Positions 1 through 64,000 of a stretch of DNA of 64,000 nucleotides are shown here, piece after piece; the stretch's first letter is position 1; each line of letters opens with the position of its first letter. The stretch is from the NCBI RefSeq assembly GCF_035084215.1, contig NC_090346.1, positions 3,534,001 to 3,598,000 on the forward strand. The letters are read 5' to 3'. Origin of the DNA: Heptranchias perlo (Eukaryota). The position numbers and the translations under genes were made by a program. The notes beneath the pieces are model-generated. The model was not told the origin of the DNA. It saw nothing but the letters and a program-made list of their open reading frames with translations, and made no database searches.

Positions 1-212
1 CAGGGAGGCAATATACCATCCTGGAGTCTCGGTTGCGTCCGCAGAAACGCCTGTCTATTCCCCTTACAATCGAGTCCCCTATCACTATAGCTCGGCCACT
101 CTTTTTCCTGCCCTCCTGTGCAGCAGAGCCAGCCACGGTGCCATGAACCTGGCCACTGCCACCTTCCCCTGGTGAGCCATCTCCCACAACAGTATCCAAA
201 ATGGTATACCAC
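1..212 (-). mobile_element. CR1-type LINE ORF1 fragment (SGNH/esterase domain), cut by the window edge
   Basis: Reverse complement of 1-91 translates AIVIGDSIVRGIDRRFCGRNRDSRMVYCLP, the GDS block typical of the esterase domain in CR1 ORF1p; right boundary approximate. Confidence 0.75.
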
Positions 213-459
213 TTCAGGATTCACCTCCTCTCCGATATCCTTTTCTTTAGTAAAGACACATTAAATACCTAAGTCGTGACATAGGTACGGGTAAAATATG
301 AAAGGATGTTCAGAAATGTGAGTGTTACTCATGTGTTGGAAGATCTGGATATTGCAGTGCTGATTTTCTAAGTATGTGCTGGCGACCATACAGGACAATC
401 GCAGGCGTGCTGCCCATGAGTTTCCGCTATATACTGTGAGCAAGTACTCAGAAAATTGC

Positions 460-903
460 CCCTTGCATTTCACATTTATATAGCATCTTTAGTGTAGAAA
501 AACAACCAAGACAAATCACAGAGGTGTAATCAAAAAAACTGATGCCAAGCCAAAAAAGGCGATATGAGGATGGGTGACCAAAAGTTTGTCAAAGAGGTGG
601 ATTTTATGGAGGGTCTTAAAGGAGGAGAGAGGATACAGAGGTAGAGAAGTTTAGGGAGGGAATACCAGAGTCGGGGGCCGAGGTGGGGTGAACGGAGGAG
701 GCATTCACAAGAGGCCAGAATGGAAAGTTCAGGTGGAAGTGTTGTTGGGCTGGAGAAGGTTACAGAGACGGGGAGTGGTGAGGCCATGAAAGGATTTAAA
801 CAGGAGGATGAAAATTTTACATTTGAGTTGTTGAGGAAACAGGAACGAATGTAGGTCAGCGAGCACAGGGTTAATGGGTGAGCAGGACTTGGTGCGAGAT
901 AGT
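460..903 (-). mobile_element. Decayed L2-like LINE 3' end
   Basis: Tail resembles rc of '..gctatataaatg..caag'; purine-rich body reads on the minus strand like an L2 ORF2 C-terminus; abuts the CR1 tail at 904. Confidence 0.5.
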
Positions 904-2668
904 ATAGAATCATAGAATGGATACAGTACAGAAGAAGGCCATTTAACCCATCAAGCCCGTGCCGGCTCTCTGCAAGAGGAATCCAGCTGGTCCCACTCCC
1001 CCGCCCTATCCTCATAGCCCTGCAAATTTTGTTTCCCTTCAAGTACTTATCCAGTTCCCTTTTGAAAGCCATGTTTGAATCTGCCTCCACCACCCCCTCA
1101 GGCAGTGCATTCCAGATCATAACCACTCCACGCATAAAAAAGTTTTTCCTCATGTCGCCTTTGGTTCTTTTGCCAATCACCTTAAATCTGTGTCCTCTGG
1201 TTCTTGACCCTTCCGCCAATGGGAACAGTTTCTCTCTATCTACTCTGTCTAGACCCCTCATGATTTTGAATACCTCTATCAAATCTCCTCTCAACCTTCT
1301 CTGCTCTAAGGAGAACAACCCCAACTTCTCCAGTCTATCCACGTACCTGAAGTCCTTCATCCCTGGAATCATTCTAGTAAATCACTTCTGCACCCTCTCT
1401 AAGGCCTTCACATCTTTCCTAAAGTGTGGTTCCCAGAATTGGACACAATGCTCCAGTTGTGGCCAAACCAATGTTTTATAAAGGTTCATCATGACTTCCA
1501 TGCGTTTGCACTCTATGCCTCTATTTATAAAGCCCAGGATCCCGTATGCTTTTTTAACCACTTTCCCAACCTGCTCTGCCACCTTCAACGATTTGTGCAC
1601 ATATACCCCAGATCTCTCTGTTCCCGCACCCCCTTTAGAATTGTGCCCTTTCGTTTATATTGCCTCTCCTCGTTCTTGCTACCAAAATGTGTCACTTTGC
1701 ATTTCTCCGCATTAAATTTCATCTGCCACTTGTCCGCCCATTTCACCAGCCTGTCTACGTCCTCTTGAAGTCTATCACTATCCTCCTCACTGTTCACTAA
1801 ACTTCCAAAGTTTTGTGTCATCTGCAAATTTTGAAATTGTACTCTGTACACCCAAGTCCAAGTCATTAATATATATCAAAAAAAACAATGGTCCTAGTAC
1901 TGACCCCTGGGGAACACCACTGTATACCTCCCTCCAGTCCGAAAAACAACCGGTCACCACTACTCTCTGTTTCCTATTAGTTAGCCAATTTCGTATCCAT
2001 GCTGCCACTGCCCCTTTTATTCCATGGGCTTCAACTTTGCTGACAAGCCTATTATGTGGCACTTTATCAAACGCTTTTTGGAAGTCCATATATACATCAA
2101 CCGCATGGCCCTCATCAACCTTCTCTGTTACCTCTTCAAAAAACTCAATCGAGTTAGTTAAGCACGATTTGCCTTTAACAAATCCGTACTGGCTTTCCCT
2201 AGTTAATCCACACTTGTCCAAGTGACTGTTAATTTTGTCGTGGATTATTGTTTCTAAAAGTTTCCCCATCACCGAGGTTAAACTGATTGGCCTATAGTTG
2301 CTGGGTTTATCCTTACACCCTTTTTTGAACAAGGATGTAACATTTGCAATTTTCCAGTACTCTGGCACCACCCCTGTATCCAAGGGTGTTTGGAAGATTA
2401 TGGCCAGTATCTCCGCAATTTCCACCCTTACTTCCCTCAGCAACCTAAGGTGCATCCCATCTGGACCGGGTGCCTTATCTACTTTAAGTACGGCCAACCT
2501 TTCTAGTACCTCCTCTATCAATTTTTAGCCCATTCAGTATCGCAACCACTGCTTCTTTTACTGTGACTTTGGCAGCATCTTCTTCCTTGGTAAAGACAGA
2601 TGCAAAGTGCTCATTTAGTACCTCAGCCATTCCCTCTGCCTCCATGCGTAGGTCTCCTTTTTGGTCCC
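904..2668 (-). mobile_element. 5'-truncated CR1 LINE, frameshifted reverse transcriptase (ORF2)
   Basis: ORF pieces 1787-2521 ([47 protein letters not shown]), 1585-1866, 1382-1600 and the first part of 530-1372; (ATTCTATG)n tail seen as atagaatcatagaat at 904-918. Confidence 0.93.
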
Positions 2669-5556
2669 CGGGAAGAGGAGTACAAAGCAGTTGTCCAGGG
2701 GGAAATAACCACAGATAGTGTAGGTATAGTGGAAATCTCTTAGAATTATACAAATAAGATATTTTAATTTCACAACAATCTGAGTCATGTATTTGTTGCT
2801 GGTGCAGAATTAGTTAGGCTGTGTTGAGAGGAGAAACGCCAAATTTTGTGCCATGGAGTCAGTTTTTTGGGCAGTGAAGAGTGTACGGCTGTTTCCTGTT
2901 AGGGACTTGGTCATTATGTTAGTAGTGATTTATTCAACCATAGTTAACCAGTGGTCCTGGTTATCATACACATGAGACAGTAATGAACCTGCTATAACAG
3001 CCACCTCTGATGTTCTTTTGCCACTATTCCTGGTTCCTAGGCTTTGCACTTTCTGCAGGCAAACAGCTAAACTGCTCCCACTGTTTTTGCCAAAGCCACA
3101 TTCAGCCATCTGCTGGGAGGTTCTGAGAACATCTTGGGGCAAAGCTCCCTTCAATTTTCAATACCCGCTGTGGAGATGCACATTGCCTCTGTTTAGCATC
3201 TCCCCAGAGCAGTGCAGCAGAGTTTGGCTCATCAATGGCCTGGAAAGTTGATCTGTGTCCCCTACAGTCTGGCATCGCTCCTTAGTGCACCAATCCACTG
3301 TGCCACTCAATGTCAAAGCATTGCTAGCTGACATAAAGAATGCATCAAACAAACAAAGCCGTGCGTGTATACAACAATCAAAGAGATACTGCAGAGTGAG
3401 TTCAAGACTAATCTAAATTCTGACTTCAGACCTCTTATTTAAAAGATAATATGTACACTTCAATTTGATTACAGCTTTGTAACTCAGTCAAATATCATTT
3501 TTTTTTAAAAACAGCATATAATAAATGTGAACTTTAAACCCAACAACAGTTCCCAGAACTTAATGCTGAAAAAACAAACCCTTTTTATTAAATACTATGC
3601 TTCAGTGAGGGAGAACAAGTCTTGGAATCGTTGTGGGTTTAGAATACTTCTCACACGCACTAAAAGTTATTTATGAAATTCATTGTTCAAAGTGGTGACT
3701 ATTAGCCAAATATTCAAACTTGTGTTCGAGTCGGTGTTGTGCCCCTGAATCATTTAGTATTTTCAAGTTTGATTTACATTAGGCAGAGTTTTATAAAACA
3801 TCACACAAAGGTACATTGTTGTATCCTTCAAAATGGAAAAGTGCTGTATTGTTGAATGTGAGATGATACACAACAGTTTTAAACACTCTAAAGTATGCCT
3901 CAGTCCCTACCAAATGTACAGACTGGGGTGCGACTGTGGGTTTTGCAGCTACAGTTTTACTACAGCAGATCTCTTGTGGCTGTTATACCAAGTTCATTAC
4001 TGTCACAAACGTGTGATAAGCAGGGCCATTGGTTAACTGTGACTGAATATGACACCTCTAACATAATGATGAATCAGAGTATATAGTATTTTTATAACGA
4101 TAGAGGTGTTATCAACAAAGTGGGGCAGAGAGTAAGTATAATCCTTACAGAAAATGTGTGCTATACATAAGGCTTTTAATCTATTATTACTATAGTTTGT
4201 CTTTCACTGCTGGCAATCCAGGGAAGTTGTTAAAACACGGCACAGACAGAGTTTCTTTTAAGAATCAGGCTTGATAGAAGCACGTTCCTTTTAAAAACTA
4301 CTTCGTTCCATCTATGAATCTTTCCCCATTCATTTTCATGGTACTAAATTCCTCTTAAGACCAACAGTCCAACCTATATAAAATTTTTTTTTAGCATTAT
4401 TGCCAAATTTAATCCTTTAGTTCTTCGAATGTTTGAGGATTGAGGGGGGCATCTGCAGAATTATCCCTTTGAAAAATGTTAGCAATGTTTAGAATTTATT
4501 AAAGGCATTAAGAGACTGAACAAATTGAACCAAAGTGGGACGGTCCTGAGAGAAACAGGACTGTTGCCAGATATACCGTGGCTGCAAAGCATCCAATGAT
4601 ATCAGAGGAAATGTAAGTTAAATGCTCTGAAGGGAAGTATTTCTGGGGAGATGAGCTAGCATGAGTCCTTTGGTCTTCCTAATCTGTAGCTATCTTCTGA
4701 GCAGTAAACCGTTTCTACATTTGTTTAAACAGCTGAGCTTGAAGTCTCTTCATCTAATTTAACACAATAATCATTTGGTGCCTCCTATGTTCTTGACAGA
4801 ACTCCTGATAACCTAATATGGTAAGTACACATCGCATTTGTGAAAAGAAGAATGGAAAACCAAGTGCAAGCTATCCTATCAGGGACTCTGCCGTGCTTAT
4901 TTAATGTAAACATTTACTTAATATCACTAACTTAACTCAAAATGAAATAAAAACTTAACACAAAAATACATTTAACAGGCTACGTCAAGCAGCAACAGAG
5001 TGAATGCTGATCAAAACCTGAAAATTGTTGTAACACTATTCAAGTAGCCTTATACTATTCCACTAAAGCTTTTCACAAACTAATCATCAACAGTATATGA
5101 ACTATTCAGCAGTTAATTTGTGAAGTGGAGCATCAAAGGATCCCATTTTTGAAGACCCTGGTGCCACCTTGTTGAATAGGGGAAATGTCAGGACTGCTCA
5201 CTGCAAAATTTACATTGATAACACTTGTAGCAGGTTTTCAACTGAAAAAGTACTTTTCTAGCTAAAGAAATTGGCATTTTGACAAATCACTGAAAATATG
5301 GCTTTATTTCCACTGATATTTCCCAAAACAATTATTATAAAATATCCACAGTCTGAGTTTTTAACTAAATCATCATTGGAACCTGGGAGGTGTCTTGGTA
5401 GAAGCTATGCCTGAGAAACTGAAGTCAGCACTTAATTACACTGAATCGTTCCACATGTTTCTTTTCTTAAAAGCAAATGGTTCAACAAAGTTTTCTGAAA
5501 GGTTTTCAATTACTAGTGAAAATACAAATACCTGATCATAAGAAAAATGATCAAAG

Positions 5557-5770
5557 CTCCCCAAAGGCTCAGTGACTTAATGCACTGCATGTTGCAGTGC
5601 CGATTGACACAAACTAGGAAGATCCCATGTTCTATTCCTGGTCTGTCCTACGTTAGATGATCTCAGCCAGGGCAGCTGCGGGCACCTTACAATTGATACC
5701 AGTGTTCCAGTGGCCTAGATTCTCACTCCTGATTGGTAATCTACCCTGGTGGCTGCTGTGAGCATCAGAA
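5557..5770 (+). mobile_element. Decayed tRNA-derived SINE (head and 5' body)
   Basis: ggctcagtg A-box-like start and 'ggtctgt..gttag..gatctcagcc' body shared with copies at 21610, 47060 and 60080. Confidence 0.5.
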
Positions 5771-5959
5771 ATATTTCAAGAACAATTACCGATATACAAG
5801 GTACAAGTCAGATTTCCCACAGCTTAATATTTGTTCCAGCAACTCTGGGAGCACACCACATAGTGAGCAAGGAACAGTGAAAGTCATTCAGGCTATCAAG
5901 ACTGTTCCCTCCGTGAATGTACAATCCATTCTTTTGCATTTTTTTTCTTTAACAGTTGT

Positions 5960-6320
5960 CTCCCCTCCTAAAGAAACAGACTCCTTCAGGTGCACCAATC
6001 ACTCACCGATACGTTGCCTAAGTAACCATTACTCATGTGAGAGCCTCAACAGTTTCAATAAGCTATTTGACAGGAGGGTGCATCACAGCCAAGTCTCAAT
6101 CTGCTCTTTGCCTGATGTTCATACATGCACTTCCAGCAGAGGTTGTTGGATCGATGAGCAGGACCCTGGCTGATGTCCCCCTCCCTTAGCCTCACCCACT
6201 GACGCAGAGGCAAACTACAGCACCTCTACTCTGTCCCAGTTGAGCTCAGCTACCTCAATAGATGAGGGTTTGAACCTGTGACCTTACTTGGTCTGCATGG
6301 CTGGGCTACATCCAATCCAC
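5960..6320 (-). mobile_element. Decayed SINE of the same family, opposite orientation
   Basis: Reverse complement matches the same body: tgagctcagcta..tgaacctgtgacctt..ggtctgcatggct. Confidence 0.45.
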
Positions 6321-6729
6321 TTTATTATGGGTGCCAGCAAAACCAGTTAAATCTCATGAGAAATGGTCCTGCAAAGGAAAATCAAGTAAAAGTCTAGGGC
6401 ACCTGCCTAACCTTACATCGTACATTATTTATCTTAGCCCAGCTGCCTTTGTTGTAGGTCATTTCCATGGTCCCAGCAGTTCAGGAATCATGTTTCACAT
6501 AGCATTATTATCTCTAGGTGCATTTATCCTTCAAGTCCCTTCCTATCAAGAAGCAGATCAAGGCTCTGACTCTAATCTCAAGTTTTGCTTCAGGCTTGAT
6601 TTTTCTGGCAGGAATATGTCTAAATGTTGGATCCAGGTTGCTCAATGAACTCTCACTCGGGCTTAGCTTCCAACTTTCAAGTATGGCAGTTCGTCCTGAA
6701 TATGAAAAAAAAACTTAGTAACAAGTATG

Positions 6730-7200
6730 GGGTTCAACTCCCGAGGTGCGACTTTGAGACTATCCAGCCCCACAAGATATTGCTCACCGTGAGCTGGTGA
6801 CAGGTCCTGGACTCTCCTCCCAGCTCCCTCATCACTGCGGAGATTTTCCCCACTATATCCAGCTGGTATCTTCCATTCTTTACGCCCACAGCTTTAATTC
6901 TCGGACTGCCTGCTTCTGGCTGTCCTGGGTCTTTTTTTAAAAACGTGAATGCGGAAACGTGTTTTTGCCCCAGTCACATATCATTTGTTTGCTGCTAGAG
7001 GCAGGATTCGTGTTACCAGAAATCCTTAAGCGACGCTGATACGACCCGATACATGACGGCGGCGGCAGCACAATAAACTCCTCAAACACCAGGGCAAAAC
7101 CCTGCTTTAAAAAAAAGGATCAGCAGCATCAATCGATTTAAAGCGACATTAAAGCCCGGGCAATAATTACCGAAAGGCAGTAACAGCCGAGCTATGGCAA
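6730..7200 (-). promoter_or_regulatory. CpG-enriched patch; probable promoter and non-coding first exon of a minus-strand gene extending left out of the window
   Basis: Local CpG excess in otherwise CpG-poor DNA; minus-strand donor CACG|GTGAGC with exon end at 6788. CHST12 identity is inferred from synteny only. Confidence 0.45.
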
Positions 7201-7429
7201 TAGAAACCCAGGAAACAGATCTCCATCAATCAATGTTTAGAGTGGAGGAGGAGCTTAGATAGATCTCCTGAGACTGGAGAATGTTCAGAGCACTCAGCAA
7301 GGTGGAATAGAACAGGATAAAAAAACAAAGGGGCCATCAGAGATGGGATTTTAGGTAGCTTTTGAAGGGTGGGAGGGAACCAGGAAGGCAAAGTGGTTTT
7401 GGGAAAGAATTCCAGAGGACAGGAAGCAG

Positions 7430-7762
7430 TGAGTGAAGAAAGACCAAGATAAAATGTTTCCGCTTGTGGGGAATCCAAAACTAGGGGTCATTAATATGAT
7501 AGTACAGCAATAAATCCAATAAGGAATTCAATAGAAACTTCTTCATCCAGAGAGTGTTTAGAATGTGGAACTCGCTCCCACATGGAGTAGTTGGGGTGAA
7601 TAACATCGATGTATTTAAGGGGAAGCTGGGTGAGTACATGAGGGAGAAAGGAATAGAAGGATATCCTGATAGTGTTAGATGAAGTAGGGAGGGAGGAGGC
7701 TCATGTGGAGCATAAACACTTGGGCCAAATGGCCTGTTTCTGAGCTATAAATTCTATGTAAA
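7430..7762 (+). mobile_element. CR1 LINE 3' fragment
   Basis: 'ttcatccagagagtgtttagaatgtggaactcgctccc..tttaaggggaagctgg' matches the ORF2 C-terminal FTQRV..WNSLP..FKGKLD region; CR1-like tail. Confidence 0.75.
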
Positions 7763-8399
7763 TGATCTCCAATAGTCTCGTGGCAGGAGCAGTAGTCCAC
7801 TGTTATAGGAGTGGAGGATGTACAGGGAAATGTGGTTGGAGAAGATTACTTAGAGAGCCAGGCCCTGGAGGGATTTGAAATTCAAGACAAAGATTTTGGA
7901 GGTCAATTCACTTGGCAAAACTAATTGGTATGTGGCACTTTGGGCACGAGAGACAGTTCTGAATTGGCTGAGGTTTGTGCAAGGTGGAGGAAGGGCATTG
8001 GATAAGTTAATCCTTGAGGTGATGAAGGAGTGGATTAAGGTGTTGGCAGCCCGGGGGGGGGGGGGGCGGGAGGAAAGAGAGAGATAAGAACATAAACAGG
8101 CAATGTTCTGAAGTTGAAAAAAGTAGCACAGGCTAAGGGCCAGATGTGGATAAGTAGCTCACCTCGAGGTTGTGCACGTCTGGCTTTAGCCTGAGGGAGC
8201 AACTAGGAAGGTTGATGGAGTAAAGGCTTAGAAGCATGCAGGTGCTGACTATAATCTAAAATAATGACTGATTTTGCCAACATTGAGTTTAAGGAAGTTT
8301 TCATTCATCTAAGATTTGATGTTGGACAGGTTCTTAGAAAGTGTAGCAACAGTTTTGGAGTGAAAGGTGGAGATGAAAAGTTAGAATTGGGTATCATAG

Positions 8400-9632
8400 C
8401 AATAAAGTAAAAGTATAGGACTGGAAAAGACTGCAGCCCAAAGACTAATATCTCTCAATTGCCAAATAGTCATCCAAGTTCCCCTTTAATCTTTCCACAA
8501 TTTACCTCCATTGCATCCTTGGGTAGTCCAATTCCATACATTCACCACTCCCTGCATAAAATCTAAACTCTCTGCTCAGTTTCAGCCTGTGTCCCCTGGT
8601 TCTACAGTTTGTGGAAATCTTGAAATATTATCAGGGTTCAATTTATTTAGTTCCTTAAAGATCTTAAATGCTTGCATAATATCTGCCCGGAGCTTTCTCT
8701 TCTTCAGAATAAACAACCCCAGGCTCTTCAACCTCTCCTCATAGCTCAGAAGCTTTAAGTTAGATATCAGTCTGGTTGCCCTTTTCTGAACTGCTACAAA
8801 TGCCTGAAATTCTGTGCTGTAGTACAGCAACCAGAAATGCACACAGTACTGGACACCAGGTGTGGCCATGCCAGTGCTTTCTACAAATTCATTGTCATCC
8901 CCTGGGATCTGTGCTCTATCCCCCTGGCTGCACATCTCAAGAATACATTAACTTTCCATGCTGCTGCTGTACACGGTGCTTTAGGTTTCAGTTGGCTGTC
9001 CATCAATATTCCAGATCCCTCACTTTAATCAGCCCACTTCCCAACCTATCCAGATGCCTTTCTATTTGGTTTGCCTGTCCCTTATCATTTGAATGCCCTA
9101 CCTCCAATTTGGTGTCACCTGTAAACTTAGTTTCCTGACCCCAGTTCCAAATCATTAATAGACCATGGAAACAGTAATGGCCACAGCACTGACTCATTGG
9201 CACATTGGTACAGTCCCATCAACAGCCACCCTTAGCTTTGTCTGGTTGAACTAATTGTCAGAAGTTTGTTTCCTATTCCCCAGTTCCAAAGACCTTGCTG
9301 AAATCTAAATATATCACATCCACAACATTTCTGTTGCCAAAAGATCTGTGATCTCCCCAAAGAACTCTACTTAAATTTGTTAACCAAGACTTCCCTCCCA
9401 TAAATCTATGTTTACTCCCTCTTACCATACCAGTCTGGGTGTTTCATTATCTTCTCTGTAAAGATGCCTTATTATACTTTAAACCAAAACAGGTGTTAGG
9501 TTCACTGGTCTGTACTTTCCTGAGACATTGCTCCAACCCCTTTTAAAGATTGATGTTAGATTAGCTACTTTCTAATCCTCGGGCACTACTCCTGTTTCTA
9601 ATGATTCCCCAAAGATAATGTGCTTGACTCTT
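8400..9632 (-). mobile_element. Old, heavily decayed CR1 LINE RT fragment
   Basis: ORF remnants 8582-8935 (QYCVHFW..VQKRATRLI..LSYEERLKSLGLF) and 9003-9203 (TKFTGDTKL). Confidence 0.8.
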
Positions 9633-9636
9633 AATT

Positions 9637-12263
9637 GCCCTGTGAAGTGGCACAGCAAACCATTCAGTTGTATCAAATCACCACAAAGAATAACGAGAAT
9701 AAAACTGAACTGACCATTTGGCTGCAGCCTAGGCATCGAATCAGGACACAGCGAAGGCACACTCAGTCCAGTCAACTCCGCAAAGTAACAGCTCAGGACT
9801 TAAGCCAAAGGTGGGAGAGCTGTCCCACAGACTAGACAAGCAACTGCCTGACATCGTCATTCTTACAGAATCATACATATCGTCCAGGGAAATCAGTACT
9901 CCTCCATGTTGAACACCACTTGGAGGAAGCACTGAGGGTACCAAAGGTACAGAACATACACTTGGTGGGGGACTTCAAATTTAATTACCGAGTGGCTCGG
10001 TAGTATTACCACTGACCGACCTGGCTATGTCCTGAAGGTCATAGCTGCCAGAATCAGCTTGCAGGAGGTGGTGAGGGAACCAACACAAGGGAATAACTTA
10101 CTTGACTTCATCCTCATCAATCTACCTGTGGCGATGCGACTGTCCATGACAGCATTGATAAGAGTGACCACCGCACAGTCCTTGTGGAGACCAAGTCCCA
10201 TATTCACACTGTTGACGCTCTCCATTGTGTCATGTGGCACATTTACCTTGCCAGGTGCATTAAATTAAGAACAGATCCAGCACCTGAAAACTGGACATCC
10301 ATGAGGTTTTGTGGGCCATCAGCAGCAGTAGAATTGTATATCACCACAACCTGTAACCCCATGGTCCAGCATATCCCTCACTCCTCCATCACCATCAAGC
10401 CAGATGACAAACCCTGGTTCGATGAGGAGTGTAGAAGAGCAGACTCGGAGCAGCACCAGGCGTACCTGAAACTGAGGTACCAACTTTATGAAACTACAAT
10501 ACAGGGCTACGTGTATGCTAAACAGCAAAAGCAGCATGTTATAGACAAAGTTAACCGATCCCACAACCAACCGATAATGTCAAAGCTCAACAGCCCTGTC
10601 ACATCTAGTCATGAATGGTGGTGGTCAATTAATCAACTAACAGGAGGAAGAGGTTCCATGAACATCCCCATTCTCAGTAATGGTGGAGTCAGAAGACCAG
10701 GCTGAAGCATTTGTATCTGTCTTCAGCCAGCAGTGCCGGATGGATGATCCTTCTCTGCCTCTTCCTGAGGTCCCCACCATCACAGATGCCAATCATCAGC
10801 CAATTCAATTCACTCCACGTAACATCAAGAAATGGCTGAGTGCACTGGACATAGCAAAGACTATGGACAATGACAACATGCCAGCTGTAGTACTGAAGAC
10901 CTGTCCTCCATAACTAGTCCCTAACCAAGCTACAACACTGACATCTACCCAACAATGTGAAAAATTCCTCAGGTATGTCCTGTCCACAAAGAGCAGGACA
11001 AATCCAACCCAGCAAATTACCGCCATATTAGCCTATTCCCAATTGTCAACAAAGTAATGGAAGGAGTCATCAATAGGGCTATCAACTGGCACTTACTCAC
11101 CAATAACCTGTTCACCAATGTTCAGTTCAGGTTCCTTCAGGACCACTCAGCTCCAGACCTCATTACAGCCTTGATCCAAATATGGACACGAGCTGAATTC
11201 CAGAGGTGAGGTGAGAGTGACTGCCTTTGACATTAAGGCAGCCTTTGACCGAGTGTGGCACCAAGGAGCCCGAGTAATACCAAAGTCAATGGAGATCAGG
11301 GGGAAAACTCTCCAATGGCTGGAGTCATACCTGGCACAAAAGAACATGGTTGTGGTTGGTGGATGCTAATCATCTCAGCCCTATGACATTACTGCAGATG
11401 TTTCTCAGCGGAGCGTCCTAGGCCCAACTATCTTCAACCGCTTCATCAATGACCTTCGCTCCATCGTAAGGGGGGCTGTTTGCTGATGATTGCAGCACTC
11501 AGCTCCCTTCACAATTCCTCAGATAATGAAGCAGTCCACACCACATGCAGCAAGGCCTGGGCCGATAAATGGCAAGTAATATTCACGCTATGCAACGGTC
11601 AGGTAATGCTCATCTCCAAGAAGAAAGAGCCTAATCACCTCCCCTTGACATTCAATGGTATTACCATCGCCAATTCCCCCACCACCAACATCCTGGGGGT
11701 CATCATTGACCAGAACCTTAACTGGACCAGCCACATAAATACCGTGCCTTCTAGAGCAGGCCAGAGGCTGGCTATTCTGTGGCGAGTGGCTCACTTCCCA
11801 ACTCTCCAAAGCTTCAGTACCACCTACAAGGCAAGTCAGGACTGTGATAGAATACTGTCCATTTGCCTAGATGGGTGCAGCTGCAACAGCCCTCAAGAAG
11901 TTTGACACAACCAGGACAAAGCAGTCTGCTTGATTGGCACCCCCTTCACCACCGGCGCACCATGGCTGCAGTGTGTAACTTCGGCAGCACCTCCCAAACT
12001 CTCAACCTCCACCACCTAGGACATGGTCAACAGGTGCATTGGAACACCACCCCCTCCAAACCACACACTATCCCGACATATATCGGCAGTCCTTCATTGC
12101 TGATGGGTCAAAATCCTGGAACTTTCTACCTATTGTGTTGTGCGAGCACCTACACCACATGGACTGCAGCAGTTCACGAAGGCAGCCCCACCACCTCTCA
12201 GGCAACTAGGGATGGGCAATAAATGCTACTGACACCCACACTCCGAGAATGAGTAATAAAAAA
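9637..12263 (+). mobile_element. Decayed LINE (CR1/L2 group, second family) with endonuclease and RT remnants
   Basis: APE-like remnants (PDIVILTESY, PTQGNNLLDFIL); RT remnants colinear with the 25133-27178 ORF; 3' end gggcaataaatg..A-rich tail. Confidence 0.9.
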
Positions 12264-14257
12264 TGACTAAGATATGACCAATTTCGCTAATCACTTATTT
12301 ATTCAACTTAGTTAGCTTCCATTAACTTCCTCATCTTATCAGCGACCCTATGGTCTCTGTGAACACAGAATGCAGTTAGCATCATATTAACCCCCTCATT
12401 ATTTGACATCATGTCACATTTCCTTTTTCACCTCCTTGCAGCAAATATATTTAGAGATGCTTGGTATTTCTTTTAATATTTCCTGCTATCCTGACCTATT
12501 CTGGCTTTCTGAACAAGTTTCTTAATCTCCTTCACTTAGTTTTTATATTTGTTTCAATCCATTATGCTTCCCTCAGATTTATACTAATCTATTTTGTCCA
12601 CTATTAGCTGCATTGTTTACACTTTTGCATACATTGATCTTTTCGCTGTTACCCTTCTTCCCTAGCAGTATCTGTTCTGTTTGTATACTATTTCTAAATA
12701 GGATTTACTTTTCCCTAATAACCCTGCTAGTCCAGTTTTTTGAAGTTATCCTCTCAAAAATCTGCCTTTCTAAAGATGATGCGTGTATTGTACTCTTATC
12801 CATCACAAGCCTATCCTGAAACTCCACATGTGCTCAGTTGCTGAATCGGATATGCTTTGCCATCTCTTGGTTGTTACTTAATATCAGGTTCAATAGTACC
12901 CATGCTCACCTTGGTTCTTTGACCAATTGTTCCATGTAACAATCACATTTGCACTCCTGTTGCACCATTTATGGATTTCCTATGACCCTTCGTCAGAATG
13001 TCACAGCTAGTTTCGTTATCTTCATGTTTTTCATCCCTATCCAGTTTCTACGTTATCCACACCCAGACCAGATAGGCCAATTAAGTTTTTTTTCTACATA
13101 AATGATTGAAACCCCTCCCTATTACTTTTTTCTCTGTACAAAATAATCCCTATCCCTGTAGATTTTTCCAACCAACGTCATAGTTGAACAAGGTCTCTGT
13201 GCTACCGGTATTATAGCCTTCCCCTCCAGCAAGGACACCCAGGTTTTCCATTTTATTCCCACGTCATTTGTAGACTTTTGAGGCATCCATTTCCTCCACT
13301 CTCTAGATTGATGTGTTTATTTAGCTATTATCAGTATACATCTAGAAGATCGCATGCTTGACAATGTCAGAGAGTTAGTATGGAAATGATAAAAGGGTGA
13401 GGACTAAATATGGAGCACACCAGAGGTGACTATATGGGAAGAGAGGAGAAACTGCAGTCACTATATTAGGACAGCTAAGTGGAACTATGAGACTCTGCTT
13501 CCAGAGAGACAGACTGTGGGGGAGAATGGAACAATCAATAGCGTCAAAGGCTGAAGAGAGCTAGAGAAGAACAAGGCATATCAGGTCAAACCATTACATA
13601 ACTGTGAAAAGTAAATACTGCTTTTATTTGAAAACCAAGACAAGATGCAAAACTGGCAATGCTCTAATTAACCCTCTAAACTGATTCTGGAGTTAAGACT
13701 AGTTCAATATAATTACTGATACTGTATTATTTTAATGCCATATACAAAGCCAATGGCACCAGGCTATTCCGGATGATATGCCAATGATAATTGTCTCTAT
13801 GGATCACTCCAAGTCAGATTCTCAAAATCCTTGTGCATTCTTGCCACTCTGCTCTATAGAGAACAGGTAGTTGTGGCTTAAACATCGCCAGTGTTATTGT
13901 TCCTTCTACTGCATAACATTTCTATAACATACATAAAATTAAGTGAGACAGCTGAATTCATCTACAACTTATTTAAAAATCAGGGAAGCAGCTCAAGTCA
14001 ATAGCAGTTTTACTGATATTAATTCAGCTCACCTAGATCATCAGTTTCAGAAATTTCCCCAAATCAGTTAGCTCATAAATTTATGTTAACACTGTACATC
14101 AACTTTTCAAATACCACACTGCAAATTTCTGTTACACACTTAATACCAAATGCCAGAAAGTCTGCAGCTTCTCCACCACACAACATTGGGGTTCTGATCT
14201 GTAGCCTACCCAAGCATTCATTTCAAGAATGCAAAAGCCTTAAAAAGGGACCCTGTG

Positions 14258-14361
14258 CAACTCTGTTTCTCTCTCCACAGATGCTACCTGGCCTGCTGAG
14301 TATTTCCAGCATTTTCTGCTTTTATTTCAGATTTCCAGCATCCGCAGTAGTTTGCTTTTGT
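14258..14361 (+). mobile_element. Penelope-like terminal-repeat fragment (second family), ribozyme part missing
   Basis: aactctgtttctctctccacagatgct..cctgctgagtatttccagcattttctg..ttttatttcagatttccagcatc, also seen decayed and inverted at 47912-48096; family name from recall. Confidence 0.55.
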
Positions 14362-15357
14362 CCCCTGCTAATATTGATGGACTCCCAGGGGCCCTCTGTC
14401 CTAACTCGAAAAACCGCCAGCTACCCAAAAGAAAAACAGTGCTATTATAGCAGAAAATGTTTTTATTGGTAAATACACATACACAGCAACAGGAATAATG
14501 TGCTGGTAAGTCAACAAATACAGAAAAAGTAAATACAATATTGGAGACACTGTGCTCACAGCTCCATAGACACAAATCTAATGCTTCAAGTGGATAAATC
14601 TGATTTTCACACTTCCCATTAGATACTCAAAATATAGAATTTGCTAGTGGGGAAAGACTTACATTTAACATATTTGGGAAAATGTACACACAATATTTTA
14701 AGTTTTTAAAAAATGCACCATGTACAGGAGTGATGTAGGACAAAGGGCATTATTCATCGCCAAATTTGATTAGAAGGATAGCAAAGATTTTGTACATTAA
14801 AAGTTTAGTTTTCCACTGCAGTGGTTCTAAATTTTCCATTTTGAAGTTCTTTCATAACTATGCACTGAAATGTAATTCATAGGAAATCTAACCTAATGAC
14901 ATTTCATTCCCTCTCCTCTCTTTTTAAAAAGATGAATAGTTCATCCAGGTGAAAGACGTCAGCGCTGGGGAGTGCAACACTTCCCCATTTTTCACCCAGT
15001 GTTAGCATCAATCAGTGAAGATGACATAACATTGTTAGCTGCCAAGTAATGGGAGACTGCTTTTCCCCAATAATGTGATTAACCCCTGCAAATCTGAAAG
15101 GAGCACCCATATTACACCAGTGCAAGTTTTTCCATTTCTCACAGCAGCTTCTCTAAGCAAGGCCAATCTGCACTGAATTATGGGCAGTTTTGTATGTAGA
15201 CACATGCCCGCCAGGAACTGGGTTGACACTCCCAAATTCATTTTATATAGGATCCTTACAATCAGTGTAGAACAGAGACTTTCACCCCATTAGTCTACGC
15301 TGGATTCATATTCAAGCCTAGGTGAAAAGTCAGTGTGCCATTATTTCTTTTCACTTT

Positions 15358-15610
15358 AAAAAGATCCCATGCCACTATTCAAAGAAGAGCAGGGGAATTT
15401 TCCCCAGTGTCCTGGCCAATATTTATCCCTCAACCAACAACTAAAAACAGATTGGTTATCATATTGTTGTTTGTGGGACCTTGCTGTGCGCAAATTGGCT
15501 GCCGCATTTCCTACATTACAACTAAAAAGTACTTCATTGGCTGTAAAGCGCTTTGGGACGTCCTGAGGTCATGAAAGGTGCTATATAAATGCAAGTCTTT
15601 CTTCTTTCTT
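15358..15610 (+). mobile_element. DeuSINE-like SINE 3' half
   Basis: Closely matches 18490-18720; ends gctatataaatgcaagtctttcttc. Confidence 0.8.
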
Positions 15611-17244
15611 TATATCTCAATCCACATAAATGATCTCAAGCAACAGTCCATATAATTTCCATTACAATCTTTGCAATTTTTTTTAAATTTAAAAATAAAT
15701 ATTTAGCTTTAATCCAAAATACAAATATAGTTAGCTATTTCTCACTGTTACGAAACACATACTGCAATTTAACAATAAGATGTTAAGCACATATGAAACA
15801 TGCTTGGCCAACTTAATATCTTACTGACAGGGTATTGGAAAATAAACACGCTGGGAAGGGTTAAGATAAGCAGCTGTCACCTTTTTAATATAACAGAGAA
15901 TGAGTAGAACAAAGCCTTTTTGGAAGGCACTTGCACTTCATTGAAAGCTCACAGAACCAACAGTATAATTACTTATGCTACACACAGTACTCTACTTAAC
16001 TGGGATTTTCGTTTTTATTGATTGTATTGATAAATTCTTAGATTTTGGCATTAGTCCGAATGAGTTTTTAAAATTATTTTTTAAATCTCAAAAGAAGAGA
16101 TACTTCCATGCCTGCAGTTACCCCAACCTTTTTTTTTGCAGGCCCTATGAGAATTGGATCTCCATAACTGTTTCATTTGCACTTGGCAATGTCTAATGTG
16201 GTTTCCAGTTTCCAGTTTTTCATCATCTCTCCAGTACACCAACAAAAATTTTAAATCCTTCCCCAACCAAGTTTTTTTAAAAAAACCTCAAAACTCCAGA
16301 TCGTTTTAAGGATAAAAGTACTAGAAGTGTCAACTTTTAGAATGGAAAAAAAAAGGTCGAAACATCCTTCACCCAGTGTTCTCCTAGAAACATGAATGTA
16401 TTTTCCCCCCCACTCCCTTCCCAAGCTTCATGAATGTCACTGTGGGCAGTTTGCTTAAAGGGAGCATAGGTGTAAGGAATGCATTATTCAGAACACACTG
16501 TTTGTATATAGGCAACATGTAAAGTGATTTATCACTCTGGTTAGGTTTGTGTGATGAGTAGCACTAGATTATTATACAATAAAAAAAGATTAAGCAAAAC
16601 AAGAGTGACCTAATACCATATGGTGTAAAGTTAAGGTTTGCACAGCTTATTAAATTGAAGAAAACTAAAAATCATTGTTACTGACTAAATTCCGATTTCA
16701 TGTCACCTCTGATTTCTATACCCATTTTTATAAAATACAATAAAATCTCACTGTAAGTTTAAAAGTGTTGTTCCAAAGGAATTTATTACCTAATTTTACA
16801 AACTAAGAGTCGGAGTCTGAATGCCAATTAAGAATTGGATTCAAGCCGCCCCATCAAGAGTACACAGCTTTAGTGAGGTTTTAATGTTCAAGTATGACAC
16901 CCCTAATTTTAAGAGAACACACAGCAGCAGTTTCCTAGCATCCGAATAACAAATACAGCATTTTAGGATATTCTGTTAGCTCTGTTAATATGGATGGACA
17001 TAGGCTCATTTATGAAAACCAAGGTTTAGTGTAATGCAAAGAAAATATTGTACCTGATGAGATTGAGCAGACTACAGACTGATGGAATGCAAAACAACTC
17101 ATAGGTCCTGCTGTAATTGGTTTGTCACAACACCACGGTAAACCAGAGATGGTGCTGATAATGCATGGAAGTCAACAGTGTATTCAACCCGCTTTTTTTC
17201 GATTAGTGAAGTATTTAAAACAATAATCAATACACAGGCACGAC

Positions 17245-17721
17245 ATAATCAATGTTACTAAGCTTTATTTTATCCCATTAGACGTCAAATATAACCTGAA
17301 TGGAGGAGGATACAGTCCACTGTAGTGCCGTAATTGCACACTAAAATATGTATTAACCCTTATTGTACTCTCAATATTCCTCCGTACAAAATGCTGTGTT
17401 AATTTACCATGGATGTTAAAATAGCCCATGGCTACAGGAAACTTTGAGTGCCTCAGTAATAATATACTTACACAAACCACAGACAGCATCCACAGTGATC
17501 AGTGACAGTAGCAAAGTAAACTGCAGAGCTGCTGCTAATTAGTGAAACGTATTCACAATTATTAAAAGTGAAGGCAGTGTCTTTATCACCACTGCAGAAA
17601 CTGATATAGTAAAAGGCACTGTGATGATCTTTACAAGAGTGGAGCGCATTCAACTTCCAAAATGTAGGACAAGTTCCAGGTGACGCAAGAGAAATCAGCT
17701 TCAACTGAAGATATGGTGGCA
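17245..17721 (-). other. EIF3B: EIF3B probable non-coding terminal exon (3' UTR)
   Basis: Strong acceptor ttttttcttttctccccAG|TGCC at 17722/17721; AATAAA at 17269-17264 followed by GU-rich sequence; 3' end approximate. Confidence 0.65.
17264..17269 (-). terminator. Polyadenylation signal AATAAA (EIF3B)
   Basis: tttatt on +; downstream on minus strand TATGTCGTGCCTGTGTATTG is GU-rich. Confidence 0.55.
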
Positions 17722-18288
17722 CTGGGGAGAAAAGAAAAAAAGGTTTTCATATGCATATATAAAATTTGAGAGTTAATAAATCCATGTACATGCTAACCAT
17801 TATAATCTGCACATCTATTTTAAACATTAATATTTAGCTCCAAATCCAGAACTCAAATTTCCAGGGAGGGACTGATACGAGTGGCCAGTGTACTATATGT
17901 ACTGTAGGAGAGGCTATAGGTCAATTCATTCTGGTTCCAATGCCCACAATCCATTTCCTTTATGTTCCTTTAAAGCAACAAGAGGGGAACTGAAGTTTGA
18001 CAAATCACCCGCAAGTTATAGTATTACAATATGTCAAGAATGATATGGAAAAAGAATTGCAACATTGTTAAAACTCACCAGTAAACATGGTAAAATATAA
18101 ACTAAAACTATTTAAATATGGATTGTTTCTACAATAGAACTTTGACAAACTGAAGTGGCTTATGCTCAAAATTGTGATTTGTACCTAGCTCGGATTTCCC
18201 AATGTATAGGTGTACTAAAGTCCTGTCCATGTGGCAAGATATGGATGTGTTTGTAAACTGCTGCAGCATTAAATTCCCAACCTTGAAT

Positions 18289-18720
18289 GAGTTGTGGCTC
18301 AGTGGTAGCACTCTTGCCTGAGTCAGAAGGTTGTGGGTTCAAGTCCCACTCCAGAGACTTGAGCACATAATGCAGGCTGACACTCCAGTGCAGTACTGAG
18401 TGAGTTTTGGACTGCCAGGGGTGCCGTCTTTCAGACGAAACGTTAAACTGAGGCCCCGTCTGCCCTCTCGGGTGGACATTTCAAAGATTAGTAGAGGAAT
18501 TCTCCCCGGTGTCCTAGCCAATATTTATCCCTCAACCAACATCACTAAAAACAGATGTCCCAGTCCTTATCTCATTCCTGTTTGAGGAACCTTGCTGTGT
18601 GCAAATTGGCTGCCATGTTTCCTACATTACAACAGTGACCACTTCAAGAGTACTTAATTGGTTGTAAAGCGCTTTGAGATGTTCTAAGGTCGTGAAAGAT
18701 GCTATATAAATGCAAGTCTT
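18289..18720 (+). mobile_element. Near full-length tRNA-derived DeuSINE-like element (SacSINE1/AmnSINE1-type)
   Basis: A box TGGCTCAGTGG 18295-18305, B box GTTCAAGTCC 18337-18346, central domain repeated elsewhere in the window, tail gctatataaatgcaagtctt. Confidence 0.85.
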
Positions 18721-19067
18721 GCTAAAAATTCAAGGTAGCTAGTTTACATTATTAAAAAAAAAATCACTCAATTGTAATTTATGCTGGAAATAGGTTAGGC
18801 AGTACAACTGATTTCAATAAGTTATTGAAACATGCAGGTTCAAATTTTGCAATCAACTAAACTTTATTTGAATATATAGTACCACAGAAGTATTTGAAGT
18901 CACAACCAAAACATTTTTCAGGCTTTGAAGTGTGCATTTTTCCCAAATGAAAAAAAACTGTACCCCAAACTCTGCTTAATTGGTTGTGGTAAATATTTTT
19001 TTTTCTTTTTTTACAGGTGTTGTCTCTCTGCTGTGATAATATAGTAGCTTACCTGTATGTTGTAAGA

Positions 19068-19171
19068 CTACTCCTGATCTCCAACAGGGATAATTTCTTC
19101 TGTGACGAAAAATTCAACAGTCTCTTCCTCCCAATCGTCAACATTACTGTCCAGCTCATCTGTGTCGACAC
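19068..19171 (-). CDS. EIF3B: EIF3B coding exon 18 (stop TAG at 19070-19068; exon continues to donor at 19053)
   Basis: cacAG|GT GTC; [34 protein letters not shown]. Confidence 0.96.
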
Positions 19172-22100
19172 CTGTGAGGGGATGAGCAGGAATTTTCAAT
19201 TGCAAGGACATGCACTTTCGTAAAGCAATATATGAACATTAGTATACAGGAGCAGATATTTTCCTTCGGTAAATATTTATACTCATCTATATGTTATTGC
19301 TGTAAAATGGAACATTTCCCCATTTAGACACACATCATCAAGAATTAAGCATTGCCAAGTCAAATGTAGCACAGCCACTTGCTGTAAAGTTCCTTCTATT
19401 TTGCTCAACCCATACACCTTTACTACAATCCCAGAAATGCCACATACCAATGAGGCATTTCTATTCAATCCAAAATGAGGCTGTCATAGTGGAGACAGTG
19501 GGGAACTAAGTTAAGGCTGCTCACGTAATCTTGGACTCTTAATCAGAGAGAAATGACATTTATCTTGTTTGTAAAATATGGACTGGGACTCTGGTCCGAG
19601 AGATACAAGTTGGCCTTGGCCACGGCACAACTCAGACCCTCGTTCGTTCCCAACACCCCCGCGCCCCCCCCAATTTCTTATGATCGTATTTCCATTGAGA
19701 AATGTCTTTTTATAATACAAAGTATAAAAGCCAGAATTTGAACCCCAGTAATCTTGCTAGATTAGTAGAGTGGATTAAGGACACAATTAACATTTTTCTA
19801 CATCCAGTAGGGACGAATGTCTAATAGAAATTTACACAATTAACTTTATTCTACAATAAAAGGATGGATGATTTTCAAGAAACTCATTTTAAAAAGGGGC
19901 ACTGCTCCCCTATTTTAAGATGGAACAGACTAATGGAAAACTAAATTACATTGCAGGTCATACTATCTAATTTTGTCATTAGAGGATTTTTAAAAAAAAA
20001 CAGGCTTATTAGGTGCAGACAGTAGAAAAGTAGAATAATGAGATCTGTACAGGCTGTTTGACCTAGGATCCAAATATCTCAATACTTAGAAACCTTGACT
20101 GCATTATGCCCATAAAAACTGTTCTTGAGCCTGCATAGTTAAACTGTTCACTATTAAAACTAAACTAATTTATTACCTCCTCGGAGCTCCAGGCGTTGGG
20201 ACTTCTGCTCTGCGTAAATCTGGATGGTCTTCTCACGATATTTATGGAATTCTTCCATCATCTTGCGTCGTTTATCTACCAATTCCTTTATAAAAAAAAA
20301 TTGATAAGAGTACTAGTGCACACATGTGCTATTTTAACACAAATTAACAAAAGAAATTGGTCTGGAGGTGAATTGAAAGTGGCCATTTATTGAAAGAAAA
20401 AGGCAAAGCAACACAGATGGGGAGATAGGGATAACAGAAATTTAAAATTTTCAGATACCACCTTTCAGTCAGATATTGAGCAATTTGCACCTTAAAATAC
20501 ATTGGGGTAATTTTGACTTTGGGTGATACATTTATACATCTGTTATCCATTATATCTTCAAATGAAAATTAGGAGATGTATATAGCAGAAGGCTGAATCG
20601 ATATCACCCGTTTTACACTATCACCCAAAGTCAAAATTATCCCCATTTACTTAAAGAAATTTGACCATTTTGATGTTTTACTCATCCCTAAACATGAGAC
20701 ACAGATTTTAAAAGACTTAGTTTATGCAGAGAAGTTAATCAATTAGACAATTCTTAATCAAAATAATTAATTCTCGTTTTGGCAGAAAGTTGCTGAGAAC
20801 AGCTTGTGCTTAATGACAATTCTGACAGTTAGAACTACACAAACCTACTCCAACGATTCAATAAACTCAAGATCTTATGGTCAAGGCTACACCAATGGTG
20901 CAGGTTAGATACCCTGACACACTGCAGCACTGTCATACATGGTTCCCCCAGATTGCAAATTCTGAAGTTAGCAGAGAGAAGAAGAGGTTAAATAAAACTA
21001 GTCAAGTCTCTGGAAAGCTCCTATAAACCTAATGCTGCATCAAGAGGGTAGACTAACTGTAAATATCTAATTAAAATTACAACCAGGAAAGGACAATTGC
21101 AACAGTAACTATTAAATCTAATTCAAAAGCTGCACTTCAAAGGCCCAGTCAAGAGACTACTACACTTCACTCTTAACTGGTGTTCTGCCCATAATAATTA
21201 TTAGAAAACAAATTCCTTTTTATGGAATTAACAAAGAATTTTGGAAATTAAGTCTCCTGCTAGTACTACATTTTCACTTTCGGATTTCAGTGACTTTTAG
21301 TTTTACTACAAAACATTAACTACTAACCTTGGAGGCCTTTGACTGACTCAAACGATCTTTCTGTTCAAAGATTTTTGAGTATTTCTTATAATCTTTTTTG
21401 ATTTGCTGTAAAAAAAAGTACATACATTATTAAGGGGAGATGAAAATAATGCAAAGTGTAAATCTTAATTTGGTGACGGTTTTCAAATATCTGTACAAAA
21501 TCATCTCATAGGCACAGAAACATCCGCCCTTACCTGAACACTGAAAATTATATTGTAAAAGTAATAAAACACTTGGAATTCTTAATTACAAATATATTTT
21601 ATTAAGCACCCAATGGCTCAGATGGTGAAGGCAGCATGTAACTGAGCCACACAGATTGAGCCATTTAGATGCACACAACCTCAATTCCCGGCCTACATTA
21701 AATTAATGAGATCTCAGCCAGAATGCCTCTGGAGCTCCCTCGCCTGATCTCTATTGTGACCCTTTAACGAAAATTGCATACGGACATCAGTGGGGGCAGA
21801 ATCAGGCTCAGTTGTGATGTCCTTGTTAAGTAGCCTGTCAGCACTCATTAAGCTTATGCACAAAGAATGACCATATAGTCGATATTCCAGAGGGTGGCCG
21901 ACAGTGGTGGAATCGCATCCTAGAAAGAATTGATGTCCTCAGGAATGGAGTGGGAGAGAAAGCTGGCAAAATAATTATGTTGGTATTTTACTACATTAAA
22001 CAGCAAGCTATTGGCACAGAAAAGGTGACTGCCTGGTTCCAAGCAAAATCTGGATGCGTGCAAAATGTAGCCTAACAGTACGCAACTTGTATGTTATAAT

Positions 22101-25100
22101 ATACAGCAAGTATACCAAATTCCATCCTGAGCATAGATAAGGAGCATGTAAGATATTTGCATTTCCATGGCATCAACATTCTTCAGAGGAGAAAATCTTT
22201 GGAGTTTCAAAATACTATGCTTAGGCCTTCAATAAAATTGAAATTTCAAGCTAGCGGTATAAATATACAATATAGTAACATAAGCTACAGTTGGAGGGAG
22301 TTAGGTTAAGTATATCTATTGATGAATCATTGCTAAACCTGGTCTTGCTTGTTTGCCTTAAGGTGTCGGGGAGGAATTTCTAAGAGTCTCTGATTTTTTT
22401 TTTGCCTTTCCCTGGCCCATTAATGTTCACCCTAATGGTATTTTCTCAACTTTCTTTTCATATGCTTTTAGCTGACAAGGACGGATGTCTCATAAATTTG
22501 TTCTGGTGATGGCTGAGAGCACACAAAGACATAGAAAATGTTGCCGGGATACTAATGGGGCAACTCATACATACATGCTGCAACTCTAGTTCAACTAAGT
22601 GTTGAGGTACACGTTCAAATGTAGAGTTAAGTCGGTCCCTCAGCTGATACACAAAAGAGACTAGTGGGCTTATAGGGCATTTGAGGTGTTCTTTGCTGCA
22701 GTATTCAGATTTCTGAGCCTGACTAGTGCAGTGCTACAGGAATTAAGTAGCTTTGTAGATTTCCTTGACTCATAGGCAAATTTTCTTTGTAGGTGCAAAG
22801 CACCTTTCATCAGTTTCTCCAAATTAATGCCCCCCTCCCCCCCCATTGGTACTAATGAAGCATGACTACTTCAAGGCATTTCAGTTTGCTAAGTAGGAAA
22901 TTTATCAACCATATAGTCAGATTTTACTGATTTTATACAAATGAGCGCTGGCTACACACCTTAAGCTGATCCTGAGAGAGCAGGGTTGCTTGTCTGGGTC
23001 TCCACAGCAGTTGGCAGAAACGATCCTTGGTGTTCTTCTGTAAGAGACGTCCTTGGAACGTCCACATCCAGTATGCATTATCCACCTAACAATATAAAAC
23101 AAATGGCAATTTATCTAAAGTATTACAAAAGTGCACAGAGACACATTTGTCCCAGGTGCTTTAGAATATAGATTATTCTTGACACAGACTGTCTCAACCA
23201 TATTTTCTCCAGTCTCCCTGCACCACTCTACCTGAGGGCAGGTGGGCAAATTGCTCTCAGACTTCTGCCAATGCAACTTTCAAGTTGCCCACTTTAAGAG
23301 AGAATAGCCAAGGGAGACTCTGTCTTCAGCTTTCCCTCCTGTGCTACAGAGAAGAATCTGCACTTCCTCCCTGTAGCACTCTCGGGATCCTGTATTCCAT
23401 CACTTCGTGGAGTGGGCACAGCAAGACTCCAGTACAGTTTGAATTTAAATTTTGACACCACCTCCCAGAAGACAGGATAGCTTGCAGAAAAATGTCTGAA
23501 GTGTTAGCTATTGTTCAGACTGCAATCCTTAAATACACAGATGCCAAGTGTCAATCACATTATTACACTTCTATTTATAAATAATATAAATTCAAAGAAG
23601 TTGGGCTTACTATTCTGCTCAGCCTAGTCTACAAGTGAAATTCTGAATCGTGACATTTATGAGACAAATATATTAACCGTACCTTGTGACTCCACCATGA
23701 TACTGAAGTCACTACATATCGTCCTGTTGGGTCCCATTCAATATCAGAAGCCATGTAATGCTCAGCTACATTCATCAGTGTGCAGTCTGATGTGTCGTAG
23801 AATGCCAAAGCACCATTCATGCTACAGAGTAAGAATATTTTACATTAAGTAAATATCTTTATTGTCTTATGAACAGTATAAACAGTATTACTGAATTTAC
23901 AAGTGTTCCCTATTCTTCATTGTTATACAGTTAAAACTACATATATAGTGCTTTCCTACATTACAACAGTCACTACACTTCAAAAGTATTTCACTGGCTG
24001 TAAAGCACTTTGAGGCGCTATATAAATGCAAGTTCATTCTTTAAGAAATAGGACATGTCAACTTAGGTTGACTAGTACTCATTAACAACATTTTTTCCAT
24101 TTGTCAATGTGAATCTTGTCCAGCTTTGTAAGTGATCAGTACAAATCAGAATAGAGCAATCTAAAGAAATACACAACTAAGTGAATTGCTGTACAATGGC
24201 TGTTGGGGTAGTGAAACAAAAAAGGAAAACTGCTTCCAGCAGCTTTATCCGCTGACTGTACCATTCTGTGAGCGTACCTACTGCATAAATCCCTCCTCCA
24301 AATCAGCCACCAATTACTGACACTTGTGTTTTTCTCCTATGCACAAAAGATAAAATGGCAGACGATCCTTTAGGTAATAAACAATTATGAATTACAGTAA
24401 TCTTAATTTTTATGCTTTCTATATTGTCAGATCAGCCTCATTAAATCAGTATTTTTACCCTCATGGGTGATTCAGGAAAGTAGGTTTGCATCATATCTGA
24501 CAAAATGTAGCACAATTCACAATGTTCATCATCTACTTTGGTCAGCTCCTTCCACAACTCCCTCTCCCCTGGGGATGTTTCAATGCCATGACAAATCTCA
24601 CCCAGAAAAGTCTAATTAACAGAAACAGCATGTCTGACTGATCTGAACATCTCACATTCCACATTAATTACTACACCATCACTCACCTCCTTAGACCAGC
24701 CAGTACCAAAAATTGTCCTTGCGGACTCCAAAAGATACTGTTAGCTTGCTGCTTATCAAACATTTCTGAGAAAAAAAGACAAAAAAGAGTTAATTTTGGC
24801 CACAATTTACATTCCACAGACTGAAGCAACTATTAGTTTACTACTCTGACAAGTCTCACTTTCATTCTTCAGTCACATGACAAACACCTACCTACCTGCA
24901 GAGGGTTGCACGTTGCACAATATAATCATAGAGTCATAGGAATTTACGGCACAGAGGCCATTCGGCCCATCTTGCCTGTGCCAGCCGAAGAAGAGCTATC
25001 CAGCCTAATCCCACTTTCCAGCTCTTGGTCCGTAGCCTTGTAGGTTACGGCACTTCAAGTGCATATTTTTTTTAAATTATTCGTTCACGGGATGTGGGCG

Positions 25101-28100
25101 TCGCTGGCAAGGCCGGCATTTATTGCCCATCCCTAATTGCCCTTGAGAAGGTGGTGGTGAGCCGCCTTCTTGAACCGCTGCAGTCCGTGTGGTGACGGTT
25201 CTCCCACAGTGCTGTTAGGAAGGGAGTTCCAGGATTTTGACCCAGCGACAATGAAGGAACGGCGATATATTTCCAAGTCGGGATGGTGTGTGACTTGGAG
25301 GGGAACGTGCAGGTGGTGTTGTTCCCATGCGCCTGCTGCCCTTGTCCTTCTAGGTGGTAGAGGTCGCGGGTTTGGGAGGTGCTGTCGAAGAAGCCTTGGC
25401 GAGTTGCTGCAGTGCATCCTGTGGATGGTACACACTGCAGCCACAGTGCGCCGGTGGTGAAGGGAGTGAATGTTTAGGGTGGTGGATGGGGTGCCAATCA
25501 AGCGGGCTGCTTTATCTTGGATGGTGTCGAGCTTCTTGAGTGTTGTTGGAGATGCACTCATCCAGGCAAGTGGAGAGTATTCCATCACACTCCTGACTTG
25601 TGCCTTGTAGATGGTGGAAAGGCTTTGGGGAGTCAGGAGGTGAGTCACTTGCCGCAGAATACCCAGCCTCTGACCTGCTCTCGTAGCCACAGTATTTATA
25701 TGGCTGGTCCAGTTAAGTTTCTGGTCAATGGTGAGCCCCAGGATGTTGATGGTGGGGGATTCGGCGATGGTAATGCCGTTGAATGTCAAGGGGAGGTGGT
25801 TAGACTCTCTCTTGTTGGAGATGGTCATTGCCTGGCACTTATCTGGCGCGAATGTTACTTGCCACTTATCAGCCCAAGCCTGGATGTTGTCCAGGTCTTG
25901 CTGCATGCGGGCTCGGACTGCTTCATTATCTGAGGGGTTGCGAATGGAACTGAACACTGTGCAGTCATCAGCGAACATCCCCATTTCTGACCTTATGATG
26001 GAGGGAAGGTCATTGATGAAGCAGCTGAAGATGGTTGGGCCTAGGACACTGCCCTGAGGAACTCCTGCAGCAATGCCCTGGGGCTGAGATGATTGGCCTC
26101 CAACAACCACTACCATCTTCCTTTGTGCTAGGTATGACGCCAGCCACTGGAGAGTTTTCCCCCTGATTCCCATTGACTTCAATTTTACTAGGGCTCCTTG
26201 GTGCCACACTCGGTCAAATGCTGCCTTGACGTCAAGGGCAGTCACTCTCACCTCACCTCTGGAATTCAGCTCTTTTGTCCATGATTGGACCAAGGCTGTA
26301 ATGAGGTCTGGAGCCGAGTGGTCCTGGCGGAACCCAAACTGAGCATCGGTGAGCAGGTTATTGGTGAGTAAGTGCCGCTTGATAGCACTGTCGACGACAC
26401 CTTCCATCACTTTGCTGATGATTGAGAGTAGACTGATGGGGCGGTAATTGGCCGGATTGGATTTGTCCTGCTTTTTGTGGACAGGACATACCTGGGCAAT
26501 TTTCCACATTGTCGGGTGGATGCCAGTGTTGTAGCTGTACTGGAACAGCTTGGCTAGAGGCGCAGCTAGTTCTGGAGCACAAGTCTTCAGCACTACAGCT
26601 GGGATGTTGTCGGGGCCCATAGCCTTTGCTGTATCCAGTGCACTCAGCCGTTTCTTGATATCAGGTGGAGTGAATCGAATTGGCCGAAGACTGGCTTCCG
26701 TGATGGTGGGGATATCGGGAGGAGGCTGAGATGGATTATCCACTCGGCACTTGAGAATGGGGATGTTTGCAGAGCCTCCTCCTCCCGTTAGTTGTTTAAT
26801 TGTCCACCACCATTCACGACTGGATGTGGCAGGACTGCAGAGCTTTGATCTGATCCGCTGGTTGTGGAATCGCTTAGCTCTGTCTATAGCATATTGCTTC
26901 CGCTGTTTAGCATGCATGTAGTCCTGAGTTGTTGCTTCACCAGGTTGGCACCTCATTTTTAGGTACGCCTGGTGCTGCTCCTGGCATGCTCTTCTACATT
27001 CCTCATTGAACCAGGGTTGATCCCCTGGCTTGTTGGTAATGGTAGAGTGAGGAATATGCCGGGCCATGAGGTTACAGATTGTGCTGGAATACAATTCTGC
27101 TGCTGCTGGTGGCCCACAGCACCTCATGGATGCCCAGTTTTGAGCTGCTAGATCTGTTCTGAATCTATCCCATTTAGTACTTTTTAAATGCGATGAGGGT
27201 TTCTGCCTCCACCACACTCTCGGGCAATGAGTTCCAGATCACTAGCACAACTTGGTGAAAAAATGATGCTTCAGCTCCCCAAAATCCTTCTACCAATTAC
27301 TTTAAATCTATGCCCCCTGGCTATTGACACATCATACACATGACCAGATACACACTTCACATTTTCCTGCAAACAGGAAGAGGTTGCCAAAGGACCAGAT
27401 TCCTTAAGTTTAAATATTCCTTACCTAGTCGTAGCATAAGCAAAAAAAGTTATGATTTACTTACTGATGAGCTCAATCTTGCCATTATTCTTCACATGGT
27501 AGAAGGATACTGATATTCTGGGTGTTTCTCCGTGTAGCACAGCAAATTTACTTCCATTTGGTTCCCAAGCAAAAGCAATAATACCCTCTAAGTGCAGAAG
27601 AAAAATACATACTGGTAAACAAAATATTTACTTGAATAAGATCCACTAAAGATCGCTTAATTCTTGAAACATAACTAAGGATGTAATTTTTTGTATCCAT
27701 TTCTAAAAGTTAAGCAACCACCGCCCCCCATAAGATTCTAAATAGATTTTGTCAAGCGTTAGATTAATATACAGCTTGCTTCTGTTGATCCAAAGACATT
27801 TCTGCCCCCACCTCCCCCCCCACCCAAATTCAAATTATCCAATAGCTCAAAATAAATCATATTAATGAAACAGCACAGGATATTTTTGCACAACTGCAAT
27901 TCGAATTAACAGATAATTCCAATTAAGCAACTTTGAATTAAGAGGAGACGACCATATTCACATTTTCTGACACTTCAGTAATTTACTGCTTTCAAAAGTT
28001 TCACTTTGAATTGTGGACAATATCTCCAACTGCTCTCTCCAACCTGTAAATTTTTTTTTTTTAAATCCCTATCCTGGAAAAAATGGTGCTGCAACTTTAA

Positions 28101-31100
28101 ATTCCGTATAGATGGCTTTTCCAACTACACGACTCTAATCGAAAAGGATGGGTTAATACGTCTAAAAATCGACATGGGGTATGCAACCAGTTACAGCATC
28201 TGATGAAGTGTAGGTGAATTCATACGTAAATGCAGAGATCCCCCACAATGCCATGACAATATGCATTAGACCTACATCAAAATGGCAGAGCCTTACTACT
28301 ATTCAATTAAAGAGGACAACATTCTGATCCACTGCCTCATCCAGTTCAATGGTTAAATCAAGGATAACAGCAAGATTTTTCAATATTTGCACCTTCATAA
28401 GCAGTGTAACATATTAAGCATTCTGGAAACTAGCTTAATCTGTTAAGACAATTCATTTTCATATAGTGGATTATCAAAATGCAACAATCAAGTAAAACTT
28501 CTAAAAAATGATGAAAATATTCCAAAATGATGAGAAAGAGAATGCCCAAATAGGAACTCACGAGACACCACATGAAATTCCCCAGAAATGTCATATTTGG
28601 GGCTTCTGAACCCCGTGAAAATATAAATACAAATATTCAATTTGAGACAACCCACCTTTCATTTCCACAACATCCACAGGAACCTGTTTTTCCCTCATTC
28701 TGAAGATTTCAAAGTTAGTCACAAGACCCTGCAGAGGAAGAGCTTACTAAACATTATACAGGCAATTAACTTCAGGTCAGAACAGTTAACAACATCAATT
28801 ACTGACAGTCTCTGGAGTAGAAGATTTGAAATCATAATTCTCAACTGTGACAGAAAAAGCATCTGGTTTATATAAATTTGAGCTCTACATTTACATGTAC
28901 GTCAAGACGAGATCAATCACTGCATGTGAAATGTACGCCTACATAATTAATTTCATGTTTGTGGACTTTTGAATGGGAAACTAAAGCAATTATGAAAACT
29001 TATGGGTGGAAAAATGAGTTTCAGAATTAATGATTTTTGAACTAGAAAGAAAGCAAGTTCCAACCAGCTGAGGCTAGTTTGTTACAATAGGAGTAAATTA
29101 AATGCTATAAAGTCACATCTCAAATCAGCAGAAGTTGCTGCAAAATGATCTGGTACAAATTTATCACCAACTGGAAGCATCTATTACATTGTAAAAATAA
29201 AACACACTCACTGATGAACTGTGGAATACAGAATTTACTTCACCAGCAGGAAAGGGACAACTCAGGAATTAGTCTTTCAATCAAGGATTAAATTCTGTAT
29301 TCCAGTTTGCCAACAAGTGCTCTTTATTTATACTATATGCTACCCTTTCCCACTTTGACCACAGAAATTTTACAGCACAGGAGACCATTCCACCCATCTG
29401 GTAGGGCTGGCTCTATACAAGAGTAATGCAAAACTAATCCCACTGTTCTGCTCTCTACCTCCCCGTATCTTCCTCTACTTCAAATATTTATCCAATTTTC
29501 CCTTAAATATGGTCTCTGCCTCAACCATTCCCTGTGGCAAAGCACTCCAAGCTTCACTCTGACCATTTTAAATTGATCACCCTTTGTCACCGACTCCCCA
29601 AACCCGAGGAAGCAGTCTTTCCCAATTTACTCTCATCAAAATTCTTCTAATTTTTAGGAAGGTGCTTCCTCTAGATTTCTTACAATGAGGGCAAAAGTTA
29701 CATTATATGGAACAAGCACTTTTGACATACAATTCCTTTCCTGGGCATTTATTTGTAGATGTTTTCTCAGCCAATATCCATGGTTCAAGCACGTACCTGT
29801 ATACCCTTCAGAGTTCTATCTACTTTCACACACAGGTAATCTCCATTTTTCTGCCAGTGCAATTTACAGTCCACCACATTGAAAAGATTGCGCACTCTCA
29901 TTTCTTGCCGTGTTGGAAACTGCATTAGTGTGACTCTGGCTGGAATATCTTTATCCTCTGGTACCCAGAATGCAATAACATTATCACCCGGAGACCACGA
30001 GAAATCCCTGGTGAAAAACAGATAATCTAATTAAAAATAACAGCATTTGCATTTTTGCAGAACGATTGACTACAATGATACTTCGTAGTGGAGGTGGGGC
30101 AATAGACGTCCAAATTCACAGAGCGTGGGGGAGAGGGGAGAGCCCGAGTTTGGGGGGGGGGGGGGGGGGGCGGGGGGAAATAAGAGGGTGGAGAGAGAAA
30201 TGAGAGCACCGAGTTTGGGGGGAGAGAAAAGAGAGCCCCCTTAAAGCAGAATGCTCATTCTTTTACACAAAAATTAGTTGTAGCACAGGGACCTCAGACA
30301 GAAATCAAAGAATTTAATAACCACATGTAAAATAGAATCCCCAAAACTGTCACTTTTTAAGTGTATCTACTAGGTCAATAAAATATGGCAATTGACCCAC
30401 TTACAATAGATGCACTTACTTTATTCCACTGATCTTCAGACTCCTTTTATCCAACAGCCCCATTGACTGGAAATAAAAAATAATTTGGTAGTGTTATCTC
30501 AATAGTGCAGTACAAGCAAGACTGTACACAGTTTAAAAAAAAAAGCCAATTCCCAAACTCCAGTTGAATTAAAACAATTATCCTCTCCTCTATCGTTTCC
30601 AGTGTTAAACCCAATCCCCTTCAGGATTGTGCTTTTTTGGTTTCTCCACTTTCCCCCCTACCAATGCTCTCCCCTCTTTGCCTGAGCTAGATTTCCATGG
30701 ATGCCAGGCAATCTATAGTTCTTCACCCAAATGGCCAATCTTCATGAGTCTGGACAGTGAAAGCTTGTGGAAGACCAACAATGAGATCAGAATTAATCAC
30801 ATTGTTAAGTCAATAGCACTCTATGCTCAGCTGAGTGGGGACATGGTTTTTATTGAGCGAAGCAGCCCACTGTAACTTTTACCTGACATAAATTAATTAC
30901 ATACAAATTTATGGGTTCCTCCATCTCTTTTTCTCTAAATAGTTTGCCAAAATTTCCTGTCATTTATATTCAGCCTCGGCTGGTTTCAGCTTTTACCCAA
31001 ACTTCCAACAACTGGATTTTAAAGTAAGTATTAATCAGATGTTGATCATCCTCTTAAAAAACTTAATATACTTTCCACCTAAAATCCTATGATTTTTGGG

Positions 31101-34100
31101 AATTTATAAAATTCGTCCTCTCATCTCCTTTCCAGTACCACCAAAAACAAATTATATTTTCACATTTCGTTGCTGCCTGTATGTTTGTTGGCAGTCAGCT
31201 TTCTCATTTTTGTGCTGAAATCCAGGTCTGGACATAATCTCTCCCATTTTCCCGATCTCTCTACGGTCTCCACAACCACCTTCTTAATTCTAACACTAAG
31301 TCACGCTTCCAAGATTGCCTATATTTAAATCCCTCATTTCTACTGTTGAGAAACATTTTTTAAAATGTTAGAACAAATGTTCACTTCATATTGAATCATT
31401 TTATTTAGGTGTTAAGAGTTATTTCCTGGAAAATTTAAAAAGAAAAGTCAAAAATTCCAGCGGTTAACTGAAATACTCACAGGTGTTTCATAAATACTAA
31501 GTGTGTCTTGGGTCATTCGTGCAAAAAACTTCCCATCATGACTCCATCTATTGAAGAAGAACCAATTAAAATGATATTCATGTTCTGTTCTTTGCTGTCC
31601 AAGTTACCATAAACTATACAGTTTCAATATGTACTAAGGCTGAGCAACACTCACAAAATTCCCCATATCAAATATTGAATTTGCTGCACATAAAAAAAGA
31701 ATCAGCATTTCATTGGAAATATTGCATAATGGCATTGATCACAGTGAGTCAAGATGCAGAGGGCAATGCTGTTTGCAAGTACTGTGTGTAGTAGTAATGG
31801 ACAGCGGGGAAGGCTATGTGGCCGGGTAATGTTAGGTGGATGTTCTTGATGTGTGGGAGCACTGGAATGTCATTGCCAGCTTTGGTAACATGGAAGGCGG
31901 AAGAAATGGGGTTGTTGGATGTACAAGTATTGGGAAAGGGGGCTGTGGGCTGCAGTTGAGAAAAACACAATGATGGGGTTTTGTTGGGGACTGGGGGCAG
32001 GTCAGTTGTGGCAAGTGTGGGGAACTGCATGGGCACTCGCCGTGGGTGGGAAGGTGGCAGAAAGCACAGGCCCTTGGAGCAGGTGGGGGAAGGCACTGAG
32101 GGAGAATTCTTTCCCTGACTAGGGAAGTTCACTTCCACATGAAACAAACAGACAGGAGCAAGCAGTACCCAAAGGCAAATATAGATAGGTATAGTTTGAA
32201 AAAAAGTAGCAGGGAGAAGTAATGCAAGAGTGACTAAACAGGAATTGAGCACATATACAAAACTTTTAATCTATAAACAGCAAACTATTATACCAGCTTG
32301 CTTTCCTCAATATCAAAACCTTTTGGCACAATAAGCCAAACTTGGTCTGAACTCTTCGGATCACACTCACTTGAATATTGGCCAATGGGCTGAGCTCTCA
32401 CAATGAAATCCTCGCTTCTTCTGGCCAGTTAATACATCCCAAATGATAATGGCTTGAGGGTCGTCTTTTGTGTCCATTAAAGGGCTAAATGACACCATAT
32501 ATCTGCAGAGTAATAAAAAATAATACAAATCACCAGTATTCATATACATTCCTTGTCACTTTCACAATTTGTTAAGAAGCTGGTGCTCCAAATTCAATTA
32601 AAGGTGAAATTCAGAACACCAGCAGCAATGAAACAATTACTCATGGCCAGGAGCAAGCTACAATGACACTGAAGTCAAAAATTTAAAACTAGAACTACAA
32701 TGAAAATAGCGTGGGGGGAGGGGAGAAAATGAAGCAGGTAACTAGATTAGTGAAGCAAATCTGATACTGAACTTTCACCAATGGGACCTGGGTTTTAAAT
32801 CCAGCCCAGGATGGGGATGAAAGTTTGTTGCCCACTGGACCTACATTACCTGGGTTTAGGCAGCCTCAATCCAGTTCCTATTAGGCATGAGCAGGAAACC
32901 GCTGGGTGCTCTTCTGAAATTGGGGCCCATTTTGCTGAGCAGGGAAGCTAGAGCTTACGCTGCACCTGCACATGCTATGCCTAACCTGTGAGTGTTTGAG
33001 GTGGACACTGGGTACCAGAAGCAGTTCTGATCCTCATCATTACCATCCCTCACAGAGCACTAATTCCAAACCCCTCAAACTTCACAGACTCCAAAAAGTC
33101 ATAAAACTTTTGCTTGCTTACAAAAAGTTGTAATACTTTAATTGCAACTTTTGCTGATAAAGAATTAATCACTGCTGATGATAGAAGAAAAACAACAGGG
33201 ATAATCTTCCAGAATTGGGTATAACATACAACAGGTATACGCAGAAAGGCTGCATGACCAGCTTCTGGCATAAAACTCTATTCCATAGGTTCCCCCCTTC
33301 CCCCAAATCTTGGATTAGACGTTAATAATATTTATGTGAAGATTGAACAAATGATAAAGAATGATCATTTTAACATATTGCACATATAAAATGAAAATTT
33401 AGGCATCAGTAAAATAGCTAGATATAAAATTTATGCTTAGGGAAAATAATATGGGCACTCTGATAAAACTGTTTGGACAGATTGTTGTAAAATATTTTGC
33501 ACTTCAGCATTTTCAGAACGCAGTAAAACTAGAATACTTTTATTTTGGTCTAAATGCAGTACTAAGATTAAGGAAAATATCTTGTGGGGACTTTTAGCCA
33601 GCATCTAATTAAAGTAGATACCTTTCACACGGGGAGAAATCAATTAGCTGGACACCTTGGTGGCTAAAACGCTGAATCTGCTTGAACTTCTCCCCACCCC
33701 AAAGAGCAATACCACGCTGATGGAATGTTGCTAAGTAAGTGCCTTTGGGAGACCAACGAACATATGTCTCCGTCCAACGCTGTCAATAAAAAACAAAACA
33801 TATTTACAATCCTAAACAGTTTGAGGCTAGTTGGACCTAGCCCAGCAATTAGCCAACCAAGGAACACTAAAATACTCCCATTTTTCCCAGTTAAAAAACA
33901 AGCATAATAATATGGGTGCCACAAGTCTGAATCACCTTAGCAAAGATCAACTGCACAGAGGTACGTGTCAGCACCCTCTGATCTGCTGTTTACTAATGGA
34001 CTATGCAGGAGTTCTGATTAAGTACAAATAGTTTGAGGTATTTCCCAAAAACATGGTTCAGAGAAAAATTACAAGAACCAAATACTCTGATTAAAGGCCC

Positions 34101-37100
34101 CTTAATCAACACAAGACCCGTGGGATCATTTACTATAGTTGATAACAATGAGCCATTCATACATGGAGCACAATGAATAATCTGTACATTTATTGCCATT
34201 GACAGATAAGAATTTGTAAGTTAGCCTTAAATCAACACTTTGGTGTTTTGCTCTTTTAGGCAATTTTAAATCCAAATAGCTTTGGCAGGAGTTAATAACT
34301 CCCAACAAACCAACCATGATATTAGAAATTATTCAACCAGAGGCAACAGCAAAAGACACAATACAGGATATCAATAAACTTTTAATATTTCCCATTCAAG
34401 AAGGCATAGGAACACAGGAATTGCTAGACAAAAAATGACCAAGGTCCATCTAGTTTGCCTTTTACCATCCTGGTAATTATATGATACAACGATAATGGAG
34501 TTGTTGACTAATCATGGTAATCAATCTCTATCAAACAGTCTATAACAGACCCAGACATGGGGCCAGGAAAGCCCCAGTGGTTGAGCTTTAGGAACCAGTC
34601 ACGTGTTCCTTCCAAGCATGCTACACATACCACGTCATGTATCAAATTACTCAATTACGATATCTCAAAACGTTATTTTCTGAAAGAAATCCATCTAATT
34701 TATATTTGAATGAATCAATATAATCCACCATCTCCCTAAGGAGCATGTTCATCTAGTACAGAGTGCCCCACCCAACATTACTCTGCACTATTAACACATA
34801 ATACAACAAATGGAAATATAGCCCATCTTTAACCTTTTTTTAAAAATTAAATCTCTCCCTTCTTCTTCACATGGACCCCATGCTCATCACTTTCAACTAT
34901 CTTGCCATGGTGGCCATTCTTCATGTATGAGCCAAGGCGGTGAATACCGGCAGGTTACTTGACAATGTATTACCACTGAGCCCGATCTTGTCCTTATGCA
35001 ACTTCCATACAACCACTCCAGGAGGGGCCAAAAGATAGTGATCAGAAGTGTGACCATGGCTGGTTTACCCCTTCCCAAGTCCAATTGTAGCACAACTGTC
35101 ACCATGACCAAGATTAGCCAAATCAGCACAATTTGTAATCAAACTTGGGACCTTCTGGTCTGCCTAACTTGTTATATGCTGCTTTGACCAACAACCAATG
35201 AGGAATTTATTTTAACATCCTGTTTGACAACCAATCCATTTTACAGCAATTGATACTAAAGCAAAAATTTATCATAAACTAGTTGTCTCAGTGCAATAGA
35301 TTTTTCCACGTTCATCCCTCCACAACTTTCCTCGGTCACGAGAGTCCAGTGAAGTGTTAAATGTAATTGATGATACTTACTGCACGTTCTTCAATGATGA
35401 CAGGTTCCTTTACATCATTCCACAAAATAGCAGTTCTATCTCCAGACTCATAGATAATGCTGCACTGATCTCTACAGTCTTGATCCTCTATCCAGTATCG
35501 AAGATTCCCCTGTATCATATATACAAGTGTTATAAACCTGGCATTCACTTTTATTGATTGATCAGGAATAAAGTTGCCATTTTTGAAATGGGGTACTTGA
35601 GAGAAGGGAATATTTCTATTATTACAGTCCCCACTGCTTACAGCAGGCACGTTGGTGTCAACGCAATTTGCCCGCTATACGTGGTGGCCGATGTAAACAA
35701 GAAATTTTTAAAAAGCAAGGAAGGAATCTTCATCCTCCGTCGCTGCACTTCCCGCTGTCTAAATGCTCCAGTAATGATCCAAATGGGGGAGAAATAGCGG
35801 TCTGGTCAGTTTCACCTATACTGTTGGAGCGCTGAACGGGGTTAAAGTACACAGCGGCACTTTAACATGGTGCAAACAGTTGCTTGAACAGCTCGAAAGT
35901 CAGTTTAAGCAGCGCCTTTGTAATTGACATCTATATGCCCTATATAGGCATATGTCCAGGATAAGCGGGAACAATGTAAGTGGTGGGGACTATATATTTG
36001 CTTCTAATACACAAAGGTACATAAAAAAACAATTATGCAATATTTTCAGTATGGACTTGCACCCATTTGGTCTGAGTTGGATTTATATATGAAGTCCCAG
36101 ACACATTATGTTGGCCGATACAAAAGGGTCAACAAGGTGAACGTTGGGATATAGAATTTGAACTTAAGGCTAAAATAATGCTACAATGAATGTGAAATTA
36201 AAATAAGTAATATGGAAACCAATGTTCATGTAAGGTTTATTTCACATATTATTACTTACAAAATCTTTGAATGGCTGTTTCTCTGGAATTTCCCAATCAT
36301 CACTTATGTTCATGTATCTGGCAAGAAAATACAAAGTTAATTGAATCAAGATGTAAGAAAGCTTTGTAGAATTTTTAATACTGATAAGCAATGTTTTAGC
36401 AACTAGGATAAACCTATTTTTAAAATCAATTTTGCAATATTGGGAAATTTACTTCAGTGTAATTATCACTTATTCCCCCCTTCAACCACTTTCAAGTACA
36501 TGGTTCTATATGCCTTGGCAGCACTTGGTATGTGGAATATCACAACCAGTTTGGGATCTATATTGAGTACAGTGAAGTTTAAGTGCTTTTTACTCCCAAC
36601 TGAAATAATGAAGTTGACTTAATCACCATAATTTGACACCTACTTATCAAAATCAGTGAAGAGGTTGACTCGAAAAGTGTGTTGTTTGTCTAACTTGTAT
36701 CCATCTGCATTTTTTACAGCATCCACAGCACAAGCTGGTGAATTGTATTCCAAGAAAATATACCTAAAAACAAAATTGTGAATATGAAGGTGAAACCACA
36801 AGGTTTATTTATTACAATTAAGTACAAAATCTTTGAATGTCTGCTTCTTGGTTAGTTAACAGCCTGTAATGTCAAGTGAGCATATATTTTTAAAAAATGG
36901 AAGGGCCAAAAACTCTGGTCAGACTCAAAACTTTCTTCATTCACAATTCAATTTTTGTTTAGGATCCTGTTCCTTTTATTTATTCAAGCACAGTAGCAAA
37001 TGTTCAGCACTGGGACAATGTCAAATTCCCATGGTAAAGAATGGTATAATGGTCTACTGCACAACACATCAAATCCTTTTTAATCCGAGCCATTGTGTTG

Positions 37101-40100
37101 GCACATTTGCAGGAAGGACGCCATATCGCTATATGCTCAGTACGTTATAAAGACTCCTCAGCAGTTCTGTGATTATGGTAGTACTGTTACAATATGAAAG
37201 GTTGGCTTTATATTGGTACACTGCGCGCCAGCACAGTTGCGATGGGCAGAACGGCCTCCTTCTGTGCTGCAAGATTCTATGACACTGTTAAACAAGAAAG
37301 TCGACAAGGTTACCAAGTCTAATTTACTTGGAGAAAACACTCTCCATTACACACAGTCTCTTGATAGATCAAGTTCTAACAAAAATGAGACACAATGGAA
37401 GAGTTTACATTACTATCAAATCTTTACTGTAAACATACCCTTTTGTCTTTCCATCTGCTTCTGGGTAAAACTCATTTGCGATTTTCCCAAACTTGGAAAA
37501 GATCTTCTGGATGACATTTTGGAGTTTCTCCAGTCGATCTGGTCCAACTTGTGGTACATTATCCACAACAATAACAGAGTCTATGCCATCAGCTTCTAGA
37601 GGTTGGTCCTTTAAAATATCATCCAGCAGTTCTATGAGAAAAGAACAAAACTTACATTATTGTCACCAGTGACAGAATTTAATTTTTTTCTGCTAGACAA
37701 AATGCTGACAGAACGCAGTGTGCACCAATGCACTGTGCATACAATTTTTCTCTCCTGTGAAGCGCCGTGGGATGTTTTACTACACTAAAGGCACTATATA
37801 ATTGCAAGTTGTTGTCGTACAAAACTGGTTATTCCTTACAATTTCCTACACAGCAACTTCCATCCTGATTGTAGAACCAAGATCGAAGTGCGAAATGTAT
37901 GCCAACTTAGCCAATGTGACAGACGCAATAGAAGGCAAATTGTCATTGTACATCACACCACATAAACTGGAAGATAGGTAGGAACATACAACTAGTGTTC
38001 ATAACCTACACACATCAAAATGAGTGATATACACATTACACGAAAGATGTGAGTGCACTAGAGAGAGTACAGAGGAGATTTATGAGGATGTAGCCAGTGT
38101 TGGAGATTTTTAACTATGAGAAAACATTGGACAGGTAGGGGTTGTTTTCTTTAGAACAAAGGAGGCCGAGGGGAGATTTAATTGAAGTATATAAAATTAT
38201 GATAGAGTGGATAGGGAGGACCTATTTTCCTTAGCAGAGGTCAGTGACCAGGGGGCATAGATTTAAAGTAATTGATGGAAGGATTAGTGGGGAGCAGAGG
38301 AGAATATTTTTCACCCAGAGGGTGGTGGGGGTCTGGAACTCATTGCCTGAAAGGGTGGTAGAGGCAGAAACCCTCAACTCATTAAAAAGTACTTGGATAT
38401 GCACTTGAAGTGCTGTAACCTACACGGCCTCCTCTGTGCCATAACCTTCTATGATTCTATGACTTTGAGTAACAGGAGGGAAATAAAAATCTTATGGTAG
38501 GTACTATGGAACATTTACTAATGTACAACTGCAGCATTAAAGATATCTGACCAGCTCCTTTCTAACAGTGTAAATTTCACCAACAGACAGCAAATACTGA
38601 GCAGAGCTCCATGCAAGTAAACATAGTAGCGGGGATTGCTCTTACAAATATACCCAATGCTGCATAGAAATTGAAATAATATGCTTTGGGTATGACATTA
38701 TGCTTTCAGTGCTACATTACGACAAACTCCTTAACAAGTGCATGTTTCCAGAAATAGTTACAGGACTGAAACTAGTAGCGTTCTGATATTCTAATGCCAG
38801 AACATTAAGCAATAGACTGGAGAATGTGAATGCAAATGATCTGGTTAGCAAAAGCTTGCACTTCTGTTTCGACTTAATGTTGAATTGTGCAGTACAGTTA
38901 GGACTTTAGACGGAGAAACAGATTGCATCTGAGTTTAGATAGGTTGGGGAAATGGGCCCAGGATTGGCAAATTTTTCCAACATAGATGTGTGCAGTTATA
39001 CACATAGGTGCACAGAATACAGATATAGAGTATGGCATGAGTGGAGGTACATTAAAAGGTGACAGCAAAGGAGAGACACTTGGGAATGATCATTGACAAT
39101 TCCTCAAAATGTTCAAGCACAGCGTCAGGAGGCTGCAGCCAAAGCATAATGGGCGCTGGGCTGTATTGCCCAAACTATTCAGTGCAGAACTACGGTGATG
39201 ATAATAGGGTTATACAAGGCTCTGGTGAGACCTCATCTTGAGTATGGTGTACAATTTTGGTTTCCCCCTCAAGATCATTGCAGCTCTATAGGAGGTACAG
39301 AGAAAGGCAACAAGCATGATTCATAGCCCAAGTACATTGAGCTATGAAAACAGACTTCATGCCTTGGATTTGCTGGAGATGCACAGACAGAGGGAAATGT
39401 TCAGAGGTCAGCCACAAGAATGATCTCTAGCTTAAAGAACCTTAATTACTCAGAAAGGCTTAAAGAGCTGGGTCTATTTACATTAGACCAGCGCAAATTT
39501 AGAGGCAACTTAATAAAGATATATAAAGTAATTAAAGGGCTGGATTGTGTACCTATTGATAGATTATTTCTTTTTGACAGATTGGGCCGGACCAGGAGTC
39601 ATGCATATAAACTACACAAGAGTAGGAATAGGCTAGATGTTAGGCATTTCTTCTTTTCCAAGAGAATAATGAACCTTTGGAATACGTTGCCAGCTTGTGT
39701 GGTGTTTGCCGACTCTCTGCATGCCTTCAAAAGGGAGCTGAACTGGTTCTTAGTTATAAAAGGTATGTGATTTAACAGTTAATGTGAGCATGGTCAATGT
39801 GGTCTCCTGGACTGGTTTTGATTGCCCTAGAGAGGAATTTTCCAGATTTTCCCCTCCTTTTCAGCCCTGGATTTCTCTTTCTGTTTTCCTGCCTCTCCCG
39901 GGGGATTACATAGCTGCTGGGGGTTGGAATTATCTAGTCATGATGCTTCAGGCATCTCGAGTGTGGGGGCAGGCTTGCTGGACCAGCTGGTCTTTTCCTG
40001 CCCATCATTTCCGTATGTTCGAATGACTCGATCCAGGTATTTAAAAGTATTAAGGCCATCGATAAAATACAATTTTTTTAATTCATTCATGGGATGTGGG

Positions 40101-43100
40101 CGTCACTGGCGAGGCCGGCATTTATTGCCCATCCCTAGTCGCCCTTGAGAAGGTGGTGGTGAGCCGCCTTCTTGAAGATTGCTTGAGGTAATAGGTAGAA
40201 TTGGGAGCCACCTACTTAAGTTGAGAACGGATTGAGTCCAGCTGGGTCTTTGTAAGTTTTACCCACCGACCTGTGGAAGAGGATTCCAGAGTTGGCAGTG
40301 AGCACTGACTCCATGCAGTACTTCAAGGTGTTTGGAAAAATGACTTGGTCATGGCAGAAGGTCGGAAATAAATTGCTTTTGAGGCCTGAATTAAAAGAGT
40401 AGTTTGCTGATCACCTTTGAGGTGACATCGTTCATCTGTGGAAGGAGGTAGCCTCCGAAAGCTTGTGAATTTAAAATAAAATTGCTGGACTATAACTTGG
40501 TGTTGTAAAATTGTTTACAATTGTCAACCCCAGTCCATCACCGGCATCTCCACACCTTTGAGGGGCTAGAGAGGAATTTTTGACAGGATTCCTGACTTAG
40601 CACTGTATCTTTCTGCCTCTCCCAGGAGGGAAAGAATGATAGGTACATGGGGATGAGTTCAGTTTAAAAAAAAAACAGGGTGAGCGATCATGGGCCGAAT
40701 GGCCTTATATTGTCCTAGGAACATGTATGTTATCTCCCATGTCATCACTCACAGATACTGCCTGGACATGGAGCTACAGGATGCAGTGCATCCTCTTGGG
40801 TGGGCAACAGTGACTTAGGGCTCAGCACAAGTCTGCCTGGACTGAAGAGTAGCAGAAGGACTCCTCATAGATCAACAGCAGACCCAGAGCACCTGGAGTG
40901 GCCCTTCAGGAATCAAATTTAACACCAACATAAGATAAACTGGAATAACCCATTGCAGGAACTGCATGTCCCTGAACACTGAAGCACATGCACAGAGACT
41001 GACTGGTAAGTACTCGCAGAAAAGATCCAGCTATAAAAACCAAGCTGTGGGAAAGGAGAAAATCTGAGATCCCAGGATTCTGAAAAAGGTATACCACTGG
41101 AGAAAAATGTATTGTGTGCATATCCAACAGGATTGAAACATTTTACAGATGTATATAAAGAAGCTTTTGTTAATTAAGTCTTCATGTTAGAAACCTTATT
41201 TTTAATATTACATGTTCTCAGATTACTGTCAAAGCAAGATGGCAACTGAAGGTATTTCAAAAAATGTTTTTGAGCAATTCACCGTTTCCCTGCTTCTCAT
41301 TGCAAGTTATTTGTTAATTCTTCACCGGTAGTTTTTCTACCTGCATGCATATACAAAGAGGAAACTACCCCTCAACTTCAACACTAATGTTGCCACCTTA
41401 AACTCTCCATCACCCATTTTATATATAACATTTATATCTATTAGTTAAATGATTTCTTAGAGCATCAAGTCTTTAAAAAAAAAGCCTTTAAGTTTAAACA
41501 TCTAAGCTGACACTGCAGTGCAGTACTGAGGGAGTGCTCCACTGTTGGAGGTGCTATCTTTCGGATGAGACATTAAAGCGAGGCCCTGTCTGCCCTCTCA
41601 GATGTATGTGAAAGATCCTCGGTGTTATTCAAAAAAGAGCTGAGGAATTCTCCCAATATCCTGGACAACATTTATCCCTTAACCAACATAATCGAAAAAA
41701 AGTTAAAATGTTCTGGTCATTTATATAATTTGCTATTTATGGAACTAGTGACTACACTGCAAAGTACTTCATTGGCTGTGAAGTGGTTTTGGATGCCCTG
41801 AGTATGTGAAAAGTGCTATATAACTGCAAGTATTTTTTCTCTATTATCATCTAGCAGCTACTTAAAAGATTGCCACGGTAGGATCCTGAAAGCAGATTAT
41901 TTGACCATATGATGCACACCAAAGGGAAAACATAAACAAGGTGACCATGTGGGGATGAGCAGAAACCATTGTTACAGATGTACTTGCTACACAGGAGACA
42001 GAGAAGTGTGGAACTAAGCTTTGGCAATCCTACAAAGGTGAACCACAGAACAGAGGCAGTGGAAGCGGACAGAGCCGTCAACCAGAGAGGTGAAAGGAGA
42101 ACAAGGAGAGATAACACACCATAATTGCAGTCACAAAGTATGTCACTAGTGATTTTACCATCGGTGCTGTAGGCAGTCAGACTGAAGGGAAACAAACAGA
42201 AAGTAGCTAAAGAGATACAGAGAGTGGGAATACATTTCATCCTAAGCAGCATCACTTACCTTGATAATAAAAGTAGGTGCTGGATTTTTTAGGCACACCA
42301 CAAAAACACCAATGAAATGTGTCATATATCACAGATATTTGTACTTGTTTGGAATGCCACAACGACCAAAAAAAATCACCTCCAATTAATGTTGCAGATG
42401 AGACCATTCATTACCAGCATCATTAATCGATTACTTATATATATATATATCCTTAGTATTACCTGAAACAGGAGTCTTTCTCTTTTGCATGATCAGAGGG
42501 AGACTTACTGTAGTTTCAAGCATTTTGTTTTATTTCAGATCTTTTACACTTACTTCTAAAATAACATCCTTTACCTCACTGGAGATGTTGTCCACTCATC
42601 CCAGTTATAAAAGATCCTGTATACCATTGTTCCATTCCCAACAGGTTATACTACATTTAAAGTGAAAATAATAAAAATTTGCTTGTACCTTTTCAATTAC
42701 ATATACTATCCATTGTAGTGTTTGCAATGACAACTGATGGTATACTTCATTACATTCAAAATGTTACTTGTTCCCCTAGAATACATATTTCTACTAGAAG
42801 TCAGGTGGGTATTACTGATTTGAAATTATACAATGTGTGAGGTGCAATCAAATCACGTTTGAAACAAAACTGAGTGGAAAATTGTGCTTATATATTAAAA
42901 ATAAAAAGTGTCGTCCTTCGTTTAAATGAAAAATTCTAATTGCTACCTTCAAGTAGCACTTTAATGGGGCAGCATACACCATTGGCTTTCACTACCCTGC
43001 AGGTTATTTTTAATTAAGCATGTTTTATTCTACAATATAATATACACTATAAATACTATGTACAATAACTAATGAGTTCCATCCTAAATAAACGATTGCA

Positions 43101-43425
43101 AAGTCTGCGTGGCCTAGATCAAATAACCTGGGAGTCGCCCAGTCTCAAAGCCAATCTACGGTAGTGCTCATTCCCCTAAGCCGGGTCCGGGCCCGTGTTA
43201 GGCCTCAGGCTCCAATCACTCCCAAACGCACATGGACCCAGTTGTAAACCGCCGCCGCCTGCTCTGCGTCAAAATAATAAAACCGAACCGATTTTTTCCC
43301 CCTTTACCGTCGTCGGAGATATCGTCCACGAAGTCTTCAGGGTCGCTGAAGCCTTCCTCCGGCTCTTCCAACTCTGCCACCTCATCCTCAGCCTCCCGGG
43401 CCTCGCCGTCGCTCGTTTCCATCAT
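19068..43425 (-). CDS. EIF3B: Eukaryotic translation initiation factor 3 subunit B; span of 18-exon CDS, 687 aa
   Basis: Spliced exons total 2064 nt with consistent phases; RRM ([20 protein letters not shown]) followed by WD40 beta-propeller motifs ([33 protein letters not shown]). Confidence 0.98.
20177..20285 (-). CDS. EIF3B: EIF3B exon 17
   Basis: [36 protein letters not shown]; AG/GT flanks. Confidence 0.96.
20503..20645. mobile_element. Short MITE with ~26-bp terminal inverted repeats
   Basis: tggggtaattttgactttgggtgata (20503-20528) versus tatcacccaaagtcaaaattatcccca (20619-20645), one indel. Confidence 0.75.
21328..21405 (-). CDS. EIF3B: EIF3B exon 16
   Basis: [26 protein letters not shown]; AG/GT flanks. 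Confidence 0.96.
21610..21970 (+). mobile_element. Decayed tRNA-derived SINE
   Basis: tggctcagatgg head; body shared with 47060 and 60080 copies. Confidence 0.55.
22960..23085 (-). CDS. EIF3B: EIF3B exon 15
   Basis: [42 protein letters not shown]. Confidence 0.97.
23683..23821 (-). CDS. EIF3B: EIF3B exon 14
   Basis: [47 protein letters not shown]. Confidence 0.97.
23951..24040 (+). mobile_element. DeuSINE-like 3' tail fragment
   Basis: tttcctacattacaacagt..ggctgtaaagcacttt..gcgctatataaatgcaag. Confidence 0.7.
24687..24765 (-). CDS. EIF3B: EIF3B exon 13
   Basis: [27 protein letters not shown]. Confidence 0.97.
24925..25066 (-). mobile_element. CR1 3' end; host element interrupted by the younger LINE, continues at 27179-27330
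   Basis: CR1 tail atcatagagtcatag; the sequence resumes at 27179 as tactttttaaatgcgatgagggtttctgcctccacc. Confidence 0.75.
25067..27178 (-). mobile_element. Young 5'-truncated LINE (CR1/L2 group) with an uninterrupted ~680-codon RT reading frame
   Basis: ORF 25133-27217: [47 protein letters not shown]; no endonuclease domain; AATAAA and A-rich tail at 25124-25067. Confidence 0.95.
27465..27587 (-). CDS. EIF3B: EIF3B exon 12
   Basis: [41 protein letters not shown]. Confidence 0.97.
28656..28728 (-). CDS. EIF3B: EIF3B exon 11
   Basis: [24 protein letters not shown]. Confidence 0.97.
29365..29660 (-). mobile_element. Decayed CR1 3' fragment
   Basis: tacagcacaggagaccattc..ctaatcccact..cttcaaatatttatccaattttccctt resembles the 904-1100 CR1 end. 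Confidence 0.65.
29797..30007 (-). CDS. EIF3B: EIF3B exon 10
   Basis: [70 protein letters not shown]. Confidence 0.97.
30420..30466 (-). CDS. EIF3B: EIF3B exon 9
   Basis: [16 protein letters not shown]. Confidence 0.95.
31481..31547 (-). CDS. EIF3B: EIF3B exon 8
   Basis: [22 protein letters not shown]. Confidence 0.96.
32371..32502 (-). CDS. EIF3B: EIF3B exon 7
   Basis: [44 protein letters not shown]. Confidence 0.97.
33622..33779 (-). CDS. EIF3B: EIF3B exon 6
   Basis: [53 protein letters not shown]. Confidence 0.98.
34880..35200 (-). mobile_element. Decayed tRNA-derived SINE, same family as 47060
   Basis: Reverse complement of ccaattgtagcac..agattagc..aatcagcaca..gggaccttctggtctg matches the 47060 body. 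Confidence 0.5.
35381..35509 (-). CDS. EIF3B: EIF3B exon 5
   Basis: [43 protein letters not shown]. Confidence 0.97.
36260..36317 (-). CDS. EIF3B: EIF3B exon 4
   Basis: [19 protein letters not shown]. Confidence 0.96.
36644..36763 (-). CDS. EIF3B: EIF3B exon 3
   Basis: [40 protein letters not shown] (RRM). Confidence 0.97.
37439..37631 (-). CDS. EIF3B: EIF3B exon 2
   Basis: [65 protein letters not shown]. Confidence 0.97.
38050..38462 (+). mobile_element. CR1 3' fragment
   Basis: ttcacccagagggtggtgggggtctggaactcattgcctga; tail ttctatgattctatga. Confidence 0.85.
38930..40020 (+). mobile_element. Old CR1 fragments (two adjacent pieces)
   Basis: ORF 39420-39770 ([29 protein letters not shown]) and upstream [13 protein letters not shown] remnant. 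Confidence 0.8.
40074..40176 (-). mobile_element. ~100-bp 3' tip of the young LINE family
   Basis: Nearly identical to 25067-25174. Confidence 0.85.
40425..40552 (+). mobile_element. Short Penelope-like insertion with mutated hammerhead motif
   Basis: 11-bp direct repeat cacctttgagg at 40412-40422 and 40553-40563; almost identical to the reverse complement of 49711-49842; core reads CTGTGGA instead of CTGAGGA. Confidence 0.85.
41505..41835 (+). mobile_element. DeuSINE-like element lacking its head
   Basis: Colinear with 18375-18720. Confidence 0.8.
43308..43425 (-). CDS. EIF3B: EIF3B exon 1, coding part
   Basis: [39 protein letters not shown]; donor G|GTAAAG; [10 protein letters not shown] is an eIF3b hallmark. 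Confidence 0.94.
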
Positions 43426-43445
43426 TCTCCTCTCGATCGGCGGCC

Positions 43446-43455
43446 GGAAAGAGAG
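43446..43455 (-). promoter_or_regulatory. TCT-initiator / 5'TOP-like pyrimidine tract, candidate EIF3B transcription start
   Basis: CTCTCTTTCC followed by GGCCG, about 20-30 nt upstream of the ATG; overlaps an ETS core CCGGAA on +. Confidence 0.55.
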
Positions 43456-43459
43456 CGCG

Positions 43460-43657
43460 GCGCGCACCCGCCCGCTCCGCGTCGCCGAGTATGCGTGCGC
43501 GCACCCGCCCGCTCCGCGTCTCCGAGGATGCGTGCGCGCACCCGCCCGCTCCGCGTCGCCGAGTATGCGTGCGCGCACCCGCCCGCTCCGCGTCGCCGAG
43601 TATGCGTGCGCGCACCCGCCCGCTCCGCGTCGCCGAGGATACGCGCGCGCACCCGCC
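43460..43657. repeat. GC-rich minisatellite, 37-bp unit, ~5.3 copies
   Basis: Unit gcgcgcacccgcccgctccgcgtcgccgagtatgcgt starts at 43460, 43497, 43534, 43571, 43608; partial copy at 43645. Confidence 0.95.
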
Positions 43658-43932
43658 TCGACCTCACGCCGGCTCGCCTCTTCCAAGTATTCGGAGGGGT
43701 GAATTCGTTAAGATGTAGAATAGATCAGCGAGAGATCACAATTGTTCGGTTGTGGTACGTTCACATATAGCTCTGTATCATCAACATGAACTACACCCGC
43801 TAATTCGTGGCTGAAAATTAATGTCGTTGTTAAGTGTTTGTTATGGAATTATCTGCCCCCTCCCCCTGTAGATGAATCTTTAGTCCAGTCCGAGGGCAGT
43901 CCCGGTTGCGGGTGTGGAAGCGGGCGGCGCAC

Positions 43933-44062
43933 GGACGGACGGAGTGAGTGAGTGAGGGACGGAGTGAGTGAGTGAGGGACGGAGTGAGTGAGTGAGTGAG
44001 GGACGGACGGAGTGAGGACGGAGGGAGGGAGGGAGTGAGGACGGAGGGAGGGAGGGAGGGAG
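43933..44062. repeat. Compound tetranucleotide microsatellite (GGAC/GAGT/GAGG)n
   Basis: Directly visible. Confidence 0.9.
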
Positions 44063-44234
44063 AAAGGCAATGTGACGGGGGTTCGCTGACTGACTCCATT
44101 AACTCGCTCTCCATTTCAGACAAATTAGCAATTAAAGTCCTTAAATAAAAAAAGTTCCACTTCCTCCCCACACCAGCCGTTTGGTGTTCACGACACTGGG
44201 GACAGAGGTGAAGGCCGGAGGTTTGAGGCTCCGA

Positions 44235-44316
44235 GCTGGGCGGCGGGTCACGGTGGGACCGCTGGGCGGCGGGTCGCGGCGGGTCACGGTGGGACCGCTG
44301 GGCGGCGGGTCACGGT
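44235..44316. repeat. G-rich tandem duplication, 36-bp unit x2 plus flanks
   Basis: cggcgggtcacggtgggaccgctgggcggcgggtc at 44241 and 44277. Confidence 0.9.
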
Positions 44317-44393
44317 CTGTACCGTTCAATCTCACCTCACCTCACCTCGCCATTGTTCTGTTCTGTTTTAAACCTGCCTTTAAGTTGGGGCCG

Positions 44394-44623
44394 AGGGTTG
44401 CCAACTCTGGTTGGACGTATTCCTGGAGGTTTAATCACATGACCTCCCATCGCCAAGTTAAAGAGATTTTTTTTATCCTTCGCCAGTATTTTTCTAACTA
44501 ATAAACGAAAATGAAAAATACACAATTTTAAAAAAAAATTCCCAGGTTGCTCGCAGTAGTGTCCCGGAGATGAATCTTTGCCCCAGAGTCTCCAGGAATT
44601 AATCAGGCAAGGTTGGTAACCCT
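44394..44623. mobile_element. Non-autonomous DNA transposon (hAT-like MITE)
   Basis: TIRs agggttgccaac (44394) and gttggtaaccct (ends 44623), 11/12 match; superfamily from recall. Confidence 0.65.
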
Positions 44624-44989
44624 AGAAACTCTCCTTAACATGCTTGTCAAAGGAGAGGTGTGAATTAGTTCTCCCATTGAGACACACTCGCCACACAGCA
44701 GTCATCAAAATAATACATTTTTGGTTAGATCTTATTACCTGTAACTAGTATTCACAGCTTTTTTTTTGTAATTTGCAAAATAGTAACTTTATAGAGCCTT
44801 GCTCATTTCCTAATGTTCCATTTAGATATGTAATAAAAACATTTTTGCACACTTAACTGAGACTTTAGGTCATGGTCTATATGAGATTTGTGGCAGCTGA
44901 CAGTCAGAACAAAGGTACTCTGAAACCATGGAAGTCTTACAGTTAGCCTTCCCCCATCGGTGCACTTGAGCTAAATTTGGTGCTGCATA

Positions 44990-45570
44990 ACTTTGACATT
45001 TTATTTGATCCTAAACTGAGCCTCAACCCACATCTGGCCATTGAAAAACCACATTTTTCCACCTCTAAAATATTGTTCACTTGCATCCATGCCTAACCCA
45101 TATCGCTGCTGAAACCTTATTCCATGCCTTCATCCCCTCCAGAATTGACGACTTGCTGACCTCGTTGCCTTTGCCCTTCCAAGTTTGAATTAATGGAGAA
45201 TTCTATGGCCAGTATGCTCTCCTGTGCATCTAACATCCCTGTTCTTGCCAAGCTTCAGTAACACTGACCCCCCCCCCAGCATATTCATCCTCTTCAAATA
45301 TTTGCATAGCCTCTATCCTCCCTATCTGAGCTCTATTCTCCATAGATATGCTGGGGCCTACATGCTCTGTTTCTCTGGCTCTGGATTACAGTTCATCATT
45401 CTTTGTCATTGTATTTCTGTCCTCTAAACTTCTCTGCCAAAACACTTCACCTTGCTATCTCCCTCGCTGCCTTCAAAAGCCTCCATAAAACCCATCTCCT
45501 TGATTGGAATTTTGGGCCCTTCATTCTCTCTTCCAAAGTCTCCTCCCTTTTCCTTCTTATTGCCCACCTG
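44990..45570 (+). mobile_element. Decayed L2-like LINE 3' region
   Basis: gctgctgaaaccttattccatgccttcatc..tccagaattgac resembles L2 'AETLIHAF..SRLD'; gccttcaaaagcctccataaaacccatctc resembles 'FKS.LKTHL'. Confidence 0.65.
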
Positions 45571-46286
45571 TTCATCTTGGAAATGCTTTGTTTACACTAG
45601 GAACATTCTTTCTGTGCTATACGTACTGTACACATTTTGAATGCCCTGAAATTTAAAAAAAACTATCTTTCCTGCCAAACTGTGATATGCAGTTAAAAAA
45701 TTCTGAGTGAATGCATGCATTTAGCACATTTAATTGGCAATGGTAGCCTTGGACTCACATTGAAACAAAATGCCTATGAATGTTTTAAATTTGGTTACAG
45801 ATATATTTGACTCTTAAATGTTCACTCCACCAATAGTCCTCACTGCACATTAGCCATTTTATTTGCAACTGAATAATGAATACAAGTTGTTGAACTAATA
45901 CGGGTAGGGAAAAGAAACTTGAACAAATATTAACCAAAAGATGAATTGAATGTCTGAAATAAGTATTTACTTGGATATTCAACAAAATAGGCATGAAAAA
46001 AATCATCATAGCCATTAAGAAGAAATAAATGTTTACTATCCTGAAGATGGAACTAAATCTCAATAAATTGTACTTGGTGAATTGTTTTTGAATATGAGCT
46101 TTTTGGAGCATGTAACTAATTTTGTGTGCTGTGATATTTGTGGCATATTTAAGGGTACACACCCTGTTAGTGATATTCTTGGGTAGGCATGTAGCAGATA
46201 CAGCTGGTATATTCGTATACCATCAAAAAGCATGAAGATTTACATTTTTTGTTTTTTTTCCAGAGAATTTGTCACATAGTTGGAGA

Positions 46287-46413
46287 ATGGAAAGTGAGTG
46301 TGTGGAGCTGCTGCCCCGTGTTTGTGCAGTGTTAGGAGACACCAGGCAGTCAGTTGTTGATGATACCTGTTTGGAGAAGCTGCTTGATTGTTTCCAGGCA
46401 ATAATAGAAAACG
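46287..46413 (+). CDS. BRAT1: BRAT1 first coding exon (acceptor at 46263/46264)
   Basis: MESECVELLPRVCAVLGDTRQSVVDDTCLEKLLDCFQAIIEN; donor G|GTAACT. Confidence 0.95.
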
Positions 46414-49400
46414 GTAACTATATAATCAGTTTGTTTAATATGACTAACTCAACCAGCATTGGGTATGAAATAAATTTGATTTGTATAATTTTAATGCATT
46501 TTTTGTACACATCAAGGTGAATTAGCACTGGAGAATGTTGCAGTTTCTACTTTTAAAACTATTGTCATCTATTCTGCTGGAGCAATATTTTTCAGTATTA
46601 ACTTTCAACTCCACCAATGTGAGTTGTTTTCAAGTTCCCACATCAACCATCCTTGTGGTCTTCCAAAGTGAGATTTCCAAATTGTGGACATGCACCCACT
46701 AAGAACTGGGTTGACAGCAAATTAATGCAATATCTGATCATTTTTAATGAAAGATGGTTTCTAAGATCAGCTTGTCCAGTTCACTTTTAAGTACTGTATA
46801 AGATTCTGAATTAGTAATCAGGATATTATTGCCATAGACAAGAATTTTGCTAACCAACATATTTGGACTCCCAGCAAGATGATCTGAGTTTGATGAACAG
46901 TTTCATCTGACATTCGCATTCGTCTGCCCCTAAGAGCATAGCTGCACTACTCTTTTTGGTTATCTAGGGAACATATGTGCCTCAAGCACCAATATGTCAT
47001 TATATCCATGGTGTCATAAATTGCGTCACATCACCACCAAACAGATGGCAGACTCCCCCGTTGGCACAAACTGATTTAAGGTAGAGTAGCTGAGCCATAA
47101 GACTATCGCTCGAGCTTGAACCTTGGCCTGTGCTGAGTCAGCTGATCACAGCTAGGCTAGTGCTACAATTGGCCTCAACATACATGGGTTGGGAAGAAGA
47201 AAACTGGACAGAGCTCTAACTCCTGATCATTATCCAATGATCCCTGCTGGAAAGTCCAGTTGTGGATGTTGAGCGTGCACAGAATTGGTCTTGGCTAAGA
47301 TGCCCCAGTGACCAAGTAGCCTGCTGACACTGTCTTGTAAACATGAAGAAGGGCTACTAGGCACTGGGCCAGAGGGCAACCAGTGCCCTTGAAACTGAAC
47401 CTCTGCAAAGTCAATGTCTTCAGAAGGGGAGGGAAAAAATTGGCATATGCAGTAAATAAAAAAAGCAAAGGGGGAGACAGTACATTTTAAACTGTAATGA
47501 TAAAATTAGACATTCAATCTGTATAAAATTTTACTCACTTTTGATGTTTTTCTTTTCTGGGGTCCCTTCAGAACCTGAACTGTATATTCTCCAGAAGAAT
47601 CCATGCCTGACAAATATAATTGTAAATGTGACCAAGCAGAGGGACCTTAATCCTAGCATCCTGTCCTTCATTATGAGACTGACAGGGTTATTTGCAGCAT
47701 CAGAAGAGTATTTCCATAAATTGGAGGTAAGAAGTAATCAGAAAAGAGTTAATTTTCAAGCTTTCATTTTTCTGTTTGATAAATAATTGCTCGCTTGTGA
47801 TAATCAAATATGATTGCTAATTTAAAGCTGTAATGATTCACCGTTCCCATAATTCAAACATTACGGCCAGAAAAAAATGCCTTTCTATACAAATAAAAAG
47901 AAAGAAACGACAAGAAAATGCTGGAAATCCAAAATAAAAGCAGATCCGTCAGCAAATGGAAAGAGAAAAAAGACACATTAACATTTTGGCTGTAGACCTA
48001 TTTTGGCAACGGGTTTGCACCTTAAACGTTGACCTTTTTCCTCTTTTCGCATACTGACAGACCCGCTATGTATTTGCAGCATTTTCTGTTTTTATTCTTT
48101 TTATTTTTTGTACTTTGGACATTTTGAAGTGTAATGGATGCTTTCATAACTTTTTTATTGACATGCATTATGTGTAGAGCTGTCTATGTTGAGAGTATGG
48201 TGGTACAGCAGACTGGTATTCCAGCATGCAATGCAGAAGTTTGCATCAATGTCTTGTGATTTTTTTTTAATATGACTAAAGCCACAAGTGGCAGTAGTTT
48301 TCACTAAAGTAGCACTCACTTTGTGCTGTGTTCACTAGATTTTCTGCTCCTTTGTATTAACATAAAATAAAGGAATCCACATTTGAATGGGTTACTCACC
48401 ATCTTGGGTGCCTAGTACTATCCTAGTGCCATTTTTTGTGGTGGTGAGGGAAGGAAGGAAGGGATGTTATATTCAAAAAAATCTACAGGATTTGGAAGTA
48501 ATTTAGTCAGACCCATAAGGTGAACCGGTGTTCAATTATAATTCTGTTCTCTCGGTGTGTTTGTGTGGTGAAACCAATTTTTTTTAATTTGAAGAAGGAA
48601 AATGGTGGGTGGGGAGGGCATCTATAGAATAATTGATTTTTGATTCTAATTTACTTGTCAAAAGCGATACTATAATTTCAGTGCTGCTGTTATTCCAGGG
48701 TGATGGGATTATGAGCAGCCTGTTTGGAAATCCTGCAAACCTTGGGACAGAAGCATGGGAGGAAGCAACTGTACGGTGTGGATGGCTGTTGGGGATCCAA
48801 AATATGCTGCAGCATGAGGCTGTGATCCAATTTCTCTGTAAATATGGTAATCTCTTAATCTCTCATATCTGTTTTGTAGACAAATATGCCTTCTGCCATG
48901 TGAGAATGCTAAAATATGCACACATTTTCTGTTGTAAGTATCTATTGAGATCACTGAAAAAATTCAGGTGATTGCATAGACAATCATGCAATTCTAAGAC
49001 TAACAGAAAAGATGTTTGGAGTAGTAATTCTTCGTTCTCTCCTACCATTTTGTATATGTGCAAGTTGAGGAAGCTGTCACCGCATATTTCTGCCCACCTG
49101 CAGCCTTCTGTGTTTGTCACTGAGATTGCAAGCTATTACCTATCTTGTCTTGTATGAATTCATTTGCATTAGCTGTCTCTGAATTTTCACAATGGTTAAT
49201 TACTTCTGCTTTTGCCAGTAGCTTTTAAACTTTGGATCAATCCTGTGTCATGTTTAAATCACAGAACTGCTTTAAAAAGTAGTTCTATAAAGCGTTAGTT
49301 GTTGGTTCTGTTGAATTTGCCCCATTTAAATTGTGGAACAGATTCCATGTCATTAATGGCAGTAGATTAACAAAGTTTGTGCATGTGCAGTAATGTGAAA

Positions 49401-52400
49401 GTGCCACATTACAACTTTTATTTCTAGCTGTAGGATTTTCCTTAAAGGCTGGAGAAAGTTCATAGAGGATGGCAGCAGGAAAACTGTATTCCTCCCCTGT
49501 ATGAGTGTACAGCACATTTGGCTAACTGCAACCAGGAAATGTGGTGGCTGCATTGGCACCTCTGCCTTGAGTTACTGGGCAAAGCCACCTTTTCAGGTCA
49601 ATCTTGGTGCCTGCCGGGCTGTAAGGTTGTCTCATTTACCTTCTAGTGCTGATTCCGAATTTGGGGATGCCACCAGTGGCATTACTATTAGAGGTGTCGA
49701 TGGTAGCCATGATGTGGAGATGCCGGTGATGGACTGGGGTTGACAATTGTAAACAATTTTACAACACCAAGTTATAGTCCAGCAATTTTATTTTAAATTC
49801 ACAAGCTTTCGGAGGCTACCTCCTTCCTCAGGTGAACGATGTGGAAATGAAATCCTCAAAATGAAATCGCATTTATAATTCACAGAACAATGCTTGGTGA
49901 TTACAGACAGTTTTTTCAACTGCCCGTTGCCAAGGCAATCAGTGTGCAGACAGACAGGTGTTACCTGCCAGGTCTCAGAATATACAAATCACCAAAAAAA
50001 AACAACAAACAAAAAAAAAACAGAGATAGAGAGGTTGTTTGTTGTTTTTTTTGGTGATTTGTATATTCTGAGACCTTGCAGGTAACACCTGTCTGTCTGC
50101 ACACTGATTGCCTTGGCAACGGGCAGTTGAAAAAACTGTCTGTAATCACCAAACATTGTTCTGTGAATTATAAATGCGATTTCATTTTGAGGATTTCATT
50201 TCCACAACGTTCACCTGAGGAAGGAGGTAGCCTCCGAAAGCTTGTGAATTTAAAATAAAATTGCTGGACTATAACTTGGTGTTGTAAAATTGTTTACAAT
50301 TACTATTAGACAAATACATCACTAAATTTGCTGACCCATTCCATTTACACTAAAAGCTTTCAATGCCAGTAAAATGTTACTCATAAATGCTCTTTGTATA
50401 AAAATGATCAGTACCTTTAAGATTAACATTCTGCTTTTATTTTTACTTTGCCAGAAAAATTGCTATGCTATCCTGTTTTTAATTTTGACAAAGGTTACAT
50501 TTTCTATCTCTTTTTGCCAACAGACTGTATTGACAGGATTATACAGCTTCAGAAGGACCCAAGTATATTTGTGGCCTCAACAGCTAGTCAACTTTTAGCA
50601 AACATGTTTTCTTTCTCCTTACGATGCTCTGAACTCGCTACTTTGGGAAATGGCAGTAAAATCCGATTAGCTGACACAATTGGTACAGTTACTGCTTTGC
50701 ATTCTGCTGATTGGTCAGATTGTGTCTGTGCAATTACTGGACATATTGAAGACCTCCTGAGGTGTGATATCACTTCCAACATCCAACAGGCTCTGAAACT
50801 AATATCCAAGATTTCTGGAACGTGCCATCCAGTTGCCATAGTATCACTGTGGCCTAAGATAGAAGGAAGTGTAGAGTTACTTCTGAAGGGTGATCTAACT
50901 GGAATTGGTCAGCCCTTGGCAGAGCTTTTCCTGAATGTATCCAGGTAAGAGTGGAAGAACCATTTAATGTTATTTGCCAACAAAAATCAGTCTGGTGGCA
51001 TTGGGATTAAGAGGTTTGCTTCACACCAGTATGGCAGTTTCAAGTACTTGCATTTTCTGGCAATCTGTAAGAACTAAAGGGTGATGAATTTATTACATTT
51101 CCAGTGTGGTTATTTGTTAGATGGGAAGACTGTGGAAGTGAATGTCTTATTCTAGGAGAAAAACTGCCTACAACTCTCTTGCCCTCCAAGTGCATTTCCT
51201 CAACAAAAATGAAGCAGCATTGTCACTTATATCATGCTGTGATACTACTTGGAGGTACTTATATCCACATTGAGTGTGCCTGTGTGAGATTACAATTCTC
51301 GAGCATGAGAAGTAAAGAACTAGCCGAGTAGTTGAGAGAGTTGACCAAAAGCACTCAACACAGAGTTAAGTATCTTTGACTGCTGTTCTAAATACAATAT
51401 TTTCTAAATCAACCCAAAAGAATGCGCTGTGGGAACATTTGAGAGTGCAGGTAATAGTCATGTCTCCTGTTGTTGATAATGTCTTAGAGCTGGAATGGGC
51501 ACTTTGATTGATCAACAGCATTGTAACAATTCACGGCAAGAGGAGGATGCATCCAGAAGATGGGAGTAGCCTAAGTAAAAGAATAAACAAAGAGGAGAAA
51601 ATTGGTTAATACCTGTACAAATTAAAATCCTGTAACATATAATCTACTGTTAATTCACCCTCACCTTTCCAGAATGCAAAGTAAGTTCAGTGCAATGCCA
51701 CAATACTGACTTCCCAAATGTTTAGTTTTGCTAACCAGTTTCAAAGTATGTGGTAAAACATTGAAGCTGCTGCTTAATTGCAATGGCATTTATATCCTTA
51801 TACCCTGAGAGGATGTTTTATCATTGTCAATTGTGTGATCCATGGGTGGTAGAAAACTGGCGAGTCAGACTTGCTACCCATAACAATTGGCATTGGCAAT
51901 GTCCCTGGAGATGTCTGCAGCCTGGCTGGTCCCACATTCCTGATCAAGGACAATGGCATTGATACTGAGGGGGAAGTAGAAGAAGAGACAAATATCTATG
52001 AAACTGTGTTTGTTAGAAGGACTTTTTGGAGATATGTGTGATTGTGATTTTTTTTTAAAAAACTGTAAGGAGTGAAAAAGGATTGTTTTCATTTTATCCT
52101 GCAGGACAGTTCCATGTGAGGTACTGGAGTCTAAGATCTGGGAGTTACTGGGTCGCTTATTGAGGTCACTGAATCAAACTGAAGCACTGACACTAGCTTC
52201 AGGGATCCTAAAGCTCCAGAACTGGTATGGAAGTCTGAATATTTACTTCTATTAAAAATAAATATTAGTGTAGAAAAAATAATCATGTAAGATCAGGAGC
52301 CAAAGTCCAGTAGCTGTATGACAGCTTTGTAAAATAGGTGATGTACTTGATTAGTGAAAGTACCATATGAATATATACATAGGCTGCCCCAACATATAGG

Positions 52401-55400
52401 CCACATCCCAATCTTGAGCCCTGTGCCCAGGGTAAAAATTACTTGCTTATAAGGTGCATTGCCAACTTAAACTGATGGTTTTGCTTGTTTTTTTTATAAA
52501 GTGCAGCTGGTGTGTGAGTTAATATGGTTCTTTTATTCAGAATATTAGACTATGAATAATAGATTCTTCTTGAAACCATTAATACTGAGGAACACTGTCC
52601 CCAGCACAGTAGAAGGGAGGTAAAATGTCATTAAGCATGTCATGAAAAAATATAGTATCAGCTGGACTTTGCCACAACTCTAGTGCTTCTGGACAGAGGA
52701 TTTGATTTCTGAGCAAATTATTGAAATTGATAATTTATTTCAGGGGCTGAGCTTCCATTTAACAAAGTTCTCTTAAAATAAGTGAAGTTCAATTTTTAAA
52801 AAAACAATGGGCTGGGGGGAAAAACATTGTATTTATTTGTGCTTTTACAATAGGTTGAGCGAGATGCTATATGAAAATAGTAGACTCAGGCATTAGGGTT
52901 ACATATGCTCTTAATGATATTCACTCATGTCGATGGTCTTTTAAAAGTTGCAGCACAGTTTTGTTAAAACTAGCTGATCTAGGGTGATATGGAGCATGAT
53001 TCTGATGTCACTGTAGTCCCATTTTGAGTTGGAGTAGAAGTGGGTGGGGAGGGCACGGAACAGAGTACTGAAAATCAGATGTTAAACCACTGTACTCGAG
53101 AAGTAGGGGCATACATACCTATTTAGTAGCATCAGAGACAAGGCAAAACGTGATTGTGGCTGTTCTGAGAGAAGTTTCTTTTTTCTTGATCTGATTTCCA
53201 AGCAGAAGGCTATATCTGGGAGGAAAGTTTTTGGTTTGTCCAGGAAGAAAATGGAGATGGTTCTTTAAAAAGCAATAGAATTTTTTCTAATGATTGACAG
53301 CAAGATCGGCGATTTGTAGAGTGTGCCATGACTTCCTGTACATAAGCCCCCATCCTTTCTGTCCAGTATTGTACAAGACTCAGTGGAAGATGTCAGCTAT
53401 AAGTTGCATCTGGGAGTTTTGGTGCATCAGAGTTACGTGCACAGTGACACTATTGAATTCTGTGAGTTGTAATCTATCAGTGTGACATACACAGAGTGAT
53501 ACTGGTGCATTTTCAGAATCTGCGACTCGATTGAGCATCTTTATTCAGGCAAGGTCCAGGTACACAATGGAAGTTGAGAAATTGAGAGGACAAAGCAGCC
53601 TGCTTGATTGGCACCCTCTCCACCACCCTAAATGTTCACTCCCTTCACCACCGGCGCACTGTGGCTGCAGTGTGTACCATCCACAGGATGCACTGCAGCA
53701 ACTCGCCAAGGCTTCTTCAACAGCACCTCCCAAACCCGCGACCTCTACCACCTAGAAGGACAAGGGCAGCAGGCACATGGGAACGACACCACTTGCATGT
53801 TCCCCTCCAAGTCACACACCATCCCGACTTGGAAATATATCGCCGTTCCTTCATTGACGCTTGGTCAAAATCCTGGAACTCCCTTCCTAACAGCACTGTG
53901 GGAGAACCTTCACCACACGGACTGCAGCGGTTCAAGAAGGCGGCTCACCACCACCTTCTCAAGGGGAGTTAGGGATGGGCAATAAATGCCGGCCTCGCCA
54001 GCGACGCCCACATCCTATGAACGAATAAAAAAAAATGCAGTTGAGCTTAAGTCTCAGGTTCCTGAGAAGACAGGCAGACCAGTTTGGGGAAAACTTCTTG
54101 GAGGCGTGTTTAACAAACAATCAGTGACCGAATGGGTGAGTTTAATGTTTTCCCCCCAAGAATTATTTAATTTAAATTTATTTATGTTATGTATATTCAG
54201 GTGGGTCAGAAATCAAGATGGCGATTGAAGCCATTGTACGTAAATAAATTGAGCATTGCAGTTGGTTCATTGTGTGGTCTCTACTGCTACCAGGTTGGGA
54301 CCTTTAGAAAAAAATTGAGTGATTGAATTGTGCAAGTACCTCATTCATGATTGATACGTTTCCTGAATGGTAGCTTTTCATACATGTCTGCATTTGAATG
54401 ACTCTGTTCGTGGATGTGATCAGGAAAGTGTGACGTGATTTTGTTTTTGTGGTATGGACATATTTAATATTCTGCACTATACATTGAATTTGTGATGTAT
54501 GTTATATGCAAATCTCTTAATTATATAGATAGATATGAAAGTTCATGTAGACCATATTGCATCAATATAGTTTTTCAGAAATCACACATTGAGCCTGTAT
54601 TTGAAGAGAATCTAAATTTATTTTGAACAAGAGATTTATGGAAATAATCTTGAGTTTATAAGATTAATGAGTAGTGCAGTATTCGAACACTGTCCTTTAG
54701 GAACCTGCATCTTATTTCAGCTTGGGAGAATAAATTGAATGTTTTTTCTTCACGGAGGCTATTCAAGCATATCGGCAATCTAAATTACCTCTGGCAAACA
54801 ATTTAAGTTAATTTATTGTGTCCCTTATTTTTATATTAACGTTATTGTTTAGAATGCTTAATAAATAACATCAGCTTTATTATTAAGTGAAGGCTGCTTT
54901 CACTCCTTGCAGGGGATTTATTCCACTGAGGATGCCATTATTCTTAATTTAGAACCAAACCAGATTTTTTATTTTATCAATCTCACTCAACAAATTCAAT
55001 ATACTACAGTATTGTCTCTCCCATAAACATGTGTAATCAAAATTTACTATCACTTCACAAGAAATCTGCATGTACATAATATTCTGGAAGATAAAAGATT
55101 GTGGAAATGTGACATTAGTGCTGGGGTAACTCTTGAGGGAACATGGCTACAATGCATTTCTAATGTGGACAATAATGGTATTTGAGGGTTAAATGCTATT
55201 GAAAGAATCCTTCGTGAATAAAGGTTACATTTTACATATGGTGATATCACATTGGCCCGTTAATTGCTCTGAGCGGTGAACCAGCAGTGGTTGCCACTCG
55301 TTAGATTTAAATTCACCCACTAAGTTACCGCGTTCTTTTTGGCGGCAGCTTCCTTGAACTGCGAGTTTAAATAAGATCAGCGTTCTTTCCCGGGCTGTGA

Positions 55401-58400
55401 GAGTGGTGAAAGGATCGCTAAGGCCCCTCAACCAATCAGCTTGAAGCAAACCATGCTGTGAGAACCAGGAAGTGCAGTTCATAGACAAACAGTGCAGACT
55501 AAAAACCCAGATGTGCCAGATAATGTATTATAAAATGACATAGAGAAAGCGAAATAAAGAGAGGATAAGATTAAAGGACTGAGATAAAAGAAAAAAAAAT
55601 TTTTTTAAACTTTTTTTAAATTTAATTTTTTTTTAAAATGTCCAAAAATTATTAAAATCAGGAGTAATGAGACTCCACATTTTTAAAAGTTAATTTTTTA
55701 GTGCCAGAGAGGTTGTTTTGCAGTCATTAAGACTTACCACGCTGTTAAAACCTATATTCGGCTTAAAAATCTGTTTTGTGGCAATATTAGTTAGTTTCCA
55801 GTTGAGCAGGAGAGCAAGTTGGTGCTGGTCCATTGATTCTATTGATTGCAGCCAGCGATATCCCTTTAAAGCGAAGCTGACAGATCGCCAGCGAACCAGG
55901 ATGAGCAAGTTCCGGATTTCCACGTTTGACTGCGCCTGTGAGGTCACCGGAACTTACTGTTTGATTTTGCCACTAATAACTGTTAGACTCACCGTTATTT
56001 TGAAAGCAATTTCTGGCCCAATGTCTTAAGTGGTCTGTACTGTGTGTTTTGTAATAATGAAAAATTAAAGATTGACTTGAACACCAATGGAGACATTCTT
56101 GTCCAAATTACAACATAATATTTTTTCCCCACCAACAACCAGGGTATCTTTTTGTGCCTAAGCTGCCTCAAAGACTGTGCCTAGTTGTAAAAACATCCCA
56201 CCAGGAAAATACCCCTTTAATTGGTTCTAACCCACCTTTAGCAGAATTTGTAGGTCAATAGCCAAGATTAAATTGAGAGGCCATGTGAATCACAGCAATT
56301 GCCTCTCAAAGAGTAGCAATGTTGTGGCTGTTGTTATAAAAAAGATGTATTCCACTTAGAAGAATGAAGGAGGAAGCCTCCGAAAGCTTGTGATTTTAAA
56401 TAAAGCTGTTGGACTATAACCTGGTGTTGTAAGACTCCTTACATTTGTCCACCCCAGTCCATCACCGGCATCTCCACATCAAGAATGAAGTTTGTTCAGT
56501 AGAAACCAGCAGCTTTAAGATTCCATGGAACTTGAATATATCTGCAGCATTGTTAGATAATTTGGAGTCTTTTTTGTGTGCTTGGATGGCAATATTTATT
56601 TGTTGGTTTCAGTAATTCCTTTGAATGTATGCTTTTTATGTAGTCCACAACCACTGAGGATGCAGGCTGTAACAACAGTAATCCAACCATTGAATTACAT
56701 CACTACTGTGACTTCTGTGCAACCCCAGGAGGATACAGGTACATCGTGTATATGATTATCCAACAATCCTAGCAACCTAGCTGGTACTATCTGTGCTAAA
56801 TTGTACCTTCAATCTGTAGATCTTAAAATTAATGCATAAAGAGGAAATGTATGATGGTGCTTGAAGCATTTTTGAAGACTGGTAACATTTTTAAGACATG
56901 CTCATTTGTGCAGGAGTTGTGAAGTGCCAGAATGCAAGCAAAGGAATGCTATGAGGGAAGAATGATCTGTTATGCTTATAGTTATATAAGTGTTATAAGA
57001 AATAGGAGCAGGAGTAGACCATATGGCCCCTCGAGCCTGCACCGCCATTGAATCAGATCATGGCTGATCTTCAACCTCAACTCCACTTTCCTGCCCGATC
57101 CCCTAGAGTCCAAAAATCTGTCTATCTCAGCCTTGAATATACTTAACGACTCAGCATCCACAGCCCTCAGGGGTAGAGAATTCAAAAAATTCACAACCCT
57201 CTGAGTGAAGGAATTCCTCCTCATCTCTGACCCCTTATCCTGCGACTATGCCCTTATAATTGTACCTTTCTGGGGCAAAAGTAGTATTTATTAAGTATAA
57301 TCTTAGTAGCAGCATTTGTAAGATATAGAGACGGTTGAAACAATTCCGAGAAAGACAGAAAAATGGTTCCAGGTTTTAGATCACTGAAACATTGGGATTA
57401 TAAGGAAGCTAAATCTATACTTGGGAGATAGTGAAATGAGCAAAATTTTTTAAGTAAGATTAATAAAGTGGAGTTTTGTGATCGGGATGGAGCACTATGG
57501 AAGATGAATGAGTTGAAGAAGTCTGAGGCTATTTGTAATCCTCTAAGTGCGACAGTTATTCCATTAAATTGTGCCTTTCCAAATGTAACATTGAGTTATC
57601 TCCTACTGATTGTAATGTAAAACTACTATTGCATACTACAAAACAATATTGATTCTCTCAGGATAACAATGTTACAGTATTAACTGTGTTTTAACACAAA
57701 CAAAGCTGTGCTCTTTAATACTGAAAGTACCGTGTGTTTTTCTACAGTCTTGCTGGATGCATCTTCAAATTACAGAGTTGATATTGAGCATCTTCTTTCC
57801 AGAAAATCATCTTGTATCAACTTGCTCTGTCAGACACTTTCACATGTCTGGGAATTCTTACAACTGGTAAGTAGGTAAGGATAAAGAGTTGTACTGTGTT
57901 AGAAATTATACTGCTCTCCTCTCAGCTCTGGAATCTGAATCGTGAACAGGAAAATAAATAAAAGATGTTATGGATGTCAAAGGAAATCTTCCTCTAGGAC
58001 AAGATAGCTTTGGTTTTATATCTAGGGGCAGTTAATAAACAATGGGTATTGGTTATCTTAACCTGCAGAAAGTGTCCCTTTTCCTCCAGAGGAGCTTTCA
58101 TGTGATCCAAGAAAGGAAAGATATTGAAACCAAATATAAATTAATTTTATCATGCATCTTGTAAAAGAAAGCTAAAATTGTTGACTTTCTTTGTCTTCTT
58201 CAGCCCTCGCAGACAACAGAGTTGCCGTACCAAGCCTTGACTAACTCGGTGCTTACAGCCCTACAGCTGTGTATTGGCACTGCTATTCCCACCACTTCAG
58301 CTGGTGTCAATATTAGCAGACATCTGGTTGGATGCATCAAAGTTCAGAGAGCAGGAATCGATGTTCTTGGTGCAATCACTCAGTGGGCAGGTATGAAACA

Positions 58401-61400
58401 AAACAAAGCAATAAGAAAGCATCAAAGTATTCTCTGTCTCTGATGTAACTGTATCTGACTGGTTCAAAACTTGTAGCAGCTCATACTTCCTCCAGATTAC
58501 ACCTTCCAGAACTTAACATATGGAGCTTGTGCCCTATCGACCAAGCAAAGCAGATGCACTGGCCTCTGGAGGCCTAAGGACTACCACATGTCTGTACGCT
58601 GAAGTCTTAATAGCAAAATGGTAGCTTAGCATGCAGGAAAATTACTATAAGTATTAAAGTGGATTTTTGTTTAGGTCAGTAATATTTATCCTTGAATAGT
58701 AAACATCTTCAGTGATTCAAATTTTTATACTGGTGCAGTTTAACAGTAGTTCTAGGTTAATATTCTATGGACTTCCCTGTTATTTATTAACTAAAGTGCC
58801 AGATGAAGTAAAATTTTACTTCGAAGGCTTAATGGTTTAAAATCTAGAATTTTCTCAGAAGTTATTGTTTAGTACGGGGTGAGTAGTACTGATATAAAAA
58901 TAGGGTATGTTTTATTTTTTCCCCTCCTGTCCTCAGATGCTAACTATTGTTTGCATATACTTCCATAGGTAATAGCAGCCCTCTGTTCAGGGTTTTTGAA
59001 CTTTGCCACTGTTGAATTATAAAAAATGTTTACACCTATAATATTGAGACTGGTTTAATTTTTGTTGAAATTAATTTCCTTTATAATTTTAGGGGGGATC
59101 AAGGATGTAGACAGTGCATTGAACCTTCTCCTTGATTATATCAGAAACCCAGATACAGACTGTACTGTGAGTACTATCTTTCTGCATTAAAATATATCTG
59201 TTCATAATATTTCAGTGCAGTACTCTGTTGTTAATGCACCTCATCCATGGTGGAAAAGCACTACATTAGTTGCATGCAGCTGTATGGCTGCAGAGGCAAC
59301 TGAACAGGATTCAGTTCAAAACTTCACATTCAATGTACTGCTCAAAGTATAATTTGTACCACTTACACTTGAATCAAGGATCATATGTAAAGGCTCTGAC
59401 AATTAATCAAATTTTTAACATTTAGGTTTTGAAGAAATCCCTCCAGGCTTTACTTCACTGGATGTTACATTGTACTGATGCTGCAGACTCTCATGTACTT
59501 GAACCCAAGTTACAAGAGTTTTTACATGGAGGTAGGAAACAGGAGTCTGCTGTCTGCTGAATCTATATTCCATGCAATATATATTTAATTTTTTTTTGTC
59601 GATCCTATCTAAGCTTTATTTCTAAATTTAATCAAAAGCAAACTCCAACATATATTTCCACACACTAAGCTTATGAGTCATATTTGTCGACCATGATTGT
59701 AATACTTATTATATGGGGGAACAGTATCCAGAGGAATGCCGGTTTTACACCCTGCCTGATAGTAATCGGGCGGGGTGTAAAACCAGCGATGCACCTGATC
59801 TCAACAGTTTCCTGATGGGCCGGTTAGGTTAAAATTGTTCCTATATGTGCAGTTTCATTTAAACACTAAACATAGTGCACACAAGATTAACTCCTACTTA
59901 ATACTCCTATTTACCTACACTTGGCCAGCTTTCAATGTTTTACAGTAAATGAATTTTAAAAAATCAGTAAATCTACAAAAGAAGGATGATGTAATTTCTT
60001 TCAATTGCATTCAGCTAAATTCTAAGTGATTTTTTTTGTACCCGGTTAAATGCCTTGTGTTTGTAAAATGGGACTAATGGGTTCCCCCTATGGCTTAGTG
60101 AGTAAATGCACTGTGTGTTACATCAAAACTACAGCACAGAAACAGGACATTCGGCCCAACTGGTCTATGGTGGCGTTTATGCTCCACACATGCCTCCTCC
60201 CCCCCCCCACTTCATCTAACTATATCAACATACCCTTCTATTCCTTTCTCCCTCATGTGCTTATCTAGCTTCCCCTTAAATGCATCTATGTTATTTGCCT
60301 CAACTCCTTGTGGTAGCGTGTTCCACATTCTCACCACTCTCTGGGTAAAGAGGTTTCTCCTGAATTCTCTATTGGATTTATTAGCAACTATTTTATATTT
60401 ATGACCTATAGTTTTGGACTCCCCCACAAATGCCAACATTTTTTCCACGTCTACTGTAGTTCTCTGGTTTAGTACTAAGCCATACAGAACAAGAATGTCC
60501 AAGATTTGATTCTTAGATTGTGTTGAATTAACTGATCTGAGCCTGGGCAGCATTTGAAATGCTAAAACTGACCCGTGTGTCCCTGGACTAGGCAAATGTA
60601 AGGAATCTTACAACACCAGGTTATAGTCCAACAATTTTATTTTAAAATCACAAGCTTTCGGAGATTATCCCCTTCGTCAGGTGAATCCTTACATTTGTCC
60701 ACCCCAGTCCATCACCGGCATCTCCACATCATCCCTGGACTAGGGTTCTTGTTCCTTATAGCTATACTGTGATCCGTGGTAGAAAGTGCATGTGTGGCCA
60801 TTGGGCCATTGGGTGAGGAGAGGACAAGGCTTGACTGTAATGGTCAAATAGCCTGGTGACACACATGAGGAATAGCTACTTGAATAAGGCATGGAAAGGC
60901 TCCTTGCACCTGGGGAATGGAATCCCAGCAACATTCAGCTTCAGAAGAGGTGAGGAGAAAATTGGATTAAAAAAATTAAGGATAGAAAAGAGACTGGTGT
61001 CTAAGCATGATTTTTAATACTACACACTAAGACGAAGCTTACATGAGTACATGGCTATGCTTTTATTATACCTCTCTGGAGAACTAGATTTATTTCCTTT
61101 GCAGTTTTCATAGTACACACAAGGGGCTATGTTCAAGTGCAGTGTTTTCAAATATAAGTGCAATTTACAAAACATATAGTAAGTCAGATTCCTTTTGCTC
61201 TCTTTCCTAATTAGCGGCAGTGTACTATATTTGCACAGTGATGTAGCTGCATCACCAATGTAATTTTGTTTTCTTTTGGGGGTGGGGGTGCAGCACCTGC
61301 CTGTCTTCAGTGTACCCTGGAACTCAGTAGACCCTCCAATTAGTCAGGCTTCGTGGGCAGGCCATTGCACCAGGTTTCCCAGCAATCGGAGTTCCAGGAA

Positions 61401-62836
61401 AATGAGGCAGCAGGCCAGGAATGCCTCCTACTTCTTCATTTGCATTCCTGCATTGGGCCTACACCTACTGCTGGCATAGGCACTCCTCTATACCTCCCCA
61501 TTCAGAAGCCCTAGAAATCCTGGGTAAACGTAAAGGTGGGGTGGAGACCTGATCTCTTTTTCCTGACTTTTCTGCCTGTGGAAATATGTATTTCCAGGGG
61601 ATACAATTCAGGAAAGTCATCCCCAATTTCTTTATCTGAATTCCTTTTAACATTGGGCTAGTTGGGTACGATATGTGCATATGTTTGTGCATCCTTAAAC
61701 ATTGGTTTGTGACATTAGATATGTAAAGAATTCATTACTGCAGAACTTGTTATATTAATAATGAAAATATTTTTGTGTGCTGACATAAACTGTAAAAATA
61801 TTCCTATTTGCAGTCTTGTATATAGTACATGGGAAGAGAAGTGGACAGTGCAATTTTGCCTTTCTGCAAATAAGCAATTGCCCCAGCTCCTGCAAACCTT
61901 TCTTGGCACGATTAGACTTTAACCAAAGACAGAAGTGACAACTTTATCAGACACTTTTAAAAATGTTCATAGTGAGAGTTGTATTGTTTTAGTTCTAACT
62001 TCAGCCCTTGTGCTAAATTTGCCTTATATCAAAAATATTCAATTACTTAGCATTGTCATAGTTTGTTCAATAGACATGGGGGGGGGGGTAAATTTAACCC
62101 CCTAGGACGGGTTGGGGGAGATTAAAATCTTAAAAATGTGAAACCCGAACCCAACCTGCCACAAACGCACCTACTTCCTACTTCCGGTTTAACCGGGGCG
62201 AGTAACCTGTTCTTGAGAGGGGGGTCAGTAATTTAAACATGTTAATGAGGCTGTGTGCCTCAGATTTTAGCAGCCATTTAGATTTAATGGCTGTTAATCC
62301 CAGGGCTCGGGAAACCCGACAGCTATAGGGAGGTGAGAATGCCGGATCCAGCAGGTAGGTGCTTTTCCAGCACTGCTTGTGGGCCAGGAGGAGCAGGAGT
62401 GCTCTTCCCCCCACCAAGTCCCTCAAGCTACCACCGTGATCTCTGCCCCCCCCACCCTGTGATCAACCACCCACCACCTCCCCCTGGATCTCCAGGCTGA
62501 CCCGCCATCCCCTCTGATCTGATGCTGATCCACGATCTCTTTTCTCCCACCCCCACTCCCCCCAAACAGTCTTTTTATTGCGGTACGGCAACACTGCCTT
62601 GTATTTGGGTATAGAGCTGACACTGTAGTCTTCAGAAAGTCCAGCTGGATTAGATTGAAATTGGTATGGTTTGTATTAGGTTCATATATCCGGATGAATC
62701 TGGAATTAATGCTGATCTCTGTTCCTATAATCCTCAGACTTCATATCAGTAATGAAGAAGAGACTGTTTGATGTTCATTGGGAGATTCGAGACTCCACGC
62801 TTGAGTTCCTTGGCCATCTGTGCTTTCAGTTTAAAG
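46287..62836 (+). CDS. BRAT1: BRCA1-associated ATM activator 1; span of 11 visible coding exons, 3'-incomplete
   Basis: N-terminus [34 protein letters not shown] and later WEIRDSTLEFL match BRAT1; all exons GT-AG and phase-consistent. Confidence 0.95.
47060..47445 (+). mobile_element. tRNA-derived SINE, decayed, near full length
   Basis: ctgagccata..ctgtgctgagtcagctgatcacagc..gctacaattggcctca; related copies at 5557, 21610, 34880, 60080. Confidence 0.65.
47572..47726 (+). CDS. BRAT1: BRAT1 coding exon 2
   Basis: EPELYILQKNPCLTNIIVNVTKQRDLNPSILSFIMRLTGLFAASEEYFHKLE. Confidence 0.94.
47912..48096. mobile_element. Decayed inverted Penelope-like terminal-repeat element (second family)
   Basis: agaaaatgctggaaat at left versus atttgcagcattttct at right; degenerate hammerhead-like remnant ..gggtttgcacc..aaacgttgac. 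Confidence 0.5.
48699..48846 (+). CDS. BRAT1: BRAT1 coding exon 3
   Basis: GDGIMSSLFGNPANLGTEAWEEATVRCGWLLGIQNMLQHEAVIQFLCKY. Confidence 0.94.
49798..49836 (-). ncRNA. Minimal type I hammerhead ribozyme motif
   Basis: UUCAC-CUGAGGA-A-GGAGG uag CCUCC-GAAA-GCUU-GUGAA on the minus strand. Confidence 0.8.
50210..50248 (+). ncRNA. Minimal type I hammerhead ribozyme motif, predicted cleavage after 50243
   Basis: Stem I UUCAC/GUGAA, core CUGAGGA, stem II GGAGG/CCUCC, GAAA, self-complementary AAGCUU in place of stem III, CUU cleavage triplet. Confidence 0.8.
50524..50944 (+). CDS. BRAT1: BRAT1 coding exon 4
   Basis: DCIDRIIQLQKDPSIFVASTASQLLANMF...PLAELFLNVSR. Confidence 0.94.
52105..52224 (+). 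CDS. BRAT1: BRAT1 coding exon 5
   Basis: TVPCEVLESKIWELLGRLLRSLNQTEALTLASGILKLQNC; phase 2/2. Confidence 0.9.
53587..54035 (+). mobile_element. 3' fragment of the young LINE family
   Basis: ORF 53604-53972 almost identical to the C-terminus of the 25133 ORF; AATAAA 53981-53986 and poly(A). Confidence 0.93.
55251..56022. mobile_element. ~770-bp MITE-like element with imperfect terminal inverted repeats
   Basis: attggcccgttaattgct at left versus agcaatttctggcccaat at right; CpG-richer arms around an A/T-rich centre. Confidence 0.6.
56366..56480 (+). mobile_element. Short Penelope-like insertion truncated inside the hammerhead core
   Basis: 10-bp direct repeat aagaatgaag at 56360-56369 and 56481-56490; keeps GGAGG aag CCTCC GAAA GCTT GTGA but lacks CTGA; same tail ccccagtccatcaccggcatctccacatc. 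Confidence 0.85.
56644..56738 (+). CDS. BRAT1: BRAT1 coding exon 6
   Basis: PQPLRMQAVTTVIQPLNYITTVTSVQPQEDT; phase 2/1. Confidence 0.88.
56990..57260 (-). mobile_element. CR1 3' fragment
   Basis: ORF 56982-57224 MRRNSFTQRVVNFLNSLP..FKAEIDRFL. Confidence 0.85.
57748..57866 (+). CDS. BRAT1: BRAT1 coding exon 7
   Basis: VLLDASSNYRVDIEHLLSRKSSCINLLCQTLSHVWEFLQL. Confidence 0.93.
58204..58390 (+). CDS. BRAT1: BRAT1 coding exon 8
   Basis: PSQTTELPYQALTNSVLTALQLCIG..HLVGCIKVQRAGIDVLGAITQWA. Confidence 0.93.
59093..59166 (+). CDS. BRAT1: BRAT1 coding exon 9
   Basis: GGIKDVDSALNLLLDYIRNPDTDCT; phase 1/0. Confidence 0.9.
59426..59531 (+). CDS. BRAT1: BRAT1 coding exon 10
   Basis: VLKKSLQALLHWMLHCTDAADSHVLEPKLQEFLHG; phase 0/1. 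Confidence 0.9.
59741..59784. repeat. 20-bp hairpin with 4-nt loop, probably the core of a small decayed MITE
   Basis: ggttttacaccctgcctgat-agta-atcgggcggggtgtaaaacc; two G.T mismatches. Confidence 0.75.
60125..60452 (-). mobile_element. CR1 3' fragment nested in the SINE
   Basis: ORF 60212-60595 C-terminal part FRRNLFTQRVVRMWNTLP..FKGKLDKHM. Confidence 0.85.
60593..60731. mobile_element. Short Penelope-like insertion with inverted 5' segment and intact hammerhead motif
   Basis: 13-bp direct repeat tccctggactagg at 60580-60592 and 60732-60744; 60593-60685 is inverted relative to the plus-strand tail 60686-60731. Confidence 0.88.
60648..60684 (-). ncRNA. Minimal type I hammerhead ribozyme motif (variant)
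   Basis: UCAC-CUGACGA-A-GGGGA uaa UCUCC-GAAA-GCUU-GUGA on the minus strand. Confidence 0.8.
62738..62836 (+). CDS. BRAT1: BRAT1 coding exon 11
   Basis: DFISVMKKRLFDVHWEIRDSTLEFLGHLCFQFK; phase 1/1. Confidence 0.94.
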
Positions 62837-63069
62837 GTATAAACAGTTTCACTAATGGGGTATATTTTCAGACTGGAGCAACATAAACCCAATAATCGTG
62901 CTCAACAAATAAATGGTAGAGCAGCCAGTTAGCATAGCAGGCAAGTCCTAGCAGATGGTTAATGACCGATTGCAACTTGCATGACTAAGCAGGTCCACTT
63001 GGTGAGATCCTTACAGAATTGAAATCTGTCTCCTAACTCCTCATCTCATTTTGCTGTAAGCAAACCTAC

Positions 63070-64000
63070 GAATCATAAAATCATAGAATGAGACAGCACA
63101 GAAGGAGACCATTCGGCCCATCGTGCCAATGCCGGCTCTTTGAAAGAGCTATCCAATTAGTCCCACTCCCCTGCTCTTTCCCCATAGTCCAGCAAATTTT
63201 TCCACTTCAAGAAAGTTATTATTGAATCTGCTTCCACCACCCATTCAGGCAGGGCATTCCAGATCATAACAACTCGCTGTGTAAATTTTTTTTTCCCTCA
63301 TCTCGCCTCTGGTTCTTTTGCCAATTACCTTAAATCTGTGACCTCTGATTACCGAGCCTTCTGCTACTGGAAAGAGTTTCTCCTTATTTACTGTATCAAA
63401 ACCCTTCAGGATTTTGAACAGCTCTATCAAATCTCCCCTTAACCTGCTCTGCTCTAACGAGAACAACCCCAGATTCTCTAGTCTCTCCATATAACTGGTC
63501 TTTCATCCTTAGTATCATTCTCGTAAATCTCCTCTGCACCCTCTCTAAGGCTTTGACATCCTTCCTAAAGTGTGGTGCCCAGAATTGGACACAATACTCC
63601 AGCTGGGGCCTAACCAGTGTTTTATAAACATTTAACATAACTTCCTTGCTTTTGTACTTTATAACTCTATTTATAAAGCCAAGGATCCCGTCTGCATTTT
63701 TAACAGTCTTCTCAACTTGTCCTGCCACCTTCAAAGACTTGTGTACATACAACCACAGGTCTCTCTGTTCCTGCACCCCCTTTAAAATTGTACCATTTAA
63801 TTTATATTGCCACTCCTCATTCTTCCCACCAAAATAAATTCACAGCATTAAATTTCATCTGCCATGTGTCTGCCGATTTCACCAGTCTATCTGTGTCCTC
63901 CTGAAGTCTGTTACTATCCTCCTCAGTGTTTACTACATTTCCGAGTTTCGTGTCATTTGCAAACTTTGAAATTATGTCCTATATATCCAAGTCCAGGTCA
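63070..64000 (-). mobile_element. CR1 LINE 3' portion, same family as 904-2668, runs off the window
   Basis: ORFs 63396-63776 and 63245-63490 ([31 protein letters not shown]); tail atcataaaatcatagaat. Confidence 0.92.

Follow-up and report, generated by a model that had tools for sequence, protein, structure and literature searches.

Four short insertions in a 64 000 nt stretch of Heptranchias perlo DNA (contig NC_090346.1, positions 3,534,001–3,598,000; hereafter the window) share a 3' tail and carry hammerhead-like motifs. This raises the question of whether they are a mobile ribozyme in their own right, as a preliminary description proposed, or pieces of a larger element. The inserts are likely not a new mobile ribozyme; their ends are likely to record how Penelope elements copy themselves. 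Their probable source is an autonomous Penelope-like retrotransposon of Neptune type, whose terminal repeat they copy in 5'-truncated, partly inverted form, likely as dead-end cDNAs.

The four insertions, their common tail and their 10–13 bp target-site duplications (TSDs) are real. The 27-nt tail occurs exactly four times in the window (at 40528, 49713 on the minus strand, 56452 and 60702; none expected), and the CCGAAAGCTTGTGA box occurs five times (0.35 expected). The features in positions 40,101–61,400 are given below, with identities to L031, a full-length copy of the putative parent element.

40412–40422 and 40553–40563: copy 1, TSD of 11 bp
40425–40554, plus strand: copy 1, single 130-bp arm, pseudo-LTR (pLTR) end and tail; 98.5% identical to the L031 pLTR
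40431–40469, plus strand: copy 1, minimal hammerhead with damaged core (CUGUGGA, A6 to U)
49681–49692 and 50299–50310: copy 2, TSD of 12 bp
49693–50035, minus strand: copy 2, tail-bearing arm (partial 3' UTR, TATA box, hammerhead, tail, ORF start); 97% identical to L031
49693–49710, minus strand: copy 2, first 18 nt of the ORF; translation begins MATIDT
49798–49836, minus strand: copy 2, whole minimal hammerhead
49872–49877, minus strand: copy 2, TATA box
50035–50298, plus strand: copy 2, tail-less arm forming an inverted repeat (partial 3' UTR, TATA box, initiator-like A, hammerhead); 96% identical to L031
50169–50174, plus strand: copy 2, TATA box, with an initiator-like A at 50198
50210–50248, plus strand: copy 2, whole minimal hammerhead; predicted cut after 50243
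56360–56369 and 56481–56490: copy 3, TSD of 10 bp
56366–56480, plus strand: copy 3, single arm truncated within the hammerhead core; 88% identical to L031
60580–60592 and 60732–60744: copy 4, TSD of 13 bp
60593–60686, minus strand: copy 4, tail-less arm, beginning at the initiator-like A of its own subfamily
60647–60685, minus strand: copy 4, whole hammerhead; stem II GGGGA-UAA-UCUCC
60687–60731, plus strand: copy 4, very short tail-bearing arm; 95% identical to the L031 tail

Two of these differ in layout from what was first described. Copy 2, placed at 49711–50301, is a 606-bp head-to-head pair (49693–50298; arms of 327 and 267 bp), the minus arm of which enters the ORF by 18 nt, while the tail-less arm stops 35 nt before the tail end. 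Copy 4 has its hammerhead on the minus strand and its tail on the plus strand. The arm of copy 1 starts 40 nt before the predicted cut, and copy 3 is joined to the target through GAAG microhomology.

The full UCAC–CUGANGA motif, attributed to all four insertions, is present in both arms of copy 2 and in copy 4, but not in copy 1 or in copy 3, which has no CUGA as the cut falls inside the core. Minimal hammerheads have been defined by CUGANGA, GAAA, an extra base after A9, G10.1–C11.1, a palindromic 15.2–16.2 and stems I and II (PMC4209133). Within the window this combination is found in copies 2 and 4 only, and the core and stems I and II of these two bear out a Penelope-type minimal type I hammerhead. 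Both stems are present in the MFE fold of the copy 2 plus-arm hammerhead, and energy-model folds gave −21.9 kcal/mol for the double hammerhead versus −27.2 kcal/mol for two monomers. The Rfam models for canonical type I hammerheads gave no match in the window at E≤1, nor in 50150–50320 at E≤10. A MIR9563 match at 49962–50084, below gathering, was discarded: it is just the palindromic middle of copy 2.

The three stem-II sequences and the G/C variation at N7 are as first described. The G-C to A-U change put forward as covariation is weak evidence for the fold: the pair is loop-closing and, in 19 of the 78 arms, does not form. It was rejected as proof of covariation, since a two-sided change occurs in only two of ten pairs and 256 of 500 shuffles match. 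Conservation of the fold is seen in variants recurring between loci: in each of stems I and II the four inner pairs stay intact, and within the core N7 alone changes. Across 78 arms from 48 loci, the other core positions are conserved in 76–78 arms, and eight inner pairs are paired in 76–78. All three stem-II variants were found on ORF-linked copies, which indicates that the fold is conserved in autonomous masters. The hammerhead is likely to be under selection there, with the short copies carrying it along, mostly uncut.

The autonomous element that the preliminary description recommended seeking is present in the genome. L031 comprises, in order, a TSD, an inverted tail-less arm, hammerhead and tail, a 902-aa ORF, a 3' UTR, a second hammerhead and tail, and a TSD. 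The ORF matches RVT_1 (E=4e-10) and GIY-YIG (E=4e-4; 21.1 bits, just under the curated cut-off of 22.6); relatives carry PF01541, and a PDB sequence search gave no match. The ORF has YIDD and a CX4CxxC linker at residue 753. The element is putatively of Neptune type by its CX2-5CxxC linker between RT and EN, the clade criterion of PMC8557442, a feature common to Nematis. Its single ORF, with RT followed by C-terminal GIY-YIG, and its layout of pLTRs, inverted 5' copy, 30–40 nt one-sided tail and TSD are those of EN+ Penelope-like elements (PLEs). For the N-terminal 80 aa there were 1,844 candidates; all 150 matches scored were 98–100% identical, and many lie in 918-aa open frames. ORF-linked copies fall into at least six 3' UTR groups, and in the two compared the ORF is 96–97% identical. 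All six ORF-linked groups have a TATA-like box at the same place, even though their UTRs differ at 26–51% of columns.

There are roughly 100,000 insertions in the genome and 84,784 exact matches to the hammerhead core. A sample of 157 random 10-kb stretches contained 50 insertion clusters, of which 18 contain ORF sequence and 32 are short and lack it. This abundance of short forms, together with the conserved fold, is consistent with non-autonomous retrozyme-like elements, transcribed, self-cleaving as dimers and mobilised in trans. Retrozymes do originate from the ends of PLEs, and they are present in one chondrichthyan genome (10.64898/2026.07.22.740005). In addition, an inversion junction recurs in about two dozen matches, but the query itself selected for that junction. 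Non-LTR retrozymes, however, are short head-to-tail tandems with mostly canonical hammerheads and circular RNA (PMC7229834; 10.64898/2026.07.22.740005). The shark inserts resemble them in being non-coding and PLE-related, with a type I hammerhead and long TSDs, but are single or head to head, with minimal cores. At least two consecutive short units with a whole hammerhead were found in none of the four window insertions and none of the 50 random ones, although rare arrays elsewhere are possible.

The origin of the short copies also argues against independent movement. The window copies are pieces, 85–98% identical, of the terminal end of the autonomous element; two of the four lack an intact core, and most short copies lack the TATA box. 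ORF-linked copies have the same variants: of 56 short arms, a small sample, 45 come within three mismatches, over 76 positions, of one such copy, and the copy 4 tail-less arm has no mismatch in 76 to ORF-linked L046. Eight of the 56 have a closer neighbour, by at least three mismatches, among the other short arms than among the ORF-linked copies sampled, and these are mostly in a group having one reference. Both ends of the copies vary, as in new insertions. A retrozyme-like origin is very unlikely on this evidence, and the movement first suggested for these units is not upheld.

Where the copies begin is informative as to how truncated ends of the Penelope-like element would arise. Of 114 arms, 49 begin 23–48 nt upstream of the predicted cut, and only two starts fall in the interval −61 to −99 (39 nt). 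The starts are scattered over 25 nt, not at one base, and the short copies begin at an initiator-like site, TATA plus 29, a little way 5' of the ribozyme; many have an additional G there. Genome counts across this site drop from 8,586 to 3,731, a fall to which CpG decay and unseen subfamily variants contribute as well as truncation. Sites extending across the start number 44 of 100; for the next 19 nt the figure is 33 of 46 (p=0.002).

Ordinary 5' truncation could account for such a pile-up if the enzyme stalled or dropped off after the structured hammerhead, with microhomology hot spots, and not an RNA 5' end, concentrating the starts. Heavy truncation of PLE insertions is known (PMC8557442), starts are scattered from −48 to −23, and many junctions use short palindromes. 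Against this, the upstream edge is sharp, 27–33 nt after TATA, in subfamilies differing in sequence, and four head-to-head pairs abut bluntly at exactly the start base. There is also an excess of G before the start: with C excluded, a hand count of 100 listed copy-4 subfamily sites gave 58 with G as the preceding base (expected proportion 0.28). Stalling of this kind is an unlikely explanation. The G excess in an earlier match set was set aside because that query had selected for it, and it was retested on the copy-4 subfamily sites. The extra G may partly reflect partner-arm microhomology; the partner supplies a G in most cases among those listed.

None of the 114 arms begins at the predicted cut itself, which speaks against retrozyme-like dimers and led to rejection of cleaved RNA as the main template. 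About one in seven (16 of 114) begins 2–19 nt past it, and this smaller peak may be a trace of self-cleavage.

The head-to-head pairs bear on how the second arm is made. Self-priming or fold-back on one template, as in the antisense model of PMC3846280, fits the palindromic joints and near-identical arms usually seen within an insertion (127 differences in 4,079 columns, 39 pairs). However, each arm of copy 4 and of L124 contains sequence absent from the other, and 38 of the 39 pairs have one tail-bearing and one tail-less arm. L268, a single insertion within one 12-bp TSD, joins arms from two subfamilies, as L242 probably does. Fold-back on one template is thus highly improbable. Of 65 tails, 18 enter the ORF start, matching ATCATG or more.

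The preferred reading, truncated copies of the Penelope-like element, suggests the following route, in which the RNA start and its cap are deduced from DNA. A TATA/initiator promoter within the pLTR would drive transcription, with the RNA starting 1–12 nt upstream of the hammerhead and carrying a hammerhead and tail at each end. The GIY-YIG endonuclease would make a staggered cut, about 10–15 bp apart, and each DNA end would prime synthesis on RNA: the tail end, next to the AUG, would serve for one, and a site about 35 nt further 5' for the other. When priming fell on the 5' repeat of a capped, uncut RNA, the template proposed for the short copies, the enzyme would reach the capped end within about 130 nt and run off, in many cases with one base added opposite the cap. 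Microhomology would then link the cDNAs to the target or, head to head, to one another; these products have no TATA box and are likely silent. In 20 of 29 ORF-bearing copies the 5' repeats reach past the proposed start, which calls for something more: a template jump, tandem read-through or circular RNA.

More tentatively, the roughly 100,000 insertions might map the Penelope cycle in vivo. Priming twice, once at the tail end and once 35 nt further in, sometimes on two separate RNAs, would yield strong-stop-like run-off cDNAs; a retrovirus-like jump to the 3' repeat would rebuild the pLTR and its promoter; and the starts past the cut would reflect germ-line cleavage by the minimal hammerhead. 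This extended scheme is possible, if somewhat doubtful.

The family itself is ordinary, in that class, ribozyme type and layout are already published. Its value lies in a large natural record, from a young and very abundant family with sharp end positions, which makes pLTR regeneration, the priming model and cleavage testable on one genome. Pseudo-LTR regeneration has been considered to have no obvious mechanism (PMC2377424), self-priming versus other models was left open (PMC3846280), and PLE hammerhead cleavage is weak or protein-dependent, with no trace in RNA reads (PMC4209133, PMC11167929). A literature search, covering few subscription papers, found no published run-off or strand-transfer model for PLEs and no paper on a shark PLE hammerhead; a text search of one supplementary file of PMC4209133 found no shark term.

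The metazoan PLE hammerheads of Cervera and de la Pena (2014; PMC4209133) are likewise minimal type I without helix III, with a palindromic 15.2–16.2, an extra base after A9 and G10.1–C11.1; there too, several families occur per genome and most motifs are single and tied to truncated elements. The 84,784 exact cores here compare with about 4,000 in coelacanth and 9,000 in Xenopus by the descriptor of that study, and stem II is 4–5 bp, versus 7–8 bp in its Schistosoma case. EN+ PLEs of Neptune/Nematis type share the one ORF, domain order, linker and partial tandems (PMC8557442), and EN+ PLEs share the head-to-head inverted 5' copy, 35-nt one-sided tail, TSD and pLTR TATA/initiator motifs (PMC8557442; PMC3846280). 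Unlike those of PMC8557442, the shark family has a very high copy number, many open copies and at least six 3' UTR groups, and the flanks read showed no microsatellite targeting. In vitro, Poseidon PAc of Anolis primes internally at two sites bounding the tail and extends both strands, cleavage being unnecessary (PMC11167929), which resembles the pattern proposed here. The hammerhead of PAc overlaps the start of the ORF and its priming lies about 110 nt into the ORF (PMC11167929), whereas the shark element has its hammerhead about 90 nt ahead of the AUG, where the tails end.

The 27-nt tail and flanking target duplications shared by four short insertions in the window are real and far above chance. 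A hammerhead core had been described in all four, but it is whole in only two.

40425-40554, copy 1, core with A6 altered
49693-50298, copy 2, head-to-head inversion of two arms, core whole in both
56366-56480, copy 3, truncated within the core
60593-60731, copy 4, head-to-head inversion, core whole

The Rfam hammerhead search did not detect the motif in these copies, as would be expected for a form lacking helix III.

With copy 1 as query, a genome search returned two matches 3,067 bp apart at locus L031, where a full-length element lies. Its layout is as follows.

L031, whole parent element: target duplication, inverted tail-less arm, hammerhead and tail, 902-aa ORF, 3' UTR, hammerhead and tail

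The ORF begins directly after the tail and contains an RVT_1 domain, a GIY-YIG match slightly below cut-off, YIDD and a CX4CxxC linker, the last described as a mark of the Neptune/Nematis type (PMC8557442). The element belongs to the EN+ Penelope-like group, likely to its Neptune clade, and carries a minimal hammerhead, and its motif matches the description of the minimal hammerhead in PMC4209133. All 150 scored matches to the first 80 residues are 98–100% identical, many of them within 918-aa open frames, and the nearest named proteins are from sharks (80–98% identical). The window copies share 85–98% identity with the end of L031; copy 2 includes the first six ORF codons, and the copy-4 variant is linked, via a different 3' UTR, to an ORF 96–97% identical to that of L031. 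A literature search found no paper on this shark Penelope-like family, the value of which lies in a mechanism amenable to test.

Between subfamilies, 26–51% of columns differ in the 3' UTRs (L031, L046, L204, L106 and L071), compared with 8–24% in the hammerhead region; this spacer undergoes rapid turnover between fixed signals. The ORFs of L046 and L031 are 97% identical. Three full-length units in tandem, at ~3,083-bp spacing, occur at G000:C1:188733841-188740246 and C3:73054112-73060520. A named shark epsin-2 isoform (P0013) includes a 98% identical piece of the element's ORF, which could be an artefact of gene modelling or an exonised copy.

The exact core pattern has 84,784 genome matches (reversed control, 0) and one tail variant has 11,648. 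A random sample, drawn from large contigs at round coordinates as 157 stretches of 10 kb each, held 50 element clusters (including one of 29 bp, probably spurious) totalling 34.7 kb, or 2.2% of the sample, which gives a genome-wide estimate of ~103,000 insertions (95% range 77,000–136,000). ORF sequence is present in 18 clusters; 32 are short and ORF-less. Retrozymes are described as tandem units (PMC7229834; 10.64898/2026.07.22.740005), whereas no short head-to-tail tandem was found among the 50 sampled clusters, and the proposal that the short copies are retrozyme-like units is not supported.

Hammerhead conservation was assessed in 78 arms from 48 loci, picked by flanking anchor and not by motif (L257, which overlaps L256, was excluded). 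Core positions except N7 are conserved, and the four inner pairs of each of stems I and II are paired, in 76–78 of these arms. Stem changes common to more than one locus are to G-U, apart from a single stem-I change from C-G to U-A. The pair cited earlier as stem-II covariation closes the loop (A-U in 23 arms, G-C in 31, C-G in 3, G-U in 2) and is unpaired in 19. After two of the 37 distinct types were omitted for offset, 88.9% of cells in the other 35 pair, against 33–53% after sliding; just two of 10 pairs show two-sided change, and the rows are related, so that support for selection on the fold comes from conservation rather more than from covariation. This selection acted in the autonomous masters, since the three window variants are all found on ORF-linked copies. 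Two ORF-bearing copies (L085 and L086) carry G8 to A in the core, probably through CpG decay. In an energy model the single motif folds stems I and II as a monomer and the double hammerhead is less stable than two monomers, a prediction in line with reported weak or protein-assisted cleavage.

At the 3' side, 38 of 39 head-to-head pairs join one tailed arm to one ending ~35 nt earlier; in the sole exception the tail carries a deletion. Tails end at AUG, often extending into the ORF start (ATCATG or more matched in 18/65), which points to internal priming, as demonstrated for an anole element (PMC11167929). Regeneration of the pLTR is left as unsettled in PMC2377424. The two arms of an insertion are usually alike, but at L268:4715-5079 a single 12-bp target duplication encloses arms from two subfamilies, which would require two RNAs. 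A second such insertion is probably present at L242.

The starts of 114 arms (a random set plus a set taken by position, excluding arms near a locus edge) were placed relative to the predicted cut at 0: 40 lie 100 nt or more upstream of it, 2 between -99 and -61, 4 between -60 and -49, 49 between -48 and -23 and 3 between -22 and -1; no arm starts at 0, and 16 start between +1 and +21. TATA and initiator elements have consensus forms and spacing. A TATA-like box has the same location in each of the six UTR groups; in the L031 group it is followed 29 nt later, at -46, by an initiator-like TCATTT. Both motifs have been noted in rotifer pLTRs (PMC3846280). Genome match counts drop across this putative start site, and four head-to-head pairs adjoin precisely there. 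In the copy-4 subfamily, a count by hand over 100 listed sites of 128 gave, for the base preceding the start with C excluded, G at 58, A at 25 and T at 17 (expected G share, 0.28). Reverse transcriptases add an extra G when they copy the cap. The 5' ends of short copies thus probably represent enzyme run-off at a capped RNA end inferred from DNA; the G excess can, however, also be favoured by microhomology, and 20 of 29 ORF-bearing copies extend beyond the start site, which would require a jump, read-through or a circle. No paper with a run-off model was found in the literature search.

A second peak lies past the predicted cut. Of 68 arms mapped from a tail anchor, 10 begin between 0 and +21, whereas the flanking 22-nt windows hold 2 starts and 1 (about p=0.002, by hand, with windows fixed after the data were seen). 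As a lead, this fits copying of self-cleaved, trimmed RNA, although no tail-anchored arm begins at the cut itself. Alternatively, an AT-rich near-palindrome at that place could attract head-to-head joints, and only two of the 10 peak arms (L185 and L267) join the target directly.

The window also contains the following features.

24429-24499, minus strand, SNORD57-like C/D box snoRNA (46.6 bits; gathering score 47)
43423-43694 and 43913-44082, GC-rich 37-nt tandem repeat and GAGT/GGAC-type repeat
25070-25516, 53589-54035, 10261-11987, 1064-1806 and 63090-63942, other dispersed repeats, some LINE-like

The snoRNA is likely to be intronic in a host gene, and the GC-rich and GAGT/GGAC-type repeats lie inside what looks like a CpG island.
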